From Candidatus Bathyarchaeota archaeon (GTDB lineage: Archaea; Thermoproteota; Bathyarchaeia; Bathyarchaeales; Bathycorpusculaceae), in assembly GCA_963827165.1 (NCBI GenBank), contig CAWGZR010000013.1:1-63695 (forward strand): a stretch of DNA of 63,695 nt. Reading direction: 5' to 3'. Positions within the stretch are counted from its first letter, which is position 1. Every line of letters begins with the position of its first letter. The notes under the pieces are model-generated. The model ran no database searches and was not told the origin of the DNA. It worked only from the letters and a program-made list of their open reading frames with translations. Below, in pieces: positions 1 through 63,695 of the stretch. Position numbers and translations under genes: made by a program.

Positions 1-302
1 CAGTAGACACTTTTGGCAATCAACTGCTAAATGTCTATGTCTTCGGTCACAGGGTACGGTGCAAGAACACTTCAGGCGGCACATTGTCAGCAGGCGCAGT
101 TGTTGTTTCGGCTAACGGCGGAATAGCCGCTTTGGCAGCTACTACAGATTCAGCTCTTGGCGCAACACTGACGGCGAATACAACCACAGGGGTAATCACA
201 GCTTCAGGTCTCGCAGCAATCATCAATGCCTTGTCAAATCGCCGCGGAGTCGTAGTTGTTGGTGGCGCAAATAACGCGCAAGTTCAAATAATCTTCGGGT
301 AA
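1..302 (+). CDS. Putative capsid cement/decoration protein, 5'-truncated by the window edge
   Basis: Frame open from position 3 (VDTFGNQLLNVYVFGHRV...); Gly/Ala/Val-rich; lies directly upstream of the major capsid gene. Confidence 0.5.
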   Translation, partial: VDTFGNQLLNVYVFGHRVRCKNTSGGTLSAGAVVVSANGGIAALAATTDSALGATLTANTTTGVITASGLAAIINALSNRRGVVVVGGANNAQVQIIFG

Positions 303-381
303 AACCGAGGATCAACCCTTTCAGTTTTTTTGAAAGCGAGAAGAAAAATCAAAATAATCAATTTTGGAGGAAAAAAGAAAA

Positions 382-1278
382 ATGAGTTTTGTAGAAGACG
401 CTCTAACCTTTGTTGATAGCGCATCGATTCAGTATCCAGAACTGAACCAGGTCATCATAGAGATGACTATGCCAAACCTGATCTTGAAAAGACTACTCAC
501 AGACGATGTTCTCAAGCATGGCCGAACTAAGACTTACACGATTGAAAACGGCTCTCACAGTGTAGGCATAAGCGAAGTGGCGCCAGGCACCGCTGCACCC
601 GTCGATTACACGCCTATGAAATTCGCGACGGTTAGCCCTTACAAACGTATGGAAGCCATCGAGATTCCTAAAGAGGTCGTTGAAGACGTTGACTTGCCAG
701 TGGTTAACCAGCAGCTCAAAAGACTTGCGAGACGTCTCGCATATCAGATTGAGTTAGATTGCTGGACCGTGATGCTTGCCGCAGTTCCAAGCGCAAACAG
801 CTTTGCATGCACCGGCAAAACAATCACTGTAACAGGCACCGAATTCACCAAGGCAAACACTGCAGGCATGGAAGACTTCAACAATGCTGAGGCTTTGATT
901 AACGCCGGAGACTTTTTGATGGACACGATTGTCTGCAACCCGATCCAGAAACGAGACATCAAGAACCTGCCCAACTACAGCCTATACCGCAACGAGATCT
1001 CGCCGATTACTCAGAAGCCGATCCAGATGCTGGGCGAATGGGAACTTTGCTGGTCAAACGTTGTTCCCGCAGGGACTATCATTTGCTTGTCAACAGGCAA
1101 GAACCTTTCTGCTTCCTATGCCCCTCTAGGGATGTTCCTTGTGAAGAGACCGCTCACAACCGATGTTGAGCTGCTCAAATCCAAGGAACTGGTGAAGCCG
1201 ATTCTCAGCACCCGATATGCTCCGATCATACTCAACGGTCAATGCCAAGCCGCGATCACAGGGTTAGCAACTAGTTAA
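382..1278 (+). CDS. Major capsid protein, HK97-like fold
   Basis: About 298 aa; 'VSPYKRMEAIEIPKEVVEDVDLPVVNQQLKRLARRLAYQIE' and 'IVCNP' resemble HK97-fold capsid motifs; GGAGG upstream; virion gene order. Confidence 0.8.
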   Translation: MSFVEDALTFVDSASIQYPELNQVIIEMTMPNLILKRLLTDDVLKHGRTKTYTIENGSHSVGISEVAPGTAAPVDYTPMKFATVSPYKRMEAIEIPKEVVEDVDLPVVNQQLKRLARRLAYQIELDCWTVMLAAVPSANSFACTGKTITVTGTEFTKANTAGMEDFNNAEALINAGDFLMDTIVCNPIQKRDIKNLPNYSLYRNEISPITQKPIQMLGEWELCWSNVVPAGTIICLSTGKNLSASYAPLGMFLVKRPLTTDVELLKSKELVKPILSTRYAPIILNGQCQAAITGLATS

Positions 1279-1357
1279 GCTTAGCTTGTTTTGCCCATAT
1301 CTTTTAACTATGGACCGTAAAGCCGGCTTCAAATTAAACAATTTACGGAGACTTTTC

Positions 1358-1819
1358 ACGTCAACTTACCCAGCGTTAACTTCGTTAGAAGAAGTTATCG
1401 GCTTTCTAAATGCTACCGGACCAGATAGCAACAGCAATTATCTGGTTTACGGGCTATCTGTTTCAAGCAACAGCGTCCAAGCATACGTTGATCACGCGAA
1501 CACCTACATAGGCAGCTTGGTGCCCACCGTAACATCAACGGATCCGCGTTACTCGTTTGCGCAGTTAGCCGCACTTGATCTTGCGTGCATGAGCGTTTTA
1601 GTTGCAGCAAGCGGCGGCATGCTTTTGGGCGCGGCAGATTACAAACTTGGCGACTTATTCGTAACTAAAGGCACCATCGGAAAATTCTCATTTCAAAGCG
1701 CAGTACAAAGCTTCCAAGACAGTTTCACCCGAAACATAGTAAATCTTTCAACTGTAGCCATAGGCGCTCAAGCACGGCTGGGGCATGAAGTTCCTCATTG
1801 TAGAGGATGGGGGCATTAG
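1358..1819 (+). CDS. Putative head-tail adaptor (ORF track start 1286; probable start ACG 1358)
   Basis: Follows the capsid gene; 'TSLEEV..FL' N-terminus and 'DYKLGDLFVT' are typical of adaptors; GGAG 7 nt before the ACG. Confidence 0.55.
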   Translation, partial: TSTYPALTSLEEVIGFLNATGPDSNSNYLVYGLSVSSNSVQAYVDHANTYIGSLVPTVTSTDPRYSFAQLAALDLACMSVLVAASGGMLLGAADYKLGDLFVTKGTIGKFSFQSAVQSFQDSFTRNIVNLSTVAIGAQARLGHEVPHCRGWGH

Positions 1820-1821
1820 GA

Positions 1822-1926
1822 ATGAAGAAGCGAAAGCTTAGGCTTCTGCTTATTCCGGTTGCTATAGTGCTTTTCGTGATAGGTTGGCTTCTTTATTATT
1901 TTGGCAGAAAGCGGAGGAAAGCTTAG
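1822..1926 (+). CDS. 34-aa single-pass membrane peptide
   Basis: MKKRKLRLLLIPVAIVLFVIGWLLYYFGRKRRKA; fills the gap in the viral operon. Confidence 0.55.
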   Translation: MKKRKLRLLLIPVAIVLFVIGWLLYYFGRKRRKA

Positions 1927-2364
1927 ACGTCAACTAATCATGCCCTAGCCGTTTCGGAGTTGCTGCAGGAGAATTGGGCGCTATCAAGTCCAGTGGCTAC
2001 CGCGAATATTTTGTGGCCTACCACTCGCATGGACGCGATTGGGATTACTCAGGGAAAAGGAACCTTGCAAGTAGCCGTCTATAACGCGAGCCCAAGCAAG
2101 CAGGTGGATGCGCTTAGCCGCGAATGTTATCTGGTTACTGAAAAACTTGTTGTAGACATAATTGTTGTTAACGCTAGCCAAAGCGCAGCTGATTTAGCGG
2201 TTGCAGAATCTATTTTGGAGGCATTTCAGGCTGAAGTTAGCCGCATTATACACTTGCAAGACCCAAACTATGTGGTGACCGGTGAGCCGATTCACAGTAA
2301 CGCAACTGAAGTAACCCGCGTCATGATCAACATTGACGCCGTTTACTTTAGCATTTCAAGTTAA
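1927..2364 (+). CDS. Putative tail terminator/neck protein
   Basis: Size, beta-rich C-terminus and position in the head-tail module; GGAGG then ACG at 1927, in frame with ORF 1960..2364. Confidence 0.45.
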   Translation, partial: TSTNHALAVSELLQENWALSSPVATANILWPTTRMDAIGITQGKGTLQVAVYNASPSKQVDALSRECYLVTEKLVVDIIVVNASQSAADLAVAESILEAFQAEVSRIIHLQDPNYVVTGEPIHSNATEVTRVMINIDAVYFSISS

Positions 2365-2380
2365 TAGGCAGGTGAAGTCA

Positions 2381-2500
2381 ATGGCAGAACAAAAAAGGGC
2401 AGCAAACCAGAAATTTAAAACGAAATTTAGCACTTGGGTTGTAACTTACAAAAACGGCTCTCAGGTTCTTGTAGAGCATAGAGTAACGAAAATAGCTTAA
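2381..2500 (+). CDS. 39-aa viral hypothetical protein
   Basis: GGTGA ribosome-binding site; MAEQKRAANQKFKTKFSTWVVTYKNGSQVLVEHRVTKIA; its 3' end recurs at 35654 and 36338. Confidence 0.6.
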   Translation: MAEQKRAANQKFKTKFSTWVVTYKNGSQVLVEHRVTKIA

Positions 2501-2536
2501 GGAGAATACAGCGGTCTGCATCAAAGGTGAAGCGAT

Positions 2537-2899
2537 ATGAGTATTTCTGTTCAGGTAAATTTGTCAAATTTTGATACGTTGAGCAGTTGCTTTGATTGTC
2601 TTTGTGAGCAGTACCCAGAAGCCGTTAGGCAAGCATTGATGAATGTTGCTCAGGATATTTTGGCGACTGCAAACACGTTAGTTCCAGTCAGAACAGGCTT
2701 TTTGAAAAGCACCATAGCGATTGAGCAACCCAGCAATTTCCAACTTAAAGTTAAAGCTACAGCGCCTTATGCGTATTATGTTGAGTTTGGCACTAGGCGC
2801 ATGTCTGCCCGGTTGTTTTTGACTAACGCGGTTAATCAGCACTTAAGTGAGCTTGCACCGGGAATTGAACAGCAAATCCAAGATTTACTGCAAGGTTAA
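2537..2899 (+). CDS. HK97 gp10 family tail-completion protein
   Basis: Hallmark motifs PVRTGFLKSTI and YAYYVEFGTRRMSARLFL. Confidence 0.9.
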   Translation: MSISVQVNLSNFDTLSSCFDCLCEQYPEAVRQALMNVAQDILATANTLVPVRTGFLKSTIAIEQPSNFQLKVKATAPYAYYVEFGTRRMSARLFLTNAVNQHLSELAPGIEQQIQDLLQG

Positions 2900-2937
2900 C
2901 GGTTTTAAAAGTAATCATTTTAATCGAGGTGAAAAAT

Positions 2938-3359
2938 ATGAGTTTAGCAACTACGCCAGTTCTAAGTCGGAATGCAGTTGTCCAGGTGGGCGGAGCGGCA
3001 ATCGGTTTTCTCACCGACTTCACCATGGATGTTAAAGCGGAAATGATTAAGGAGTATGTTTGCGCGTCAGGTGGGTCTCCGTCGCCAGCTTTTACGGCAA
3101 GCGGCAACCAGTCTTACACGTTTAAGGCTTCGGCGCTTTATGTTCCAGCAAACTACGCAGCACTACTAACAGATGTTCTCAACGGCTCATTGGTTACAGT
3201 TATTGGGGTCCACAAGGCACGACCACAGGATCAGGCACTCCAAAAATCACGTTGAGCAACGTTGTCTTAACCGCTTACAGCGTCAAAAACGGACAAAAAG
3301 GCACAATAGCGAATGATATTAGCGGTGAAGCGCAAAGTGTGGCCACGAGCACCTTCTAG
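2938..3359 (+). CDS. Tail tube (major tail) protein with a 1-nt frameshift near 3203
   Basis: ATTGGGGTCC lacks one T relative to paralogous copies (IWGPQG); restored frame ends ...ISGEAQSVATSTF*; lies after gp10 and before the tail chaperone. Confidence 0.7.
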
Positions 3360-3480
3360 TGCTTTTTCTTCCCATTTGTTAATGGGGAGAGTATGTGTAA
3401 GTGAAAAGCGGTTTGGGAATTAGAATTTAATCCCCAAACACAAGCTTAAATCGTCGACCTATTTTAGTACCAAAATCTGT

Positions 3481-4011
3481 TTACCCAGACCAATTCTCTG
3501 TCATTGTAGCACTTGCAGAATCAAGATTTAATGTTCCAGCATCGGCAGTACCACCAGTTATCCCTAAGAATTTCCAAGTTATGCTTACTGAATAAGTATC
3601 TTGATTCGGAAGAGTAACAGAGTAGGTTCCACCATTTGCGTCTGCTACATAGTTATTTCCAGTTGTCTCACTCGTAAAAGTAATCTTTTCTGGGCTTGTT
3701 CCAGTGCCGGTAGTTGTGACTGTTCCGCTTAATACAACTTGAGATGGTTTACTGATTCCAGGGACACTTCCTGGGACAGCCATCGCAACCACAATAACGA
3801 TTACTATGATAGCTAAGATAAGTCCTATTGCCAAGTTTCTGCCAGTATGTGATGTTTTATGTTTTTGGTAAGGTGGTGATGGGGTTGGCATTGGTTGAGA
3901 AGGTGAAAAAGACATAGATTTCTGCGGAGCATTAGAAAGAGGTTTACCGCAGAATGGGCAAAACTGAGTACCTTCCTCAACTTGTTTGCCACAATTTGGA
4001 CAGTACGGCAT
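3481..4011 (-). CDS. Zinc-ribbon membrane protein (cargo)
   Basis: CPNCG/CPFCG, Pro-rich linker, one TM helix, extracellular beta domain. Confidence 0.8.
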   Translation of the reverse strand: MPYCPNCGKQVEEGTQFCPFCGKPLSNAPQKSMSFSPSQPMPTPSPPYQKHKTSHTGRNLAIGLILAIIVIVIVVAMAVPGSVPGISKPSQVVLSGTVTTTGTGTSPEKITFTSETTGNNYVADANGGTYSVTLPNQDTYSVSITWKFLGITGGTADAGTLNLDSASATMTENWSG

Positions 4012-4133
4012 CAAGTGCACGCTCGCTTTTTGATATAGAGCGATTTGCATATAATTTTTTGCGAAGATCATAAACGACATGCTTTTCGCTTCATAAATTT
4101 CATCGAATGAATAAAAAAGAAAAGAAGTTTAGG

Positions 4134-5765
4134 TTATTTTGGGCTTTTAGGTGTTTTTTGTTTACTCGCTTTAACTAAGATGGCTGAACAAGTAGCAATC
4201 GCTAAAACCAGTAGCACAACGAATGAGGTTAATTCGGGAATTGTTGGAGTTGGGGTCGGTGTAGGTGTAGTTGTTGGTGTTAGCGTTGGAGTGGGCGTTG
4301 GCGACGCAGTAGGAACTGGCGTTGGCGACGCAGTAGGAACTGGAGTGGGCGTTGGCGTTGGAGTTGGATTCACTGTAATAGAAACAGTATTAGAAGCAAG
4401 AGAAGTAACTGGAGTGGAAGCGCTATCAGTCACCGTACAAGTAACTGTATGTGAAGTTCCAGCGGCAGTGTAAGAATAGCTTGCACTGTTAGTGCCAACT
4501 GCTGTGCCGTCCAGATACCATTGATAGGACAGAGTGCCTGAACCGCCACTGGCTGTTGCAGTGAATGCTTGAACCTCACCAACAGTTAAAGTAAGCGGAC
4601 CAACAGGAGCTATAGTAACAGTCGGAGCAGCGTCTACTGTAACAGAAGTCGCGTTAGAACTCGCTACTGCACCAGTGCTGTCAGTAACTTGAAGTATGAA
4701 GAACCAGGTGCCAGTAGTTGTGGAACTTGTAGTTACAAAGTTGTAGCTCGTTAAAGTTGCGCCGCTAATCGACGAGTAAGAGGAGACGCCGGGAGCCTCA
4801 CTGAACCATTGGTACGTGTAGGGCGAAGCGCCAATCGTTACCGCAGTAGACGTCAAACTGGAAGTTTGACCCTGATCCACCGAGCCAGGCGAAGCAGACA
4901 CAGAGGGAGGAACCAAAATTTGAGAATCTGACATGACTGAGACCGTGTTGGATCCGTAATTGGCTACGAATACTTCGCCTTTACCGGAATCATAAGCTAC
5001 ACCCCAGGGTTCAGTTCCAACGGGCACGGTGGCAACCACGCCGTTGACGCTATCCGATATAACTGAAACCGTGCCAGAACCGTAATTGGCTACGAATACT
5101 TCGCCTTTGCCAGAATCATAAGCATGCATCATGAGGGTTGCTTCCCACGGACACGGTTTTGACGACGGCATTGGTGCTGTCCGATATAACCGAAACCGAG
5201 TTAGACCCGTAATTGGCTACGAATACACCTCGCCTATGCCAGAATCATAAGCCACACCATTGGGTCGGTTCCAACGGGTACGGTGGCAACGATGGTATTG
5301 GTGCTGTCCGATATAACTGAAACCGTGCCAGAACCGTAATTGGCTACGAATACTTCGCCTTTGACCAGAATCATAAGCCACGTTACGGGGACCGCTTCCA
5401 ACAGGTATGGTGGCAACAACGGCGTTGGTGCTGTCCGATATCACCGAAACCGTGTTGGACCCCTCGTTGGCTATGAAGATTTCGCTTTTGCCAGAATCAT
5501 AAGCCGCACTCTCGGGTCCGCTTCCAACAGGTATGGTTGCAACCACGCCGTTAGTGCTGTCCGATATAACTGAAACCGTGCCAGAACCGTAATTGGCTAC
5601 GAATACTTCGCCCATGCCCGAATCATAAGCCACACCTTCGGGTTGACTTCCAACCGTTATCGTGGCGGTTACTCCGGCGGCGTGGACCGAGTTGACTGCT
5701 GACAATGCAAAAGTCATAATGAATAATAAACCTAAAAGCTTCCAAACTTTGGCTTTCATATCCAT
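4134..5765 (-). CDS. YVTN/YncE beta-propeller surface protein with Ig/PKD-like domains, PT linker and PEF-CTERM-like tail; frameshifted around 5130-5370
   Basis: Signal peptide; repeats 'GVAYDSGKGEVFVANYGSGTVSVISDSTN'; IPEL + TM + basic tail. Confidence 0.8.
4930..5660 (-). repeat. Six ~126-bp tandem coding repeats (YVTN blades)
   Basis: GAATCATAAGC-containing unit starts at 4984, 5110, 5239, 5365, 5491 and 5617. Confidence 0.85.
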
Positions 5766-6002
5766 TCCTCAATCTTTCCTTCTAACGCCCGAGAAACATG
5801 GACTACGGAAAAATCATAATGAGTTGAGGTAATTAATCCGAGAACAGTGAAACCTGGTTTCTTTTTCATGTTTGCTCCCTTTCTCCAAGTAAAGCACATA
5901 AGCACTAATTCGCTGAATCAGTTTATACGTTTTTTGTATTCAAGTTATCATTACTCAATTTCGTTCTGTTTCAAAGTTAAAAATTGTTAATGAGGTGATT
6001 TG

Positions 6003-6452
6003 ATGAGTGAAGAAAAATTTGATAGCGAAGGTTTCGAGAAGCTTAAAGCAGCATTCAACGAATACGAGGCAGAGCAAAAAGAGCGTTTCAAAAACTTTAG
6101 CGTAAGCCTGTTGAAAAATAGTAAGGTTCCGCAGGAGGCTAATGTGCCTGGCGCCGGATGGGTCAAATTTGTTTTGCTGACCCATAACGAGCTTAGCGAT
6201 TTAGCGAAGTTTTACAAGGATGATCAGCGCGAATTTGAACTGCAGGCACTTCTGAAGATGATGAAGCCCTGCTACCCTGATTTAACAGAGAAGGATCTGC
6301 GTGATGCGCCTTGGGATTTGGTGCGTGCACTGGAGAAAGCTTTGCTTAATGAGGGTTTTTTACCGCGAACGGTGAGGCGGTCAATGACTGGATCAGCTGG
6401 AGCGGTGAAGCCCAGCGGCCCCACCACTTATCTAAATCTTGGAGAGTTTTGA
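6003..6452 (+). CDS. Tail assembly chaperone with a -1 slippery site; 3' end replaced at 6411
   Basis: First viral gene after the tail tube; GAG GGT TTT TTA at 6351-6362; open -1 frame FTANGEAVNDWISWSGEAQR. Confidence 0.65.
   Translation: MSEEKFDSEGFEKLKAAFNEYEAEQKERFKNFSVSLLKNSKVPQEANVPGAGWVKFVLLTHNELSDLAKFYKDDQREFELQALLKMMKPCYPDLTEKDLRDAPWDLVRALEKALLNEGFLPRTVRRSMTGSAGAVKPSGPTTYLNLGEF
6411..6426 (+). other. tRNA 3'-end fragment (att-like) CCCAGCGGCCCCACCA
   Basis: T-stem 3' strand + acceptor 3' strand + ACCA; would match a tRNA beginning GGGGCCG (Pro/Trp-like). Confidence 0.6.
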
Positions 6453-6457
6453 AGGGC

Positions 6458-7120
6458 TTACTTGTCAGATAGTTCTGGGATCTGCTCAGTCAACATAACC
6501 CAGTTTGCGGAAACGCTCTTTCTTATTAGTGGCTTGATCGTAGTGAAAACTGGCGGAGGCATTATCGACATAAATAATCTTGTGACTTTAACTTGGTCAT
6601 CAAGGTCGAGTAGAGGTAATAGCCATTGAAACTGAGTAGGGATCCGTTCTGGAGGTGTTTTACTTGCCATGTTCCTAACAATTGAGACTTGCTCGTCGTC
6701 TGTTGTTCGTTCTCTGAGAATTGGATATAGATGTGCGTCTTCCTTGTCTAAATGAATTCGCAGATGCGAGTTTAAAACGGCTGTTGCTCTAATTGCCGTT
6801 AAAGGGTCAGGTGCTTTGCGGATTGCTTCTAACCCCTGAACCATGTTGTCAAGTTCACGGTGATCTATGATGTAGGCTTTGGCTACAAGAGGCGCGATGT
6901 TGTCGACAGCTGGGAAAACCGCTGCTTCCTCACCTCTTGCGTGATAATCCAAGATTTCGGTCACGATTTGGAGTCGATTAAAAATGGGCGCCAAGTCTCC
7001 GCCCTCACGTGCTATGTTAAGCATTGAGGTGTCGATTTGGGACATGTCTAGACGAAATGCATTATGAAAACAACGAACTATGTCTATAGGTCTTAACAAA
7101 AAAATCTTCTCTAACTTCAA
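6458..7120 (-). CDS. Hemerythrin-like (HHE) domain protein
   Basis: FHNAFR, HARGEE, DHRELD and HLDKED motifs. Confidence 0.85.
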   Translation of the reverse strand: MKLEKIFLLRPIDIVRCFHNAFRLDMSQIDTSMLNIAREGGDLAPIFNRLQIVTEILDYHARGEEAAVFPAVDNIAPLVAKAYIIDHRELDNMVQGLEAIRKAPDPLTAIRATAVLNSHLRIHLDKEDAHLYPILRERTTDDEQVSIVRNMASKTPPERIPTQFQWLLPLLDLDDQVKVTRLFMSIMPPPVFTTIKPLIRKSVSANWVMLTEQIPELSDK

Positions 7121-7212
7121 TTCTATTTGCTAGCTATTAAATGATTAGTCAGCAGTTGTCATCAACCTTTAAAAGGAGGATTTTGCGGGAGATATCTCCG
7201 CTATAGGCTGCA

Positions 7213-7235
7213 TTCAAATCCCAGCGGCTCCACTA
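7213..7235 (+). other. Second tRNA 3'-end fragment TTCAAATCCCAGCGGCTCCACTA
   Basis: T-loop TTCAAAT followed by the same stem as 6411-6426, with 2 mismatches. Confidence 0.6.
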
Positions 7236-7897
7236 AATGGGACGAAAAAGCATGCCCTAATCAATCACAGAAAAATAACAATTGCAACTTCTTTCTCTGA
7301 TAAAAAAATCGTGGCCTTCTCAGTAGAATCGTGAACGCTCTTAAAAAAGTCCTGAAAACCAAAGACAGCCGAACGGTACTGCCTTTTGAGGTAGGGACTC
7401 ACGCCAGTTCTAGTAACCATTCAACTCGCGCTCAGAATTTTTTTTACTGGTAAAGTTTATGACGCAAGCGTCGATAGGAGTGGATGAAAATTCATTGATC
7501 TATTCCAACGATTTTCACAGCAAATTGGTGCGGGGCCCCCGCCCGACGCAAACCGTTCGTCTCGACTGTAATTCTATTGGATATTTCAAGGCAGTCTGAA
7601 TCACTACGGTTCAAATCTATAGAGTTATTTGGTTTGGGTGCGAATTTCTTTCGCGGAAAGTTGATTGATTAGATTTGTTTCAAAAAAAACACAAACGGTA
7701 TATTAAAGCCTAAAGCAAAACAGGTTTGCTGAGGCTCTGGAAGCAAATTTCTTTTAGGAGAAAAAAGAAAAATACAAACTCTTCAATTGCCCTATATTGA
7801 ATTTAACCGGAGTTTTCTCAGCCTCCAGTTACACCATCTTCTTTTTATTTTTTTAAGAACCAAAAAAAGGAAAAGGGGTTGGTTTGTTATTTTTGGC

Positions 7898-10627
7898 TTA
7901 TGGATGTTTTCTTGTGACGAGCAACGCGACTATGGCGATGCCTACGATGAAGACGATGATCATTGCGACTACTGCGTACGTGACTGTTGTGTTTGAGGCT
8001 AAACCGTTGACTGGTGTAGCGCTGGGTGTCGTTGTTGCTGCTGGGTTGCTTGCGTAGAATCCAGTTGATGCTGAGGACGCGTAGTATGATTGTGTGCCTG
8101 CGAATATTGCGTAGACCGTATAGTTACCTTGAATGTCTGGCGTCCATGTGAAGGAATAGTCACCTAAAGCGTTACTTGTCGTTGTGCCGATTGAGCGGTA
8201 GTTGTTGTTGCTGTCCAAAACGTAAAGTGCTACTGGAACACCGGTTATATTGGTTGGCATTGGTTGTTGCTGATAGACGCCTTCCATGAACTGTGTCATG
8301 CTTGCGTCGGAAACGCATGGTAAGCCGTTGGGGAAGTTCATTGCAACTGCATTTTGTTGCGATCCTGCAGATATGTCAGTTACTGAACCAATTATTGTGA
8401 TCGGCGTTTCTGTTGTAATGCCTACTTGAGGTGCGCTGATTGTGGTTTTGCTTGGTCCTTGAGCGTACGCGTATATGCTGTTGTCATAAGAACTGTACTC
8501 GATCGCGATGCCGTCGGAAACGGCACACGGCGCTGTAAGGTCAAAGCCCATATCACTCCATACTAACTGTCCGTTGGTGCAGTTTATTGCCAGTAGCTGA
8601 GCTCCACGGAACATTGGGGCAGTGTACGAGTGACCAACTGGGACAAATAGTACTCCGCCAGCGACAGCTCCTCCTACAGCTGGTGGAGATGTCCATAGTG
8701 GCCACACACCATAAGGCGTGTTAGATCCTGCGGGGCCAATCAGTTGCGTGGTATTTGTCGTCCAGAGAACTGCTCCTGTCGCCATGTTAATAGCGTATAT
8801 GGTTCCTCCGAAGCCGTACAAGAATTCTGTGCCGTTAGCGGCAATGGCTCGATACCCTCCAATGCTGGTGTAAGGATCTTGGTCAGGTAGTGTAGTTGGT
8901 CCCCATACAAGTTTGCCTGTAGTCATACTGTAGCCATTTATTACACCTGTTTCGCAATTGACTTCGCCATAGACTCCAGCGGTAGCTGGAAGCATGGATA
9001 GCCTTGTTTCGGGTGTTTCTGTCCTATTAGTTATCCATAGCTGTGCGCCGTTGGCCATACTGTAGGCTGCTTCAATTTGGAAGCCCGTTTGGAAGGATGA
9101 TACAGTACTTGAACAGGTCATAAGTATTACTCCGTCCTCGATACAGGTGCCACTTATACCAAGAGAGCCCGGCACAGTTGCAAAGGTAAATGAAGCGGTC
9201 GATGTAGGGAAAGGAACGCCGTTAAGGTTTACAGCTATCGGTGCTTGCCATTGTATTCCTGCTGCCCACGGAATGATTTCGTTTTGTGCAGGTTCCCAAA
9301 TCCAAGCATTCGATGGGGCGCCTGTTTCGTAATTCATGACGTCTAAGGTTGAGTTCCACATTCCCAGCATAGGTACGTTTGGATTAGTCGAGTTAACAAA
9401 GTAGCCTATCAAGTTGCCACCTGCGTCTTCTGTTAGCGTCATTCCGTAAGTGTCGTTGACGATGCTTAGTACGTAGTTTCCAGTTACGGCGTCATACATG
9501 CTCAATGTGGTTCCAGTGAGTGTGGTAGTGACGGGCACATATGCTCCACCGTTAAGAACTGTTTGCTGGCTGGCAGGAACGCTGCACATAACGCCAGTTA
9601 ATGTTGGGTTTCCAAGCGGGTTACCGGTGGCCCATAAGTATTCCATGGCTCCATACTGATCGGGTGTATGAAAATCAAGTAGTTGACCGCATTTTAAGAT
9701 TGGTCCGTTTGTTTGCCCAGTGGGCTGACTCTTTGTCCATACTGTTTGTCCGGTTTTCAAGTTTATGGCAGCCCAGCCTGTAGGATCTTGTGAAGATCCT
9801 GGAATCATTTCGTAGTAGAGGACACCATTCATGATTATCGGTGCGAATTTGGGTTGATATTGTTGTGGAGCATTGAAATTGCTAGTAGCGTCACCGCCGA
9901 ATTCTCCTCCGATTAGACCTCCAGGAGCACCGCCAGCTTCCGTCCATAGAATGTGAGCAGTAGTTGGCGACGTAGTATACGGGTTATAGCTTCCGGTAGC
10001 GTTATAATTGCCATTGCTTGCTAGCGATAGCCAGTTTCCGCTAATAATAGACCAATAGCTGTTAACGGATTCTATTGGGCGCGTCCAGTAGGTTGTTGGA
10101 AGTGGAGCTTGTGGAACACTCGGAACTGCCATCTGCTGCACTGTCAAGGTTGTCGAGGCATTAGATGGCTCGAAATAGTCGCCAATATATACGTCAGCAG
10201 CAGTTCCTGGCGCAAGATTGTTTCCGGCTAGTATTTGTCCAGGAAAGCTGAAAGCCACGCTATAAGTGCCTACCGCCGAGGGTGTAAAGTCAGTGTATGT
10301 TCCTCCTGTAGGGTCTGATGCAAATGGTCCCAGTTTTGAAGTGCCACTTGGTCCCGTAATTGTCACCATGAGATTCTGCCATCTATCGCCATACTGAGCA
10401 TCCGCATCAAGTGGCGGTATGTCGAGCCAGAAGCCTATGTTGATTGTTTGACCGACACCTGCAGGGTTAGGATTCGCCGCAACGTAAGCATAAGTTTTAA
10501 TATCTATTTTTCCCGGTGCTAGAGCTTGCGCGTTTGCGTTAGGTATTAGTGTTAGTGAAGCTATCATCGATAGTATAAAGAACGTCGAAATCACAATTGC
10601 TAAAATTTTGTTTTTTATCGTTTTCAA
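7898..10627 (-). CDS. Large PQQ-type beta-propeller cell-surface protein (Bathyarchaeia-type)
   Basis: Signal peptide, 'PNPAGVGQ', 'TYWTRPI', repeated 'TGxxxW' blades, C-terminal TM. Confidence 0.85.
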   Translation of the reverse strand: MKTIKNKILAIVISTFFILSMIASLTLIPNANAQALAPGKIDIKTYAYVAANPNPAGVGQTINIGFWLDIPPLDADAQYGDRWQNLMVTITGPSGTSKLGPFASDPTGGTYTDFTPSAVGTYSVAFSFPGQILAGNNLAPGTAADVYIGDYFEPSNASTTLTVQQMAVPSVPQAPLPTTYWTRPIESVNSYWSIISGNWLSLASNGNYNATGSYNPYTTSPTTAHILWTEAGGAPGGLIGGEFGGDATSNFNAPQQYQPKFAPIIMNGVLYYEMIPGSSQDPTGWAAINLKTGQTVWTKSQPTGQTNGPILKCGQLLDFHTPDQYGAMEYLWATGNPLGNPTLTGVMCSVPASQQTVLNGGAYVPVTTTLTGTTLSMYDAVTGNYVLSIVNDTYGMTLTEDAGGNLIGYFVNSTNPNVPMLGMWNSTLDVMNYETGAPSNAWIWEPAQNEIIPWAAGIQWQAPIAVNLNGVPFPTSTASFTFATVPGSLGISGTCIEDGVILMTCSSTVSSFQTGFQIEAAYSMANGAQLWITNRTETPETRLSMLPATAGVYGEVNCETGVINGYSMTTGKLVWGPTTLPDQDPYTSIGGYRAIAANGTEFLYGFGGTIYAINMATGAVLWTTNTTQLIGPAGSNTPYGVWPLWTSPPAVGGAVAGGVLFVPVGHSYTAPMFRGAQLLAINCTNGQLVWSDMGFDLTAPCAVSDGIAIEYSSYDNSIYAYAQGPSKTTISAPQVGITTETPITIIGSVTDISAGSQQNAVAMNFPNGLPCVSDASMTQFMEGVYQQQPMPTNITGVPVALYVLDSNNNYRSIGTTTSNALGDYSFTWTPDIQGNYTVYAIFAGTQSYYASSASTGFYASNPAATTTPSATPVNGLASNTTVTYAVVAMIIVFIVGIAIVALLVTRKHP

Positions 10628-11302
10628 TTTTTTCTTTCTCCCTTAATTTAACGTTGAGAAGAAACAAACAAAGAAGGTCTCTCTCAACAACTCAGCCTCT
10701 ACTGCCAATCTCTATATATGATTTGGCTAATTTCGTACTTCGAAAGTCGTCAATTGCTATCCTTTTGATTAAAATTAGGCAAAAATGAAATCATGACATG
10801 CTGTTCTAATTTAGAAAAACGACTTAAATAAAGAATAATTATCAAAGATCTTTCCGCAAGTTTTGCCGATACCCGTCCTCAAACTCGTATATTTCAAAAC
10901 TTTTATCAAAACGGAATTAATCTGCGGCTCAAACGTTGATAACATTACACCGTGTCAGGAGCGATTTTCAAAAGGTGTTAGGAGGAATCCGCCCCATTTG
11001 GGGGCTGGTCCCACATCCCTCGCGCCCTTAACAAACTCGTCGAAAGATTATTTTTACCGGTAAATTGGGGCTATGATGCCCGTTCTAGCTACAAAGTAAT
11101 CCGGCCCTCGAACCGCAATAAGCATGGTTTTGAGCCTGATTTCTGGTTCAACTCGGCGTCCGCACCTTAACCGCACCAAAGTCTGGGTTCAAAAACCCTA
11201 GAGACCTGCAACGTTTAAGGCGCAGAATCGATGATATTCGGTTCTAGAATTTAGATTGGATGACTTATTGAAGAAAAAATGTGCGCACGGAAAAGTTCTA
11301 CT

Positions 11303-13543
11303 TCAAGCGAATGTTTCTTTTTCAGGCCCAGAAATCGCGCATGCAGGGATTGTTATTACGAATTTTGCGCCTATACTCGGTTCGCCTTCTTCAGTTATTG
11401 TCCAGCCGTAGACATCCATCATCTTTTTGACCAGATACAATCCAAGGCCGCTGCCTTTGCCAGTTGTGAAGCCAGCCTCGAAAAGCTTAGGCTTGTTTGT
11501 TTCAGGTACTCCAACTCCGTTGTCCTCATAGATCAGCTTCATTTCCTTTCCCTCTCTTGTGCAGTGAAGTCGTATTTGGGTAACTTTTTCGCCATGTTTA
11601 AGCGAGTTATCGATGAAGTTGTAGAACAGTTGTTTTAGAAGCGAATCTGCAATAACATGTAGTCCTTGGCATTCATTTGCAACCTCCACGTTTCCCAATT
11701 TTGTCATAAGCGCTACCGCTTGATTGAAGTTTTCAAAAACGCTTTCCTTTGAGGGCTTTTCAGCGCCAATCCGCTCGTACAAACGGCTAAACTCAAAAAT
11801 CCTATCAGAAGAAGCAATCGCAGTGCCAATGCCATCAAGATACTTAGCTAAATCGGGATTATCGCCTATGCGTTTTCTTAGCAAAAACAAATTGGATCTT
11901 GCAGCCATCAGCTTGTTAATCACATCATGCCTTGTTAAACTGCCCACGACGCGCAGCTTCTCGTTCATTAGGTCAATTTTATCGCTGTTTTCCTTTAATT
12001 TCTTCTCTGCTTCTTTCTTTTCAGTTATGTTTATAGTGAGTTCCAACGCAGCAACAACATTTCCATCTTTGTCTTTAATAGGCGTCGCTATGAGATCAAA
12101 CCAAACAGGATGGCCTTTGTTAAATCCTACCTGATTGCAGTATTCACGGCGGTCAAAGTCAGCTCCTTCAAAAATTTTCTTAGGGCCACAATCAGGGCAG
12201 ATACTGGTGCAGGTGTTAAAAGATGAATAGCAGGGGCTGCCTTCGGAAGCATCCCCTAATTGCTTTAAGTAATTATTCATCCAAAGTATCTTGTAGTCCG
12301 TGCTGATTATCACAAGTCCAGCGCCGATATTTCGAGTTACGGATTCCAGCCTATTCTGCTCTTGCCCAAGAGCCTCTTCGTTCTTCTTTCGTTTAGTAAT
12401 GTCGCGTTCAACTGATACTAAGAGATTTTTTGAGCCTACTTTTACTTTGTTAATAGAGACTTCAACGTCGATTGTGGAACTATCTTTGCGTCGATGCTTT
12501 GTTTCGAAAGTTAATTTTTCATTGTTCAAGAGTTTACTAACTCGGTCTATTACTTGTTCGTCGTCGCTTTTTTCGTCTAAGAATGTGATGGGTTTGCCTA
12601 TGATTTCTTCTCGAGTGAATCCATGAATTTGTAGAGCAGAACTGTTGGCGTCGAATATTATAGGGACCCCTGTTGCTTGAGTTTCCAAAATTAAGGTGTA
12701 ATCACCGGCTTGTTCGAATAGAGTCTTGTACTTTTCTTCACTTTCCTTGAGGTCTTGCTCAGCTTTTTTGCGTTCAGTAATGTCTTTGGCGAAAACTGTA
12801 AGTCCGCCATCTATTGGGATTACGTTGAATTCCCAAACGTTAGGTTCATAAAGACCATTCCACTCGAATGTTTTGGATTCTTTCTTCTCCAGAGCCTCTG
12901 TCAAGTTCCTTTCTAGAGTTGTTCCGATACGATTTGCAAAGACAACTCTTGCATTCTTACCTAGCATTTCATTCTGAGTTAAACCGCCAATTTTCGCAAA
13001 TGTCTCATTACAATAAGTCACGACCCAGTTTGAATCAAAAGCAAATATTGCATCGTGAGTGCTGTTTACGATTGAGTTTATTATTTTGTTGTTTTGTTTT
13101 AGTTTTTCTTCTGCTTTCTTACGTTGTGTAGTGATCTTTATGCCATGAGCTAATTCGCCGTAGACGGTTTCAGGGGATCCTTGTTTGTTGTAGTACCCGT
13201 CTGCGCCGAGATTCAATGCTTGTATAGCTACTTCTTCTCTGCCTTTGCCAGTAAACAAAACAAATGGGATGTCGTTTTTCTGTGACCTGAGCTCTTTTAA
13301 AAAGTCTAAACCGTTTTTTTGGGGCATCTCATAATCAGAAATAATTGCATCATATTTCCAAGTTGAAAGTTTCTTGAGGGCTTCATCAACGCAACATGCT
13401 TGGTCAATGTCAAAGTTGTTGTTCAGATCTAGCAGGACAAGCTTTGAAATCGCCCTTATTGAAGCGTCATCATCAACATGCAAGATACGCACTGGAGTCT
13501 TACGATCCGTTGTTTTTGAAGCGCCGTTTTGGGGTTGAAGCAA
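11303..13543 (-). CDS. Hybrid receiver-PAS-histidine kinase
   Basis: REC (HVDDD, SDYEMP, FTGKG), PAS domains, H-box RHD, HATPase G-boxes. Confidence 0.9.
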   Translation of the reverse strand: MLQPQNGASKTTDRKTPVRILHVDDDASIRAISKLVLLDLNNNFDIDQACCVDEALKKLSTWKYDAIISDYEMPQKNGLDFLKELRSQKNDIPFVLFTGKGREEVAIQALNLGADGYYNKQGSPETVYGELAHGIKITTQRKKAEEKLKQNNKIINSIVNSTHDAIFAFDSNWVVTYCNETFAKIGGLTQNEMLGKNARVVFANRIGTTLERNLTEALEKKESKTFEWNGLYEPNVWEFNVIPIDGGLTVFAKDITERKKAEQDLKESEEKYKTLFEQAGDYTLILETQATGVPIIFDANSSALQIHGFTREEIIGKPITFLDEKSDDEQVIDRVSKLLNNEKLTFETKHRRKDSSTIDVEVSINKVKVGSKNLLVSVERDITKRKKNEEALGQEQNRLESVTRNIGAGLVIISTDYKILWMNNYLKQLGDASEGSPCYSSFNTCTSICPDCGPKKIFEGADFDRREYCNQVGFNKGHPVWFDLIATPIKDKDGNVVAALELTINITEKKEAEKKLKENSDKIDLMNEKLRVVGSLTRHDVINKLMAARSNLFLLRKRIGDNPDLAKYLDGIGTAIASSDRIFEFSRLYERIGAEKPSKESVFENFNQAVALMTKLGNVEVANECQGLHVIADSLLKQLFYNFIDNSLKHGEKVTQIRLHCTREGKEMKLIYEDNGVGVPETNKPKLFEAGFTTGKGSGLGLYLVKKMMDVYGWTITEEGEPSIGAKFVITIPACAISGPEKETFA

Positions 13544-14055
13544 AGAGCTACCACTAAGCGTAACCCTTCAGTCTGCGTATGTTAAGATGATTTGTGCAAA
13601 CATCATCTGGACACACAAATTTTTTCTATCAGCACCTTTTTTGCTTTTACATCATATAGAACAAGTAAAGAAAAATTGCACACGTTCTGATCTCGCTTCA
13701 TTAAACTTGCAACTGCGCACGCGCCCGTAATTGCCTTGAACGGAAAAATCCAACTTGTTGCGGCCTACTCGACGTCTTGACTTTTATAGTACTCAGCATT
13801 TACATAATTGCCTTACGACAGAAAAAAGCAGTCACACTATTCGGATGAATCAGGCCGCCCTCGCAATGTACCATTTGTTCGGGCATTAGGGATTTCAATT
13901 TTCTGGGGGTATAGTAGGAAAAGCCGGGGCGATTTTACCTTATCATCACAACATATAAAATACAATAAATAATATTGAAATGGTTTGATTCTATACCCAC
14001 CAATCCGTAGAAGACCTTCACGTCTTTTCGGGGCAAGCGCAGAAGATATATCGTG

Positions 14056-16671
14056 TTACTTGTAAGTAAATTTACCGTTTAGCTCCTCGGGGGGAGGCAA
14101 ACGTATAATGAAAGTTGTTCCTTTACCCTCTTCGCTATCAAAAGAGACTGTACCGCCCAACGCTTCAGTCATCCGCTTAACCACAGCTAAACCGAAACCC
14201 TGCCCCTTAGACTTCGTTGTAAACAACGGCGTAAACAGCTTATCTTTTACATCATCAGGAATACCCACACCTGTGTCCGCAACCGTTATGATCGAGTCGT
14301 TAGCTTCTTTGTACGCTTTTATAGATAGTTTTCCGCCTTTAGGCATAGCTTGAACAGCGTTAATTACCAAATTGCCCACAATCCGCTTCAAAATATCGGG
14401 ATCAGACATCAAAGTGTCCGCTTCTTTTTGCACCTTCACGTGAACCTTAACGTTTTCCGCAACCCTATTTTTTGCGATCAACTCATCCATAAACTTTTCA
14501 AGATTAATTTCGGTGGCTACTGGCCTAAGAGCTTTAGTGTAATCTTGAAGGTCAGAGACAATCTTATTGATGTAATCAACGTTCTTTTCAATTTCAGATA
14601 GGTTTTCTTGGATGTTATTTTTCTCTTCACTCTCAGGCAGTGCAATTAAATCTGTTTTAGCTAAGAAAACATCGCCAGTTATGGCCTGCAGCGGGTTACG
14701 GATGTCATGTCCAACCATACCTGCTGTTGCGCCGATTGTAGCTAAGCGTTCAGCATCCTTCAGCTGCGCAGCTCTTTTTTCTGCGAGATCCTCCATTTGA
14801 TTCGCGTATTCTTCGACTCGAACAGCAGACTCCTCAAGCTTAGCCTGCAGCTCTATCCGATCAGTAATATCCACATTAGACTCTAACATTTCCACTATTT
14901 GGCCGTCCGCACCAAATCGCGCCAACCAAAAACTTTGCTCAGCCACCTTACATCCGTCTTTGCTGATGTGAATTAATTCACCTGACCATTTTCCATCCAG
15001 CTTTACCTTGTTTAGGATTTCGTCAAGTGGTTGTCTAAATTCCGTCTTTAACAGCTTATGGATGTTTTGTCCAAGCGCTTCGTCTTTTGTCCAGCCATAC
15101 AGGTTCTCTGCGCCCCTACTCCAAAAAGAAATAGTGCCGTCCAGTCGCTGTATTATTATAGCATCGGGACTAAGATCAATAAGCTCAGCCTGCCGTTTAA
15201 TTGCTTCTTCGGCTTGCTTGCTTTCAGTAATGTTAATTGCGTAGACGCGAATGCGTTGAGCGTTTGGTACGTTGCTGTAACTCTGCAAGTACCAGTCATC
15301 GCCAACTTTTACTTCACAAGCAAAGGCGTTTGCAGTTTTCTCAGTGAATACTTTAGTCACACTTTTCCAGCTGGCAAAGAAAGGATGATTTAAACCCAAG
15401 GTTTCGAGGTCAGCAAACATGGCTTTTGCTGCAGGATTAATATATTCGATTTTACCCTCAAAATTCATTTCAACGATGGGATTGGGATTAAGTGTTGGAA
15501 ATGAAGCCAATCTCGTAATTTCCTCTTCAGCTTTTTTACGTTCAGCGATGTCTCTGAATATTAGCACGACGCCTGTGGTGTTGCCATCTTTATCTTTTAT
15601 GGGCGCTCCACTGTCATCAATTGGAACTACGGAGCCGTCTTTCTTAATCAAAACTGTGTGGTTCGCTAAGCCAACAACTATGCCTTCTCTGAGAACTTTG
15701 TCTATTGGGTTTTCAACTTCTAATCGAGTTTGCTCGTTGACAATATTGAAAACTTCTTTCACTTGTTTCTGCGAAGCTTCGCTTAGCTTCCAACCAGTAA
15801 GTTCTTCAGCCGCGCCGTTCATGAACATAATTTTACCCGATGTATCGGTAGCAATAACCGCATCGCCTATACTTGCCAACGTAGTTGCCCAACGCTGCTC
15901 ACTTTTCTGTAGAGACGATCGTGCTTGTTCCAAATCTGATTTAGACGCAGTCACAGTTTTCAGGTTAGCTGCCATCTGGTCGAACGCACTGGATAGCTCG
16001 CCAATTTCATCATTACTTGTAGAGGCAATTGTGTAGTCAAGATTGCCTGAACCGATTATTTTTGTACCTTCTTGAAGTTTGGTTATTGATCTGAATGTGC
16101 GCCTGAAAACAAGAAGGTAAATCATGACGAAATAAGCTGCAAATGCACCTAACAGGGTGAAAATGAGAATGTTGTTTGTTTGCTTCAACTGGTTGGCTTG
16201 ATTTTCAAAGGAGTTTGCCAAAACGTAAGCGGCGTAAGCAAGTTGCTGATTTTCCACTGCCAACTGGTCAGAAACGGTCTTTAAACTTGCAGGAACTTGA
16301 CCGTTCTGAGGTGTACTCTCAACAAGAGATATTGAATTATTGAATCCCGCACCGACAAGCTGCAAATCGGTCTCAACGTTGTTAACTTGTGTTGCCTGTT
16401 CTGGATTTGTTGAGTTTATTTTTGAAAGGTCAGCAAACATGGAAGAAAACTGAGTTTGCCACTGATTCACCTGGGCATTATCCTGGTATAGGAAATAGTC
16501 ATTCGAAATATACGCAAGGTTGCTGGCTCCTGTTTGGATTTGGCCAGATGTTTGTTGCTCATTTGTTATTTTTACTGCCTGCTGATTGGTGATAATTACT
16601 GACGTTGAAATGATTAGCAAAATTATTCCGAAGATAGCTATGCTGATGATTAGCTGGCTTTTTAGCTTCAC
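14056..16671 (-). CDS. Membrane HAMP-PAS sensor histidine kinase
   Basis: Two TMs, HAMP (DEIGEL), three PAS domains, HDIRNPL, GQGFGL. Confidence 0.9.
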   Translation of the reverse strand: MKLKSQLIISIAIFGIILLIISTSVIITNQQAVKITNEQQTSGQIQTGASNLAYISNDYFLYQDNAQVNQWQTQFSSMFADLSKINSTNPEQATQVNNVETDLQLVGAGFNNSISLVESTPQNGQVPASLKTVSDQLAVENQQLAYAAYVLANSFENQANQLKQTNNILIFTLLGAFAAYFVMIYLLVFRRTFRSITKLQEGTKIIGSGNLDYTIASTSNDEIGELSSAFDQMAANLKTVTASKSDLEQARSSLQKSEQRWATTLASIGDAVIATDTSGKIMFMNGAAEELTGWKLSEASQKQVKEVFNIVNEQTRLEVENPIDKVLREGIVVGLANHTVLIKKDGSVVPIDDSGAPIKDKDGNTTGVVLIFRDIAERKKAEEEITRLASFPTLNPNPIVEMNFEGKIEYINPAAKAMFADLETLGLNHPFFASWKSVTKVFTEKTANAFACEVKVGDDWYLQSYSNVPNAQRIRVYAINITESKQAEEAIKRQAELIDLSPDAIIIQRLDGTISFWSRGAENLYGWTKDEALGQNIHKLLKTEFRQPLDEILNKVKLDGKWSGELIHISKDGCKVAEQSFWLARFGADGQIVEMLESNVDITDRIELQAKLEESAVRVEEYANQMEDLAEKRAAQLKDAERLATIGATAGMVGHDIRNPLQAITGDVFLAKTDLIALPESEEKNNIQENLSEIEKNVDYINKIVSDLQDYTKALRPVATEINLEKFMDELIAKNRVAENVKVHVKVQKEADTLMSDPDILKRIVGNLVINAVQAMPKGGKLSIKAYKEANDSIITVADTGVGIPDDVKDKLFTPLFTTKSKGQGFGLAVVKRMTEALGGTVSFDSEEGKGTTFIIRLPPPEELNGKFTYK

Positions 16672-16681
16672 TTTTTTCTCC

Positions 16682-17698
16682 TCAGCTTATGATGTCTACA
16701 GATCCAGAATCCACTGACTCAAGTCCATTAATGTATATGTAATTTACGAAATTTGGAACTGTTTTCCCGCTGACCAAATTGTTGCTTATAGCCCATCTAG
16801 CTTCTTCTTCCAGTGCTAGAATTAACGAGTCATCAAGGGATAAAGAAAACTGGTGGTTGGGCCAGTCTTGAGCAAGGTAAGCTGCCGTATAGTTAAAGCG
16901 GGTTTGCAAAACAGCTTTTGCACTGGTTGGGTTCTGGATTACGAAATTCTGGGCTTCGACGAGGGATTTTAAGAAACGGTTTACTAAATCTGAATTCTGA
17001 GTTATCCAGCTAGTTTGGCCATAAATTAAGGCATATGCTAACTGTTCGCCTTGCACCTGCCACACAATTGTATTGTTTGGTAGCGCCGCTTGCACCTGAC
17101 TTATGTAATTTTGTGAAACAACCACAGCGTCAACGGTCCCGTTTGCTATAGAGCTAACCCATTGAGAGGGCTGAACATTAACCAAGGTTACGTTACTGAG
17201 GCTCAGACCGTTAACATCTAAGAAACTTCCGAGATAGTATTCCTTTAATGACTGAAAAACAACTCCAATTGTTTTTCCAACAAGGTCCGTGACACTCTCT
17301 ATTCCGTGGCCTTTGTTGGCAATCAGGTAAACTCCTTGGTATTTGTCTATATTTGCAATCACGCTGATGTTATCGTTTGCAAATGCGTTTGTTACTTCGG
17401 TATATTCTCCTGAAGTGGCCAGGTCTGCCTGACTTGTTAGAACTGCGTTATCAGCTTCAGTGGATGTTTCAAAAGTCTTTATGACAAAGTTTATTCCATT
17501 CTGTTGGAAGAAATGTTGGTTTTGGGCAACGTAAATTAGTTCAGATGAATCGACGCCTAAGTCTCCGAAAGTGATTGTTTCGACTTTTCCGGTGTATCTT
17601 GTTGAATTCAGGTAAAGAAATGAGCTTAAAACAATGGCAACAATCAAAATTATAGCGGCTGAGATCACTATCAAATTTCGTCTCTTCCGCATGGCCAT
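16682..17698 (-). CDS. SsuA/NrtA/THI5-like substrate-binding protein, likely partner of the kinase
   Basis: N-terminal anchor; 'GIESVTDLVGKTIGV'; 10 bp from the kinase; no permease adjacent. Confidence 0.85.
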   Translation of the reverse strand: MAMRKRRNLIVISAAIILIVAIVLSSFLYLNSTRYTGKVETITFGDLGVDSSELIYVAQNQHFFQQNGINFVIKTFETSTEADNAVLTSQADLATSGEYTEVTNAFANDNISVIANIDKYQGVYLIANKGHGIESVTDLVGKTIGVVFQSLKEYYLGSFLDVNGLSLSNVTLVNVQPSQWVSSIANGTVDAVVVSQNYISQVQAALPNNTIVWQVQGEQLAYALIYGQTSWITQNSDLVNRFLKSLVEAQNFVIQNPTSAKAVLQTRFNYTAAYLAQDWPNHQFSLSLDDSLILALEEEARWAISNNLVSGKTVPNFVNYIYINGLESVDSGSVDIIS

Positions 17699-17896
17699 CT
17701 AAAACATCCTCAATTTGAAGCTGGATTAAATCTACTTACAAGCAAACGTATATATTGTTATCCAAAAAACAAATCAAGAGAAGAACTTTCTCAGATTTGA
17801 TTAGACTAAGATGCTCGAATTGGAATAGCAGCTTCAAATCGTCGTCGCAGTTTACAAAAGTCGACTTATTCAACAAATTTGAGGTAGGGGACTCAG

Positions 17897-18067
17897 ATTT
17901 TCGCCGGTCTTACAGCTTATGACACTCAAAACATCAAGAATACTTTTTATGACTTCGAAGGAGATATCATAAAGAAAGAAATACTTGGCGCTCTCAATCT
18001 TTACTTGGATTTCGTGAACATTTTCTTGGACCTGATTAAATTATTGGGAAAAAGGAGAGACGACTAA
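17897..18067 (+). pseudogene. Bax inhibitor-1/YccA family C-terminal fragment
   Basis: IFAGLTAYDTQNIK...GALNLYLDFVNIFLDLIKLLGKRRDD*; no N-terminal part. Confidence 0.8.
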
Positions 18068-18105
18068 AAAACTCTAATAGATTAAAGTTGCTGAGGAGAA
18101 AAAAC

Positions 18106-18273
18106 ATGAAAATAATGGGTTGGATAATCCTGGCGATAGGCTTGGGGATTATAGCGGACGGAGTAGGAAGCATTTTGTTACCCGAAAATACGCATGGGTT
18201 TTGGCTCGATTTTGAAAGGGGTTTGAGGCTAATGGCGGGGCTTGCTTTAGTTGGAATTGCGATTTTCGTGTGA
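18106..18273 (+). CDS. Small two-TM membrane protein
   Basis: GAGGAG ribosome-binding site; two hydrophobic segments. Confidence 0.6.
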   Translation: MKIMGWIILAIGLGIIADGVGSILLPENTHGFWLDFERGLRLMAGLALVGIAIFV

Positions 18274-18430
18274 ATAAAAAACAGCCTGCAACAATTTTCG
18301 CGATTCGGCCTTTATTTTTTACAATTAGATCTCGTGCTTAGGCTGTTATGAATAAACATGGGCACCACAGAAAACCTTCAGACCTTAACGCAACCCAAAG
18401 TTTTGCTTCCATGTCGGGGAAAATCAGATA

Positions 18431-18946
18431 TTGCCGGTTGAACATATATTTGATCTTGGGGAAAACAATATTACAGCTGATTTTGCCAGTATCGTTAAAG
18501 ACGACGCTCGAGCGTTAATGGATAGAAGAAGGAAGGGCGAGCGTCCGCTGTTTAATCCAGACGTGTTAGTTAATCCCAGTAGGTATGCGAGACCCATAGC
18601 CATTGACAAAATAATTGCCGATACGAAGGTTTCAAGGGACGGCATCGAATACTATAAGAAGAAAATCAAAGCAAACGAACCGATTGACCCCGTCGTGGTT
18701 GTTAAGCATCCTCGCTTAGATTTATATGCAGTTTTGGATGGGCATCACAGGTATTGGGCGTGTAGAGAGTTAGGCAAGGAAATGATTGATTGTGCGTTGG
18801 CGGAAGACTACTCGAGCGTTATCTTCTATCTGACAGAACATGGTTACCTTCAGCCAAGCGCTGAGGCGACAGAGCATTTGAGGTTGCCTGCCAAAAAAAT
18901 ACATGAAAACTTGAAGCAGTTCTTAGAAGATTTTCTTGATGAGTAA
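18431..18946 (+). CDS. ParB/sulfiredoxin-like domain protein
   Basis: PVVVVK...AVLDGHHRYWA. Confidence 0.75.
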   Translation: MPVEHIFDLGENNITADFASIVKDDARALMDRRRKGERPLFNPDVLVNPSRYARPIAIDKIIADTKVSRDGIEYYKKKIKANEPIDPVVVVKHPRLDLYAVLDGHHRYWACRELGKEMIDCALAEDYSSVIFYLTEHGYLQPSAEATEHLRLPAKKIHENLKQFLEDFLDE

Positions 18947-19506
18947 AAGATCAAAAAAGAGTTAGAACGGAGGAAGGCTGATTAGCAGGGCGAAACAAGA
19001 AGTTGATTGCAAGCTTGAACGCTAACAAATAACGATACTCAAACGTCAACATCCGTGCAATCAGAGTTACTCAGACGGCACCGAATGCATAATCTCAATT
19101 ATTCACCCGCTTTAAAAAAGAGACCCACAATCTTCGGGTTCAGATCCATAGAAACTTAAACTGGTTCAGGCTCGAATCTCTTAATGAATTTCTTATTTTA
19201 TTCTTCAAAATTGACGGGATTTCGGGTTTCGTGGTCCTCTTTTATGTGCCATCTATAATGCCGTCCGCAACTTTTGGATGAAGGGGGCGAAGAACGAAGG
19301 AGCCTGAGCGATGACTCACCTAAATTTCAGCGGACAAGCTATAGCAACACTTTTAAAAAAACTATCTCGATTACGCTCCCATTGGCACGCACAAAACATA
19401 AATGCAAACCAGCCACTAAGCGCAAGGCCAATTTAGAACGCTTCGCCTCGAAGATATTCATTCATATTGGACATCTTTTTTTCAACAAGAGATACTTACT
19501 TTACAC

Positions 19507-19983
19507 ATGGTTAGCTTAAATTTAAAAGCGTTATTTTGTAAATCAACTTTAATGAATAATGTTTCGGAGGTTAAATTTTTGATAAACGACAAAACTATTG
19601 TGGAAAAAAACCTGAACAAGTTTGATGAATTGGATTTTGAAGCATGGAATAAGAAGGATTGGAAACTATTCAATGAAATTCATGCCCCAGATGTGCTTGT
19701 TGTGATGGCAGACGGAACCACAACTAAAGGAATTGAAGCCCACAACGACGCAGTAAAGCCGTTCCTGAAAATGGTGGACTTACAAATTACGGAGCACCCC
19801 GTTAAAATTGGGCAAGGTGAATGGACAGCCGTCACAGGAGAAACCGTCATTACTTTACCAAATGGCAAGGCAATCAAAGGTTCAATGTGCACTATAGCGC
19901 ATTGGAAAGATGGCCGCATCGTTGAAGAATACATATTCCAAGATACTGGACCCTTAATGAAAATGCTCAATACGCAACCATAG
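19507..19983 (+). CDS. SnoaL-like ester cyclase (true start probably near 19579)
   Basis: 'FDELDFEAWN..DW..F...HAPDV' and 'WKDGRIVEE'. Confidence 0.8.
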   Translation: MVSLNLKALFCKSTLMNNVSEVKFLINDKTIVEKNLNKFDELDFEAWNKKDWKLFNEIHAPDVLVVMADGTTTKGIEAHNDAVKPFLKMVDLQITEHPVKIGQGEWTAVTGETVITLPNGKAIKGSMCTIAHWKDGRIVEEYIFQDTGPLMKMLNTQP

Positions 19984-19986
19984 ATT

Positions 19987-20433
19987 ATGGGCGAAGCAGG
20001 GACAGTGGACTTATTGGAAACAAATTATGTAAAAGTTGCCATCAAATCTGAGATTCCGGTCGGTAAAATGAAACACATAGAAGTTAATGAAAAAGAAATA
20101 ATGATAGCTAACGTTGAGGGCAAGTTCTACGCAATCAGCGATAGATGCGGTCACGAGAATGCTAGACTCTCCACGGGCACGCTAACTAACACAATTGTTA
20201 TTTGCCCTTTTCATTATTCAAGATTTGACGTAACCACAGGAAAATTAATCTCTGGACCTATCCTGGAGGGCAGCGAGGCTGCTAACATATTAGCCAAGGT
20301 TCCCGAAGAAGCAAAAAAAGGCTTGACGCAAATGCTTAAGCATACAGGCGAAAATCAGAGTTTAATCAAAACTTACGATCTACCAGTTTACAAAGTAAAA
20401 GTAGATGGTAACGACTTGCTTGTTCAACTTTAA
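19987..20433 (+). CDS. Rieske 2Fe-2S ferredoxin
   Basis: CGH...CPFH motifs. Confidence 0.9.
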   Translation: MGEAGTVDLLETNYVKVAIKSEIPVGKMKHIEVNEKEIMIANVEGKFYAISDRCGHENARLSTGTLTNTIVICPFHYSRFDVTTGKLISGPILEGSEAANILAKVPEEAKKGLTQMLKHTGENQSLIKTYDLPVYKVKVDGNDLLVQL

Positions 20434-20502
20434 GATTTTTTTGAGCTTTGAAAGATGATAAAGTAATTTGGAGTCTAAAATTAAAAGGAAGGCTAAAATT
20501 CA

Positions 20503-21210
20503 ATGAAAGACGGCGAGAAAGATCCGAAAATAATGATTACAAAAGACGGACCCTACCTGGTTTCGGGAAACCTGCCCATAGATAAGCAGATCATAGCAAC
20601 CGGGAACGATGGTGAGCCTGAAAAATGGCTTAAAGGCAAAAATGTGCCCTCCAATCAGCCCTGTGTACTCTGTCGTTGCGGAGAATCAAACAACAAACCG
20701 TTCTGCGATGGAACACACACAAAAATTGATTTTGACGGGACTGAAACCGCAGTCAAAAAACCCCATGAGAAGCAAGCGCAGGTCATTGACGGCCCTACAT
20801 TGCGACTTAAGGATGCGTCTGCGTTGTGTGCTGGCGCTAGATTTTGCCACAGAGGTGGAGGTACTTGGGGATTAACGCATCAGTCTGATGACCCTAAAGC
20901 CAGCGAGTTAGCCGTTGAAGAAGCATGCCAGTGTCCTTCAGGTAGGCTCGTAGAAAGCGACAAGAAAACAGGGAAAGTTTTCGAGAAAGAGTTTAAACGG
21001 TCAATAAGTCTTGTGGAGGATCCGCAGAATAAAGTGAGCGGTCCAATTTGGCTCAAGGGCCGTATACCTGTGGAGTGTTCTGATGGAACTACATATGAAG
21101 TTCGGAATCGTCAAACCCTTTGTCGATGCGGTAAATCCCAGAATAAGCCATTCTGTGATGGGTCCCATATAGATGAAGGATTCAACGACGGCGACGAATC
21201 CTTGAAATAA
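20503..21210 (+). CDS. CDGSH iron-sulfur domain protein
   Basis: Two LCRCG.S.NKPFCDG[TS]H motifs flanking a CAGARFC...CPSG ferredoxin-like domain. Confidence 0.9.
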   Translation: MKDGEKDPKIMITKDGPYLVSGNLPIDKQIIATGNDGEPEKWLKGKNVPSNQPCVLCRCGESNNKPFCDGTHTKIDFDGTETAVKKPHEKQAQVIDGPTLRLKDASALCAGARFCHRGGGTWGLTHQSDDPKASELAVEEACQCPSGRLVESDKKTGKVFEKEFKRSISLVEDPQNKVSGPIWLKGRIPVECSDGTTYEVRNRQTLCRCGKSQNKPFCDGSHIDEGFNDGDESLK

Positions 21211-21374
21211 AAAAATTAGGGTGCATATAGAAAAAGATAAGGCTTGAGGTTCTTAATGATTTTCAGTAAGATCCTTAACTGGAATCGTCGTCTCCAACCT
21301 CCCTCAGGCCTTCGGGGTTTTCAAGGAAAACCAATTTCCTTCCAAGAAAAAACCCCGCTTTTTGGACTAGATTT

Positions 21375-21815
21375 TTACTTCGGCGGAAATTTAGCGTTTA
21401 TTGCCTTGTAGAATGTGTCGTCATTCCCAAACCCCACAATGTTTCGCAGAGGATTAGGCTTAGGCAGCCCATACCATTTCATGTTCCATTCAGCCATTGC
21501 TTCCAAAGCCCTTACCAAATCCACACCCTTCTCGGTAAGAGAATATTTAGTGTATGGCGGTGAAGCATTCTCTATCTCTTTCCTAACAATTCCATTCTCA
21601 ACAAGCTTTGCAAGTTTAGAAGACAGCGTTCTTGAACTGATCGGTCTTAATTTTTCCATCAACTGATTAAATCTAAGGGGACTCTCCTCAAACGCGAGGT
21701 TGCCAAGTACATGAAGGCTCCATTTGTCCCCCACAATGACTACGGTTCGATCAACCAATTGTTTTTTGGTTTCTTTATTCAAACTATGATAATCAACTGC
21801 AGCCATTAAAATCAC
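21375..21815 (-). CDS. HxlR-family wHTH regulator
   Basis: GDKWSL, RFNQL, ISSRTLS, YSLTEKG. Confidence 0.9.
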   Translation of the reverse strand: MILMAAVDYHSLNKETKKQLVDRTVVIVGDKWSLHVLGNLAFEESPLRFNQLMEKLRPISSRTLSSKLAKLVENGIVRKEIENASPPYTKYSLTEKGVDLVRALEAMAEWNMKWYGLPKPNPLRNIVGFGNDDTFYKAINAKFPPK

Positions 21816-21981
21816 TCAGAAGCTACCATTTCTAAAACTATCCGCTTTAATAAGTAAAGTATGTAGCTATTAATAAAGTAAATTCCATTAAAAACAGCTT
21901 CTTTCTCATAAATTATTTACTTTGTTATAGGTTATGGAAACCTTAAGTATTTTTTTTCGGTCGTACGATAAATAAAAATGA

Positions 21982-22647
21982 TTGGAGAAAAAAGTTATGA
22001 CAAGTTTTCCCGTAAGAGACCAAACAAATGACCATCTATTAACCCCTAAAAACTCAGTATTAGTTATCATTGACTACCAGCCAACTCAGGTAAATTCAAT
22101 TGTATCTATGGACCGACAGCTCCTTGTCGACAACATAGTTAGAGTGGCAACGACCGCCAAAATATTCGGTTTGCCCATTGTTTTGTCAACAGTTAACGTA
22201 AAAACAGGTTATAATCAGCCCACAATTCCCCCAATTAAAAAAGTGCTCCCTCAACAATTGGAACTTGATAGAACACAAATCAACGCCTGGGAAGATAAGG
22301 ACTTCAACGAAGCAGTAAAAGCGACTAAACGTAAAAAACTGGTTATGTGCGCCTTATGGACAGAAGCATGCCTGACTTTTCCAGGTCTTGATGCTTTGAA
22401 AGAAGGTTACGAAGTCTATCCAGTTGTCGATGCTGTAGGAGGAACATCAGTAATTGCACACGAGACTGCCCTGCAACGCTTAGCCCAAGCTGGCAGCCAA
22501 AACATTTCGTGGGCCCAATTTGCTTGTGAATTGCAACGAGACTGGAACCGGCTTGCTACAGCGAAAGAGTTTTCGGAGATTTTTACTGCGCCAAACTCAC
22601 CACTTGTAAAAGACGCTCAGCAAAGGGGAAAAATCACCTTTAATTAA
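21982..22647 (+). CDS. Isochorismatase-family hydrolase (YcaC-like)
   Basis: IDYQP, INAWED, LWTEAC, ELQRDW. Confidence 0.9.
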   Translation: MEKKVMTSFPVRDQTNDHLLTPKNSVLVIIDYQPTQVNSIVSMDRQLLVDNIVRVATTAKIFGLPIVLSTVNVKTGYNQPTIPPIKKVLPQQLELDRTQINAWEDKDFNEAVKATKRKKLVMCALWTEACLTFPGLDALKEGYEVYPVVDAVGGTSVIAHETALQRLAQAGSQNISWAQFACELQRDWNRLATAKEFSEIFTAPNSPLVKDAQQRGKITFN

Positions 22648-22700
22648 CCCTCTACGGTCAGCTGTCGCAAAGTAATCTGCTGCTCATGTAAAAAGTAAAC

Positions 22701-23568
22701 TTAAACTTCCCTTTTCTTTAGTGTCCAAAAGCCTTTTTTTGCTTGATGAAGGTTCCTGAACTCCAACTCTTTGAAAGCCTCCTCTAATTCTTCCTCGGTG
22801 TTCATGACAATTGGCCCTCCCCAAGCTACAGGTTCACCTAACAGCGTCCCTGAAACAAACAAAAAACGACTATCATTCAACGAGGTTACCTTTGCTATAT
22901 CTCCTTCCCCTAAAACTGCGCATTGCGCCTGCAAGATCTGCCGTCCAGCAATATCCACAGAGCCTTCAACGACATATGCAAATACAGTGTTGTTTTTAGG
23001 AACTAAATGCTCAAATGATTTTTCAGCGGCCAATTCTACATCAAAATATTCAATGTCAACAGCTAAATCCTCAACTGGCCCTTTGGTGCCCTCAACAACT
23101 CCAGCAATTACTTTAACTTTTGCGCCCTTGGTTTGGACGACTGGGAATTTGCTTCTTTTCTATCCCTCGATAGTTGGGATCAATCATCTTTTTCTTTGCG
23201 GGTAAGTTTATCCAAAGTTGAAAGCCCTGCACCAGTCCGTTATTTTCCAGTGGCATTTCTTGATGAATTATACCTGAGCCAGCCGTCATCCATTGAACGT
23301 CTCCAGATTTGATTACGCCCTTATTACCCTTGCTATCCCCATGTTCAACTTCACCAGTCCACATGTAGGTGACTGTTTCAATTCCTCTATGAGGATGCCA
23401 AGGAAAGCCTTTGATGTAATCTTCCAGTTTGTCTGAACTAAAGTGGTCCAAAAGCAAGAAAGGATCAAGTGTAGAGTCATCATCGTTCCCCAAGACTCTG
23501 TTTAGCTTAACTCCTGCACCCTCAATAGTTGGTTTTCGGTTCAAAATCTTTTTTATCTGTCTATCCAA
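22701..23568 (-). CDS. Pirin family protein, frameshifted near 23145
   Basis: DPFLLLD, HPHRGIETVTY, QLWINLP; GGPIVMNT in a second frame. Confidence 0.9.
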
Positions 23569-23999
23569 AAAATCGCCTTACCATATTTACGACAGTATAC
23601 ATATATTTGTTATTCGGAAACCCCGAAAAAATCGGGAAAAATGGGATTAGCAAGATAGCCCAAGCTGTTTCATGAAGCTGGCAACATCATAGAATAGCCT
23701 TTCTTCGACAATTTCAAAATTCTTCCAGGTTCAACTGAACAAAATTCAAGGTTGCAGTCTTACCTGCTGGGTTAAAACATTTTTCGGTCTGCGCCTTTCA
23801 TTGTTTTTTTTATCTTCACTGTCTGCTCAGCGACGGTAACAGCATGGTTTTCATCGTCGAAATGCTATCTTGCAAAGAGTGTTAACCAACCGATTGCCAA
23901 AATTTTGAAGAATTCTGTCGTCCTTTTTTACTGGTAAATTGGGTCTGGGATCCCCCCCTTCAACTCGAATTTAAGACCTTGGAAGATTCAGACTCTTAC

Positions 24000-25646
24000 C
24001 AGACTGTGTGAAAAGTCTCCTTCTTTGCTTGCTATTTACCGTTAACCTTAAATCTAGACTAGCTTTAGAGCAACAGCAAGAGCTGGAAAGTCATGAGCGA
24101 ACATATAACGGGTCACTGCAGAAATCAGGGAGTTCTCTTCCCAAGCATGCTTGACAACTACGTCGACAAGGAAAACCCGGTACGGTTCATTGACGTTTTT
24201 ATCGATAGCCTCAACTTAGAGAAACTCGGATTCAAGCACTCAGTACTCGCAGACACGGGAAGACCATCTTATGATCCTTCAGACCTTCTCAAACTCTACG
24301 TTTACGGATACCTCAATCAAGTAAGATCAAGCCGCAAATTAGAGAAAGAATGCCATCGCAATGTCGAGGTCATGTGGCTCATGAAAAAGCTGGCTCCGGA
24401 CTTCAAAACCATAGCTGACTTCCGAAAGAATAACGTAGAATGCATCAAGGGAGTGTTCAAGGAATTTGTTTATCTTTGCAAAAGCCTGGACCTTTACGGT
24501 GCTCAGTTGATAGCGATTGATGGAACCAAATTTAGGGCCGTCAACTCAAGAAGCAACAATCTCAATGAGAAAACAGTCGCTCTAAGACTCAAGCAAACAG
24601 AAGAAAGAATAACCCAATACCTCAACGAACTGGATTACAACGATGCGTCCGATTTAGATGAAGAGGAAACCGTCAAGAGAAATGGGCTCAAAGAAAAGAT
24701 AAGCCAGCTGGAAGAGACGAAACAACAGTACGAGCATATTCAAGAGCAGATGAAGGCTACAGGCGAAAGAGAGGTTTCTCTTATAGATCCGGATAGCCGC
24801 TTGATGAGAGTAGATAGTCAGCGGCTTGAAGTCGGCTACAACATTCAAACGTCAGTTGACGCTAAACAGCATCTCATCGTTGATTATGACGTGATAAATA
24901 ACTCAACTGACCATCACCAACTTACTAAGAACGCGTTAGCAGCAAAGCAGACTTTGGGTGTAGATGAGCTTGATGTTTTGAGTGACAAGGGCTTCTATGT
25001 TGAGAAAGACGTTGCCGACTGTGAAGATAATGGCCTAACAGTTTTCATGCCTATTCCTGCTGCTTTTAATCCGTACAAAAGTGTCGGGGTTCCTGAACCC
25101 GAGTTCTACTCCGACCGATTTGTCTACAATGCAGCTAAGGATATGTATGTTTGTCCTGCTGGAGAGGATATGCCTTTTTGGAAGCGGAGTAATCGTGGAA
25201 AGGGTTTTGAGGGTAGGTTGTACCGGTCGAAGTGTTGTGCTTCTTGTTTGAAGCGAGGTAAGTGTACGAGGAATAAACGCGGACGTTACATGTTCAGAGG
25301 CAGATATGATGGCGCTGTTGATCGTCTCAGAGCTAGATTGGTGACTTCTGAAGGCAAAGAGAAGTGTCGTTTAAGAAGGACGATTGTTGAGCATCCGTTT
25401 GGAACCATAAAGCGTGCTTTCAATCAGGGCTATTTGCTTTTGAAGGGATTTAGGAAGGTTAAGGGAGAGGTTGGGTTTACGATGCTTGCTTACAACATGA
25501 GACGAGTCATCAACATTTTTGGTGTTGGAACGATAATAAATTTGATGAAGAAGTAAAAAAACAGAAAACAAGTAAAAGAGTCTTGCAAATAACAGTTCGG
25601 ATGCTAAATGCCTTTAGGAGTTAGCTACGAGTTTTGACACAGTCTG
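24000..25646 (+). mobile_element. IS1182-family insertion sequence, 1647 bp
   Basis: Left end CAGACTGTGTGAAAAGTC; right end reverse complement CAGACTGTGTCAAAACTC; TTAC duplicated at 23996-23999 and 25647-25650. Confidence 0.92.
24093..25556 (+). CDS. IS1182 DDE transposase
   Basis: GRPSYDP, SSRKLE, PDFKTIADFRK, IDGTK, DKGF, VEHPFGTIK. Confidence 0.95.
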   Translation: MSEHITGHCRNQGVLFPSMLDNYVDKENPVRFIDVFIDSLNLEKLGFKHSVLADTGRPSYDPSDLLKLYVYGYLNQVRSSRKLEKECHRNVEVMWLMKKLAPDFKTIADFRKNNVECIKGVFKEFVYLCKSLDLYGAQLIAIDGTKFRAVNSRSNNLNEKTVALRLKQTEERITQYLNELDYNDASDLDEEETVKRNGLKEKISQLEETKQQYEHIQEQMKATGEREVSLIDPDSRLMRVDSQRLEVGYNIQTSVDAKQHLIVDYDVINNSTDHHQLTKNALAAKQTLGVDELDVLSDKGFYVEKDVADCEDNGLTVFMPIPAAFNPYKSVGVPEPEFYSDRFVYNAAKDMYVCPAGEDMPFWKRSNRGKGFEGRLYRSKCCASCLKRGKCTRNKRGRYMFRGRYDGAVDRLRARLVTSEGKEKCRLRRTIVEHPFGTIKRAFNQGYLLLKGFRKVKGEVGFTMLAYNMRRVINIFGVGTIINLMKK

Positions 25647-25817
25647 TTACGGGGATGAGCCAGGTAGCGGTTAGAGCCATTTTGGGTTCAGAACTTTATA
25701 GACTCGTGATTTGCATTTCAGGTTCAAGTTTTTCACCTGCCTGAATCGCTTGTTTAGGCAAAGTTTTATCTGCTGTTTCCTCATCACTTGAGTTATCATA
25801 TTCATGGAGGCGAATTT

Positions 25818-25979
25818 ATGGCAAAATGTCCCAAATGTGGAAAAGAAGTAGCGCCGAAAAAGACTTGGAAGATGGCGGGCAGACCAGACAAAGCAGGAAA
25901 AAGGATGGAACTAACAATCGGCTTATGCGAGTGCTGCGGCAAAACCTTCAGAACAACAATCAGCAAACAGAAAATCTAA
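25818..25979 (+). CDS. Cren7-like small chromatin protein, Zn-ribbon variant
   Basis: KCPKCGKEVAPKKTWKMAG...IGLCECCGKTFR resembles the Cren7 'P.K.W....K....IGLF....GK.FR' pattern; GGAGG site. Confidence 0.65.
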   Translation: MAKCPKCGKEVAPKKTWKMAGRPDKAGKRMELTIGLCECCGKTFRTTISKQKI

Positions 25980-26260
25980 TTTTCTAAAGGTCATAAACCT
26001 CTTTTTTTTTCTTTTGAATTTAGCCTTTTTTTCGAAAAATATTAATTTAGATTAATCGTTAGGCACAGATATTGTCTTCCAACTCATATTCGTCGCCGCT
26101 GTAATTGTCCCATTTTTGCATTGTTAAGAATTACCCGAATTAACAAAGAGGCAGGTAAAAAATTTTATAGCGGGATCGACGACGGCTGCTTCAAAGCTTC
26201 TAATTGCTATAATCGCGTTAACTGCCTCTCGACACATCTTTTTTGCACTATTGATGCTTC

Positions 26261-26313
26261 GTCAAGAAATTTGGACTAAATCAAGTCAAAAAACTTTGAC
26301 GAGAAGCCTTTTA
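26261..26313 (+). promoter_or_regulatory. Conserved upstream element (two GTCAA-N6-TTGAC-like palindromes plus BRE/TATA), copy 1
   Basis: About 50-bp direct repeat of 29147-29199; both lie just upstream of surface-protein genes. Confidence 0.65.
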
Positions 26314-26338
26314 TTGAAAAATAAAGCCTACCATTAAC

Positions 26339-27637
26339 ATGAGCTCCATTAGCAAGACTCTATCGTTAATTCTTATTCTAGTAATGGTCTTCTCAATAGT
26401 AATAGTTATTGGCGCTAAACCTTTTGGTTTAGCTCAAAGTAGTACAAACGAAAGTGGCATAATTAGCTCCAACACTTCATGGACGCAAGCTGGCAGTCCT
26501 TATAATCTTATTGGAAATATTTCACTAAGCAGTGGTGTCACTTTGACAATAGACGCAGGCGCAAAAGTAAACCTCAACAGCTATTCCTTGACAGTTAATG
26601 GTGCTTTGATTGCAAAAGGCACAAGCACAAACAAGATACAAATAAACGGAATTAGTGGTGAAGGCCCATTTATGCCGCCACCTGCACCTAACCAATCTCC
26701 TTTTACTTATGGGATCAACTTTACAGCACTTAGCATTGGATATAATGCTCAAACTGGGTCTGGAAGCATAATCGAAAATGCAATCATAAACTCCACTACG
26801 ATGACTCTTGAAAGTTCACCAAAAATAGATGATGATATAATCAATGGCTACATCACATCGAATGGAACAGCATTAATTTCTAATAACCTTGTTGTAGGCG
26901 AAATAGACCTAACTGGACCATCAGCAGTTTTAAACAATAAAATAAATGGGACAGTTTCTGTTCAAACTGACGTCATAGGTGGTAGTCAAGACACTGACAA
27001 TCTGCAAGGAACACCTATAATTTCAAATAATACTATTACTGGAGGAGGTATTAACGGAATCGGAATCAGTTTCTTGACTGCATTTACGAATCACATTGTT
27101 ATCTCTGACAACACTATAATCAATTGTAATAATGCAGGCGTTGCGGCTGAAGGCATAGGGATAATTCAAAATAATCTTATTTTAAACAACCATGACGGTA
27201 TAGACATTGAAGGACAAAATACAGTAATCAATAACACAATAGAAAACAACTATATCGGAATTCAACAAATCAGCAATTTTCTGTCAAGTATCGTCTATAA
27301 TAACATCCAAAACAACTCTTACAATTTTTTCCTATATGCATCGGTCTCAGGAAATGTGAATGCAACATATAACTTCTGGGGCAGTACTAACCAAACAGCC
27401 ATCAGCACCTCAATCTATGACGCCAAAGATGATTCCAGTTTAGGAACGGTTAACTTCGTCCCATACTTAACTGCTCCTAACAGTCAATCAACTCCTTCTT
27501 CAACCTCTACCATACCAGAGTTCCCAACTTTAGCAATCTTAACATTGTTTCTCTCTATGCTCTCTGTTGCTGTGATACTTAGGCATCGAAAAAACCCCAA
27601 CTTAACTCCCGTGCTTCATAATGGGGCGTTAACTTGA
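26339..27637 (+). CDS. Right-handed beta-helix (NosD-like) surface protein with PEF-CTERM-like tail
   Basis: Signal peptide, 'I.NN.I' repeats, NFWG, IPEF + TM + RHRK. Confidence 0.85.
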   Translation: MSSISKTLSLILILVMVFSIVIVIGAKPFGLAQSSTNESGIISSNTSWTQAGSPYNLIGNISLSSGVTLTIDAGAKVNLNSYSLTVNGALIAKGTSTNKIQINGISGEGPFMPPPAPNQSPFTYGINFTALSIGYNAQTGSGSIIENAIINSTTMTLESSPKIDDDIINGYITSNGTALISNNLVVGEIDLTGPSAVLNNKINGTVSVQTDVIGGSQDTDNLQGTPIISNNTITGGGINGIGISFLTAFTNHIVISDNTIINCNNAGVAAEGIGIIQNNLILNNHDGIDIEGQNTVINNTIENNYIGIQQISNFLSSIVYNNIQNNSYNFFLYASVSGNVNATYNFWGSTNQTAISTSIYDAKDDSSLGTVNFVPYLTAPNSQSTPSSTSTIPEFPTLAILTLFLSMLSVAVILRHRKNPNLTPVLHNGALT

Positions 27638-28911
27638 ATGAACGATTAGCAATTGCATTGGTTGCCATTTTGTGTGTATCAATGTTCTCAGCTTTAGCGC
27701 TAACTGTGAACGCTCAATCTGCCGGGGACTGGCCAATGTATCAAGCTGACCCTTCGCACAGTGGCGTAGGTTCAGGTAACCCAGTGATTACTCCTTCACT
27801 CCTTTGGAAAACCAACCTGCATTCCAGCGACGCAGATAGCGTTTCTTCTTTTAATTCCCCAATTCTTGTGGACGGTGTAATTTACGTAGGTTTAGGCGGC
27901 GTTTACGCCGAGATTAGCGAATATGTACCCCCACTAACTTGGGGCGGCATCTATGCCCTCGGAGCCTCAAACGGCGCCATACTTTGGGATTACAAAGATA
28001 ACTCGTCTAGTGGCATTAACACGCCCGCTTTCGCCGACGGAGACATCTTTTTCGGCTCAAACAAATACGTTGGTGCGTTGAAGGCGTCTAATGGCGATTC
28101 AATTTGGAACAACACTGCCAATGGCGGTGAGTCCCCTGTTGTAGTTAACGGAGTTGTCTATGACAACGGCGGTAGCAGTGTTTACGCTTTAAACGCGACT
28201 AACGGCGCCCAAATCTGGACAAACGATATACCAGGCTTGTCAAATCCTGCTTTCTCAAACGGCGTCGTTTATACTTGTTCAATTAATGATAACGTCTATG
28301 CTTTAAACGCCACAAACGGCGACAATCTCTGGATTTATACAACTGGGAGTGAAGTCGAAACCTCTCCCTCTATTGTAAATGGAGTTGTCTATGTAGGATC
28401 CGATGACGGCAACGTGTATGCTTTGAACTCCACTACCGGCACTAAAACATGGAGTTACCCTACAGGCGACGATGTTGTTTCCTCTCCTGCTGTTGCCAAC
28501 GGTGTGGTCTATGTAGGCTCGAATAACGCCGACGTTTATGCTTTGAATGCTTCGACTGGAATCAAAATCTGGAGTTACTACACGGGCTACTCCGTTTATT
28601 CATCATCGCCTGCAATTGATAACGGCGTAGTCTACATAGGATCAGGCGATTTGAATGTTCATGCATTTAACGCTTCTTCAGGTACACAAATATGGAGTTA
28701 CCCGGTGACTGGGTTTGCAAGCTCTTTTGCGGTTGCCAACGGGGTAGTTTGCGTCGGAACTGGTAGTGTTGGGGAACTTCTTGTTTTTGGTACTTCGTCC
28801 ACATTCTTGTCTAACGCTTTTCTCATCATAATCGGTGTGGTAATAGCGGTCGCAATTGTTGCTATAGTGGCTGTCTTAATTTTTAAAAAGAGAATGAAAT
28901 TAACGCAATAA
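27634..28911 (+). CDS. PQQ-like (BamB-type) beta-propeller membrane protein
   Basis: DWPMY, repeats of 'SSPAV.NGVVYVGS...VYALNA.TG..IW', C-terminal TM. Confidence 0.9.
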   Translation: MNERLAIALVAILCVSMFSALALTVNAQSAGDWPMYQADPSHSGVGSGNPVITPSLLWKTNLHSSDADSVSSFNSPILVDGVIYVGLGGVYAEISEYVPPLTWGGIYALGASNGAILWDYKDNSSSGINTPAFADGDIFFGSNKYVGALKASNGDSIWNNTANGGESPVVVNGVVYDNGGSSVYALNATNGAQIWTNDIPGLSNPAFSNGVVYTCSINDNVYALNATNGDNLWIYTTGSEVETSPSIVNGVVYVGSDDGNVYALNSTTGTKTWSYPTGDDVVSSPAVANGVVYVGSNNADVYALNASTGIKIWSYYTGYSVYSSSPAIDNGVVYIGSGDLNVHAFNASSGTQIWSYPVTGFASSFAVANGVVCVGTGSVGELLVFGTSSTFLSNAFLIIIGVVIAVAIVAIVAVLIFKKRMKLTQ

Positions 28912-28929
28912 GTTGGCAACAAGGGCAGG

Positions 28930-29105
28930 CTTTAACGCCTACAATTTCGCCAATATCAACACAAGGAGACTCGCCTACTGCAGAACCTTCATCAACGCCT
29001 ACCGTTCCAGAATTTCCTTGGTTGGTGATTCTGCCCTTGCTTCTTTCTGTATTCTCGATTGCCGTGATAGTTTGGCATCGAAAAACCACTAATTTGAAAC
29101 AATAG
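28930..29105 (+). pseudogene. Orphan 3' end of a PEF-CTERM surface-protein gene
   Basis: ALTPTISPISTQGDSPTAEPSSTPTVPEFPWLVILPLLLSVFSIAVIVWHRKTTNLKQ*; no start codon or body. Confidence 0.8.
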
Positions 29106-29146
29106 AACTTTCCCACAGTCGGGTGCTAGTCAACCTCTCAATGATA

Positions 29147-29199
29147 GTCAAGAAATTTGGACTAAAATCAGTCAAGAAACCTTAACGAGAAGCCTTTTA
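29147..29199 (+). promoter_or_regulatory. Conserved upstream element, copy 2
   Basis: GTCAAGAAATTTGGACTAAAATCAGTCAAGAAACCTTAACGAGAAGCCTTTTA. Confidence 0.65.
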
Positions 29200-29224
29200 A
29201 CGTAAACCGTTTCCAAAGGTAAGC

Positions 29225-30601
29225 ATGAGCAGTATACATAAGAGTTTCACTTTGGCTCTAACTCTTCTTTTCCTATTATGTTTAGTTACCCTACCAACTG
29301 CAAACGTAAAAGCCACTCCTACAACCATAACTGTCCCAACAAGTTACCCAACGATTTCCGAAGCCATAGGAAATGCAACCAACGGCGAAACCATACTTAT
29401 CAAAAGCGGAACCTACACCGAACAAACCATAGAAATAAACAAATCACTCACGATTATGCCTGAAAAGAACAACCGAGTTACAATTGATTTTCACCCACCT
29501 CAAAAACCAGAAAACATCTTAGGCGGAACCATTATGGTCTACGACAACCCCATCACAATTGAAGCTAACAATGTTAAACTATCGGGGTTCACAATCAAAA
29601 GCGATGGCGGAGACATCTCAGCGAACGGAAATCAAATTCAACTAATAAACAACACAATAGGAAACGAAACAACACCGATAGACCTCCAGTTAAATGGAGA
29701 TGGAACCCAAATAATAAGCAATACAATAGCGGGCCACAATCAATTAACTCTTACAGGCTCTAACCAAACCGTCGCCGACAATTACTTAGGCAGTCTAACA
29801 ATCTCAGGATCTGCCAACTTCATTACAGAAAACACTGGGGGAAGTATAATGCTGGCGGGCACCAGAAATGTTGTTAGCGGAAATTCTCTCAATATTAACA
29901 ATTACGATAGTGGCTATGGAATCGAATTAAATGGTGACTATAATTTTATCAGCAATAATAATGAGGTTGGTAATGGTGCAGGAATCGCTGTTGGTTATGC
30001 GATAAATACGGGCGGTTCCTATAATATTTTCGCTGGAAACACGGTGGAGGAAGCAGGTTTATGGGGAATCTTGATGGGCAGCGGGTCTTACAACGTATTT
30101 TATGGGAATTTAGTTGCCAACTGTGGCGGATTAGGTCATGATGGTTATGGTTTAGCTCTTGGCGAAGAAAATGTTGAATCAGCAACGAATAACCTTTTCT
30201 TCGGCAATATATTTGTGAATAATTCCAAGAATTTTGGGGAAAATTGGCAAACCCTTGGTTCTAATTCTTTCGACAACGGCAAAGCAGGAAATTATTGGGA
30301 TGATTACTCAACGCAGCACCCTAATGCCTCCGAAGTAGACAATTCTGGAGTGGGAAACACCCCTTACTTGGTCTACAGCAATGTCACGGATAATTACCCT
30401 CTAATGAAGGAGCCCAACGTTTCTGATGCGGTTCCGGCTTTGCCAAGTCCTTGGTCATCACTTTTATCTTCTATTGCAGTACCTTCATCAACACCTTCCG
30501 TTCCGGAGTTTTCAATGTTAGTGATTGTGCCTGTGCTTCTTTCAGTATTCTTAATTGCTGTGGCGTTTAGGAATCGAAGAACCGCTGACTTGAAGCAATG
30601 A
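29225..30601 (+). CDS. NosD/CASH beta-helix surface protein with PEF-CTERM-like tail
   Basis: 'ITVPTSYPTISEAI.NA..G.TI.IKSGTY', GNYWDDY, DNYPLM, VPEF + TM. Confidence 0.9.
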   Translation: MSSIHKSFTLALTLLFLLCLVTLPTANVKATPTTITVPTSYPTISEAIGNATNGETILIKSGTYTEQTIEINKSLTIMPEKNNRVTIDFHPPQKPENILGGTIMVYDNPITIEANNVKLSGFTIKSDGGDISANGNQIQLINNTIGNETTPIDLQLNGDGTQIISNTIAGHNQLTLTGSNQTVADNYLGSLTISGSANFITENTGGSIMLAGTRNVVSGNSLNINNYDSGYGIELNGDYNFISNNNEVGNGAGIAVGYAINTGGSYNIFAGNTVEEAGLWGILMGSGSYNVFYGNLVANCGGLGHDGYGLALGEENVESATNNLFFGNIFVNNSKNFGENWQTLGSNSFDNGKAGNYWDDYSTQHPNASEVDNSGVGNTPYLVYSNVTDNYPLMKEPNVSDAVPALPSPWSSLLSSIAVPSSTPSVPEFSMLVIVPVLLSVFLIAVAFRNRRTADLKQ

Positions 30602-30710
30602 CCTTTTTTTCCACGGTTAGGGTACCCACCGCGATATAGTCAAAAACTCATTATGCTAAGCCTGTTCTAAAAAGTAGTTTTATTACCCTATAACCCTACT
30701 GCTATCAAGA

Positions 30711-31355
30711 ATGCATATCAAGAGTGCGATAACAATGAGCATGGATGTCAAGAGCAAAACTTTGGCTTTAATACTAACATTAATTGTCGCTTTGTCATTT
30801 CTGACTTTAACGGTAAAACCTGCAATTGCTCAAAATAATACAAACCCATCTGTTTCCATCTTGTATCCTACGGACGGCACTGTTTTCAACGTAAGTATTG
30901 AGGGCGCTACCTTCCAGTTGCTTTACCGAACCAATGATACGCTTTCGTGGGCTGGGTATAGCATTGATGGAGGCGCTAATGTAACTTGCACTGGAAACAC
31001 CACTGATTATAACGCATTTATTAACGATAGCTACCAATTCGATTTCGGACATCCAACTTTGACTCTCTATGCGAATGATACCGCAGGCAATTGGGCTATC
31101 CCACAGACAGTTACCTACACAGTTTACTTTTATCCAGATACCTACCCTGCACCTTCTTCTGCTTCCCCAACACCGACATCAGCCACAAATCAAACAGCAA
31201 TTCCAAATTCTGTTGACCCAACCTCAACGCCCACCGTTCCAGAAATACCTTATTGCATAGTTATGTTTGTTCCATTAATCCTTGTTGCAGTAGTGATGTC
31301 TCTTCAAAAGCGTTTTGGGGGGTCAAATTCCTCATCATTTTCAAAAAAGCGATAG
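30711..31355 (+). CDS. Ig-like surface protein with PEF-CTERM-like tail
   Basis: Signal peptide, 'WAGYSIDG', 'YANDTAGN', VPEI + TM. Confidence 0.8.
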   Translation: MHIKSAITMSMDVKSKTLALILTLIVALSFLTLTVKPAIAQNNTNPSVSILYPTDGTVFNVSIEGATFQLLYRTNDTLSWAGYSIDGGANVTCTGNTTDYNAFINDSYQFDFGHPTLTLYANDTAGNWAIPQTVTYTVYFYPDTYPAPSSASPTPTSATNQTAIPNSVDPTSTPTVPEIPYCIVMFVPLILVAVVMSLQKRFGGSNSSSFSKKR

Positions 31356-31389
31356 CGCCGAAGGCGCTTAAAGGGTATCCTGAGTTTTT

Positions 31390-31665
31390 TTAGAAAAGGG
31401 CAAGAGGGTTCTTAACCTTGTGGCAATAACAGCAAATTAGAAGTGTCTCGCCGTCGTTGGTTTCTATTTCATATTGTGATTTCTTAGAGCAGTTAGGGCA
31501 TGGTTCGCCTCTGTGGGTTTTTCGTGGTGGTTCTCTTCGTACTTGGCTGGGTTGCATAGGAAAACCACAGTTTGAGCATCTTATGTCTCTTTCTCCGTCA
31601 CCAAAGACTATTAGTCTTGGCGTTCCCTTTCCACACGATGGGCAGTAGACAGTTTTTGAGTCCAT
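31390..31665 (-). CDS. Multi-zinc-ribbon hypothetical protein
   Basis: Four CxxC pairs. Confidence 0.6.
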   Translation of the reverse strand: MDSKTVYCPSCGKGTPRLIVFGDGERDIRCSNCGFPMQPSQVRREPPRKTHRGEPCPNCSKKSQYEIETNDGETLLICCYCHKVKNPLALF

Positions 31666-31974
31666 AAATCAAGGGATAAGCGGCAAGTGTTTTTAAGGGT
31701 TATTTCTTTTCGCTCTCTTGTCTGAGGTTAGAAATCGAAAGTTATTTAGCTTCTGACAGTGTAACAACAAATTGATAGTTATGTCGCATGGTGAAAGAGA
31801 AGCGGTATGCCCTGAGTGCGGCTCCCCCTTAGTTGTCTCCGTAGAAAAAACCCAAAAGACGGGAAAACTGCAAGTTAAGTATGCTATCACATATATCCAA
31901 GGAACCGGAATATGCAATAGGTGACTTTTGCCGTTATCATTACCGATATAATTAATTTTCATTTTTTTTACCTT

Positions 31975-32499
31975 TCAATTTGTTGCTGGTTCTACTTTTG
32001 AGACGTACTCTGTTTGTATTCGAAGATAGGCGCCCAAGCACACAAAAAAGGCAACGCCGAGAACAATAGTCTCCTCAAACAGAACCATATCTTTTAGCTG
32101 GTAAAACGCTGTTGCTGAACTTAGAACCAGTAGGGCAGCGAACGCGACAAAAAGACCTTTCAAGATCGTTTCAGCATGCTCGAGATAATTCGCAGCCTTC
32201 CTGTTCGCTTTTAAGTCTGCAACCTTTTCTACGGTTTGTACACTCAGCAAAGCGTCTTTTCCTTGATCTGAAAGACAGTACTTGCCGTATTCATCGGTTT
32301 TTACCAAGCCGTCAAGCTTGTTTAAGTGATGCAAAAGGTGACCACTGCTTTCTATTCCTGTTTTCTTTTTTAGCTCAGCAAAGCCCGCTGGGCCTTCGCT
32401 TAAAGCCTTTAAGATAATTACTCGTGTAGGATGCCCTAATGCATCGAAAACTTCCGCTTGCTGCATGTCTTTTTCTGTAGCGTCATTATTGTTTGTCAA
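31975..32499 (-). CDS. ArsR-like wHTH protein with two C-terminal TMs (cargo)
   Basis: FDALGHPTRV.IL, GFAELKK, HHLNKL. Confidence 0.85.
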   Translation of the reverse strand: MTNNNDATEKDMQQAEVFDALGHPTRVIILKALSEGPAGFAELKKKTGIESSGHLLHHLNKLDGLVKTDEYGKYCLSDQGKDALLSVQTVEKVADLKANRKAANYLEHAETILKGLFVAFAALLVLSSATAFYQLKDMVLFEETIVLGVAFFVCLGAYLRIQTEYVSKVEPATN

Positions 32500-32609
32500 T
32501 TGGATGCCTCAAAGATAGCATAGTTACATTTTTCTTATTTAATCCTCGTTTGTAGACCAACGACCTTTTTAGAAATACTTTGGATTTATTGAAAAAATAA
32601 GGAAAAAGC

Positions 32610-32840
32610 TTAGAATGAGCCTGGGTTATAGTCTGGGCTTCGCCGCTAATGTCGTTTGCAATAGTTCCTTTCTGCCCGTTCTTTAAGCTGTAAGCAGTTA
32701 AGATAACGTTGTTGTAGGTGATTTTTGGGTTTCCTGTGGTTGTTCCTTGTGGTCCCCAAATTACTGTTACGACCGTGCCGTTTAGAACGTCATTTAGTAA
32801 TGCCGCATAGTTTGCTGGAACATAAAGCGCCAAAGCTTTG
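32610..32840 (-). pseudogene. 3'-half fragment of the tail tube gene (third copy)
   Basis: KALALYVPANYAALLNDVLNGTVVTVIWGPQG...ISGEAQT; paralogous to about 3121-3359. Confidence 0.9.
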
Positions 32841-32919
32841 AGCGTTTTTGTTCCTGATTCTCTGAAAATCAAAAAGAAAGGGAAAAATTAGATTTTCCCA
32901 TTTTTCTCGCGGTTTTCGT

Positions 32920-34125
32920 CTATGCCGTTTGCGAAGATTTTTTAACCTTTTTCCTGCCAATAGCAGCCACAGCTAAAGTAATAGCCGCCATTGCCGCGAT
33001 TGAAACGATTGCTGCATTGCTGAACTCCGGTACCTTTGGTGTGGGCGAGGCAGATGTTGTAGAGGTTCCAGAGGGGGCGGAGGTTGGAGTTGCGGATGCG
33101 GATGTGCTGGCGGAATCTGATATGACGGCAAGCACGCTGTTGTAAGTGCCTACAAATGTTTCTCCCTTGCCCGAATCATAAGCCATTCCTTCTGCGGCTA
33201 AGCCGCTGCCTAAGGAGACATATGAAACCACGGCGTTACTGCTGTCCGATATGACTTGGAGGGTGCCTCCTGGACATGCTACAAATACTTCGCCTTTGGC
33301 GGGGTCATAAGCCACAGCGGTGGGGTTTCCAGCTGCATCGTCTGCCAGCGACATATCTACGGTTGTAACTACGGCATTGTTCTTGTCATTTATAACGGAG
33401 AAAGAAGCGGCATCCCAATCTGCCACGAACATCTCGTCCTTGGCAGAGTCAAAGGCTATGCCTTCAGGAGCGCTAATCGAACCCGTTATGGTCGCAACCA
33501 CTTGGTTATTGCTATCCGATATGACTGAAACAGAGCTGTCTTCCTCATTGGTTACGAAGACCTCGTTTTTTGCGGAATCATAGGCTACTCCCCACGGAGT
33601 GTTTCCCACGGGGACTGTTGCAACTATAGTGTTTGAGCTGTCAGATATGACGGAAATGGCGTTGCCATCAACTACGAATATTTCTCCTTTGTTGGAGTCA
33701 TAAGCTATGCCCGTCTGGGCGGCCCCTTCTAGCATTATAGTTGCAACGACGGTGTTTGAGCTGTCTTGTATGACTGAAACAGTACTGTTGAGGCCGGAGG
33801 AGGCGGGGTTTTCATCATTAATTACGAACATTTCTCCTTTCCCTGCATCATAAGCTATGTCTACGGGATCGACTCCCACGGTCACGGTTGCAACGACGGT
33901 GTTTGAGCTGTCCGAAATTACTGAGACTGTGTTGGCTGATTCTCCGTTAGTCGAGTATATCTCTCCTAAGATAGAATCATAAGCTAAGTATTCACCAACT
34001 CCCCCACTAGGTACGGTGGGTGGTGTTGGAAGTTGCGTGACAGCGGCATGAACCATGCTGAGTGTCGATAATGCAAATATCGCAATAATTATTAAACTAA
34101 AAATTCTCCAAACTTTAACTTTCGT
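32920..34125 (-). CDS. YVTN beta-propeller surface protein with PEF-CTERM-like tail (probable ACG start at 34125)
   Basis: 'AYDS.K.E.FV' repeats; signal peptide homologous to the 5765 gene extends upstream of the ORF-track start; VPEF + TM. Confidence 0.85.
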   Translation of the reverse strand, partial: TKVKVWRIFSLIIIAIFALSTLSMVHAAVTQLPTPPTVPSGGVGEYLAYDSILGEIYSTNGESANTVSVISDSSNTVVATVTVGVDPVDIAYDAGKGEMFVINDENPASSGLNSTVSVIQDSSNTVVATIMLEGAAQTGIAYDSNKGEIFVVDGNAISVISDSSNTIVATVPVGNTPWGVAYDSAKNEVFVTNEEDSSVSVISDSNNQVVATITGSISAPEGIAFDSAKDEMFVADWDAASFSVINDKNNAVVTTVDMSLADDAAGNPTAVAYDPAKGEVFVACPGGTLQVISDSSNAVVSYVSLGSGLAAEGMAYDSGKGETFVGTYNSVLAVISDSASTSASATPTSAPSGTSTTSASPTPKVPEFSNAAIVSIAAMAAITLAVAAIGRKKVKKSSQTA

Positions 34126-34371
34126 AAATATTCCTCAACCCTTTCCTTTTCCAAAAAGGGATTCCCTAACGAATTTAAAGATATCGATAGGTCACTTGAT
34201 TCTATTCAGCTAATTCGCGATTTTATTGCAGATGCAAATTTTTTATATAAAATGGAGTGACTTAAGATACTTACATTTAATTAGAGTACATTTGATGCCA
34301 ACTTACGCATAGAAAATAGCCCTTAAATGCAACGCTCATAAAAAACTTGAAAATGGAAAATAATAATATAT

Positions 34372-34791
34372 TTAGAATGTTCCTGTGGTTACGGTCTATG
34401 CTTCACCGCTAATATCATTTGCTATGGTGCTTTTCTGACCGTTCTTTACGCTGTAAGCTGTCAAAACCACGTTGCTTAACGTGATTTTTGGAGTTCCTGA
34501 TCCTGTGGTCGTGCCCTGTGGACCCCAAATAATGTCACTAATGAGCCGTTGAGAACATCTGTTAGTAATGCTGCATAGTTTGCTGGAACGTAAAGCGCTG
34601 AAGCTTTGAACGTGTAGGATTGGTTGCCGCTTGCCGTGAAAGCTGGCGATGGAGACCCGCCTGATGTGCAAACGTATTCCTTAATCATCTCTGCTTTGAC
34701 ATCCATTGTGAAGTCAGTTAGAAAGCCGATTGCCGCTCCTCCTACCTGGACAACTGCGTTCCTGCTTAGAACTGGTAGTTGCTAAACTCAT
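34372..34791 (-). pseudogene. Tail tube gene, second full-length copy (two indels and a premature TAG)
   Basis: Aligns end to end with 2938-3359; TAG replaces the Gln codon after SGEA. Confidence 0.9.
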
Positions 34792-34830
34792 ATTTTTCAC
34801 CTCGATTACAAATGGTTACTTTTAAAACCG

Positions 34831-35202
34831 TTAACCTTTCAGTAAATCTTGGATTTGTTGCTCAATCTCGGGCGCTAATTCGCCAAGATGCTGATTGACT
34901 GAGTTAGTGAGGAAAAGCCTCGCCGACATTTTCCTTGTGCCAAACTCCACATAATACGCATAGGGAGCTGTCGCTTTGACCTTAATTTGAAATTTGCTTG
35001 GCTGCTCGATTGCAATGGTGCTTTTCAAATAGCCTGTTCTGACTGGAACTAGCGTGTTTGCCGTCGCTAAGATGTTCCGGGCGACATTCATCATAGCTTG
35101 CCCAACCGCCTCGGGATATTGCTTGCAGAGACACTCGAAGGAGCCGCTCAATGCATCGAAGGTTGAAAGATTAACTGAAATCTTGACACTCATCAAAATC
35201 AC
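34831..35202 (-). CDS. HK97 gp10 family protein, second copy
   Basis: Near-identical to 2537-2899 (PVRTGYLKSTI, YVEFGT). Confidence 0.9.
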   Translation of the reverse strand: MILMSVKISVNLSTFDALSGSFECLCKQYPEAVGQAMMNVARNILATANTLVPVRTGYLKSTIAIEQPSKFQIKVKATAPYAYYVEFGTRKMSARLFLTNSVNQHLGELAPEIEQQIQDLLKG

Positions 35203-35249
35203 TCGGTTGTCATGTTTTATATGCGAGATGGGACAATAGGCAAGAAGGG

Positions 35250-35642
35250 ATGCCTTTGAAATCTACTGATGAGCAGCTGAGCGTTAACATGAAAACTGCT
35301 ATAGGCTTGCTTGAGCTTTTTGTTATAGCGATTGTTCTGGCTTTCGTTGCTACTGTTACAACGGGAACGATGGTGATGCAGGTTCTCGCAGCGGGCTTAA
35401 TTACGCCGATAGTTGTTGTCGCCCTGGTTTTCATTTATTATTGTCGAAGAAGGAAAATTTGGAGTTACGCCGGAGCAACGGTTTTAGGTGCTTTGGGCGT
35501 CGTGCTCCGAGTGATAGTGAGTACTCAACCGAGTCTTGAGGTAGGCGGAGGTCTCCCAGTTGGAGTGACTGTGCTCTACATTGTTATAGGGTCGCTTGTT
35601 TCGCTGAAAAGCTATGAATCAGTACTAGAATTAAAGAAATAA
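35250..35642 (+). CDS. Four-TM membrane protein (cargo)
   Basis: Four hydrophobic segments. Confidence 0.75.
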   Translation: MPLKSTDEQLSVNMKTAIGLLELFVIAIVLAFVATVTTGTMVMQVLAAGLITPIVVVALVFIYYCRRRKIWSYAGATVLGALGVVLRVIVSTQPSLEVGGGLPVGVTVLYIVIGSLVSLKSYESVLELKK

Positions 35643-35653
35643 CTGCTTCAGAA

Positions 35654-35676
35654 TTAAGCTATTTTCGTTACTCTAT
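35654..35676 (-). repeat. Exact 23-bp copy of the 3' end of the 39-aa viral gene (2478-2500)
   Basis: Reverse complement reads ATAGAGTAACGAAAATAGCTTAA. Confidence 0.85.
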
Positions 35677-35791
35677 CGCTCGTGAACTTTAATACTGATT
35701 TCCTTCACATCGATCCAGCTGCCGTTGGATCCGCGCGGGAGGCTCAGCACGTTTAAATAACCAGCCCGAAAGATAGACCAAGGCATGAAAT

Positions 35792-36328
35792 ATGAGAAAG
35801 CGCATGGTAACGATTGGTGTAGTTTTATTAATCGTAGGAATTGCATTTCTTGTATCCGGAGTGATTGGTCTTCGAGGATCCACAAATACAGTAAAAGTTT
35901 TTAATCAGCCGAACCCGGGCGAATATGTTTCTAGTGAGATTCTCTTAAACTCATCTTCAACGATCATTGTAAGATCTCCTCCAAGTGTCGGGGGATTAAT
36001 TCCTGCTCTATACATAAATTTGGTTAATTCAACTAACATAGTCACCTATGAAGCAGAGTTTCCTACAGCGGTGGCAGGAGCCGTTGAGTACAATTCAATA
36101 CAGGGCAACTATTACTACGTAATCTTTTCCTCAACTCAACCCAACACAAGATTAGCAATTACGGGGTCACTTGGAACAACAGCTGCATTAGGGTTACTAA
36201 CGCTTGCAGGCATAGTCTTCATCATTATTGGAATTATCCTTGCACTTTTAGGAGCATTCCGAAAGCCCAAAGGCCAACGGAAAAAAGATGAATACGAATA
36301 CAAATATCCTGAGCCAGTCAAAACATAA
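35792..36328 (+). CDS. Membrane protein with N- and C-terminal TMs (cargo)
   Basis: Two TMs flanking a beta-rich domain. Confidence 0.75.
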   Translation: MRKRMVTIGVVLLIVGIAFLVSGVIGLRGSTNTVKVFNQPNPGEYVSSEILLNSSSTIIVRSPPSVGGLIPALYINLVNSTNIVTYEAEFPTAVAGAVEYNSIQGNYYYVIFSSTQPNTRLAITGSLGTTAALGLLTLAGIVFIIIGIILALLGAFRKPKGQRKKDEYEYKYPEPVKT

Positions 36329-36337
36329 ACCAATTTT

Positions 36338-36410
36338 CTAAGCTATTTTCATTACTCTGTGCCCCACAAGCACCTGAGAACCGTTCTTTGTAAGTCACAA
36401 TCCAAGAGCT
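36338..36410 (-). pseudogene. About 73-bp 3' fragment of the 39-aa viral gene
   Basis: Reverse complement AGCTCTTGGATTGTGACTTACAAAGAACGGTTCTCAGGTGCTTGTGGGGCACAGAGTAATGAAAATAGCTTAG aligns with 2429-2500. Confidence 0.85.
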
Positions 36411-36621
36411 ACGGATACGCTTGCTGAAAGAACGAGGAATGAAAATTCTACCATTTGACGAGCTTCATGCCCTGAAAACAGGTAGCCTGCTGCTCTCCCA
36501 TCGAAATATACCCCTTGTTGACGCCATAATCGCGTCCTATGTGAAGACAGGAGATGCAGAATATGTGTTGACTGATGACCCACACTTTAAGACATTGAGC
36601 GTCAAAACAAAATGGCTTTAG
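36400..36621 (+). pseudogene. PIN/VapC toxin C-terminal fragment
   Basis: DAIIAS...VLTDDPHFKT, similar to the C-terminus of 42758..43141. Confidence 0.75.
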
Positions 36622-36984
36622 ATTATCTCTTTGCTTTCGGTTTATGAGAATATTTGATTCTTTTAACTTTCTTTGCCGAGGAAAAACGCAAATGAGAAAG
36701 CGAATGAGTTCTGATTGGAGTCGAGATTGCCGGCAAGATACCGCTCGTCAGCCTTTTTAGCATTTATGGAAACTATATGGTCTGTTCGAATTGAACACGA
36801 GCAAAATGGCGTCTCAGCATTGCAGTAAGTTAATTTGGGTACATTGATCTTCATGGGAGGACAAGAATATAATGGACTTACTCATTTAAACTGAACGACA
36901 AAAGATTTCTAAGAAATCTTGAGTGGATTGGGGAGTTCTGGTTTTCTGTTTCTTAGCCACCGGTTCGGCTGCCGTGGTGCTCTA

Positions 36985-37419
36985 TTATAGTTTTAGGAAT
37001 TGAAAATACTCAGTATCCAATCCCGCGGGGGTTAACCCAAGCTTCTTGGCAATCCGATAACTTGCAGACTCAATTTCACGCCATGGCATGCAAGCAGCCT
37101 GCACCAAAGTGGGTATATCCACAAATGGCTGCTTGGCCAAGGATCTGTGGAAGGCATCCTCCAACGTCTTGTCTAAGAAGTCAAAACCCGCTAGAGCATA
37201 CATGCCATCCACTTCCAGAAGGATGTTTTTCTCTTTAAGGAAACTGGTCATCCTGTAAAAGGTGCTGCCTTTAACCCCGGTGGCTGCCTCAAGCTCCTTT
37301 TTAGTTTTAGGTTGCCCTTTATAGAGAGCCCACAGGATTTTAGCGTCGCTGCTTAACTTGATCTTTCTGTAAATTCCACTCTGGATTTTTCTCCCCGGTT
37401 TACCATCCGCATTACTCAT
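36985..37419 (-). CDS. wHTH transcriptional regulator divergent from the packaging operon
   Basis: 'KILWAL...KTKKELEAATGVKGSTFYR...L.EK.IL'; GGAGG site. Confidence 0.7.
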   Translation of the reverse strand: MSNADGKPGRKIQSGIYRKIKLSSDAKILWALYKGQPKTKKELEAATGVKGSTFYRMTSFLKEKNILLEVDGMYALAGFDFLDKTLEDAFHRSLAKQPFVDIPTLVQAACMPWREIESASYRIAKKLGLTPAGLDTEYFQFLKL

Positions 37420-37441
37420 AAGTTAACCTCCAAGCCGGCAC

Positions 37442-37487
37442 TGTCAAAACTGACATTCTTGTGCATGTTAAAATGTCAACTTTGACA
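37442..37487. promoter_or_regulatory. Two TGTCA-N4-TGACA operator-like palindromes
   Basis: TGTCAAAACTGACA (37442-37455) and TGTCAACTTTGACA (37474-37487), 32 bp apart, between divergent genes. Confidence 0.7.
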
Positions 37488-37534
37488 CTTAAAGTTTAGC
37501 TACTTTCCCAAGCATAACCTATGTTAAACCTAAG

Positions 37535-37951
37535 GTGAAAAACCTGAACATAGACCTCTTAAAGCGCCGCGTAGAAATGCTCGACAGCGTTTGCAAAGGC
37601 TTCCATCCCTCTTCAGTAATAAGCCAACTTGCCGAGAAATACCATGTTTCCGCGAGGTGCCTATGGTGCGATTGGGAACGCCGAAGAAAATGGGTGCCCA
37701 CACTTCTAAACCTAGAAAACTACGGTGAGTTCGCGCAGGAAATAGAGACAAAACTTAACGCTGTCCAGAAAGCTGCCTGGAGCACCTACCTTCGAACGGA
37801 AAATGACAACGCACGAGTGGGCGCTTTAAAAGTCATCCTAGAAAGCCTCGAAATCCATAGCAACGCAGTACTGTCAAAAGAAGTTATGTCTCGGCTCAGA
37901 GAGGTCGAAGAACTGGCAGGTAAGAAAACAAAGGAGATTGAAAAGGCTTGA
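37535..37951 (+). CDS. Putative terminase small subunit
   Basis: N-terminal HTH-like segment plus helical C-terminus; first gene of the operon ending in TerL; positional inference. Confidence 0.5.
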   Translation: MKNLNIDLLKRRVEMLDSVCKGFHPSSVISQLAEKYHVSARCLWCDWERRRKWVPTLLNLENYGEFAQEIETKLNAVQKAAWSTYLRTENDNARVGALKVILESLEIHSNAVLSKEVMSRLREVEELAGKKTKEIEKA

Positions 37952-38236
37952 ACACGGACAAAATCATGAAGCGTTTGGAGACTGCCGAGAAAAAGCTAGT
38001 CTCAAACATGGAGAAGTTTGTTGTTAGGGATTTTGGCGGCGTCTACTTTGGCGATTGCGGCGTTGGACTTTCGCAGAAGCAGTTTGACGCATGGGTTGAA
38101 TCGCCAAGAGCCAACGGTTAAGGTCACGGTCATAGAGTACAGGGTAGATGACGCCGCCGGGGATGGCGATGCTGCCTCAAGTGGCCGTTCTGCCTGCTTT
38201 GAAATAGAACAAAAGTCAGTTCGAATGGAGGAGTAA
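37948..38236 (+). CDS. Viral hypothetical protein, probably frameshifted near 38100
   Basis: TTG start overlaps the upstream stop (MNTDKIMKRLE...) and probably continues in the 38018..38236 frame. Confidence 0.4.
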
Positions 38237-38238
38237 AT

Positions 38239-38805
38239 ATGAGCGAAAAGAAAACAACAATAAAGGTTCCCGACGCCTATCTGCCACTTCTGGAAGACCT
38301 CAGGTTTCTTAGAAGCGACGAAAATAACCCAAACAAAATGACCATAAAACAGAAGGAGCAAATTTGGAGCAGCCTGCAAAGATTCGGCTGGACCTACCCG
38401 ATTATAACCAACAAAGACGGCGTTTTTGCGGATGGAGAGCAACGTGCCAGCGTCAGTACTGAGCACGGTGAGTTTTTTGCGCCAGTCTTGCGTCTGCCAG
38501 TTTCTGACGTTGACAGAAGGATGCTGCGGCAAATACTAAACAAACTAAAGGGCAAGCATAACAAGCAGCTTGACGGCGCTGAGTACATGCGCATTGCAGC
38601 TGCCGGCGAGAAAGATTTTCTAAAAGCCCTACTGGAATCTGTCGGTGAGAGGCTCCCCGAAGACACGGGTGGATTGTCTGATGGATCAAATATCATTCCT
38701 GAACTCTACGAGCTCATAATAGAATGCAAAGATGAGAGCCAACAGCACAGTTTCTTCGAGAAACTCAAGGGTGAAGGTTACAAAATAAGAGTTCTCAATT
38801 TGTAG
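38239..38805 (+). CDS. ParB-N domain protein of phage packaging regions
   Basis: NPNKM, SLQRFGW..PII, DGEQR; C-terminal 'LIIECKDE.QQ...FEKL..EGY'. Confidence 0.8.
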   Translation: MSEKKTTIKVPDAYLPLLEDLRFLRSDENNPNKMTIKQKEQIWSSLQRFGWTYPIITNKDGVFADGEQRASVSTEHGEFFAPVLRLPVSDVDRRMLRQILNKLKGKHNKQLDGAEYMRIAAAGEKDFLKALLESVGERLPEDTGGLSDGSNIIPELYELIIECKDESQQHSFFEKLKGEGYKIRVLNL

Positions 38806-38818
38806 GAGGCATCACCGT

Positions 38819-39502
38819 TTGGACTTTGATTTTATAAAAACGTGGAATAAACCAGAAAGCTTTCGAGCCCAAAGCGTCGTGGGCAGCTTTACGTTAAATG
38901 ATGTAAAGTTGGAGAAGCGCTTTAAAGGTTCACTGCCGATAGAAGACGGCGACTGGCAAATCGGAGTCATCGTTGGCCGCAGCGGCTCAGGCAAATCAAG
39001 CATAGCCAAACAAATGTTCCCAGACGGATATATCACAGGCTTCCAGTACACGCACCAATGCATAATAGACGAATTTCCAGAAAGCCTCGAAACAAGCGAA
39101 ATAACACGTATGCTCTGCAGCGTCGGCTTCGCCTCCCCGCCAGACTGGCTCAAAACCTACAGTTGCCTGAGCCAAGGCGAAAAGATGCGCGTTGATTTAG
39201 CCCTTGCACTGAGTCTACCCCAGAAAACTGTGGTTTTCGACGAGTTCACATCAGTTGTAGACCGAGAAGTCGCAAAAATCGCCTCATACGCAATCAGCAA
39301 GGCGATTCGACGCGAGAAAGACAAGAAATTCATAGCCGTAACCTGCCATTACGATGTAGTCGATTGGCTGGAGCCAGACTGGGTTTTCTGCACCGACACA
39401 ATGGAGTTTGACCGAAAAAAAGAACTCGGCCGCCCATTGAACTCAAAGTTCATCGGTGCGGCACTTCCATGTGGACGATGTTTCGGCAGTATCACTATCT
39501 AA
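38819..39502 (+). CDS. ABC-type ATPase (phage-associated, GNAT-linked)
   Basis: GRSGSGKS, LSQGEKMR, FDEFTSVVDR, VTCHYD. Confidence 0.9.
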   Translation: MDFDFIKTWNKPESFRAQSVVGSFTLNDVKLEKRFKGSLPIEDGDWQIGVIVGRSGSGKSSIAKQMFPDGYITGFQYTHQCIIDEFPESLETSEITRMLCSVGFASPPDWLKTYSCLSQGEKMRVDLALALSLPQKTVVFDEFTSVVDREVAKIASYAISKAIRREKDKKFIAVTCHYDVVDWLEPDWVFCTDTMEFDRKKELGRPLNSKFIGAALPCGRCFGSITI

Positions 39503-39960
39503 ACGGCAAGCTTGGCGCAGGCGTCAGATGCTACGTTGCCCTCTACCAGCAAAATCCGGTAGCGTTTATCGCAGTCGCTCATGTCCGAATGAAAAGTCAC
39601 TTCTTCCGTGTCAGCCGACTCGTCGTCTTGCCCGATTACCAGGGCATAGGGATTGGAAAGCGACTACTCAATTTTATCGCTGAACTTTACACTTCACAGG
39701 TGGATTTGCCGTTCTATCTGGTTACAAGTAATCCTCAGCTGCTGCGAGGAAACCTCGGCAAATGGAAAGTGAAGCGATTAGGGCATGGAAGCCATGGGAG
39801 AGGAAACACTAGGATAAATCTGGGTCTCGCGGGTTCGACGAGCAGGGGGCGCCTTACCGTTTCACTTGAATATATCCCTCAAAATCTAACCTGGGCTTTG
39901 GCCTCTCAAAGTTCTGGTGTGCTCAAAGAAGGAGTTCTGATGGAATGCAAAAAACAATAA
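39421..39960 (+). CDS. GNAT acetyltransferase in the -1 frame relative to the ATPase
   Basis: FRQYHYL, RLVVLPDYQGIGIG; frame open back to the A7 run at 39415-39421. Confidence 0.85.
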   Translation, partial: RTRPPIELKVHRCGTSMWTMFRQYHYLNGKLGAGVRCYVALYQQNPVAFIAVAHVRMKSHFFRVSRLVVLPDYQGIGIGKRLLNFIAELYTSQVDLPFYLVTSNPQLLRGNLGKWKVKRLGHGSHGRGNTRINLGLAGSTSRGRLTVSLEYIPQNLTWALASQSSGVLKEGVLMECKKQ

Positions 39961-41195
39961 TAATCCGCTATAAGCCTCACGCTGGGCAAATTGAGTTCCA
40001 TAAGTGTCCTGCAAGATTTAGGGTGCTTAACTGTGGACGCCGCTGGGGCAAAACCATTGCAGGCGCCAACGAATTCATAAGCCAAATGTGGAAACAAGGT
40101 CCAAACATAGTAGGCTTCGCCGTGGCACCTACCTATTGGCACACGCAGCGGCAATGGACCGAATTTCTCAACTTCTGCCCAACTGAGCTAATAAGGGGCA
40201 TTTACCGCTCTGGCCGGCATGTAATCCTCAAAGGCAACCGCAATATCTGGTTTAAAAGCGCCGACAACCCTGACTCACTGCGCAGCCAAGGCGTAAAAGT
40301 TCTCTGGGTTGACGAGGGCTCTCAAATCGCGGAGGAAGCCTGGACGCTTGCCCTCAGACCAGCATTGATGGATTATAAGGGAATAGCTTTCTTCACCGGC
40401 ACACCAAGAGGGCATAACTGGTATTTTCAACTCTGGACCCGCGGCCAAGACCCCTCGCAAACTGATTACAAGAGCTGGAGCTTCCCCAGCGGCAGCAACC
40501 CCTATCTGGATCCAGCGGAGATTGCTTCTTTTGCCCGTGACATGCCTGAGCTCGCTTACCGCCAAGAAGTTATGGCCGAGTTTCTCGAGGACGTTGGCTC
40601 TGTCTTCAGGGGCGTAGACCACATAGTCAAAGGTACCTTCCAACCGCCTGAACCATACAAGCAATATGTAATGGGCGCAGACCTCGCCAAACTCGTAGAC
40701 TTCACAGTGCTAATCGTTCTGGACATGGATGGGCGCCTATGCGCCTTTGACAGGTTCGCACAGTTAGACTGGGTTTTCCAACGCAAACGCATAGTTCAAC
40801 TAGCCCAACAATACAACGCCCGCCTACAAATCGACAGCACAGGAATCGGAGACCCAATCTGCGACGAACTCCAACGTGAAAACGTTCGAGTTGACGGCTA
40901 CAAATTTACCAATACCACAAAAAAAGACCTCATAGAAAACCTGAGCATAATGATCGAGAACGGAAAGATTACAATACCGCAAATTCCCGAGTTAATAAAT
41001 GAACTCAAACTCTACGGCTACAAGATCAGCGCCAATGGGAACGTGCAGTACGGCGCACCAGAAGGCTACCACGACGATTGCGTAATTGCACTCGCGTTAG
41101 CTGCTTGGCAACTTAAGCGTTATCCACCTCTTGAAGGATCCGGTGTCGCGGTGATTAGGAAAAAGCCAGTTTACAGAGACGAGGATGATGATTAA
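39945..41195 (+). CDS. terL: Terminase large subunit
   Basis: PHAGQ, CGRRWGKT, VDEG, TGTP, nuclease GADLA...DFT, HDDCVIALALA. Confidence 0.95.
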   Translation: MQKTIIIRYKPHAGQIEFHKCPARFRVLNCGRRWGKTIAGANEFISQMWKQGPNIVGFAVAPTYWHTQRQWTEFLNFCPTELIRGIYRSGRHVILKGNRNIWFKSADNPDSLRSQGVKVLWVDEGSQIAEEAWTLALRPALMDYKGIAFFTGTPRGHNWYFQLWTRGQDPSQTDYKSWSFPSGSNPYLDPAEIASFARDMPELAYRQEVMAEFLEDVGSVFRGVDHIVKGTFQPPEPYKQYVMGADLAKLVDFTVLIVLDMDGRLCAFDRFAQLDWVFQRKRIVQLAQQYNARLQIDSTGIGDPICDELQRENVRVDGYKFTNTTKKDLIENLSIMIENGKITIPQIPELINELKLYGYKISANGNVQYGAPEGYHDDCVIALALAAWQLKRYPPLEGSGVAVIRKKPVYRDEDDD

Positions 41196-41207
41196 ATGGA
41201 AAAAACT

Positions 41208-41531
41208 TTAAGGTCCAGTGTACGTTGTCATCGTTGATAGGTTGTTGCCTTTTGGGGTTATTAGCCTTATTCCATATTCTGCTGAATTGACAAACGACGC
41301 AATGTTGCTTAGCACTATAGTACTCGTGCCGCCTGCGACTATTGTTCCCTGCGAGGAGAGTGTCGCAACAGATCCATCTACCTCACCCGAGGAAATGGTG
41401 ACCGACATCGAACCCTCGTTTTGAACCGTACAGAAAACTTCGCCCACTCCCGCATTGTTGAACAATGTCGCCGTCGGCTGGCGGGGTCCATGAATCAACC
41501 TGCGTTGCGGAAAACGTCGGCGTCGACTCAT
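41208..41531 (-). pseudogene. Archaeal pilin-like C-terminal fragment
   Basis: 'VQNEG..SVTISS..V' and 'Y.IRLITPKGN'; N-terminus does not look genuine. Confidence 0.45.
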
Positions 41532-41973
41532 AATATAGATTACCTAGAGGAATCTGTTATGATAAAATTCGCAGTTTCTCTCGCTTGAAATGAATTTGAG
41601 TCAACTGAAGCTTGAACGTTTAGCTCATCACCATCTTTGAGTGTTAACGGGAATTCCTTCTCGTAGGTCCCACCTGCGCTGTAGGTTAGTGAAAAATTAG
41701 TGTTAATCACGGCTTTGACGCTTGTTGACGATGTGAAGAATCCAGGTAATACGAGAAATAATGCTGCACTTATCGCGACCATTGCTATGACGGCCGTGAC
41801 TATGTAAATTTGCTTTAACGGTTTTTTCTCTTGGTGAATCGGAGAACTAATGCTTGGTTAGCCAATCCATATCAACTCATATCTTGCTTCAATTCGTATT
41901 GAGTAGTAATATATAATATTTATTAATTTAGAAGCAAAATTACGAAAAAATCTTCGAACCCTTAATTCTTGAA

Positions 41974-42237
41974 CTATTGAATTACGAAAGCGTCTTCCAT
42001 CTTTTCTATTTTTAAATTGCGCTTTTCCACTATTGATGCAATAATCTTCAGGTCATGGTCGTCTAAGTCGTATTTTATCTTTAACACGTCATCTTCGGAA
42101 GACGTGGGCAGCTTTAGGTCTCGACCAATAATTATGCTGTCTGCTGGAAAAGGCTTGTCAAGTGCCACCATAATTTCATGGGCAACGTAAAGAGCGTCTT
42201 TTTTCTTCAAATTGATACAACTTTTCAATTTGTACAT
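41974..42237 (-). CDS. Hypothetical protein
   Basis: 87-aa ORF with plausible composition. Confidence 0.5.
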   Translation of the reverse strand: MYKLKSCINLKKKDALYVAHEIMVALDKPFPADSIIIGRDLKLPTSSEDDVLKIKYDLDDHDLKIIASIVEKRNLKIEKMEDAFVIQ

Positions 42238-42522
42238 TTGTTCATTGATTTGGCGATAGTTTAGACATTGGTTCTTTTAAACATCGTTCCCCTATTTGAA
42301 ATCTTTCAATGTAGACTATTGAGGGCACAATTTGTTAAAAGCATAAACAGCGATAATTCAATTCACAGTCTAAACAATCACCTAACGGTGAGAGCTTATG
42401 AAAAACAATCTTCTTACTTGATTACCAATTCAAACCCCACAGGTAAAATGCAAGGTTGCTTGGATATACCCGCATGCGCAGGTAGTAATTCATATATGGT
42501 AGTACAGGCTAAAAAGTAGGAT

Positions 42523-42765
42523 GTGTTTGAAATGGAATCAACTGAAGTAGTTGTAACACGAAAAGGCCAAACAACAATCCCGTCTCGCCTCAGGAAGAAA
42601 TTCAAAATTGAGGAGGGAACAAGACTTGAAGTTATCGAAACCGAAGAGGGAATCTTGTTCAAACCAAAGATTTCTTTCTGGGATTTAGCAGGGTCTGGAT
42701 CCAAGTTTGCGTCAGTAGAAGAAATGAAGAAACTCTTAGATGAATTAAGGGAAGAAGATGCCTAA
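42523..42765 (+). CDS. AbrB/MazE-type antitoxin
   Basis: VTRKGQTTIP..LRKKF.IEEG; overlaps the PIN gene. Confidence 0.9.
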   Translation: MFEMESTEVVVTRKGQTTIPSRLRKKFKIEEGTRLEVIETEEGILFKPKISFWDLAGSGSKFASVEEMKKLLDELREEDA

Positions 42766-43141
42766 AGCCGTATACGATACCAGATATTTTGTTGAGTACT
42801 TTTATTCAAAAGATGATAAAGCCCTGCAAAAGATGAAGTTGGAAAAAAATCGTGGAGAGCGCTATATTTCAGCCATAGTTATTCATGAATTATACCGACT
42901 TGTCTTGGCACGAGAGGGTCGAGAAACCGCGTCTCTGAGAAAGACCACTGTAGAACAGGAATTCAAAGTAATCCCTGTTGGCTCAGAGGTTGCAAAAACT
43001 TCAGCTGAGTTGAGGCAAAGATACAGACTCTCGATGGGAGACAGCATGATTGCTGCAACAGCATTCATACTCAAGGCTGTCTGCATCACCGATGATCCAC
43101 ACTTCAAAACCGTTAGCGAAATAAAAACAGCTTGGATCTGA
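42758..43141 (+). CDS. vapC: PIN-domain VapC toxin
   Basis: YDT, HEL, DSMIAATA, TDDPHF. Confidence 0.9.
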   Translation: MPKAVYDTRYFVEYFYSKDDKALQKMKLEKNRGERYISAIVIHELYRLVLAREGRETASLRKTTVEQEFKVIPVGSEVAKTSAELRQRYRLSMGDSMIAATAFILKAVCITDDPHFKTVSEIKTAWI

Positions 43142-43269
43142 ACAAAAAGATTGATTTTCCAGAAATTATCTCTTTCATTTCCCTCTCGACACTTGGGCAC
43201 CTATCGCTTTTCAACTCCCAGGAGTCGTTCACTGGTTTTTGCAAGGTATTTGGAGGGGAGTAGTAAACC

Positions 43270-43500
43270 GCTTTAACGTAGAACGTTGGTGTCCAAGCCG
43301 GCGATCATTTAGGCGCCTTTCCAGATTGCCTTCATTTTCTCAGGAGACCAGCACTCTGGCTTGCCAGTTCTGCGTGGCTCTGAAGTTATTAATTTCTTGA
43401 ATTCTTCTAGAAAGTCCTTTTGTTTTTCGGGCAAAAGGAGATATCCGCGCGGGTTTTTTTATGGTGACTGTGTCGCCTATTTCTTCTCTTATTTCTCACA
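43270..43500 (-). pseudogene. Decayed antitoxin plus PIN N-terminus (MIAGLDTNVL)
   Basis: Reverse strand reads ...DFLEEFKKLITSEPRRTGKPECWSPEKMKAIWKGA* immediately followed by ATG at 43308. Confidence 0.55.
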
Positions 43501-43715
43501 AGAAACATGAACGACAAAAACAGATAGTTTAAGGATTCCAACCGTAAACTTTATGACAGCGATAGTTCGACGTTCTTGAAAAGTTGCAAGTAAAGAGCCT
43601 TATAGTGTTAGGACGTTTTATGGTTACAGTCACGACTAATAGAAATGGTCGGGTGGTAAGAAATTTATGGAAACTTTTTTTACTTCCATTTTATTACTAC
43701 TTTTTTGTGGGTAAA

Positions 43716-43946
43716 ATGAGTAAGTGTGTAACGGTCTCTACAAAGATTCCAAAGCAACTTAAAGAAAAAATGGACCAGCTAAAGATTAAACCCTCCAAAC
43801 TCTTGCGAAAAGCTATAGAGGATGAAATAAAGAGAAGAGAAACTGAAGAGCTCAAAAAAGAAATAGATAATTTAAAACCAATTCTCGAAAAAGTACGCAT
43901 GGAAGACATAGTGAAAAGCATTAGAGAGGATAGGGACAGCAGATGA
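43716..43946 (+). CDS. RHH/VapB-type antitoxin
   Basis: TVSTKIPKQLKEKM...LLRKAIEDEI...IREDRDSR; ATGA overlap with the toxin. Confidence 0.8.
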   Translation: MSKCVTVSTKIPKQLKEKMDQLKIKPSKLLRKAIEDEIKRRETEELKKEIDNLKPILEKVRMEDIVKSIREDRDSR

Positions 43947-44336
43947 AATACCTGTTTGACTCCTCAGCCATATTCAGCGCCATTAAAGAAAACAAAATTG
44001 ACGACTTAATCGGAAACTATACGTTAGAGCTACGCTAGGTACGAGTTGGGAAACATCGTGTGGAAAGACTATTTTCTGCAAGCAAAAATCTCAAAAGAAG
44101 AAGCAAAAATGATCGTTAAGACAATCAAACACACACTAAACATAATGGAAGTCTTGCAAATAACGGGTAACGAAGAAGAAATATTGGAGACAGCAACACA
44201 GTTGAAAATCACGTTTTATGATGCATCATACGCCTACTTTGCTAAAGCAAAAGAGCTACAGCTAATAACCGAGGATTTACGACTAATGAAAAAGCTAACA
44301 CCCATTATCAAGGCTTCTTTGCTAAGCGAAATTTAG
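43943..44336 (+). CDS. vapC: PIN-domain VapC toxin, frameshifted near 44030
   Basis: YLFDSSAI, then YELGN, TFYDASY, LITED. Confidence 0.8.
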
Positions 44337-44787
44337 CAACAAACTGGCGCGCTGCCTTGTCCCTTTATTATGCATTGAAGTTGGTGAGACCCCACTTCTT
44401 TCTCTGTTCTCCGTCGAGGTGATGCTTAGGCCTCGAAAAACCGCTAACCTGAGTGAGCAGACATTTCCAGCGATGTGGTTTACCTACCCTCTCTAAAATA
44501 ATTGAGGTCAAACCCGAAAGATAAAATGCAAAGTCGCCTGGATATGCCCCGGCTTCCCGGAAACCAGCTAAACATGCATGCATGGCGGCCGAAACTACTG
44601 CAGAAAATATCGCGCCATCAAACAGCAAGCGCGACAAGAAAAACATGCAATAGGCTCCTTATTGATCAGTGTTCAAATTTTTCTTAAAAAAGGACTACTA
44701 AATTTGGGCGAACGATCTAAAGTCTTAGTTATCATAAGGGGCATTAGCTAAATCTTAAATTTTTGATTCCAAATCGCCCTAATTGCC

Positions 44788-45305
44788 TTATAGTTGTTCG
44801 ATTTCAATGATAAGTCGAGCCAAAAGATTGGGCTCTAATCGAAAACCTTTGCTTACCATCCTGACAACTGTTTCCTTCGCCTCCTCTTTATTCATCAACC
44901 CAGCTCTCAGGGCTGACATGACCACATATAGGCTCCCTTTAGTCTTTAATCCCCAAGCCTCCGCGAAAGTGTGTCCAGCCGATTCATCCATCAATAAAAG
45001 TACTTTCATTTCTTTGGCTAAAACGATTGCTTGAGCATCAGCCAAATGAATTTCTGGGGCGTTTTCAACTATTTTTTGGATTAAGTTTTGGGCTGACGAA
45101 TCCATTACCGCCAGTTTAATCCAGCCATCATTTACACATTCCTTAATTGTTAACGCGTCACTGAATCCATGTTTTAGTCCTTCGTCAACGGCTTCCACGT
45201 AAACTTCTTGCGGGACAATTATCTCGTTAAAGAGGTTTTTTAGCAGGTTTATTTTACCTATTTTGGCGAGCCACATCAGGGGCTATTGTCTGAGACTGAA
45301 TGCAA
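44788..45305 (-). CDS. DUF3368 PIN-like toxin
   Basis: IIVPQEVYVE, LLLMDE, GFRL; N-terminal frameshift; paired with UPF0175. Confidence 0.8.
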
Positions 45306-45318
45306 GGCCTAGTTCAAC

Positions 45319-45633
45319 CTATAGTTTTAGATCTTCTTCTAAGTCTTTTTGGGAATACTGTATAAGAATTCCTTTTTCATTGAGGATTTTGTAGAATTGC
45401 CAAAGAGATACATCGGCTAGTTTTGCTGCTTTCATCCCGGTGGCTTTTCCCTTTTGGTAGAGGCTAATGGCGTAGTCGATGTTTTTTTCTTTGATTCCTT
45501 TGTCAATTATTTCTCTGATCAGTGTGGATCGGTCTTTTTGCTCTCTGCCGGATAGGTCTTGAAGTTTTTCTATCGTTTCCTTCGATAGTCGCAAGCAGAT
45601 GGTTTCAGACATTGGAACTACCCTGTATTGCAA
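45319..45633 (-). CDS. UPF0175 family antitoxin
   Basis: RHH N-terminus; 'LYQKGK....KAAKLA.VS'; 'DLEEDL'. Confidence 0.8.
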   Translation of the reverse strand: MQYRVVPMSETICLRLSKETIEKLQDLSGREQKDRSTLIREIIDKGIKEKNIDYAISLYQKGKATGMKAAKLADVSLWQFYKILNEKGILIQYSQKDLEEDLKL

Positions 45634-45672
45634 AATATATCAACCGCATTATGTGGTTTGCGGTGTGAAGGA

Positions 45673-45936
45673 CTAATAGTCGAAGGTGGTTTTTGTTAAA
45701 GGTTGGACCTTGAAGAACCTCAGGATTTTAGTGCCTTGATTGGTAATTGTGTAAGAAATAATCGAGTTATATTCGGTTTCTCTAATTAGCCCCTGGTCGA
45801 TTAGGAAGCTCACGCGTTCTTTAAGCGAAGAGGGATTACTCTTTAAAAATTGTGCCAATTCGTCGACGCTTAGGGGACCGTGTGCCATCAACGTTTTAGC
45901 GATGTCAATATACAGCTCTAACTTGCTGCTTGGCAT
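45673..45936 (-). CDS. Archaeal wHTH protein (DUF2495/HTH_45-like)
   Basis: SKLELYIDI...YTITNQG. Confidence 0.75.
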   Translation of the reverse strand: MPSSKLELYIDIAKTLMAHGPLSVDELAQFLKSNPSSLKERVSFLIDQGLIRETEYNSIISYTITNQGTKILRFFKVQPLTKTTFDY

Positions 45937-46106
45937 AAATTGAAAGTTCGGATTCGCCCATATAAACGTTTATTGAGTCTTGACTCTTTACTGTCTGAAC
46001 ATCCGCGTTGAGTAACCTTTTTCCTCAACATAAAAGCGAATTAAACTAATTTACTCGACAAACGTGAACTTCACATGAATTGCCTATTGAAAACAATAAT
46101 GCTTTG

Positions 46107-46358
46107 TTACCGTTTAACACGATTTTTCTTTGCAATAGAAACAAGGACTTCTTGTGTTAACAACTCTTCAATTCGGCAACGCTCGGCTTGCGCCTTTTCT
46201 GGATCACTCTCACCTGTCTCATGTGCAATGCAATGAGCTTCAATACAACGCACCATTTCATCCAAATCTGGAATTACAAGCATTTTAAAGCCACATTCGC
46301 AAGTAACCAACGGCAGCCGTTCAGGGGCTTTCTTTTTGGCTGCGATTTTCTTAGGCAT
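46107..46358 (-). CDS. Hypothetical Zn-binding protein
   Basis: CECG...IPDL..M...IEAH. Confidence 0.55.
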   Translation of the reverse strand: MPKKIAAKKKAPERLPLVTCECGFKMLVIPDLDEMVRCIEAHCIAHETGESDPEKAQAERCRIEELLTQEVLVSIAKKNRVKR

Positions 46359-46514
46359 ATCTTTCCTTCAGACAAAAATAAAATTAATAAACTTATCCCA
46401 ACTCAAAAAATAAAATCCCTTTCGCATTTTGGTAACTTTAGACATCTTTAAGAAAAATCGACAACGTCAAAGGATTAAAACACCTAAAGACATTAATTTG
46501 TCAAACAACCGGAT

Positions 46515-46910
46515 GTGCAGAAAATGGAAGCCTTCTCGATTACGGATTGCGAGTTATTTTGGGATACGCGAGTAAAGATTCCAAAACGAGTTAAACAGGA
46601 AATAAAAAAGGAACTTAAGACGCTCTCGGTCTCTATTGGAAAAGCAATGTTATTTCTCAGGGAAGCGGCTCTGGATGGAAGTGAGCCGGTGGTTACTTTT
46701 TTGCTCGGAGGCAACTCGGAGTATGAGCTTTCAATTTGGGAGACTGCCTCTGCTGATGTTGTAAAGCAAGGGGAAGATTGTTATTTCGAAATGAACGTAC
46801 GAAATCAATCTAAGGAGTATGTTGCCTACTTCCATTGTGAAAAACATAAAATTATTCGCGGCTTCTTGGAGGAGGAAGCCCAATTTTTTGAGTTAGAGCG
46901 CATCAAATAG
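46515..46910 (+). CDS. Hypothetical protein
   Basis: 131-aa ORF. Confidence 0.5.
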   Translation: MQKMEAFSITDCELFWDTRVKIPKRVKQEIKKELKTLSVSIGKAMLFLREAALDGSEPVVTFLLGGNSEYELSIWETASADVVKQGEDCYFEMNVRNQSKEYVAYFHCEKHKIIRGFLEEEAQFFELERIK

Positions 46911-47396
46911 TGACGGAATTCTCCCGGCACTAGGAAGCCCAATATCAACTAAACGCTGCCTTTTTCAGAACACAAGGCGCACAGTCTTTTTTCAAGCTTT
47001 CAATTTTTTTCTAACCGCCAGGGACTTTATTGATGTAGAATCTCGGCTAAGATTTCTTTGCGTCTCTCTTTGCGGTTCTTCTTTTGGTTCTTCATGCCTA
47101 ACAGCAATATTAATGCGTTAAAATAAAAACTTTATTGATTTCAGCTAATGTTCAGGCTGATTGACCTGGATCTTTGGGTAGACGAGAAGTGGGTATCGCA
47201 TGAAGTCACGTTGAGATAGAGGCAATAAAGAATTTGGCTAATTTGAATCAGGAGATCGTTGCTGGAAGCCTTAAAGATCGGAAACATGGGCGACATCTCC
47301 AGTCTTCAGAGGTTCAAATCCCGCCCTACATCGCCATATTTGTTGCCATTGATTGAGACTTCAGAAACCTTATATCGACTTCTATAACAAAATTTC

Positions 47397-48095
47397 TTGA
47401 TGTTAAGATATTCAAAGCTCTTATTCGGCATTCTTGCAGTTTTAGGGGCTGCCCTTTTAGTTATCTTCTTTGTGGTTTTCTATTGGAACCTAACATCGTC
47501 AGCTGAGCTTTTGGCGGTACAGATTTTACTGGGCGATGGGTATCTTGATTGGTCAAGACTTAACGCTTTTTTATTTTTCACTATCGTTGCTGGAACAGCT
47601 TTTCTCGTATTTGGGATGATTGGTACTATCGTGCGATCCCGAAAGAAACATAGGGCTGTTTTTGCTGTTCTTTGTGTCACTCTGGTCCCAGTGCTTGTTT
47701 TTGGTGCGTTTTTTTCGTCATCTTTAGTTTTCTCATCGCTACAAACGCAGAAAGTTGCAATATCCAACTTTAGAGTAGACAACACTAATCCACTAACATG
47801 TGCGGTTGATGCGAAATCCTTTTCCTATTATGAAATTGATTTTGATTCAGCATTCATTAAAGCTGCCAATCGAACCATTGTGGCACAAATCAGCAGTAAT
47901 ATGATCGAGTCTCCAGTTTTAGATGATATGGGACATCAGTATATGACTATGAATTTTCTTTATACGTTACCACCTGGAGACGAACAAACCTTGAATTTCA
48001 ACTTTAACACTACTTTGCCTTCAGGAAACTATGCTTTCTGGCTTTCCACCTATGAACGAGGAGGCTTCATTTCCTTCAACTTTACAATCCCATAG
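47397..48095 (+). CDS. Three-TM membrane protein with an extracellular domain
   Basis: Hydrophobic segments followed by a beta-rich C-terminus. Confidence 0.7.
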   Translation: MMLRYSKLLFGILAVLGAALLVIFFVVFYWNLTSSAELLAVQILLGDGYLDWSRLNAFLFFTIVAGTAFLVFGMIGTIVRSRKKHRAVFAVLCVTLVPVLVFGAFFSSSLVFSSLQTQKVAISNFRVDNTNPLTCAVDAKSFSYYEIDFDSAFIKAANRTIVAQISSNMIESPVLDDMGHQYMTMNFLYTLPPGDEQTLNFNFNTTLPSGNYAFWLSTYERGGFISFNFTIP

Positions 48096-48301
48096 AGTTT
48101 TTTACAAAATTGCCAAATTAAACTTAACAAGCTTTGTCAAGTTGGCTTCGCAAAGCTTCATTTAAATTGACAATTAACGTTACTTCGTGTTTCAAAAAAC
48201 TATAAAAGGCTAAATACCAAATTTATCTTAAAATTCAAGGAAGAGAACGATAAAATGATAACCGATGGGATTGAAAAAAAGCTACACTCTTTGAGGGTCC
48301 G

Positions 48302-49003
48302 GTGATTCTTTTCAAAGAGATGAAAATTAGGTATTCTGCACAGTTGATAATTGCGGCGTTAAATGAAGAGCCAGGGATTGGGCTTACCATTGCAGAAATG
48401 AAAGATGCTTTGGTTGATCTCAAAGTTTTGGTGGTTGATGGTAAGAGCAGTGACCGTACAGTTGAGATAGCTGAGGAGTTGGGTGCAAAGGTTATTTTCC
48501 AAGATGGCTCCGGCAAGGGCGATGCTCTAGCTAAGGGCCTAAAGAATGCAGATCTCAACGTGGATTATGTTGTTTTTACCGACGCAGACTACACTTATCC
48601 TGCCTCGTTTGTTCCAAAGATGCTTGAGATACTTGAGGAGAATCCTTATGTAGGCATGGTTTGCGGTAACAGGTTTAGCGGGTACTTAGATCTGAAGGGC
48701 TTAAATGGTATTTTTTACTTTGGCAATAGGCTTATCTCGTTTATTCATAACCTTGTGAATGGAATTCAATTGACTGATCCATTAACTGGGCTGCGGGTGG
48801 TTCGATCGCAAATTCTCAAGAATTGGCAGGTGAGGTCTAAGGGTTTTGATTTTGAGGTTGAGCTTAATCGTCATGTCGAGGGGGAGGGTTTTGGCATTGC
48901 TGAAATACCTATTCAATATCGCGAGAGGCTAGGTGTGAAGAAACTTGGTTTTAGGCATGGCGCCGAAATTTTGAGATGTATGATGTTTGAAACAACATTT
49001 TAA
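48302..49003 (+). CDS. GT2 glycosyltransferase (dolichol-phosphate-mannose synthase-like)
   Basis: ALNEE, VVDG.SSDRT, GKGDAL, DADYTY, DPLTGLR. Confidence 0.9.
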   Translation: MILFKEMKIRYSAQLIIAALNEEPGIGLTIAEMKDALVDLKVLVVDGKSSDRTVEIAEELGAKVIFQDGSGKGDALAKGLKNADLNVDYVVFTDADYTYPASFVPKMLEILEENPYVGMVCGNRFSGYLDLKGLNGIFYFGNRLISFIHNLVNGIQLTDPLTGLRVVRSQILKNWQVRSKGFDFEVELNRHVEGEGFGIAEIPIQYRERLGVKKLGFRHGAEILRCMMFETTF

Positions 49004-49803
49004 GGCGTACTTGCATCGGAAAGATTAAACTTCAAGTCCGCACAAAACGAGCCATCTTATAGACTCTGAGCCAAATTTGCTTAATTTACAAGAAATAATC
49101 TTGTACTGCTCAAGCCTTCAAGTAACATCGAGCCGTAATACTGTAAAAAGCGCCTTTAACATAGTACATTTCGCCCAAGGCAAAATGCGCGGTTAGATCT
49201 TTTTGATGTGTCGTGTTCCCTTTTTTTCGGCTGTTGTACACAGGACATATCCAAGCAGCCATACTGGGACGAGGAAAGGTAACATAAACACAGAGGCTAT
49301 TCTTCGTTTGGTCATATCAAGCTCTTCCTGCCGCCAATTATCCTTCAATTTTAAAATAAGGTTTTTTGAGAAGCGGACTTGACTAACTTGTCAACTCTGG
49401 TGAACCCCATCAAAAAAGCGTTAACACACTCGCCAAACAAGATAAAACGTACTTTTCCAGTTTTCACGCTTCTAAATTAAGGTCTAGGACAATCGAGAAG
49501 CAGCCTAAGCGGGTTCAGAAATTTGAACCTAAAACACAAACAATAAAATTTTGCAGAAAATTAGCAACTGAAAAATTTACACAAAAACAAAACCCGCCGA
49601 AACCCAAAAACAGTCAACGCAACTCGGAAACCACCAAACCAGCGGCATCCGACTTTTCAGGAAAGCTTGCCATAAAGCTTAATAGGTTTAAATTCACTTT
49701 CCATGTCAGCTTATCTATTTCGAGAGTTATAGAAAATGCCGTGTATAATTAAAAAACCATCATTCCAAAATTTAAATTCACAACTTATGGAGATTGAGTA
49801 AGT

Positions 49804-52020
49804 ATGGCGCGTTATAGGCAAACTGACGAAATTGTTAAACTGATGGAAACTCCAACATTCATCAGAAACACCAGCATTATTGCCCATGTGGACCACGGGA
49901 AAACTACACTTGCCGACAGTTTGCTTGCAGCGGCAGGAATCATCAGCACCCAAACCGCGGGACAAAAATTGTTTCTTGACTCGTGGGATCTTGAGCAGAA
50001 ACGTCAAATGACCGTTTTCGCCTCAAACGTTAGCTTGGTACACAGCTACAATAATCAAGATTACCTCATCAACCTCATCGACACCCCTGGACACATTGAC
50101 TTTTCAGGCGCAGTAACAAGAAGCCTAAGAGCAGTTGACGGTGCACTTGTCGTTGTAGATGCCGTTGAAGGACCCATGACTCAAACAGAAACCGTTTTGA
50201 TGCAGGCCCTTCGAGAACGCGTGAAACCAATTCTATTCATCAATAAAGTTGACCGCCTAATAAAAGAAATCAAACTAACACCTCAAGAGATCCAAAAGAA
50301 ATTTGCCAAGATCCTCCTCAGAGTAAACACTTTAATTGAGAGGTATGCGCCAAAAGAGCACAAAGAAGACTGGCAAGTCAAAATAGAGGATAGCCGCGTT
50401 GCATTTGGCTCAGCACTCCATAAATGGGGTCTAAATCTTGATCACATGAAAATGAAGAAAGTCACTTTTCAAGACATTATCGACGCATACTCAGGCGACC
50501 CGATAGAGGTTGGAAGAAAAGTTGACGAATTAAGTAAAAGAGCGCCGTTGCCAGAACCGATTCTGGATATGTTCTGCAAACACTTACCTAATCCTTACGA
50601 AGCACAACCATACAGACAACCACAGATTTGGCCAGGAGACATTAACAGTACAACTGGTCAAGGGATGGCAAAAGTTGATCCAAAAGCCCCCCTGCTAATG
50701 TGCATATCAACAATTGAAGTTGACCCACACAGCGGAACAGTTGCAATTGGCAGAATTTTCAGCGGCTCGGTTGAGCGTGGAAAAACGGTCCAACTGCTAA
50801 GCAGTAACCAGAAAGGCACTATTCAACAAGTTTTCATGAGTATGGCAACGGACCGAGTACTCATTGACCGAGTCCCAGCGGGCAACATTGGCGCAATCTC
50901 AGGGTTACCGTCAATACACGTTGGCGAAACCATTGCAGAAGAAGGCGTTGAAGTTCACTCATTCGAAGGCTTAAGATACGTTTCTGACCCAGTCGTAACC
51001 GTAGCTGTTGAACCTGAAGATGTCAAAGACCTGCCGCTCTTCGACAAAGTCATGCATAAGCTCACAACGGAAGATCCTAACCTACATTTCATCATGAACA
51101 AAGAAAGCGGCGAATTTCTCCTCTCAGGCATGGGTGAACTCCATCTTGAAATCACTGCTTACCGCATGCAAGAAGCAGGCTTAAAAGTGAAGCTTAGCAA
51201 GCCAATCGTCATCTACCGAGAAACCATCAGTCACGATTACCGCGGTCCAGCAATTATGGGTAAAAGCCCCAACAAACACAACAAGCTTTGGATAACTATT
51301 GAACGGTTGTCTGAAGAAGTGATTGAAGCAATAAAGTCCGATAAAATTAATGACATGCAAAGCAAAGATGAGAGAACAAAAACCTTGCGGGCTTTAGGAT
51401 GGGAAGCGGACGAAGCAAAAGGAGCAGTGGCTGTAGAAGAAAACTGCATCCTTGTCAACCGTATCCGTGGAAGACAATACGTTGAGGAAATTTTGGACCA
51501 CATTAAAAGTGGATTCCGCGAAGCAGTTCACACGTCACCTTTAGCTAAGGAACCAGCTTACGGCTTAAAAATCAACTTAGAAGACATAGTGCTTCATGAA
51601 GATCCAGTCCACAGGGGACCAGCACAAGCTATTCCGATGACTTGGAGACCAATATACTGCTGCATACTCCTGAGCGATCCAAAAATTCTTGAACCGCTAA
51701 TGAGTTTCGAATGTAAAGTTCCAAGCGAATTCGTCAGCGCAGTAATCACAATGCTAAACAAGAGACGAGGAAAAATCCTTGACATGCCATCGGAAGAAGA
51801 CATGATCACTGTAAAAGCTGAAATGCCAGTTTCCGAAAGCTTCGGTATCGCTGATGAATTGCGAGGTTCAACTTCAGGCAGAGCGTTCTGGGCAACACAA
51901 TTTAGTCGTTGGGCACCAGTTCCAGAGCAAATGCAAGCCGATACCATCAAGAAAATCCGCGAACGCAGAGGACTACCACCTACCCCGCCAAAGCCAGAAG
52001 AATACTTCGAGAAAGAGTAG
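49804..52020 (+). CDS. fusA: Translation elongation factor aEF-2
   Basis: AHVDHGKTT, DTPGH, NKVD, GMGELHLE, diphthamide loop HEDPVHRGPAQ. Confidence 0.97.
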   Translation: MARYRQTDEIVKLMETPTFIRNTSIIAHVDHGKTTLADSLLAAAGIISTQTAGQKLFLDSWDLEQKRQMTVFASNVSLVHSYNNQDYLINLIDTPGHIDFSGAVTRSLRAVDGALVVVDAVEGPMTQTETVLMQALRERVKPILFINKVDRLIKEIKLTPQEIQKKFAKILLRVNTLIERYAPKEHKEDWQVKIEDSRVAFGSALHKWGLNLDHMKMKKVTFQDIIDAYSGDPIEVGRKVDELSKRAPLPEPILDMFCKHLPNPYEAQPYRQPQIWPGDINSTTGQGMAKVDPKAPLLMCISTIEVDPHSGTVAIGRIFSGSVERGKTVQLLSSNQKGTIQQVFMSMATDRVLIDRVPAGNIGAISGLPSIHVGETIAEEGVEVHSFEGLRYVSDPVVTVAVEPEDVKDLPLFDKVMHKLTTEDPNLHFIMNKESGEFLLSGMGELHLEITAYRMQEAGLKVKLSKPIVIYRETISHDYRGPAIMGKSPNKHNKLWITIERLSEEVIEAIKSDKINDMQSKDERTKTLRALGWEADEAKGAVAVEENCILVNRIRGRQYVEEILDHIKSGFREAVHTSPLAKEPAYGLKINLEDIVLHEDPVHRGPAQAIPMTWRPIYCCILLSDPKILEPLMSFECKVPSEFVSAVITMLNKRRGKILDMPSEEDMITVKAEMPVSESFGIADELRGSTSGRAFWATQFSRWAPVPEQMQADTIKKIRERRGLPPTPPKPEEYFEKE

Positions 52021-52150
52021 ACTCTTCTTTCTTTTTCCTTTTTTAATTACTTTAGATCTTTTTTAGAGTATTTTAAATTTTTATAGAGAGCAGTTAAACC
52101 AATCCATGTTTCAAGACGATAATTAGCTTGGCCACCTGTCGAGTTTTGTT

Positions 52151-52224
52151 GAAGTTTTATGATGTTTGGCGACGTTATGTGACTTTTTATGACGTTCTAT
52201 GACGTTTTGTGACGTTTTATGACG
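52151..52224. repeat. 10-bp minisatellite, consensus GACGTTTTAT, about 7 units
   Basis: gaagttttat gatgtttggc gacgttatgt gactttttat gacgttctat gacgttttgt gacgttttat gacg. Confidence 0.85.
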
Positions 52225-52340
52225 CAACCTGCAGGTACTTCAAGCCCTGAATCAAGAAAGCAACCCAAAACACAAACAACAAAAAATGCAGAGACGGGTT
52301 CGAGGGTAAGGCTTTAATGCAAAAAAGCAATTAACGTTCT

Positions 52341-52946
52341 GTGAGCTTTATGATACTCGGAATTTGCGGGAGCCCTAGAGATCAAGCCACTGAGCATGTC
52401 TTAAAAGAAGCCCTCAAAATGCTCAGCGAGAAAGGATTCGAAACTCAGTTTTGGACTGTGCGTGGAAAATGGGTTGATTTCTGTGCCCACTGCGACTACT
52501 GCCTCACAAACAAGGAATGCGTCGTTCAAGACGACGTTCAAGAACTCTACACCCTGTTAACCGAGGCAAAAGGAATCATTTTTGCTTCGCCCGTCTATAA
52601 CGGCGGAGTAAGCGCCCAAACCAAAGCACTCATGGATCGAACACGCGCGCTAGTCGCAGCGGACAAAAATGTTTTCAAAGGAAAGATCGGGATGGGCATC
52701 GTTGTAGGCGGCGATCGAAACGGCGGACAAGAATTTGCTCTCATGCAGATTCACAGCTTCTACATAATCAACGGAATGATTCCCGTAAGCGGCGGGTTCT
52801 TCGGAGCCAATTTAGGGGCGACTTTCTGGAGCAAAGACACTCTTGACGGCGTAAAAGCGGACGAGGAGGGTTTTAGAAGCTTAAAGAAGACAATTAAAAA
52901 ATTTGCAGCCCAATTGGAAGGGGCACAAGAGAAGCCTAAGGCGTGA
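52341..52946 (+). CDS. Iron-sulfur flavoprotein (flavodoxin family)
   Basis: GSPR, CAHCDYC...C, SPVY, DRNGGQE. Confidence 0.9.
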   Translation: MSFMILGICGSPRDQATEHVLKEALKMLSEKGFETQFWTVRGKWVDFCAHCDYCLTNKECVVQDDVQELYTLLTEAKGIIFASPVYNGGVSAQTKALMDRTRALVAADKNVFKGKIGMGIVVGGDRNGGQEFALMQIHSFYIINGMIPVSGGFFGANLGATFWSKDTLDGVKADEEGFRSLKKTIKKFAAQLEGAQEKPKA

Positions 52947-53539
52947 TTGTTATGGTTGAAAACGTTAAGATTAAGAAGCGTAAGGTTGCTTGGGGAATAA
53001 CGGGTGCAGGGGACAAAATCGCTGAAATCGTCGAAGTCATGAAAGACCTCAAGAAACAGTCTGAGGACAAGGTGGAGATCGACGTGTTTATCTCCAAAGC
53101 AGCCGACACTATGCTCAAATTCTATAGGCTTGAAGACGAAATCAAAAACAACTTCCCAAAAGTAATGGTTGAGGTTAACGCCAACTCACCGTTCCTAGCA
53201 GCTTGGCTTCAAAGTGGCAAATACGAGTTCCTTCTAATAGCACCCTGCTCATCCAACTCAGTTGCTAAGATCGCGAACAGCATAAGCGACACGATGCTCA
53301 CAAACGCAGCCATCATGAGCCTCAAAGCATTCAGACCCGTCTACATCCTCCCAACGGACTACCGGGAAAACGTCGTATCCACGATTCTTCCCAGCGGCAA
53401 AGAAATGAAACTACGAGTACGCAAAGAGGAAGCTGACCAAGTACGAAAACTAGAAGCTATGGAGGACATGCATGTGTTCGAAAGTCCCCAGAAAATAAAA
53501 GAATTCTTTATTAAATGGCTGAAAACCACAATGCCATGA
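52943..53539 (+). CDS. afpA: Archaeoflavoprotein AfpA
   Basis: VAWGITGAGD, ANSPFLA, YEFLLIAP, ILPTD, LRVRKE. Confidence 0.85.
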   Translation: MIVMVENVKIKKRKVAWGITGAGDKIAEIVEVMKDLKKQSEDKVEIDVFISKAADTMLKFYRLEDEIKNNFPKVMVEVNANSPFLAAWLQSGKYEFLLIAPCSSNSVAKIANSISDTMLTNAAIMSLKAFRPVYILPTDYRENVVSTILPSGKEMKLRVRKEEADQVRKLEAMEDMHVFESPQKIKEFFIKWLKTTMP

Positions 53540-53544
53540 ACACG

Positions 53545-53574
53545 AGAAGGCGGGTTACAACCAACAGACCAGCC
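53545..53574 (+). repeat. Short 3'-terminal fragment of the RNase P RNA gene (att-like)
   Basis: AGAAGGCGGGTTACAACCAACAGACCAGCC; direct repeat of 55162-55191 with 2 mismatches. Confidence 0.65.
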
Positions 53575-53645
53575 AACAACTCATTTATTCTGTGTAATTT
53601 TGTTTGGGTTGGTTTTAGTGATTGGAATTTTTAAATAGTTGAATC

Positions 53646-55064
53646 GTGATTAGCATACTTATGGTTCAACTATTCTTCGACAGAGAACAGGAACTGCAAT
53701 TCCTCCAAAAACATTACGAAACCAAAACAGCCGAATTAATCGTCCTTTATGGACGAAGAAGAGTAGGAAAAAGCGAACTCACACTAAATTTCGCCAAAAG
53801 TAAACCCCACATCTATTTCCTAGCTGACCGCCGACCCGAAACCCAACTTATACAAGAGCTAAAGCACGAAATGAGCCGTTACCTGCAGGATGAAAGCTTC
53901 GGGAAACTTGCTTTAAACGATTGGGCTGAGCTTTTCTTGGAATTTACGAAATGGAACAAGAACAATCAAGTGGTAGTAATCATAGATGAATTTCCTGTCC
54001 TTATAGAGTCAAATCATGCGGTCACCTCGATTTTCCAGAAAATTTGGGACCAAAACCTCAAAAACACCCATACAATGCTCATTCTGCTAGGTTCATCCAT
54101 AGCAATGATGGAAACAGAAGTTCTTAACTACAAAAGCCCGCTCTATGGCAGAAGAACGGGACAATGGAAGCTGGAACCCCTCAAACTGACAGAAACAAAA
54201 CCGTTTTTCCCAAAATATGACATCGAAATGCTGGTACATGTCTACGGCTGCTTAGGTGGTGTTCCCGCTTACCTTCAAAAATTCAATGCACAAGTTGGGT
54301 TTTGGGAAAACGTGGAGGAAAAAATCCTTGCAAAAGGAGAGTTTCTTTATGAAGAGGCAGATTTTCTCCTACGAGAAGAACTGCGCGAGCCTCGCAACTA
54401 TGCAGCGATTTTGCAGGCAATAGCACTGGGTGCAACAACCTATGGGGAAATTGTTAACGAAACAGGCTTGGAGCGGAGCATGCTTTCAAAATACCTCAGT
54501 GTGCTGGAGGAGCTTACTTTTACTCAGCGAGTTTACCCCGTGGGTTCAAAGGTTAAGCCCAGAAAAGGCCAATACGGCATAGCTGATAATTACTTGAATT
54601 TCTGGTTCAAGTACGTTTTTGCGAATAGGATAGACCTTGAAGCTGGAAACACCACAAGCGTCCTAAACAAAATTCGCAAAGACTACAATAATTACCTTGG
54701 TCATGCGTTTGAGCAAATTGTGTTTGATCTCTTAAAAGAAGCACAGAGAAACCGTATGCTTCCATTTACCTTTTCTGAAATTGGGAAATGGTGGTACAAA
54801 GATACTGAAGTTGACGCCATAGCGATTGACGAGGGGTCCCGAACAGCAACGTTTCTTGAAACAAAATGGAGCACCATAGGAAGAAGAGACTGCCAAAGAA
54901 TTTTAGAACGACTGAAGGAGAAGTCAGAACAGTTTCGCTGGAACCGTGAAAAAGAAAACTACGGAATCATTGCGAAACGAATTGAGGATAAAAAACAGCT
55001 ACGTGACCAAGGCTACATCGCTTTAGATTTGGAAGACTTTAAACAACTACCTGAAAATCGTTAA
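53646..55064 (+). CDS. Archaeal ATPase (AAA + wHTH + DUF234/PD-(D/E)XK)
   Basis: FFDRE.EL, YGRRRVGKS, IDEFP, SPLYGRRT, FWFKY, EVDAIA...ETKW. Confidence 0.9.
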   Translation: MISILMVQLFFDREQELQFLQKHYETKTAELIVLYGRRRVGKSELTLNFAKSKPHIYFLADRRPETQLIQELKHEMSRYLQDESFGKLALNDWAELFLEFTKWNKNNQVVVIIDEFPVLIESNHAVTSIFQKIWDQNLKNTHTMLILLGSSIAMMETEVLNYKSPLYGRRTGQWKLEPLKLTETKPFFPKYDIEMLVHVYGCLGGVPAYLQKFNAQVGFWENVEEKILAKGEFLYEEADFLLREELREPRNYAAILQAIALGATTYGEIVNETGLERSMLSKYLSVLEELTFTQRVYPVGSKVKPRKGQYGIADNYLNFWFKYVFANRIDLEAGNTTSVLNKIRKDYNNYLGHAFEQIVFDLLKEAQRNRMLPFTFSEIGKWWYKDTEVDAIAIDEGSRTATFLETKWSTIGRRDCQRILERLKEKSEQFRWNREKENYGIIAKRIEDKKQLRDQGYIALDLEDFKQLPENR

Positions 55065-55076
55065 TACCGCAATTAA

Positions 55077-55191
55077 GTAGCTCGTCTAAGGGTTGAAGAC
55101 TGCGACTACCCATGCTGAATCATAGGCGCGGGTAGCCCGATTAGCCGAATGCCACAATAACAGAAGGCGGGTTACAGCCAACACACCAGCC
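55077..55191 (+). ncRNA. rnpB: RNase P RNA gene, 3' part only
   Basis: CGGGTAGCCCGATTAGCCGAATG and AACAGAAGGCGGGTTA match the conserved archaeal CR-IV/CR-V segments; upstream hairpin GTAGCTCGTCT...AGACTGCGACTAC; 5' half absent. Confidence 0.7.
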
Positions 55192-55216
55192 TATTTTACT
55201 AATACACCAGCCTTGT

Positions 55217-56502
55217 TTACTCATTGCGTTTTTTCGCCTTCCTAAATAGCATAATACCTTGAGGGGTAGTGACAACATACTGCCAAGCTTGTTCGATCAA
55301 TTCGCCGGCTTCTTTTGCATCTTTAGCGGTTGCGTGATGGTAGTTTTCTGCTTCATCATCAATGGGTACTAAATGAGTATAGACTAAGGTGCTGTTTATG
55401 TTGCGGTGGCCTAGTACCTCTTTAACGTGAAGAATGTTTCTTGTCATGGCGTATTCTTTTGTAGCTTTGAAGTGCCTTAGAAGTGAAACCTTATTTGTTT
55501 TAGTCGTGGGTTCTGTAATTTGATTGCTAAGGCGTGTTTTTGTCGGTCATATTTCCAGCGAAAAGCGTTAAGATTGCCATTTCCAAATATGTAGTCGTTT
55601 GTTTTCGGTAGCATTAAGAGCCTTGCCATTAATCTGCTTGAGAGTTTTGCTTGTCTTGGGTTGCCGTGTTTTTCAGCTACGCATTTGAGGGTAAAGTTTT
55701 CTTCGTCTAGGTCGGTCCATTTGCATTGCCATAATTCGCCTATTCTAAAGCCTGTTTCTTTGAGTGCAAGCACGCAAGTTCCTACTTTTTTGCTGCAACC
55801 GGCTACTAGTGCATCGACTTCTTTTTCCAGCGGTACAAACGGTAAAGATTTTTTTGTTTCATAGTATGGGGGTTGCCACTGGATTTTTAGCATCTCGGCA
55901 TAGCTGTCATAGGCGCTTACAAAGTTCTGCTTGTATCCGTTGCTCCATTTTTCGTTTGTAGCAAGAATCGTTCTAACTGCTTCAGGATCATGCAAATTAA
56001 CGCCGCTTTTCTGGGAAAGATACCTTAGCAGTTTAACCCTTGTTTTTATCGTTGCGTCACTAAACTTGCCCTGTTTTTTTAGATACCACATGAAATCTAC
56101 GATTTCGCCTTGAATTGCTGTTTGGTGTGTTTGGTTTCGGCTAATTGCCACAACATCGGTTTCTTGTTGTGGTTCCAATTTTTTCGCCTTATCCTGTAGG
56201 ATTGCGCTTAATCGGTAATCGCTATTTGTCCTTGACAATTTAAAAGGGTTTGGTTCACTGAATCTAACGTTACAATCCTTGCAATAGTAACGCTGTAACG
56301 TTAAGCCTTCTGCAGTTTGCCTAGTTCCAGCTTTATCAAAAGGACCGACAGAACTACATTCGGGGCAGCTTAGATGTTGAGGTTCCTTTGGTGGATGATG
56401 CCCTGTAGGCTCATCTATCTTCTCATCAAGTGCATTCTCTAAGATGACCGGTGGAGCAGTAATTGGGATGCTATCCTGTTTATGAATTTCAACCTCGACC
56501 AT
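55217..56502 (-). CDS. Tyrosine recombinase/integrase with N-terminal Zn finger; 1-nt frameshift near 55480
   Basis: CPEC...CKDC; ETGFRIGE; FH-x-LRH across the shift; LGHRNINSTLVY. Confidence 0.9.
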
Positions 56503-56586
56503 GAGCTTTAAGAAGCCTCCTCTGGCGGCTTTCAGTCTGGTTTATCCATCCTTGGCACTCGCATGCCCAACTGCTGTCTGTTTTGA

Positions 56587-59007
56587 TTAATTGGGGGTCG
56601 CCTCCATAGCTAACGAAGGGTGTTGGCAATCTTCTGTGTGGTAGCGTCCACAATCACCACAAACTCGTGAGGGCGAAAGCTTTAGCGGTTCAGGTTTAAC
56701 GGGTTTAACGGATTTAACGGGTTTAACGCTCTCAGGATTGAACTCTTTACTCTCTGTTGTAAGTTGCTTTGGCTCTTTGCCCTGCAAACTTGGGGGTAGG
56801 GGTTCATTTGTGACTCCGTTAACTTCGTTAACCCCGTTAAAGTCAGATAGCTTTGTGAATCCTTCGGTGACTTTGTATGCTTCTATGAGTTTAGGCGTAG
56901 GGTAATGTCCACGCTTAGAGGTCAGTAATCCTTCCGTCTTTAGCGTTGCTATTAGAGGTCTTAACTGATTGTTTCCTGCTAAGCCGAATTTTGTCATCAA
57001 CTCGTCGTTTGTAGTGTGGTTTTGAGTCACAAGGAAGCAAAGAATCTCTGTCAGGTTCTCGATGGGATTTTTGGCAAGTTGCCCTTTTACCTTTCGCATT
57101 AGGTCTTCTACGTCTTCCGAGGTAATTTTTTCAAATTTGTGGTCTTGCGCTAATATTCCTAAGCCAGCGTTTGTGTATTCTTCAGTCAAGAAGTCAACTA
57201 TTGCCTTAACGTGTTCATCAGTGACTGTAACGGTTGTGTAGTCGTCGTTTGTTGATAATGTACAATGGGCAAGTGCGACGCTTAAGCGTGCAATTTTATA
57301 TTTCACGTCTATGCTGACGAGCGGTATAGCTTCCAAGAAGAACTTGTTGTAAAGTTCCGTTGACTGTTGCAGTAGTAGGTTTATGGCTATGTCTGTCCAT
57401 TCAACTTTTGCTTTATTGCTCCATGCCCACTTTAGGACTTCCGAGAACTGTTCAAGCGCTGGATTGGGTTCTTGTGTTATCTTTCTGTTGATCATTTGAG
57501 GAGTTACGTCTCGTTGGTCGGAGAATACGCATAGATCTATTCTGGCGATGCTTGTGGGATCTAGGATTGTTGACGTAGCCCGGATGGGATGGAGAAAACT
57601 GCCAAGACTCTTGGTGCTATAACGGTCTGCTTCAGGGTCAACTGCATTGTAGATTCTAATTTGCCTGGTTCTTGCGTTGGTTGTGTTCTTGGCTGCTTTT
57701 GCTATGGATAATATGCCGCTTCTTTCAGCTTCAGCTAGGGCTGCCCAACATGAAGCGCTCAGCTTGTGTGCTCCGTCAACTGCTAAGAGTTTGCGATCCA
57801 TTAGGGGTAGAAATCCCCAATCGATGAACCATCCTTCTTTTTCTGTCTGGGTAGCTGTACCTGTTAAGCCAACCGTGGAGGCTGTTTCTGCGGAGATGAC
57901 GAGTCCTGCCTTGAGGAGCACTGAGAGTTTCTTGACTGTTTCGCTTTTTCCGGTGGTTGTGTCGCCTATTACTGCTATTATTGACCAGCCGCGTTGCAGT
58001 TCACCGTTAAACTTTACTTGAATTGGCGAAAAATAACCTAGAAGGGCTGCTTTAGTGATGTTTTGCCTACCGACAACATGACTGTATAGCTCAAAGTTGT
58101 CCACTATCCATTTCAGGCGTTCACTGACACTTTTGTCTTTAAACTCTTGCTGAATTATGGATAGTTTGTTTGTGTCAAAGCTTGAGTTGTCTTCTGGGAA
58201 TTCAACGGCGTAGCCGAGCATGGTTGTTTTTTGTGTTCGGGGGTTGGGTAAGGGTATGCCAGTTAGCTTTACTAGAGTGCTTGGTTGGAAAGTTAATGGA
58301 GTGTCGGAGACAACGTATAGGTCAAGGTGCTTGTATTCATAGCCTTTATCATCGACTATTTTGTCTCCCAATTTATCAAGCGTAAAAACTTCAGGGCGCA
58401 CTCTTAGGGCGTAAACGGTTCTATGTTTTAGTTCCTTTCTGATGATTACCTTAGTGTCTGGATATATGGTTTTTAGGTACTTGTTTAGTCTGCCGTTTTT
58501 TGTTTCCTCAGACACTGCAACTAAGCTAACGTTGAGGGGGTCCTCGATTTTTATGCTTGGGGCTACAACGTAGGATTCTTCGCTTTGTTCCTTTATGTCT
58601 GCTCTTATTTGGGATGGAATGCTGTAGGCGGTGCTTGTACTTGAAATTACAGCTTGGATAGTTACTGGTTTGCAGATTAGGTCGGGATGCTCAATTTCGT
58701 TTATGTGTTGCAGAATTGCTGGGCTATCGTCTGATTCTATTGGGCGTGACGAAGTCCGAGTTGTTTCTGAGTTTGGGGATCGCTGGATTGGGGCTGCAGT
58801 TTGGTGACCACTTTCGCAAATGTACCAGTTCGTTTGTATGTCATCCTTGTGGTGCTCTGTTACTGGTTTTTTGCATGTTGGGCATAGCATAAGCAACTTT
58901 GGGGGTGCCTGAGAGTTGTTATTGTTCTCGCTATCAACTGCTGAAACGTTAGGCGTTGGCTGTTCCTGCGCTTCTTGTTCTGTTATAATGCCTGTTTCTT
59001 GAGTCAT
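56587..59007 (-). CDS. MCM-like replicative helicase of an integrative element
   Basis: Walker A GDTTTGKSE, STVGLTG, LAVDG, LAEAERSGILSIAKA, IARIDL; Zn ribbons at both ends; probable start 59007. Confidence 0.8.
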   Translation of the reverse strand: MTQETGIITEQEAQEQPTPNVSAVDSENNNNSQAPPKLLMLCPTCKKPVTEHHKDDIQTNWYICESGHQTAAPIQRSPNSETTRTSSRPIESDDSPAILQHINEIEHPDLICKPVTIQAVISSTSTAYSIPSQIRADIKEQSEESYVVAPSIKIEDPLNVSLVAVSEETKNGRLNKYLKTIYPDTKVIIRKELKHRTVYALRVRPEVFTLDKLGDKIVDDKGYEYKHLDLYVVSDTPLTFQPSTLVKLTGIPLPNPRTQKTTMLGYAVEFPEDNSSFDTNKLSIIQQEFKDKSVSERLKWIVDNFELYSHVVGRQNITKAALLGYFSPIQVKFNGELQRGWSIIAVIGDTTTGKSETVKKLSVLLKAGLVISAETASTVGLTGTATQTEKEGWFIDWGFLPLMDRKLLAVDGAHKLSASCWAALAEAERSGILSIAKAAKNTTNARTRQIRIYNAVDPEADRYSTKSLGSFLHPIRATSTILDPTSIARIDLCVFSDQRDVTPQMINRKITQEPNPALEQFSEVLKWAWSNKAKVEWTDIAINLLLQQSTELYNKFFLEAIPLVSIDVKYKIARLSVALAHCTLSTNDDYTTVTVTDEHVKAIVDFLTEEYTNAGLGILAQDHKFEKITSEDVEDLMRKVKGQLAKNPIENLTEILCFLVTQNHTTNDELMTKFGLAGNNQLRPLIATLKTEGLLTSKRGHYPTPKLIEAYKVTEGFTKLSDFNGVNEVNGVTNEPLPPSLQGKEPKQLTTESKEFNPESVKPVKSVKPVKPEPLKLSPSRVCGDCGRYHTEDCQHPSLAMEATPN

Positions 59008-59473
59008 GGTTTTGTTACCTCTTCTTCGCCGCGTTTTATCCAGAGACGCCCTGTACTGCTTGTTTGGTAAACAATGTACAGCTCTGGGAAGTCTTCTCAA
59101 GGGTTTTAAGGGCCGCAAAAAGTCAACTTGTGATCCTCTCAATACTAAGCCATGAGTCACTGAGACTTTTTGCAGACTATCGATTAGTTCCTTTTCAGGG
59201 GACTTTTTAGATGGGTAAACTGTCATCTTTTCTTACTCCTTTTCTTGAGCTATTCGGTTTAAACACCTGGCAAGCATACGGTTTAGGAGGCATCGAAATA
59301 GGGTTTGAGTGGCGCGTTTTGAATGGTTTTTTGCCATGCTTTGGCTCGGCTGCTTTTTCATTGCTTTCTAATTATCTATGGGCGAGTTTTCTCGTGCTGT
59401 TTTTCACATCTATTATAATATCGCATGTTTTATTATGAACTGATAGTTAGACTATTAGTAGAGGTTTAAAGAC

Positions 59474-60311
59474 TTGAAAGGCGTTAAGAAATCGCCGAAA
59501 GACGAAAACGACGTTTGGCTATTCCTCTATAAGAGGGACGAAGTGAGTTTTTCGGATTGGTTAAACGGCTTTGTTGATTCAGGGCTGATGTCAAAGTCAA
59601 CTTGGTTGAAATACAAATTGGCGCTCGAAAAAGAAGGCAAAGTTAAGAAAAGAATTAGTGAAAAGACCAACACATCAGTTTATTATACACCCCCAGAGAA
59701 ACGAGAGGAACTGCAAGCCTTAGCTAAGAGAGCAGAGTTTCTTTTTGATTTAGAGGCGCTCACTCCAAAAGAGCAAATCAACAAGCTAACCAAAGAACGG
59801 GATAGATACAAGCGAATAAATCGCATTCAAGAACTGGAGAATTGCCCTTTACCAGCCAGAGCGGTCGTAAGAAATTGGAAGACTTTGGCTTTAAAATCGA
59901 GGAGTGGTATGATGAAAGCTGTAAGGACGAAGCGATGGTTTCACAATTCCTGATAACCTTCAACATGTCTACTGGGCTAACGACATAGCCGAGGAGTTGT
60001 CAAACGCCGACAAAATTGAAATCAAACTTATCCCAGCAGAAGAGTATAGCGAATTCGAATTGCACTTTAAATTAAAGGCGGATGGATGGATGCCTTTGGT
60101 TTGCAAACCAATTAAAGGAAGAGGAATAATTGGTGCTTGGAAAGAACTTTTAACTTTGCTAAAAGAGGATTTTGAGGATAGATGGCTTCAATGGGAAGAA
60201 CGATTTGAGCTAAGTAAAGAGGAGTGGGCTGTCGTGGTCAATCAGTCCGGAGATGATGGAGCATGTCGGTGTACCTCAAGAAATCGATTATTTCATTTCT
60301 CAATTTGTTAA
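59474..60311 (+). CDS. wHTH-containing hypothetical protein; two ORFs, possibly one frameshifted gene
   Basis: Divergent from the helicase; 'MSKSTWLKYKLALEKEGKV' resembles a wHTH. Confidence 0.45.
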
Positions 60312-61080
60312 CAATAAGGGGAAAAATCTTTGAGGAGCTTTTTCCATTTTCTGGTTGTGTTTCTGTCTGCGCTGAATATTTCTGCTATTTTTCGTTCGGT
60401 TAATCTTTTGCCCTTGAGTAGACCCTTGTTTTCTAACTCGTCCTGAGTTAGAGTGAATATGGCTGAAAAAAGGTGCTCAAGCTGCTTATCAGTAACTGGT
60501 CCATTATGTTTTAAGTAGTCTTCGACTTTGTAAGTTAACCTACCTATTGTAAAAGCTGAAACGCCCATATCTAACATTTTAAGGCTATTTTGCTCAACTA
60601 ACTGCTTAAAAATCCTCTCGCATTGGTTCATGGGATCTCTTTCTTTCTCTTTCAAAGCTTTGGCAACTTTCTCTGCAGTTGATGCAGAGTAAACGAAGTG
60701 CCCTTCAGTCTTCGCAAACGCAACTGCTTTCCCCACCAAAATATTCCGTCATCCTAGTTCTTCGTTATTAGCCCACGTTGTAGGCATTATCCGGTAGCCG
60801 TCGGGTTTGCTGCAGGTATTGCATTTGTAGATAACCACTCTAAAGAATGATAAATCGTCAAACAGAGGCTTCTCGGCTATGTCCTGTGTTCCACAGCTTG
60901 TACATTTACGTTTTGCGAAGACTTGTTCCTCGATGTTCTCGCTGACTTCTTTTAGCGCTATGGAGGTGATTTCGTGACCGCAGTTATCACATATAGAGGT
61001 GCGGGGGTTGGATAGTTTTCCATATACTCAGTTGAACCACAATCGGGACAGAATTTAAATTCAAAGTTTTTTTCGGTCAT
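60308..61080 (-). CDS. Zn-ribbon protein with C-terminal HTH, frameshifted
   Basis: CPDCGS, CDNCG, CTSCG and CNTC motifs; C-terminal 'TERKIAEIFSADRNTTRKW'. Confidence 0.5.
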
Positions 61081-61310
61081 TAGTTTACTTCCTTTAAGTT
61101 TGCTTTAAAATAGTTAACTGATAAGCTATCAAGAAATAGCTTGAAAACAGAGGATACGATCGCTCCTCGATACAAACCCATTTTTCACCCAAAAGCTGTT
61201 AAATTTCATCCAAGCGAGTTAGCCATTAGCTATTCAGTGACGGGCGCCTATAGGTGAGAGCTTATTAATCAAGCAGAATAAATAGCTCTGGCTATAGAAG
61301 GGGTAAAGTC

Positions 61311-62889
61311 ACGGTTAAACAACTAACACAAGAGAAAAAAGAAGCAAAAACCTCAAACGGCGCCAACTTGGGTTTTGAGGCAAAGTTATGGACGACTGCG
61401 GATAAACTACGCAACAACATGGATGCGGCTGAGTACAAACATGTCGTTTTAGGGCTTATTTTCCTCAAGTACATTTCCGATGCTTTTAAAGAAGTTTATA
61501 ATGAGTTGAAAGAATGAAAAACTGGCTGACCCTGAAGACGTAGATGAGTATAAGGTCCGAAATGTCTTTTGGGTTCCAGCTAAGGCAAGCTGGGATTTTC
61601 TGCAAAAGAACGCGAAACAACCAACAATTGGAGTTACTGTCGATGATGCCATGGATGCGATCGAACGGGAGAACAGCAGTCTAAAAGGCGTTTTACCAAA
61701 GAATTATGCCCGTGAAAGCCTTGACAAGCAGAGGCTTGGAGAATTAATCGATTTAGTCGGCACGATCGGCTTAGGCGATCGGGAAAGCCGAAGCAAAGAT
61801 GTCCTCGGCAGAGTTTACGAGTATTTTCTGGGTCAGTTTGCTGATGCAGAGGGCAAAAAAGGCGGGCAATTCTACACTCCCAAAAGCATAGTGCAACTCC
61901 TCGTCGCTATGATTGAACCCTTCAAAGGCAGAGTCTTTGACCCCTGCTGCGGCAGCGGCGGCATGTTCATACAAAGCGAAAAATTCGTAGCCGCCCACCA
62001 AGGAAGAATCGACGACATACACATCTTCGGGCAAGAATCAAACCAGACCACTTGGCGCCTCTGCAAAATGAACCTAGCCATAAGAGGCATAGAATCCAAA
62101 GAAGTAAGATGGAACAACGAAGGCAGCTTCCTAAACGACCTCACAAAGATTTGAAAGCAGACTACCTTCTTGCTAACCCGCCATTTAATGATTCTGACTG
62201 GAAAGGCGAAATGCTAAGAGAAGACATCCGATGGAAGTACGCGTTCCACCCGCTGGAAACGCCAACTTTGCGTGGGTACAACACTTCATTCACCATTTAG
62301 CACCCCATGGCGTAGCAGGTTTTGTGCTTGCAAACGGTTCCATGAGCTCCAACCAATCAAATGAAGGAGAAATACGCAAGAACATAACCGAAGCCGACTT
62401 AGTAGACTGCATGGTTGCTTTACCTTCACAATTATTCTATAATACTATGATTCAGCCTGCCTATGGTTCATAGCCAGAGATAAACAAAACAACAAATTCC
62501 GAGATCGTAGGGGTGAAGTGCTATTTATTGATGCCCGAAAGCTTGGCATAATGATAGACAGAAGACACCGAGAACTAAACCAAGAGGACATTAAAAAAAT
62601 ATGCCGATACCTACCATGCATGGAGAGGTGAACCCATAAACGGGCAAACAGTCGAATACCGAGATATTGCCGGGTTCTGCAAAACAGTGAAACTTGAAGA
62701 AATAAGAAAACAAACACATATACTAACACCCGGGCGCTTTGTTGGCAATGAGGAAGAAGTGGATGACTTGGAAGAATTCGAAGAAAAAATGAGGCGACTA
62801 ACTAGTGAACTTGCCAAACAAATCAATCAAAGCCGACTACTTGATGAAGAAATAACGCGGAATCTTAGCGAATTGGTTATGATTTCTGA
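61311..62889 (+). pseudogene. hsdM: Type I RM methyltransferase HsdM with several frameshifts (possibly sequencing errors)
   Basis: [52 protein letters not shown] spread over several frames. Confidence 0.85.
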
Positions 62890-63695
62890 AAAAGTCAATT
62901 TTAAGAAAACGGAAATAGGATACTTGCCATTTGATTGGTCAGTTAAGGAAATGGGTGCGATCGCTTTGTATTTAATCGAGGCATACCGCCCGAATATTCC
63001 AAAATTGGTCATAAGGGTTTGAATCAAAAATGCATTAGAAACGGGAGGGTGACATTAACCGATGTCAAATTCCATAAAATTAGTAAACGATTTACTGAAG
63101 AGAAGAGAATACAAAGAAACGATATATTGATAAATTCTACTGGCGTAGGTACGCTTGGTAGAGCAGCAAATATCCGAAACAATCCTTCTGATGCGGTATT
63201 AGCAGATTCTCACATTACTTAGCCAGAATCGACCCAAAGATTGCTGATCCTTTATTTGTTTCCTATTACTTGAACTCAATCCAATCTGCAATTGAAGCTA
63301 TGGGTCAGGGAACTTCAGGTCAACAAGAACTATCTCGCAACCTTGTTAAGGGCATCAAAATTCCATATCCCAATATCATTGAACAAAAGCTAATAGCTAA
63401 ACTACTTTATTCTTTAGATGAAAAATTTGATCTAAACAGCCAAAATAACCACGCTCTCGAGGCTGTTGGTGAGGCTGTTTTTAAGCGTTGGTTTGTTGAT
63501 TTTGGGTTCCCAACCAAGAAGGCAAGCCCTATAAATCATCAGGCGGAGAAATGGTCTACAACCAAGAGTTAGGAAAAGAAATTCCATCGGGATGGCAGCT
63601 AACGACTCTTGAAAAGGTTGCAGAGTTTACAAGAGGTTTTTCTTATAATGGTTTGGAGAAGAGCACCATAGATGGTGATTTGGTGTTTATGACTC
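62879..63695 (+). pseudogene. hsdS: Type I RM specificity subunit HsdS, frameshifted and truncated by the window edge
   Basis: FKKTEIG..P.DW, INSTGVGTLGR, EQKLIA..L.SLD, FKRWFVDF, ELGKEIPSGW. Confidence 0.8.

Follow-up and report, generated by a model that had tools for sequence, protein, structure and literature searches.

How did four cargo genes come to lie among pieces of virion genes in an archaeal genome, and does their arrangement represent a dedicated cassette system? The window (the whole stretch of 63,695 nucleotides from Candidatus Bathyarchaeota archaeon that was analysed) contains an array for which the original prediction proposed integron-like growth, with the 3' end of a virion gene as the anchor. 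We propose that the region is probably a relic put together from pieces of three or more related siphovirus-like proviruses whose host belongs to the Bathyarchaeia. The features on which the argument depends, with s39 denoting a 39-aa virion gene and C5 the contig that carries a complete provirus copy of the parent family, are the following.

364-6452, plus strand: second partial provirus copy, with a capsid-like gene, connector genes, s39 (2381-2500), gp10 (2537-2899), tail tube (2929-3359, one frameshift), cargo on the opposite strand (3481-5765) and, after it, the next conserved gene (6000-6452).
31975-32499, minus strand (unit about 31942-32565): cargo 4, ArsR-type winged-helix protein of 174 aa with hydrophobic C-terminal segments (DUF7347, HTH_5).
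32593-32845, minus strand: frame-shifted, chimeric 3' stub of a tail-tube gene, reaching from about codon 58 to 17 nt past the stop; 79% to 34372-34613; bridged by contigs of three runs.
32880-32899, minus strand: hairpin then T-run, terminator-like, downstream of the YVTN gene in the spacer before the tail-tube stub; spacer kept in locus L043.
32920-34056, minus strand (unit 32948-34214): cargo 3, YVTN beta-propeller surface protein of 378 aa with a PEF-type C-terminal anchor (TIGR02276, NHL).
34372-34802, minus strand: tail-tube pseudogene, three lesions relative to intact alleles.
34831-35202, minus strand: intact HK97-gp10-like tail completion gene (TIGR01725), 81% aa identity to the C5 copy.
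35250-35642, plus strand: cargo 2, ORF for the 130-aa membrane protein Mem130.
35654-35681, minus strand: s39 3' stub of 28 nt, of which 23 are exact, with a terminal TAA (self-BLAST, shuffle control).
35688-35722, minus strand: possible weak remnant of the s39-gp10 intergenic region and gp10 start, from an approximately 70% by-eye match to 2513-2555 and the L046 alignment, without statistical support.
35792-36328, plus strand (unit 35742-36337): cargo 1, ORF for the 178-aa membrane protein Mem178, to which profile searches assigned no family.
36338-36411, minus strand: 73-bp 3' stub of s39, ending in TAG; 86% to 2428-2499; bridged by contigs of two studies.
36421-36621, plus strand: 5'-truncated PIN-domain gene (66 aa) abutting the outermost stub; Pfam PIN PF01850 covers only profile positions 64-117 of 120.
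37535-41195, plus strand: putative partial packaging module, divergent from the array, with tblastn homology to C5 provirus genes; its labels (small-terminase-like, ParB-like, ATPase, acetyltransferase-like, large-terminase-like) come from position and reading of the ORFs.
42758-43141: window ORF for an intact 127-aa PIN paralogue.

The four similarities on which the prediction was built were each recovered by self-BLAST of the window. The longest, between 2550-3331 (plus) and 35179-34400 (minus), covers gp10 and the tail tube at 83.5% over 783 bp, and the direct repeat 32610-32845/34372-34613 covers the tail-tube 3' part at 79% over 243 bp (E = 1e-50). For s39, 2428-2499 matches 36411-36339 at 86% over 73 bp (E = 2e-16), and 2474-2500 matches 35681-35654 at 27 of 28 positions; within the latter, the 23-mer at 35654-35676 is an exact copy of 2478-2500, and 100 dinucleotide-preserving shuffles yielded not a single match with three or fewer mismatches. 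The gene order and gene names also agree with what was predicted, with gp10, tail tube, YVTN and ArsR-type supported by profile or fold matches, but both membrane genes had been read on the minus strand and lie on the plus strand, convergent with the virion genes.

Might the array be a chimera, mis-joined from reads of several provirus copies or metagenome strains? It lies in a metagenome-assembled genome with at least three related provirus copies, and joint J2, inside the 28-nt s39 stub, coincides with a contig break in run X1 and is bridged by none of the listed public contigs. However, public contigs that stem from two studies span the other four of the five joints in independent runs: J1 in X1 and X4, J3 in X1, J4 in X1, X2 and X3, and J5 in X1. 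Moreover, the s39/Mem178 joint recurs in L045 and L046, and the YVTN/tail-tube-stub joint is common to another genome (G019, locus L043) at 76% identity, with a different cargo body; this joint is old. We therefore regard an assembly artefact as highly improbable.

The array derives from a family of siphovirus-like proviruses in Bathyarchaeia, one complete copy of which lies on C5. The gp10 protein matches TIGR01725 at 42 bits (cut-off 30.8), with PF04883 likewise above its cut-off, and the model of the intact C5 tail-tube allele (pLDDT 73) has as its best PDB match a siphophage tail tube protein, 8gtb_A (E = 1.5e-5), among matches to tail tube, Hcp and contractile-system tube proteins, 15 of them at E ≤ 0.001. 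The predicted fold thus supports the tail-tube label, and the family has the tail-tube fold and the HK97-gp10-like tail completion protein of a tailed (HK97-type, Caudoviricetes-like) provirus. The capsid candidate scored 21.4 bits against Phage_capsid_4, below the cut-off of 27, and the portal, terminase, tape-measure, "chap" and fibre labels are putative, taken from gene order, size and reading.

Within this family, cargo occupies fixed positions. In the compact viral contigs L091-L094 the gaps measure 22 nt between s39 and gp10, 27 between gp10 and the tail tube, 67 between the tail tube and chap, and 86-89 between chap and TMP, while gaps of at least 400 nt occur at these four places in 12 of 27, 7 of 35, 22 of 35 and 6 of 20 loci, respectively, counts that take in near-duplicate records. 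L091-L094, L074 and the C5 copy carry no cargo in these slots, which other loci have filled; divergence starts at the s39 stop codon, and on the tail-tube side 15-30 nt past the stop, beyond a T-rich hairpin. Fixed slots with variable cargo, as anticipated, are seen across genomes and viral contigs. In the second copy within the window the first slot measures 36 nt and lacks cargo, and the post-tail-tube slot holds different cargo of 2640 nt on the opposite strand, as had been claimed; 3381-5972 of this copy is absent from the C5 copy. The dominant slot cargo is a membrane-anchored ArsR-type family, with 14 of the 108 slot ORFs distributed over four slots.

All four cargo genes of the array are intact, and their dN/dS values (0.25-0.33 for Mem178, 0.10-0.18 for Mem130, 0.27-0.37 for YVTN and 0.05-0.09 for the ArsR-type gene; 0.05-0.37 overall) indicate purifying selection. 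Two are encoded on the plus strand and two on the minus strand; the hairpin and T-run follow the YVTN gene, and upstream of the ArsR gene there is a conserved block. Each cargo gene is also found elsewhere without virion genes. The Mem178 unit shares 82-86% nucleotide identity and the same limits with L045, L046 and L068; the only Mem130 homologues found are 69-73% identical and sit in loci without virion genes (L069-L072); the YVTN gene is 86% identical in nucleotides to L060, where virion genes are absent nearby. The ArsR unit keeps nearly the same left limit in six contexts (the window and five others), with about 60 nt of upstream sequence conserved, a constancy that could indicate a more specific process and that counts against the explanation we prefer.

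The array itself, on the other hand, is a relic. Its full-length tail-tube gene, which the prediction listed simply as the tail tube, is a pseudogene with at least three disabling lesions relative to intact alleles: 2 nt lost near the start, 1 nt lost mid-gene and a CAG>TAG change near the end. The tail-tube frameshifts in the two window copies, L044, L045 and L046 are all different indels, and no head genes adjoin the array among the ORFs read beside it. The outermost s39 stub, taken in the prediction for an added duplicate, joins the truncated PIN gene; no complete 39-aa gene exists in the array, and in L045, where the cargo is Mem178, and in L046 the same s39 stop-codon/cargo junction is formed by a complete s39. 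The 73-bp piece is thus the rest of a resident s39, cut by a deletion that also truncated the PIN gene.

As for the stubs themselves, the expectation that fragments end at the parent's stop codon holds for the two s39 pieces (TAG and TAA), but the tail-tube stub runs 17 nt past the stop position to 32593, and a 1-nt deletion puts its TAA out of frame. That stubs are diverged alleles of other related elements is borne out by this stub, which is chimeric: its first 45 nt match class I alleles at 41 of 45 positions, and the other 187 nt match the L057/L058 class at 173 of 187. A diverged, 5'-less copy of a gene's 3' part downstream of the gene is also what silent 3' cassettes or a diversity-generating retroelement varying the tail-tube C-terminus would leave. 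However, the 59 differences between stub and gene are spread over all base pairs with no adenine bias, both sequences are frame-shifted, and no reverse transcriptase was noticed among the ORFs read by eye; this origin is extremely improbable.

If arrays grew by units of 3' end plus cargo, with the virion-gene 3' end as anchor, then one would expect the pattern observed in part: fixed slots with variable cargo, stubs that are diverged alleles, and a 3' stub before cargo, which is found twice in the window and again in L059 and L046. Tail-tube pieces are 3'-anchored in 12 of 13 cases (120-201 genomes), but pieces of the next gene, chap, are 5'-anchored in 12 of 14 (120-201 genomes, genus-wide); these counts are not independent, because loci were gathered around tail-tube matches and many come from related genomes. 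Short in-slot stubs likewise show both polarities, with 3' stubs of s39 in L059, of the tail tube in L046 and of w39TM in L045, and 5' stubs of gp10 in L045 and of chap in L052 and L056; solitary mid-gene extras within slots were not found in the fetched loci. Since 5' stubs of the downstream gene are about as common, the 3' end is not a special anchor. The proposed unit does occur in an otherwise complete provirus, L059, where a 42-nt s39 stub lies directly before gp10, but stubs are not specific to 3' ends. A second tail-tube piece beside a near-full gene was seen among fetched loci only in the window, L046 (24-nt stub) and L107/L108 (tandem paralogue), most loci with a full tail-tube gene having none, and 18 viral contigs showed no stub duplicates at the thresholds used, two having a tandem paralogue instead. 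Further arguments against accretion are that the 73-bp piece is a truncated resident gene, that slots hold at most two units, that the array belongs to a relic whose tail-tube gene is dead, that cargo lies on both strands, that the YVTN/tail-tube-stub joint is old, and that neither a nearby recombinase gene nor an end structure common to the units was found. In the limited sample surveyed, the two stub polarities balance and only decayed copies have arrays. Hence, fixed slots, variable cargo and diverged alleles survive from the prediction, the 3'-end anchor and the integron-like array do not, and we consider accretion quite unlikely.

The limits of the stubs bear on a further alternative, in which small elements integrated site-specifically at the 3' end of the tail-tube gene or s39, with an integrase acting in trans and an att-like duplication. 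Six tail-tube stubs have 5' limits within codons 107-114, with unrelated DNA upstream, a cluster that random breakage does not predict and that also weighs against our preferred explanation, and tyrosine-recombinase genes lie beside the L032 relic and at window 55477-56502. Against this, stub lengths span 23 to about 290 nt, stubs with the same limit have unrelated DNA both upstream and downstream, one genome's full-length genes and stubs are not placed as attL and attR, and several joints are explained by short repeats or collinear deletions. In L042, gp10 codon 75 is joined to tail-tube codon 124 at a 19/21-nt repeat common to both genes; in L046, gp10 was lost between the similar start regions of gp10 and the tail tube; and L034 has a tail-tube gene with an internal deletion. 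Site-specific integration is thus very unlikely.

We consider it likely that the array combines moron-type cargo with scars left when related proviruses underwent non-allelic and one-sided homologous recombination, and that the DNA around the selected cargo then eroded. Accessory genes occupy fixed intergenic slots of the virus family, each starting just past the stop codon and T-rich terminator of a conserved virion gene and ending at the next gene's ribosome-binding site. Suppose that two related genomes recombine and that their cargo in a given slot differs. One crossover may then fall at conserved-gene homology and the other, non-allelic, may be illegitimate or at a short repeat; the product would hold both cargo genes with a stub of the neighbouring conserved gene between them, which would be a 3' end if that gene lies upstream and a 5' end if it lies downstream. 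Because such a stub would be the edge of a donor segment, it would reach the stop or start codon. Later deletions may strip virion genes dispensable to the cell, and because cargo is under purifying selection, stubs would last only beside it. The repeats, slots, pseudogenes, chimeric stub, stubs of both polarities, two short-repeat joints and selection on the cargo are observed, while the order of events and the recombination mechanism itself are what we infer. No donor with s39 followed by Mem130, or with the tail tube followed by this ArsR unit, was found in 120 genus genomes, and so donor contiguity stays an assumption. A bolder reading, which we hold to be doubtful, is that stubs are working homology arms and relics a chromosomal cargo library from which incoming related viruses pick up, swap and stack cargo, codons 107-114 being a preferred break region. 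Relic cargo is flanked by the last 30-290 nt or so of the tail-tube gene and the first 30-240 nt or so of the next gene; if this reading were true, host relics and viruses would engage in integrase-free cassette exchange.

Integrons have an intI integrase, an attI site, attC imperfect inverted repeats and mostly promoter-less cassettes in the same orientation behind a common promoter. The array resembles them in that multiple gene units follow one another at a set location and differ in content between strains, but it lacks attI and attC, and its units, at most two per slot, lie on both strands with their own upstream regions, the ArsR unit keeping its upstream block. No recombinase gene was present among the ORFs scanned in or beside the array; the nearest tyrosine recombinase, 19 kb off at 55477-56502, scored 33 bits against an XerA cut-off of 220 and 20 against an integron-integrase cut-off of 265. 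An inverted-repeat scan of 31800-36500 found no attC-type repeats common to unit ends, the feature common to those ends being virion-gene pieces. Nothing integron-like was found.

Homology-facilitated illegitimate recombination, described for bacterial transformation, joins foreign DNA through a homologous anchor at one end and through micro-homology, or none, at the other, where small duplications or deletions arise. Short repeats lie at the L042 and L046 joints, and a search of the 120 genus genomes revealed no donors for the window joints; the partners here would be co-resident or incoming related viral genomes. Among P2-like phages and P4-like satellites, the variable hotspots that separate conserved genes reportedly carry antiviral cargo (Rousset et al. 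2022). Our slots share with these the interchangeable cargo at fixed positions between conserved phage genes, but matched no PADLOC defence family beyond a generic winged-helix similarity to Csa3.

The array also resembles phage morons, a concept that stems from lambdoid phages and mycobacteriophages, and that older HK97/HK022 work is said to have described. In this family too, one or a few genes lie between two genes adjacent in relatives, the limits coincide with the edges of genes, an upstream region and a T-rich hairpin appear to belong to the cargo itself, and the accepted origin of morons is illegitimate recombination filtered by selection. What differs is the archaeal host (Bathyarchaeia), the presence of at least four slots within one head-tail module, and the membrane-anchored ArsR-type family as dominant cargo. 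Mosaic joints and moron-type insertions in mycobacteriophages are treated in PMC3029335, which includes gene 68 of the Cluster I phage Island3, an insert followed or flanked by a copy of the upstream gene's 3' end (18 codons, about 50 bp) that its authors attribute to recombination between short repeats, either in one genome or with an unknown partner genome. The Island3 case is very similar to ours in the inserted gene accompanied by a 3'-end copy of the upstream gene, and differs in that a single locus of the window shows this pattern two times, the stubs (28 and about 250 nt) being diverged alleles in a decayed provirus. We read the array as an archaeal instance of what bacteriophages have long been known to do, and not as a new cassette system.

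Comparison of the window by BLAST with its source genome (3.13 Mb in 14 contigs, the window being the complete contig C13) revealed a third, complete provirus copy on contig C5, in which a ParB-like gene is followed by packaging, capsid and connector genes and then by s39 (a 39-aa virion gene), gp10 (an HK97-gp10-like tail completion gene), the tail tube gene, the 151-aa gene chap, an ArsR-type membrane protein, a tape-measure-like gene (TMP) and a 1312-aa fibre-like gene, most of these labels being positional. The tail-tube protein is matched in 35 of 201 related genomes, the source genome counted in, as well as in 18 IMG/VR viral contigs; the related records are Candidatus Bathyarchaeota or Bathyarchaeia MAGs of soil, bog and peat. 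The name originally given to gp10 is borne out by matches to TIGR01725 and PF04883. The 143-aa "tail tube" protein has no family match in the profile search, and its name is supported by a predicted structure (pLDDT 73), which most resembles a tail tube protein from a siphophage and, after that, Hcp and further tube proteins. On C5, where the provirus is otherwise complete, the ATPase gene (L001:17213-17617) may be truncated: it encodes 134 aa, whereas its counterparts in the window (38819-39502) and in viral contig L091 encode 227 aa. Two 1.5-kb contigs recorded as "uncultured Actinomycetes bacterium" (L074, L075) carry gp10 and tail-tube genes 97-98% identical in amino acids to those of this archaeal virus, and are likely a binning contaminant in a bacterial MAG.

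The window contig is treated as chromosomal, because its ends carry no terminal repeat and an aEF-2-like gene is present. For the same reasons we rejected the alternative that it is a circular element with a gene split across its ends, against which it also counts that the frame obtained by joining the ends continues a restriction-system gene and not a virion gene. A tyrosine-recombinase-like gene adjoining an 879-aa helicase-like gene (55477-59226, minus strand) and the type I restriction-modification genes at 61.6-63.7 kb probably represent another integrated element.

Only 22-89 nt separate the conserved genes in the compact viral contigs L091-L094; in further proviruses and viral contigs, 0.4-3.7 kb of additional genes occupy these gaps. 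The provirus family has at least four reusable slots.

Filling of gaps between conserved genes in loci from related genomes; counts take in near-duplicates (L051 with L100 and L101; L053 with L103-L105; L096 with L097; L091 with L093 and L094)
s39 to gp10: slot, filled in 12 of 27 loci
gp10 to tail tube: slot, filled in 7 of 35 loci
tail tube to chap: slot, filled in 22 of 35 loci
chap to TMP: slot, filled in 6 of 20 loci
hc145 to s39: gap, filled in only 1 of 28 loci
TMP to dist: gap, filled in only 1 of 26 loci

The large inserts found between MCP and hc153 in nine loci consist of a single conserved gene set on the same strand, which is perhaps not cargo but a lineage module. Divergence among loci sets in exactly at the s39 stop and, after the tail tube, 15-30 nt past the stop, beyond a T-rich hairpin. 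The slots hold 108 ORFs of at least 60 aa in 53 clusters, the biggest of which (14 members) is an ArsR-type/DUF7347 membrane family present in four different slots. Of the 41 clusters whose representative has 90 aa or more, 35 were scanned against Pfam; among the matches are YVTN/NHL propellers, a NosD-like beta-helix, a flavodoxin and a PLP enzyme, and for most of the 35 representatives there is no Pfam family. The commonest cargo, a winged-helix family with C-terminal membrane segments (DUF7347), occurs on either strand (L001:7147-7893, L096:8599-9501, window 31975-32499 and 11 other slot ORFs). PADLOC, consulted for a defence role of the cargo, gave no family beyond winged-helix similarity to Csa3; this recurrent membrane-anchored cargo is a candidate lysogeny or exclusion factor, open to study.

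All four similarities claimed in the original prediction were recovered by self-BLAST of the window: gp10 with the tail tube (2550-3331 against 35179-34400, 83.5% over 783 bp), the 3' part of the tail tube as a direct repeat (32610-32845 against 34372-34613, 79% over 243 bp), the 73-bp s39 piece at 36339-36411 (86%) and a 28-nt s39 piece at 35654-35681, of which 23 nt are exact and for which 0 of 100 shuffles gave a match. Within the 1-6.4 kb copy, the YVTN gene lies in two frames (5217-5765 and 4134-5171, within 4134-5765, minus strand) and is probably frame-shifted.

Units of the array, in minus-strand order
about 36411-36420: joint J1, where the 73-bp s39 stub meets a PIN gene without its first half
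36337-35742: cargo 1, the membrane-protein unit Mem178, with equal limits in L045 and L068
thereafter: a faint, weak trace of the s39-gp10 spacer and gp10 start, then the 28-nt s39 stub, cargo 2 (membrane protein Mem130), an intact gp10 and a tail-tube pseudogene
34214-32948: cargo 3, the YVTN surface-protein unit, then a terminator-like hairpin, then a tail-tube stub
28 nt past the stub end: start of cargo 4, the ArsR unit

Contigs of four public sequencing runs (X1-X4, from two studies), aligned to 31900-36700, bridge J1 (X1, X4), J3 between tail tube and YVTN gene (X1), J4 between YVTN gene and stub (X1, X2, X3) and J5 between stub and ArsR unit (X1); J2 (35667/35671, inside the 28-nt stub) is bridged by none of the listed public contigs. 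Of the 14 listed runs that contain this DNA, none is given as RNA. The run that best covers this region may be the source sample.

The array differs from its first description in several respects. Both membrane genes, read at first with the minus strand, are on the plus strand, and the tail-tube gene, although of full length as described, is not a living gene, since two deletions (2 nt and 1 nt) and a premature TAG disrupt it. Programming of the frameshift that the tail-tube copies have in common was ruled out, the indels being different in every copy. The 73-bp s39 piece had been taken for part of an added unit of 3' end plus cargo; the same junction between the s39 stop and Mem178 carries a complete s39 in L045 and L046, which indicates that the piece is instead a deletion leftover of the resident gene. 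L043, from another genome, has in common with the window a stretch that runs from the surface-protein gene's end through the spacer into the first part of the stub (76%), with a different cargo-gene body; the YVTN/stub joint is therefore old. The tail-tube stub is itself chimeric, its first 45 nt matching class I alleles at 41/45 and the L057-59 class at 33/45, and its remaining 187 nt matching L057 and L058 at 173/187 and class I at 144-145/187. A 128-aa open frame (32486-32872, minus strand) runs through the stub into the spacer because a 1-nt deletion takes the old stop out of frame; it is probably not a gene, and annotators should be cautious of short open frames through such stubs.

All four array cargo genes are intact, with dN/dS against homologues of 0.05-0.09 for the ArsR-type gene, 0.10-0.18 for Mem130, 0.25-0.33 for Mem178 and 0.27-0.37 for the YVTN gene. 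All four have also been found where no virion genes lie, an example being the Mem178 unit in L068, and the ArsR unit is found in five other contexts with a nearly equal left limit, once directly behind a tRNA gene (L060). Upstream of this unit in L035, L060, L065, L066 and L067 (aligned to window 32565) lies a GC-rich hairpin whose sequence differs per context, followed by a common ACTCAGTTTT-like motif just before a conserved, putative promoter block. The PEF-type C-terminal anchor region of the YVTN cargo is also present in 3-4 paralogous surface-protein genes at 27483-31355, spaced at about 1.49 kb (repeat families D6, D8).

Stubs of both polarities occur in other loci. Partial tail-tube pieces in 201 genomes reach the 3' end in 12 of 13 cases, the other being internal (not counted are a piece 2-80 truncated by a contig end and the halves of frame-shifted full genes), and chap pieces of at least 63% identity in 120 genomes begin at the 5' end in 12 of 14 cases, with two internal and none 3'-anchored. 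There are two 5'-anchored gp10 pieces and one internal, and few pieces of the control gene hc145. Six loci (L032, L033, L034, L035, L040, L042) have the order tail-tube 3' stub, cargo, chap 5' stub. Proviruses that are in other respects complete or nearly so also carry extra short stubs beside cargo: a 42-nt s39 3' end ahead of gp10 (L059), a 24-nt tail-tube 3' end (L046), a w39TM 3' end with a gp10 5' end (L045) and a chap 5' end (L052, L056); no solitary mid-gene extra piece was seen in the search of these proviruses. Some individual joints can be read: L042 joins gp10 to the tail tube at a 19/21-nt repeat common to both genes, L046 lacks gp10 through a loss between the start regions of these two genes, which resemble each other, L034 has a tail-tube gene with an internal deletion, and L038 joins the gp10 start to tail-tube codon 110. 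A circular "stub-cargo-stub" intermediate of the Campbell type is suggested by the permuted order in L035 and L039, but L035 is better explained as a deletion product and L039 by chap(1-44) being joined in frame to tail tube (112-143). DGR or silent cassettes were rejected on comparison of stub with gene. Two IMG/VR contigs (L107:10001-11103, L108:9031-10124) have a second tail-tube paralogue immediately behind the first, which has about 80 aa inserted in frame after residue 48, near the starts of several long tail-tube stubs (codons 48-58).

The simplest account combines moron-type cargo, recombination of related genomes and provirus decay around selected cargo. Moron-type cargo would sit in the slots; related genomes with different cargo would recombine through one homologous and one non-allelic crossover, stacking cargo and leaving the edge of the donor segment behind as a stub; deletion would then decay the chromosomal provirus, with selection shielding the cargo along with its signals. 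That stubs run to a stop or start codon would then reflect their contiguity with the slot and not a role of the gene end as recombination site. The account leaves unexplained why the ArsR unit has nearly one and the same left limit in six contexts, why donors are lacking among sampled genomes, and why six stub limits pile up at tail-tube codons 107-114, where the stubs of L035, L036, L037, L038, L039 and L041 start no more than about 20 nt apart behind unrelated upstream DNA.

Relics, that is decayed proviruses, were considered as recent donors and rejected, since none of the intact proviruses sampled has a close copy of the cargo of six relic units; the sole exception with a close cargo copy, L035/L040, is a pair of relics. 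As no relic and virus with common cargo were found among sampled loci, the idea that relics form a cargo library stays a minority reading. In two genomes (window 37535-41195, plus strand; L041:4088-9054) a partial packaging module stands head-to-head with tail-tube remnants, comprising small-terminase-like, ParB-like, ATPase and acetyltransferase-like genes, with a large-terminase-like gene only in the window and no portal or capsid genes following.

The array had been likened to an integron; the integron features looked for in it were absent, and no attC-like repeats were found at its unit ends. The finding opens no new class of genetic element. Among the top-ranked titles of a literature search on archaeal virus morons, none was on this pattern, and term searches of two papers on Bathyarchaeia viruses and proviruses (PMC10848311, PMC11705971) gave no mention of morons or variable slots. 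The scars of recombination are still legible, as stubs of both polarities and two joints at short repeats. The pattern fits phage morons and boundary joints. One mycobacteriophage study (PMC3029335) describes a gene insertion in which the final 18 codons of the inserted gene duplicate the upstream gene's end, and puts this down to recombination between repeats of about 50 bp. The array shows an uncultured archaeal lineage gaining accessory genes in the way in which bacteriophage genomes were shaped.

Follow-up and report, generated by a model that had tools for sequence, protein, structure and literature searches.

A provirus remnant within the 63,695-nucleotide stretch of Bathyarchaeia DNA analysed here (the window) carries a two-protein module that precedes the gene for the large terminase subunit, TerL. 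Read from the sequence, the ABC ATPase and GNAT domains of this module are halves of one gene and not two genes, and the change of frame between them is very probably programmed recoding. On balance we lean towards the complete reading, in which the ParB-N protein of the remnant and a slip-joined ATPase-GNAT protein would acylate a base of the viral DNA. The features of the locus are the following.

37535 to 37951, + strand: open reading frame (ORF) for a small protein of 138 residues, the first gene of the operon and a TerS candidate by position only.
37948 to 38121, + strand: ORF of 57 residues.
38239 to 38805, + strand: ParB/Srx N-terminal-domain protein, 188 residues (phrog_498, phrog_620, family profile against solved ParB).
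38819 to 39502, + strand: ABC ATPase domain, zero-frame ORF of 227 residues with a TTG start (ABC_tran, phrog_11143).
39403 to 39406, + strand: SD-like GGAG, 8 nt 5' of the slippery heptamer (sequence reading).
39415 to 39421, + strand: slippery heptamer A_AAA_AAA, putative site of the -1 frame change (zero-frame codons CGA AAA AAA, then G).
39429 to 39462, + strand: predicted hairpin, 7 nt 3' of the heptamer (folding; 7 G-C-rich outer pairs and an inner stem of 4-6 bp).
39412 to 39960, + strand: GNAT domain and conserved linker, both read in the -1 frame (open from 39412; first ATG at 39469).
39469 to 39960, + strand: GNAT ORF counted from its first ATG.
39945 to 41195, + strand: TerL, large terminase subunit, 416 residues (Terminase_6N/6C, phrog_2).

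All the named operon genes lie on the + strand, and from the 138-residue ORF through TerL the successive intergenic spacings are -4, +117, +13, -34 and -16 nt. The tight packing of ParB-N, ABC ATPase, GNAT and TerL described in a first-pass annotation is thus borne out, as is the lack of a permease, no membrane or permease gene being found in the operon and no permease in the 7 other copies of the module in this genome or in 33 distant loci; the module is real and virus-borne. TerL, with its ATPase and RNaseH-like nuclease domains, matches Terminase_6N (E 2.5e-16), Terminase_6C (E 2e-8) and phrog_2 (E 7.7e-43). The genes downstream of it are on the opposite strand and non-viral, no portal or capsid gene follows it in the window, and the window's own copy of the module sits in a truncated element. 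The 138-residue protein was called TerS-like, which holds for its position but not for its family, as it has no Pfam match and only weak PHROG matches. Its Atlas relatives are hypothetical proteins of viruses and Bathyarchaeota, one cluster having HTH_11 in 41% of its members; in 3 further copies of the same genome a relative also precedes ParB, and relatives stand between GNAT and TerL in some of the IMG/VR relatives. The 57-residue ORF has no relative in the compared loci.

The ATPase and GNAT, counted as two genes in the first-pass annotation, are better described as one recoded gene, since a single profile, phrog_11143 (357 positions), spans both ORFs: ATPase residues 14-204 align to positions 12-199 (E 3.1e-58) and residues 1-97 of the GNAT ORF to positions 214-309 (E 6.5e-23). 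The JGI label for the gene is "ABC-type ATPase with predicted acetyltransferase domain". With Pfam the ATPase matches ABC_tran (E 2.4e-7) and the GNAT matches Acetyltransf_7 (E 2.5e-9), as well as Acetyltransf_1 and Acetyltransf_10. The columns invariant among 24 ATPase relatives (G53, G56, G58, K59, S118, G120, D141, E142 and H177) include what we take to be the Walker A Lys, the signature Ser/Gly, the Walker B Asp-Glu and the H-loop His, and GNAT residues Q77, G78 and G80, invariant in 40 sequences, presumably form the CoA-binding Q/R-x-x-G-x-G/A motif. NCBIfam has no dedicated model for the gene, every ABC match falling far below cutoff, and a PDB sequence search returned generic ABC ATPases only.

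There is no continuous ORF over both domains, and joining them needs a -1 shift at 39415-39421. Because the -1 frame is closed by a TGA at 39409-39411, the frame change must fall within 39412-39502, where the last 27 ATPase codons, which follow the slip site, share their DNA with the GNAT frame. The -1-frame stretch that precedes the GNAT ATG corresponds to a linker conserved in proteins fused in frame (phiE255 gp29 and 24 fused relatives).

To describe the joint we aligned 47 distinct copies of the Bathyarchaeal type. An A-run is kept there in all 47, as A7 in 23 and as A8 or A9 in 24 (23 A9 and one A8); it is likewise kept in all 8 copies of this genome and in copies from six genomes of the same genus. 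The heptamer A_AAA_AAA or A_AAA_AAG stands in the zero frame in 35 of 38 -1 rows, the window included, and identity among the -1 relatives goes down to 62% for the ATPase and 43% for the GNAT. Among in-frame relatives, a slip run at the joint occurs in 1 of 34 distinct sequences, namely the A10 of L035, and the minor slip motifs of L067/L068 and L080, also in frame, are away from it. The two kinds of run differ in their surroundings: a hairpin follows 23/23 A7 copies (mean MFE -21.9 kcal/mol, mean z -2.4) and 0/24 A8/A9 copies, and the SD-like GGAG is present in 23/23 A7 copies, in 12/23 A9 copies and in the sole A8 copy. The 3' end of the genome's 16S rRNA carries CCUCC. The stimulatory structure of a -1 frameshift typically lies 5-9 nt downstream, a range that includes the 7 nt between heptamer and hairpin in the window. 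Third-position entropy is 0.04 in the outer stem against 0.89 elsewhere, that is, synonymous sites there are frozen, an invariance that could partly stem from the two overlapping reading frames. Compensatory double changes were found in 0 of 11 hairpin pairs of the A7 copies, and no consensus structure was found over all 47 copies, structure being confined to the A7 subgroup. Taken together, this arrangement makes it likely that the slip at the A7 site of the window is ribosomal.

The layout of E. coli dnaX combines an upstream SD-like motif, a slippery heptamer and a downstream hairpin, and the three-part signal of the window matches it; the shifted frame of dnaX ends the protein early, whereas the shift in the ATPase-GNAT gene would add a whole domain. 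Programmed -1 frameshifts on A_AAA_AAR are on record for dnaX and for magnesium chelatase genes of bacteria and methanogens (PMC5009743, PMC3711429), which belong to a different gene family but share the zero-frame A_AAA_AAA or A_AAA_AAG heptamer. In-frame fused homologues elsewhere were an argument for the magnesium chelatase frameshift (PMC5009743, PMC3711429), and such homologues also exist for ATPase-GNAT. A literature search that covered recoding surveys in part found no published frameshift for the ATPase-GNAT family, a provisional result.

Other explanations of the joint were weighed against programmed recoding. That the ATPase and the GNAT are separate proteins, the latter starting at ATG 39469 or by re-initiation with no fusion made, agrees with the two genes called by annotators in Oenococcus, Lactococcus, Streptococcus and Thomasclavelia phages, with the lengths of 197-282 residues at which the best 120 database relatives are all annotated, and with the ATG found just before a conserved Trp in 16/47 copies. 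We nevertheless regard it as very unlikely: the ATG is missing from 31/47 copies and 27/47 have no ATG, GTG or TTG in the conserved linker stretch, although some 17 codons before the ATG position are conserved in the -1 frame; the GNAT ATG lacks the SD-like motif found ahead of each of ParB, ATPase and TerL; the slip run is invariant; and 44 of the 80 IMG/VR relatives are true fusions. Conserved recoding would account for the split annotations, in which the gene appears as an "ABC transporter" with a small "acetyltransferase" or a truncated "hypothetical protein". Decay or assembly error in a dead, functionless provirus would suit the truncated element, in which other window genes are frameshifted, and the three paralogous ATPases with extra frameshifts. 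Given such frameshifts in 3 of the 8 genome copies and the other broken genes of the window, some copies are decaying or their assembly is erroneous. As an account of the joint, decay or error is already contradicted and has hardly any credibility left, since the same -1 relation recurs at the same codon in isolated phages and in 47 distinct sequences that come from many assemblies, the frames are otherwise intact, and a contig from another sequencing run (X3) crosses the A-run without an indel, which confirms A7 and argues that the run is not an assembly error. The frame change could also be made by RNA polymerase, if slippage added one A to part of the transcripts. Runs of A8 or A9 length are the kind used for transcriptional slippage, and 24/47 copies have them with no downstream structure. 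The A10 of L035 would be the in-frame DNA equivalent, and L037 has a T9 run with a +1 relation; such slippage is reviewed in PMC5009743. Because the A8/A9 sites are without any structure, this different mechanism may act there. As the general explanation it is improbable, in that the window has only A7, with the GGAG and a hairpin at the spacing of a ribosomal -1 shift like all 23 A7 sites, and that Firmicute relatives shift on runs of five.

The gene family is widespread, with members among giant phages, Bathyarchaeia viruses and phages that infect many bacterial phyla. The 80 IMG/VR loci comprise 35 with the -1 relation, 44 in which both halves share a frame and one with a +1 relation. In Firmicute phages, too, the gene is divided at this joint, on GGTTTTTC or different runs, some of them runs of five; of 59 phage records present in both tblastn tables, 19 are -1 by hand reckoning from coordinates. 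Most other relatives are fused in frame. In a quick tree of the family the -1 forms appear in several places, and its starred branches force at least 3 changes, which suggests that the division at this joint arose more than once, independently, in different lineages of viruses.

The ParB protein of the window has no Pfam match at E<=0.1, and Pfam ParB_N matches 16/31 of its relatives; the window protein matches phrog_498 (1.2e-14) and phrog_620 (1.7e-11), and a profile of the 31 relatives matches solved ParB proteins (7bnk, E 2e-12). Residues G66 and R69, within "DGEQR", are invariant, the C-terminal part is a short conserved domain, and an SD-like GGAGG lies upstream of the gene. HTH_ParB has no match in any member of the 31-sequence alignment; lacking this domain and being only 188 residues long, the protein is not a chromosome or plasmid partition ParB. 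Its PADLOC and PHROG matches include phage and type II methyltransferase models, over their ParB-N part. A complex prediction for ATPase and ParB from family alignments scored 0.00, which speaks neither way.

A survey of gene neighbourhoods upheld the proposed linkage to terminases only in part. In tblastn comparisons with 33 close relatives (IMG/VR loci L004-L036), ParB is upstream in 31/33 and a TerL relative downstream in 25/33, frequencies which indicate that the gene order is not due to chance. With Pfam, TerL was found in 12/33 distant loci, and it lies 1.4-2 kb downstream of the module in Streptococcus 315.4, MismyG and Lactococcus P335. Within the 3.1-Mb genome, TerL adjoins 3/8 copies of the module and is absent beside 5/8. 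The description "packaging-coupled" finds no specific support here, considering also that in the Mu-like phage phiE255 the ATPase-GNAT gene follows the tail-fibre genes and that in Thomasclavelia TR-TP1 it lies among replication genes; a mechanistic link of the module to packaging appears quite unlikely.

That the pair acylates a DNA base is already in print and is not a new reading, the DNA-base modification foreseen in the first-pass annotation having been predicted for this very family (PMC7824862, citing Iyer 2013). The predicted system of a "GNAT coupled with an ABC ATPase" (Iyer, Zhang, Burroughs and Aravind, NAR 2013, as cited in PMC7824862) shares both domains and their order with the gene of the window, and Tenacibaculum phage pT24, its named example (PMC7824862), is among our tblastn matches; here the domains lie in different frames and would need a -1 slip, and the host is an archaeon. 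We know of no experiment on this family. The GNAT had also been called Mom-like, which is correct at the level of the GNAT fold that it shares with Mom of phage Mu, another viral enzyme, but not at that of the family: in Pfam at E<=0.1 it matches only general GNAT families and no Mom family. Mom, to our knowledge, has neither an ABC ATPase nor a ParB partner. We take it that Mu carries mom after the tail-fibre genes, the same place as that of the ATPase-GNAT gene in phiE255. Mom, which acylates N6 of adenine, is proposed to move an acyl group from acyl-CoA to a DNA base (PMC7824862). For the ParB protein the closest parallel is the ParB-dependent thymine dioxygenase system of phages, where the modifier of dsDNA bases depends obligately on a ParB-N homologue that has no obvious DNA-binding domain and activates the thymine dioxygenase on dsDNA (PMC13229309); that enzyme is an Fe/2OG dioxygenase, in contrast to the ATPase-GNAT, whose ParB-N partner is a putative one. 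The GNATs treated in passages of PMC12839542, PMC10853773 and a ParA preprint are other ones.

In the distant loci ParB_N lies directly upstream in 8, an aspartate decarboxylase is a neighbour in 3 (in one together with a CoA-transferase), and Dam and ASCH are also found; a formyltransferase is a neighbour in L076 and L078, and in phiE255 too. The ParB gene upstream, the terminase downstream and the aspartate decarboxylase, CoA-transferase and formyltransferase neighbours would fit the DNA-acylation prediction. On this context and the published prediction, we judge the case for DNA as the substrate of the ATPase-GNAT to be evenly poised. Structure prediction recovered a generic GNAT fold (pLDDT 81), and the model gives no sign of a nucleic-acid substrate.

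With the same anatomy and recoding, the acyl acceptor might instead be RNA, for example tRNA, or a protein (ParB itself, or one of packaging or of the host). The nearest solved folds to the GNAT model are small-molecule and protein N-acetyltransferases (TM about 0.5-0.6), and phage GNATs that acetylate host RNA polymerase have been described (PMC7824862). Moreover, the sole solved chain aligned across both domains is 2zpa_B (rank 26, E 5e-8, TMq 0.29) of TmcA, the tRNA(Met) cytidine acetyltransferase, in which a P-loop ATPase and a nucleobase-acetylating GNAT are combined, with tRNA as substrate. This match is weak, however, and the TmcA ATPase is of the helicase type, not ABC; further, the constant partner is ParB-N, a DNA-associated fold, the neighbours include Dam, ASCH and ParB-methyltransferase fusions, and the published prediction concerns a DNA base (PMC7824862), so that we find a non-DNA acceptor rather unlikely. 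Alternatively, the host might keep copies of the module to mark its own DNA, for instance as the modification half of a defence island. The 3.1-Mb genome has 8 copies, only one of them in a full head module, 14/24 genomes of the same genus have matches, and one copy stands beside type I HsdR and HsdS genes that are intact, a second beside HsdR fragments; the "type I RM locus" announced for the window itself comes down to a type I methylase gene broken over three frames and a specificity-subunit fragment. Against retention by the host, neither the genome copies nor the distant loci show consistent linkage to a nuclease or other effector, PADLOC gives generic matches only (to type II methyltransferase models in their ParB-N portion and to mad3 in its ABC portion), and copies beside integrase, tail-fibre or terminase genes look like remnants of mobile elements; we see little probability in it.

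Under the preferred reading, viral DNA acylation by a recoded enzyme, standard decoding would end 27 codons past the ATPase domain and yield an ATPase-only protein, and a -1 slip on A_AAA_AAA (39415-39421), probably ribosomal and aided by the SD-like GGAG 8 nt upstream and the hairpin 7 nt downstream, would yield the full ATPase-GNAT protein. The frameshift may thereby set the proportions in which short and long subunits enter the ABC dimer. The module would be expressed with the late (packaging) genes; ParB-N may act as DNA loader or activator for the ATPase-GNAT, which would acylate a viral DNA base after replication, using ATP and acyl-CoA, and the acyl mark may help the virus to evade restriction. 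We propose, as a tentative picture that could well be wrong as a whole, a two-product gene whose slip ratio would place one acyltransferase head on each ABC dimer and which, with ParB-N, would put an unknown acyl mark on viral DNA, with A7 plus SD-like motif plus hairpin and bare A8/A9 being interchangeable and repeatedly swapped within one clade, and the joint split independently in several virus lineages.

Since 2013 this gene family has been predicted to make a new DNA base modification. The recoding tells which product to express for testing the chemistry, and the aspartate decarboxylase, CoA-transferase and formyltransferase neighbours suggest acyl groups to seek. Few programmed frameshifts are on record in archaea (PMC5009743) and, if true, this would be a rare documented case of recoding in an archaeal virus outside tail-chaperone genes. 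The family provides dozens of natural variants, with a short run and hairpin or a long run without one at the same codon, in hosts among which are archaea; if the reading is true, they would form a natural experiment in the exchange of frameshift stimulators.

The genes at positions 37535-41195 lie on the plus strand and are tightly packed as one operon, which comprises the following features:

from 37535, plus strand: 138-aa ORF, first in the operon
5' of the ParB-like gene, plus strand: 57-aa ORF, second in the operon
38239-38805, plus strand: ParB-like protein, 188 aa (PHROG, family profile)
38819-39502, plus strand: ABC ATPase ORF, 227 aa (Pfam ABC_tran)
39429-39462, plus strand: hairpin (folding of the window sequence)
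first ATG 39469, stop 39960, plus strand: GNAT ORF (three Pfam GNAT families)
39945-41195, plus strand: large terminase TerL, 416 aa (Pfam Terminase_6N/6C)

The first-pass annotation had described ParB-N, ABC ATPase and GNAT genes packed together with TerL, and the ORF, Pfam and PHROG results bear this out, as they do the absence of a permease gene from the operon. The ParB-like protein has no Pfam match at E ≤ 0.1; it matches ParB families in PHROG, as well as the ParB-N portion of a phage methyltransferase family, and it has no HTH domain such as partition ParBs carry. A profile built from 31 of its relatives, 16 of which match Pfam ParB_N individually, retrieves solved ParB proteins (7bnk, E 2e-12).

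Against the 357 positions of phrog_11143, the ATPase-GNAT family, the ATPase ORF covers 12-199 and the GNAT ORF 214-309, so that the two are parts of a single gene. They share 34 nt, and GNAT is read at -1 relative to the ATPase. The open GNAT frame starts at 39412, 19 codons 5' of its first ATG, and these codons correspond to the interdomain linker of in-frame fusions (phiE255 gp29 and 24 fused IMG/VR relatives). Considering that the -1 frame opens at 39412 and that linker homology precedes the ATG, the frame change is confined to the interval from 39412 to the zero-frame stop (39500-39502). Only one sequence there is prone to slippage, a run of seven A (A7) at 39415-39421, read in the zero frame as C CGA AAA AAA G, with the heptamer A_AAA_AAA. 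A contig from another sequencing run crosses this A7 without an indel. Among 47 copies, the -1 frame between the run and a conserved Trp lacks ATG in 31 and lacks ATG, GTG and TTG alike in 27, and the peptide that it encodes is conserved despite the missing starts. GGAGG or GGAG precedes the ParB, ATPase and TerL genes, and neither precedes the GNAT ATG. Given the cross-frame homology, the conserved A-run, the missing starts and the lack of a Shine-Dalgarno (SD)-like motif at the GNAT ATG, the sequences give good support to a GNAT domain that would be made as a fusion to the ATPase through a programmed -1 event. Neither literature searches nor passages of PMC5009743 and PMC3711429 provided a published account of a frameshift in the ATPase-GNAT family, and programmed -1 recoding of this gene is apparently new to the literature.

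A scan of IMG/VR yielded 80 loci, whose frame relations, read by tblastn, were -1 in 35, in frame in 44 and +1 in one. When these 35 loci are taken together with the window and two phages, 35 of 38 rows carry a zero-frame A_AAA_AAA or A_AAA_AAG at the joint, and in many of the 38 a stop codon shuts the -1 frame immediately 5' of the run. The genome from which the window comes (14 contigs, 3.13 Mb; the relatives of its proteins bear Bathyarchaeia names) holds eight ParB-ATPase-GNAT copies, all with the -1 relation. A DNA search found matches in 14 of 24 genomes of the same genus and in none of the 16 genomes drawn from the order's other families. Alignment of 47 distinct archaeal-type junctions showed 23 with A7, one with A8 and 23 with A9. 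Identity to the window's sequences falls to 62% for the ATPase and 43% for GNAT, so the -1 arrangement has outlived much divergence. The IMG/VR locus L035 has A10 at the joint and is a continuous in-frame fusion.

The remaining seven copies of the window's genome lie on its contigs C3, C5 (two places), C9, C10, C11 and C12, and three of the seven have extra frameshifts within the ATPase. Three of the seven have a common upstream pair of uncharacterised genes (about 245 and about 145 aa); an integrase adjoins one of these three.

The slip signal occurs in two designs. All 23 A7 sites have a hairpin with a G-C-rich outer stem 7 nt 3' of the run (mean MFE -21.9 kcal/mol over 55 nt, mean z -2.4), and none was found at the 24 A8/A9 sites (A9 mean -9.8, mean z about 0). 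No compensatory double changes occur in the 11 pairs of the A7 stem. Third codon positions in the stem have an entropy of 0.04, 5 of 6 being invariant; in the rest of the segment the entropy is 0.89 and 3 of 24 are invariant. The overlap of two reading frames may contribute to this near-freezing of the stem. GGAG lies 8 nt 5' of the heptamer in 23/23 A7 and 12/23 A9 copies, and the 3' end of the genome's 16S rRNA carries CCUCC. The slip signal of E. coli dnaX has three parts, an upstream SD-like motif, a slippery heptamer and a downstream hairpin, and the A7 design has the same three. The bare A9 runs contain overlapping heptamers and are long enough for transcriptional slippage; the slip there may be ribosomal or transcriptional. 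Both designs are present in the window's genome, and a quick tree built from 88 ATPase domains interleaves them, so replacement of one by the other has happened at least twice.

Split forms were also found in isolated phages, where tblastn detected the ATPase in 64 records and GNAT in 61. The frame relation was reckoned by hand from the coordinates for the 59 records common to both tables. It is -1 in 19 (Streptococcus 12, Oenococcus/wine 3, Lactococcus 2, Thomasclavelia 2) and in frame in 40, including phages of Gordonia, Arthrobacter, Porphyromonas, Burkholderia, Aeromonas and Leptospira, Tenacibaculum pT24 and others. The joint reads GGTTTTTC in 315.4, MismyG, P335 and the IMG/VR locus L038, combines a T-run with A_AAG_GGC in Vinitor-27 and is a G-run in TR-TP1; all six have the conserved linker in the -1 frame, 5' of the annotated GNAT start. 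In the quick tree an archaeal clade (43 A-run rows and L035) is distinct from the Firmicute clade, L046 and L103 stand apart on long branches, and L076, with A9, is nested within the in-frame phiE255 clade; the starred branches of the tree force at least three changes of state. In L037 (4560-4600), a relative from the Firmicute-phage clade, the joint carries T9 and the frame relation is +1.

The proposal that the module is coupled to packaging was not borne out, a terminase neighbour being common but not constant. TerL adjoins the module in only three of the eight copies of the window's genome, and a full head module surrounds only one (contig 5, 21-36 kb). The window's virus element ends after TerL. 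We take the module's place by the terminase to mean that it lies in the late operon, not that it is mechanistically linked with packaging. The type I RM locus noted in the same window proved to consist of a methylase gene, hsdM, split among three frames (61651-62154, 62052-62300 and 62231-62473) and, after it, a specificity-subunit fragment, all within 61651-63572; either hsdM is a pseudogene or the assembly is wrong there. Another module copy in the genome adjoins intact HsdR and HsdS genes.

Other parts of the window carry further mobile or broken genes. On the minus strand at 55477-59226, an integrase-like gene (weak Phage_integrase match) adjoins an 879-aa MCM-domain protein, an arrangement that suggests a separate integrated element. 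A capsid-like ORF (weak Phage_capsid_4 match) and two HK97-gp10-like genes, the latter on opposite strands and 30 kb apart, occur at 364-3255 and 34831-35202; more than one provirus has left pieces in the window. Pirin N- and C-terminal domains form two minus-strand ORFs with an 80-nt gap (22701-23568), and this gene may be broken. Toxin-antitoxin-like pairs or fragments (MazE-like with PIN; a PIN fragment; UPF0175 with DUF3368) surround the element at 42523-43141, 36421-36621 and 44788-45633.

ParB lies 5' of ATPase-GNAT in 31 of 33 close IMG/VR relatives. In 33 distant loci, where 150 of the 167 neighbouring ORFs were surveyed with Pfam, ParB_N stands immediately 5' of the module in eight, once with a ParB-methyltransferase fusion, and terminase domains lie at most three genes downstream in 12. 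Aspartate decarboxylase adjoins the module in three distant loci (L039, L048, L054), followed in L048 by a family III CoA-transferase; formyltransferase adjoins it in L076, L078 and phiE255, and Dam and ASCH are also among the distant neighbours. A dsDNA thymine dioxygenase activated by a phage ParB homologue has been described (PMC13229309), and the neighbourhoods fit a nucleic-acid reading. Some loci have two ATPase-GNAT paralogues side by side, which hints at a heterodimer. Such tandems occur in L039/L043/L045 and L055, the L039 pair being separated by aspartate decarboxylase and a 223-aa uncharacterised gene.

The model of the fused L035 protein (pLDDT 85.4) resembles ABC nucleotide-binding domains; of the solved chains, TmcA (2zpa_B) alone aligns across its two domains (rank 26, TMq 0.29). 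The window GNAT model (pLDDT 81) resembles general acetyltransferases. A prediction already in the literature (PMC7824862, citing Iyer et al. 2013) has GNATs coupled with an ABC ATPase acylating a DNA base. Because these predicted folds add little, DNA as the acceptor of the acyl group is an inference; DNA acylation by the predicted ATPase-GNAT enzyme is plausible. The module in the window is a genuine and typical representative of a virus family that is known and has a predicted function.

Follow-up and report, generated by a model that had tools for sequence, protein, structure and literature searches.

That mobile elements integrate at the 3' ends of tRNA and tmRNA genes is well established. 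Two other well known arrangements combine a recombinase with arrays of smaller units. Integrons hold small cassettes with attC hairpins beside a tyrosine recombinase, and streptococcal ICEs form accretion arrays with cis-mobilizable elements that are att-flanked and have no integrase.

Islander-type genomic islands and proviruses occupy tRNA and tmRNA genes at their 3' ends (PMC4383910). Cryptic integrated elements of Thaumarchaeota encode MCM helicases and are in some cases integrated in tandem; their targets include tRNA genes, intergenic regions and, in protein-coding genes, the 3' end (PMC6563490). In the SSV-type ("suicidal") archaeal integrases the att site lies inside the integrase's own ORF (PMC7253208). 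The terms "RNase P" and "rnpB" do not occur in the main texts of the reviews, PMC6563490 included. The accessible portion of a large provirus survey assigns 13.5% of RNA targets to "ncRNA", the kinds being unnamed there. Full-text literature searches yielded no report in which RNase P RNA or its gene rnpB serves as att site, and the large island catalogues may hold one.

The window analyzed here is the whole 63,695-nucleotide stretch of one contig from a Candidatus Bathyarchaeota archaeon, and it carries copies of the rnpB 3' end beside a tyrosine integrase gene. The integrase clade resembles the Islander-type systems in that the integrase lies beside its target, an element-borne 3' end would regenerate the gene, a displaced fragment is found at the other end, and tandem arrays occur. 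The clade departs from those systems in targeting the RNase P ribozyme gene instead of one for tRNA or tmRNA, in having att sites of at least three length classes at the one gene, and in the secondary position of the window copy within a protein-coding gene. Like the Thaumarchaeota elements (PMC6563490), the window element is a small archaeal one in which a tyrosine integrase is combined with a recruited MCM helicase; the host phylum differs. At rnpB there is also a second integrase clade, co-directional with the gene and sharing 52-64% identity with the window type, whose ORF runs on through att in the SSV manner. In contrast, the window-type att is 25 nt downstream of the integrase stop codon, so integration leaves the integrase unsplit.

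The locus also has features of the two array types. As with cis-mobilizable elements, an ATPase and a toxin-antitoxin unit are single att-bounded cassettes in tandem with an integrase-bearing element; unlike in the streptococcal arrays, the resident integrase is broken and mobilization is putative. As in integrons, a tyrosine recombinase neighbours small arrayed cassettes whose cargo is defence-like or of toxin-antitoxin type. However, where integrons have attC hairpins this locus has repeats that directly copy the end of an RNA gene, and the integron-integrase model TIGR02249 (NCBIfam) reached 46.7 bits (cut-off 265). Integration here is of the tRNA/tmRNA type, with rnpB as an apparently new target. 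Regular use of an essential ribozyme gene would add a class of safe harbour.

Copies of the rnpB 3' end in the window

The sequence at 55124-55191, labeled att68, is a 100% match to C3:171357-171424 on another contig of the same genome (blastn over query positions 240-302, by eye out to 68 nt), and it carries the species-specific dinucleotide of the host rnpB. A preliminary description, made from the window sequence alone, had recognized this rnpB copy correctly but gave it a length of about 115 nt, the 3' third of the gene. In a DNA search with 119 genomes of the genus all rnpB matches to the window began at query position 1585, which is window position 55124. To the left of this point the sole rnpB-like piece is a CTACCC helix strand, set off by an 11-nt insertion (by eye). 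No Rfam match at the gathering score was obtained in the window. The covariance-model match that the preliminary description anticipated at 55077-55191 was found only in weak form, at 55125-55179 with RF00373 (20.3 bits, E 0.006; gathering score 84), and so low a score marks att68 as a fragment and not a gene.

The right ~30 nt of att68 are the core used by the window integrase type. The whole of att68 exceeds the ~27-30-nt core of this type in L145, L148, G076 and the displaced copy on C3, and its length suggests that it may be a hybrid of two att classes. Set against its complete identity to the host rnpB, the window integrase is only ~80% identical to the integrase copy on C3, which calls for either a recent arrival or gene conversion.

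A second copy, 28/30 identical, lies at 53545-53574 (E 2e-4 against the 3.1-Mb genome; repeat family D4), as had been described. With one gap it reaches 53530-53574 (84% over 45 nt) and so shares the final 10 nt of the flavoprotein ORF. When up to three mismatches were allowed, a 29-nt pattern matched at these two copies only, and two matches arose in none of 100 shuffles. The two copies bracket exactly one ORF, that of the ATPase, and att68 lies close to the integrase stop codon (ORF end at 55217), both as first reported. A 9-bp echo noted earlier is also real and is part of two 21-nt tandem repeats (family D1) whose arrangement is likewise seen 3' of rnpB on C3 and in G015; the repeats are possibly integrase-binding sites. 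Blast and pattern searches found no further att copy in the window past hsdS. An rnpB-like 25-nt match at C10:115960-115984 was taken as chance, its flanks reading as ordinary coding DNA.

Table 1. Features of the window around the rnpB-derived repeats
Feature	Position	Strand	Remarks
aEF-2	49804-52020	+	Left chromosomal flank, core gene; Pfam GTP_EFTU, EFG domains
FMN reductase	52341-52946	+	Core flank; Pfam FMN_red 114 bits
Archaeoflavoprotein AfpA	52943-53539	+	NCBIfam TIGR02699 238.9 bits (cut-off 192.45)
Left att	53530-53574	+	Degenerate copy of rnpB 3' end, core 53545-53574; left junction of ectopic array
ATPase cassette	53646-55064	+	Pfam ATPase_2 98.7 bits, DUF234 96.3 bits
att68	55124-55191	+	Exact copy of final 68 nt of host rnpB
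Two 21-nt tandem repeats	55180-55200, 55201-55221	+	86% alike; span att end and integrase stop codon
Tyrosine integrase	55217-56502	-	N-terminal zinc ribbon; N part 55477-56502, C part 55217-55477
MCM-like helicase	56587-59226	-	879 aa; Pfam MCM P-loop 62.7 bits
Small ORFs	59211-61300	.	Within element; Pfam/PADLOC: none, or sub-threshold matches only
Type I restriction-modification fragments	61651-63572	+	hsdM piece 61651-62154, hsdS piece 63270-63572

The ATPase cassette has no integrase of its own. It resembles a defence gene (PADLOC PDC-S27, 176 bits, E 3e-52) and is a candidate on that ground. No att copies were found near ATPase homologues in four relatives' loci.

Compared with G118 and G079, the integrase gene has a net deletion of 1 nt directly ahead of the HxLRH motif, and this deletion splits it. 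By eye, the motifs ETGFRIGEL and F-H precede the break and LRH, LGHRN and VYTHL follow it; the catalytic R, HxxR, H and nucleophile Y are therefore not within one reading frame, and as assembled the gene is a pseudogene. Scored with Phage_integrase (PF00589; cut-off 27.1), the split parts reach 19.6 and 16.9 bits, compared with 49.6 and 65.6 bits for intact homologues of 87 and 72% identity. The MCM-like helicase is presumed to be the replication module of the element, and the pair of integrase and MCM genes also adjoins rnpB in G079. Pfam N6_Mtase and Methylase_S and PADLOC MTase_I identified the restriction-modification pieces, which are 81% identical to C12:68346-69957. The window contig stops inside the island.

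rnpB as the target of the integrase clade

The intact host rnpB, which the preliminary description could not place, is full-length at C3:171118-171419 (RF00373, 194.8 bits). The gene upstream of it is likewise beside rnpB in 8/12 relatives' loci. On its 3' side lies the decayed remnant of a paralogous integrase, 80.5% identical to the window integrase over 810 nt, and beyond this a displaced copy of the rnpB 3' end at C3:173935-173993.

Homologous integrases adjoin full-length rnpB in other genomes as well. Among 119 genomes of the genus, att and integrase follow rnpB in 10 (G118, G122, G079, G107, G015, G061, G076, G046, G121 and G080); nine of these rnpB genes are full-length or nearly so and one is cut by a contig end. 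RF00373 scored above the gathering score beside the integrase in 12/13 loci of the genome collection, a count that is not independent of the previous one because the same collection was used. On metagenome contigs rnpB was present in eight of the ten convergent-type loci that keep their 3' flank, the other two having only the ~27-nt core. Complete elements between core repeats are found in G076 (5.3 kb, with an intact 386-aa integrase that matches Phage_integrase at 65.6 bits) and in G107 (5.5 kb). Extra downstream repeats occur in 6/13 loci, the C3 locus included. The att length classes at rnpB are ~23-32, 51-65 and 94-128 nt, or, as a round figure, ~60-125 nt for the classes other than the core of the window integrase type.

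The preliminary description had allowed that homologues might instead be consistently tRNA-adjacent. No tRNA gene was found in any of the 34 loci with integrases of at least 47% identity (best segment), which together with the adjacency to rnpB identifies rnpB as the target of the integrase clade. Among relatives of 28-35% identity a tRNA gene lies within ~100 nt of the integrase match in three of four loci; the genes occupied by these more distant relatives are those of tRNA-Met and tRNA-Arg. The change of target is traceable inside one protein family. An integrase directly beside a regenerated full-length rnpB is a property of the clade but not of the window locus.

An ectopic array at the 3' end of afpA

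The left flank of the window array is chromosomal. Its aEF-2 has 87-97% amino acid identity to that in relatives' loci, and the FMN reductase gene and afpA are adjacent in 29/29 such loci, none of which has an att or the ATPase after afpA. In the window the final ~10 nt of afpA (53530-53539) are replaced by att-derived sequence: the protein ends ...WLKTTMP*, whereas relatives end ...WLKT-I/V-K-x*, for example ...WLKTIKS* (by eye). Around CACAAT, the native end of afpA is similar to rnpB.

The other side of the array is on a different contig. In 4/27 relatives' loci compared, afpA and a methyltransferase gene are direct neighbours, and this native neighbour maps to C9:806-1423. The adjacency in relatives makes the event at afpA a simple insertion. 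In a soil-metagenome contig the 68-nt repeat is followed at its end by the initial 24 nt of C9, so the 3' copy sought beyond hsdS, absent from the window itself, is placed just before the start of C9. The degenerate att on the right, at C9:~745-772, matches weakly and with gaps (score 37). Of the att, the 3' part is at the left junction and the 5' part at the right one, which is what the opening of a circle within an att would produce. The window locus is accordingly described here as an ectopic tandem array at the 3' end of afpA and not as rnpB. It reads, in order, afpA, degenerate att, ATPase cassette, att68, frameshifted integrase and MCM helicase, small ORFs and restriction-modification remnants. 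After an assembly gap it probably continues with an att, a PIN/MazE toxin-antitoxin cassette, a degenerate att and the native methyltransferase gene on C9. The tandem units divided by att copies bear out the tandem insertions proposed in the preliminary description.

A simpler state of the same site is present in G120, a genome reached via the toxin-antitoxin cassette and not via the 29-locus afpA comparison. It has afpA (90% amino acid identity), a degenerate att, the toxin-antitoxin cassette (82% nucleotide identity) and the methyltransferase gene, with nothing else there. The degenerate att is homologous to the window left junction, with the same indels, and the G120 state looks like an intermediate of the array. 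In an unbiased set of 29 toxin-antitoxin cassette loci, seven have rnpB or an att copy within 1.5 kb.

Origin of the array

We think it likely that 55124-55191 is a mobile-element att in an ectopic array, and that the integrase clade recombines such att sites with the rnpB 3' end. The integrase would recombine the element-borne site with the end of rnpB, and the element would bring a replacement 3' end, so that the ribozyme gene remains whole. The displaced rnpB end would persist at the element's other end as a direct repeat, and repeated integration events would build tandem arrays. At afpA, the first event would have been insertion of an att-flanked toxin-antitoxin cassette into the last, rnpB-like bases of the gene. 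The att of this cassette would then have served as a decoy rnpB end at which ordinary site-specific recombination captured first or last, in tandem, both the ATPase unit and the element with the integrase. With the window integrase inactivated the array is probably fixed, unless a paralogue acts in trans.

The array could instead have arisen at the true rnpB, a piece of it later moving beside afpA by illegitimate recombination or chromosomal rearrangement and not through the integrase. The identity of att68 to the host rnpB, dinucleotide included, would fit such a transfer, as would the degeneracy of both end junctions and the partial rnpB 3' fragments found off the rnpB-bearing contig in 8/10 relatives (chosen for having two matches). 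Nevertheless, we judge it unlikely, since the afpA and methyltransferase flanks are directly adjacent in relatives, the divided att parts fit a circle opening in att, the native afpA end is itself rnpB-like, and in G120 the same position is occupied by a small cassette with att flanks.

More doubtful still is a mis-join of the contig at the 68-nt repeat, by which 55192-63695 would follow rnpB or another att and the ATPase-att68 segment would run into the toxin-antitoxin cassette on C9. An independent short-read contig spans the left junction without a single difference. The linkage of ATPase, att68 and integrase has the assembled contig as its sole source: no short-read contig was found to bridge the 68-nt repeat, which in short-read contigs has at least three left and at least three right continuations, one of them into C9:1. 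Against a mis-join, two other copies of the repeat are resolved consistently, the C3 copy leading into its own distinct, 80%-identical integrase remnant, and the depth of run X1 is even over 52.7-57.7 kb, contig depth being a weak measure. Run X1 leaves ~57.8-61.4 kb uncovered and is uninformative there.

That the window locus is rnpB itself with tandem insertions, its 5' half lost or outside the window as the preliminary description supposed, is suggested by an att order and integrase position that mimic the junction of a target gene and an integrated element, but can be dismissed, because a full-length rnpB stands in conserved synteny on C3, rnpB similarity ends sharply at 55124 in all genus comparisons, and leftward lie the ATPase gene and core genes, with a methyltransferase gene and not rnpB as the neighbour in relatives. 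The earlier identification of rnpB as target thus holds for the integrase clade and fails for this locus, where rnpB never stood; the supposedly missing 5' half is explained by att68 being element-borne in the ectopic array and not a truncated gene.

Logan contigs from public runs, which cannot show absence, gave neither a circular form nor an empty site, and no joint at att. Joints 62295->62771 and 62591->62690 were discounted, their sides being just 21-24 nt. Viral-contig candidates for a free viral or plasmid form comprised three loci that match zinc-ribbon residues 41-85 only, and they are not integrase relatives.

The window suggests that a transported att copy can turn into a secondary integration site. 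It also raises the question of how RNase P RNA tolerates a terminal helix strand swapped for element-borne sequence. For uncultured Bathyarchaeia, rnpB is a practical spot at which to seek mobile elements and defence-rich variable regions. We raise a broader idea as speculation: the rnpB 3' end of Bathyarchaeia might be a cassette platform at which several integrase clades and att classes stack single-gene units bounded by rnpB ends, and from which att-flanked units may seed decoy rnpB sites elsewhere, an integron-like gathering of defence genes. Candidate units for such a platform are the PIN/MazE toxin-antitoxin pair and the PDC-S27-like ATPase.

Copies of the rnpB 3' end and the genes beside them

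The genome (3.13 Mb in 14 contigs, the 63,695-bp window being contig C13) carries its real rnpB on contig C3. Since the same upstream gene adjoins rnpB in 8 of 12 relatives' loci, the C3 gene stands in its native place. No family reached its gathering score in an Rfam scan of the window; a sensitive scan placed RNaseP_arch, covering the conserved 3' region, at the start of the sequence that we call att68. With the C3 gene and its flanks as blastn query against the genome, C3 sequence from 171357 onward aligned with the window from 55124 onward at 80-83% identity over 645-810 nt, and identity was complete across the first 68 nt. The preliminary description had given about 115 nt of rnpB, a length not confirmed: in a DNA search of 119 genus genomes all rnpB matches start at 55124. 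The second copy that it placed at 53545 was recovered. Its "9-bp echo" belongs to a 21-nt tandem repeat, as the second of the two units. A search with a 29-nt pattern, at most three mismatches being allowed, matched both copy sites and nowhere else, and two matches occurred in 0 of 100 shuffles. Coordinates are collected in the table.

Coordinates of features in the window, on other contigs of the same genome (C) and at loci of relatives (L)
Feature	Position	Remark
rnpB	C3:171118-171419	194.8 bits
RNaseP_arch, sensitive scan	window 55125-55179	20.3 bits, E 0.006
att68	window 55124-55191	copy of rnpB 3' end
left att	window 53530-53574	one gap, 84% of 45 nt
left att, core	window 53545-53574	28/30
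21-nt tandem repeat	window 55180-55200, 55201-55221	
ATPase ORF	window 53646-55064	PADLOC PDC-S27, 176 bits
integrase, two ORFs	window 55477-56502 and 55217-55477	
9-nt repeat	window 56695-56728	~3.5 units
19-nt inverted repeat	window 52243-52261 / 59568-59586	95% complementary
type I restriction-modification fragments	window 60696-63695; C12:68346-70687	81% identity over 1.6 kb
PIN toxin, MazE-type antitoxin	C9:1-745	68 bits, 33.8 bits
rnpB-like sequence	C9:~745-772	likeness to rnpB ~190-243
methyltransferase	C9:806-1423	
co-directional integrase clade, loci	L117:2850-4100; L070 (G003):800-2000 and 4700-5480	
tRNA sites, 28-35% integrases	L178:2376-2454; L183 and L184:3975-4053	
duplicated afpA codons	L052:3318-3434 (G003)	

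As the preliminary description held, one gene lies between the two main copies, a single ORF encoding an ATPase that matches a PADLOC phage-defence candidate. ATPase homologues in relatives (~70% nt identity) are found elsewhere, and no att copies accompany them. The integrase beyond att68 is split in two: relative to its intact homologues in the relatives G118 and G079 it has lost a net 1 nt between F-H and LRH, outside homopolymer runs, which may be true decay or an assembly error. The G118 homologue (427-430 aa) scores 49.6 bits with Pfam Phage_integrase, and its closest solved structure is XerA (5hxy, E 1e-7). The integrase has a zinc ribbon at its N-terminus and is adjoined by an 879-aa MCM-like helicase. 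At its 3' end the helicase ORF contains a repeated 9-nt unit, TTTAACGGG, one unit of which is missing at 56694 in one metagenome contig. On C3, a decayed integrase paralogue directly follows the intact rnpB, with a displaced copy of the rnpB end 2.5 kb farther.

The rnpB 3' end as target of an integrase clade

The 3' end of rnpB is the target of the clade to which the window integrase belongs, whose members converge with rnpB and have att just beyond their stop codon. Homologous integrases adjoin rnpB as a contiguous att and integrase block 3' of the gene in 10 of the 119 genus genomes; nine of these have a complete or almost complete rnpB, and in the tenth, G061, the contig end cuts it; remnants of the block occur in G014 and others, and in G079 an MCM gene also adjoins the integrase. 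In a genome-collection scan, not independent because the collection overlaps the genus genomes, 12 of 13 loci had RF00373 above gathering score beside the integrase (8 convergent, 4 co-directional). True integrase relatives were found at 42 loci on metagenome contigs. Among the ten convergent-type loci that keep their 3' flank, eight have rnpB (seven full-length, one cut by the contig end) and two (L145, L148) have the ~27-nt core alone, preceded by unrelated DNA; most co-directional loci begin within rnpB or come after it.

Adjacency to tRNA genes would be the alternative, and ARAGORN detected no tRNA gene in 34 loci of integrase relatives with at least 47% identity (best segment). Among relatives of 28-35% identity, three of four loci had a tRNA-Met or tRNA-Arg no more than ~100 nt from the integrase match. 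Ancestors of the rnpB-specific clade may have targeted tRNA genes.

Another integrase clade, with 52-64% identity to the window type, is also found at rnpB; its genes are co-directional with rnpB and encode no N-terminal zinc ribbon. The integrase frame continues through att, and in G003 the displaced copy is preceded by a short ORF that enters att in the integrase's exit frame, which suggests an SSV-type integrase, split on integration.

Two elements are complete. That of G076 (5.3 kb) comprises an intact 386-aa integrase, a 555-aa ORF without family, an HTH protein and then a core repeat; that of G107 is 5.5 kb. Downstream rnpB-end repeats were present in 6 of 13 loci checked, including the C3 locus, and in further loci picked for having two hits. 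Their lengths form about three classes (23-32, 51-65 and 94-128 nt). Of 10 relatives picked for two hits, 8 have rnpB on one contig and a partial rnpB 3' fragment (51-128 nt) on another, with no window-type integrase beside the fragment (L122, L127, L129, L132, L134, L136, L138, L140). These fragments could be ectopic att sites, large-element ends or rearrangement products.

Full-text literature searches found no paper naming rnpB as an att site, and an earlier catalogue may list it. RNase P is absent from the main text of two reviews, on archaeal integrases and integrated elements; in its available text, a provirus survey reports "ncRNA" targets, unnamed there. We rate rnpB integration as a new variant within the tRNA/tmRNA-type integration system.

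The afpA locus and the toxin-antitoxin cassette

The array is preceded by aEF-2, an FMN reductase and the archaeoflavoprotein AfpA. The reductase-afpA pair was found in all 29 relatives' loci, none with att or the ATPase 3' of afpA. The last ~10 nt of the afpA ORF fall within the rnpB-like block, and the protein ends in ...WLKTTMP* versus ...WLKT-I/V-K-x* in the relatives compared (e.g. ...WLKTIKS*). In G003 the last 39 afpA codons are duplicated 1.2 kb 3' of the gene, without rnpB-like sequence; elements of another kind may also target the afpA 3' end. The 19-nt inverted repeat between the spacer upstream of the FMN reductase and the element interior may be due to chance.

The gene after afpA maps to the C9 methyltransferase in 4 of 27 relatives' loci compared, so the C13 end probably adjoins the C9 start, with the island spanning the gap. 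The restriction-modification repeat at the contig end, shared with C12, may be the reason for the assembly break. C9 opens with the toxin-antitoxin cassette. One public soil-metagenome contig matches the window as far as 55191 and continues with the opening 24 nt of C9, placing an att copy immediately before C9:1; after the cassette, weak gapped likeness to rnpB would mark the right-hand end of the island. None of the assembled contigs compared bridges the 68-nt repeat, and none showed excision or a circular form.

The cassette occurs in 38 of the 119 genus genomes, and in 7 of 29 fetched loci rnpB or a copy of att is no more than 1.5 kb away. A full rnpB precedes the cassette by 27 nt in G047, and the order in G126 is att, cassette, att. 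One of the 29, G120, has the cassette directly 3' of afpA, in the order FMN reductase, afpA (90% aa), degenerate rnpB-like block, cassette (82% nt), second degenerate block, methyltransferase (65% aa). Its first block has the same indels as the left att. We take G120 as the state before either the ATPase unit or the integrase element had arrived.

Proposed mechanism

From this anatomy and the established behaviour of tyrosine integrases, we infer that the element's att would recombine with the rnpB 3' end. The gene would stay whole through the element-borne copy of its end, as the score of the C3 gene would indicate, and the far repeat would be the displaced rnpB end. The native afpA end is rnpB-like around CACAAT, a likeness through which a toxin-antitoxin circle flanked by att could have inserted off target; later units would then have used the 28/30 core of that circle as their secondary target. 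att68 exceeds the usual core length of the window-type integrase and may be a hybrid, its ATPase side from a long-class att and its integrase side from the short core.
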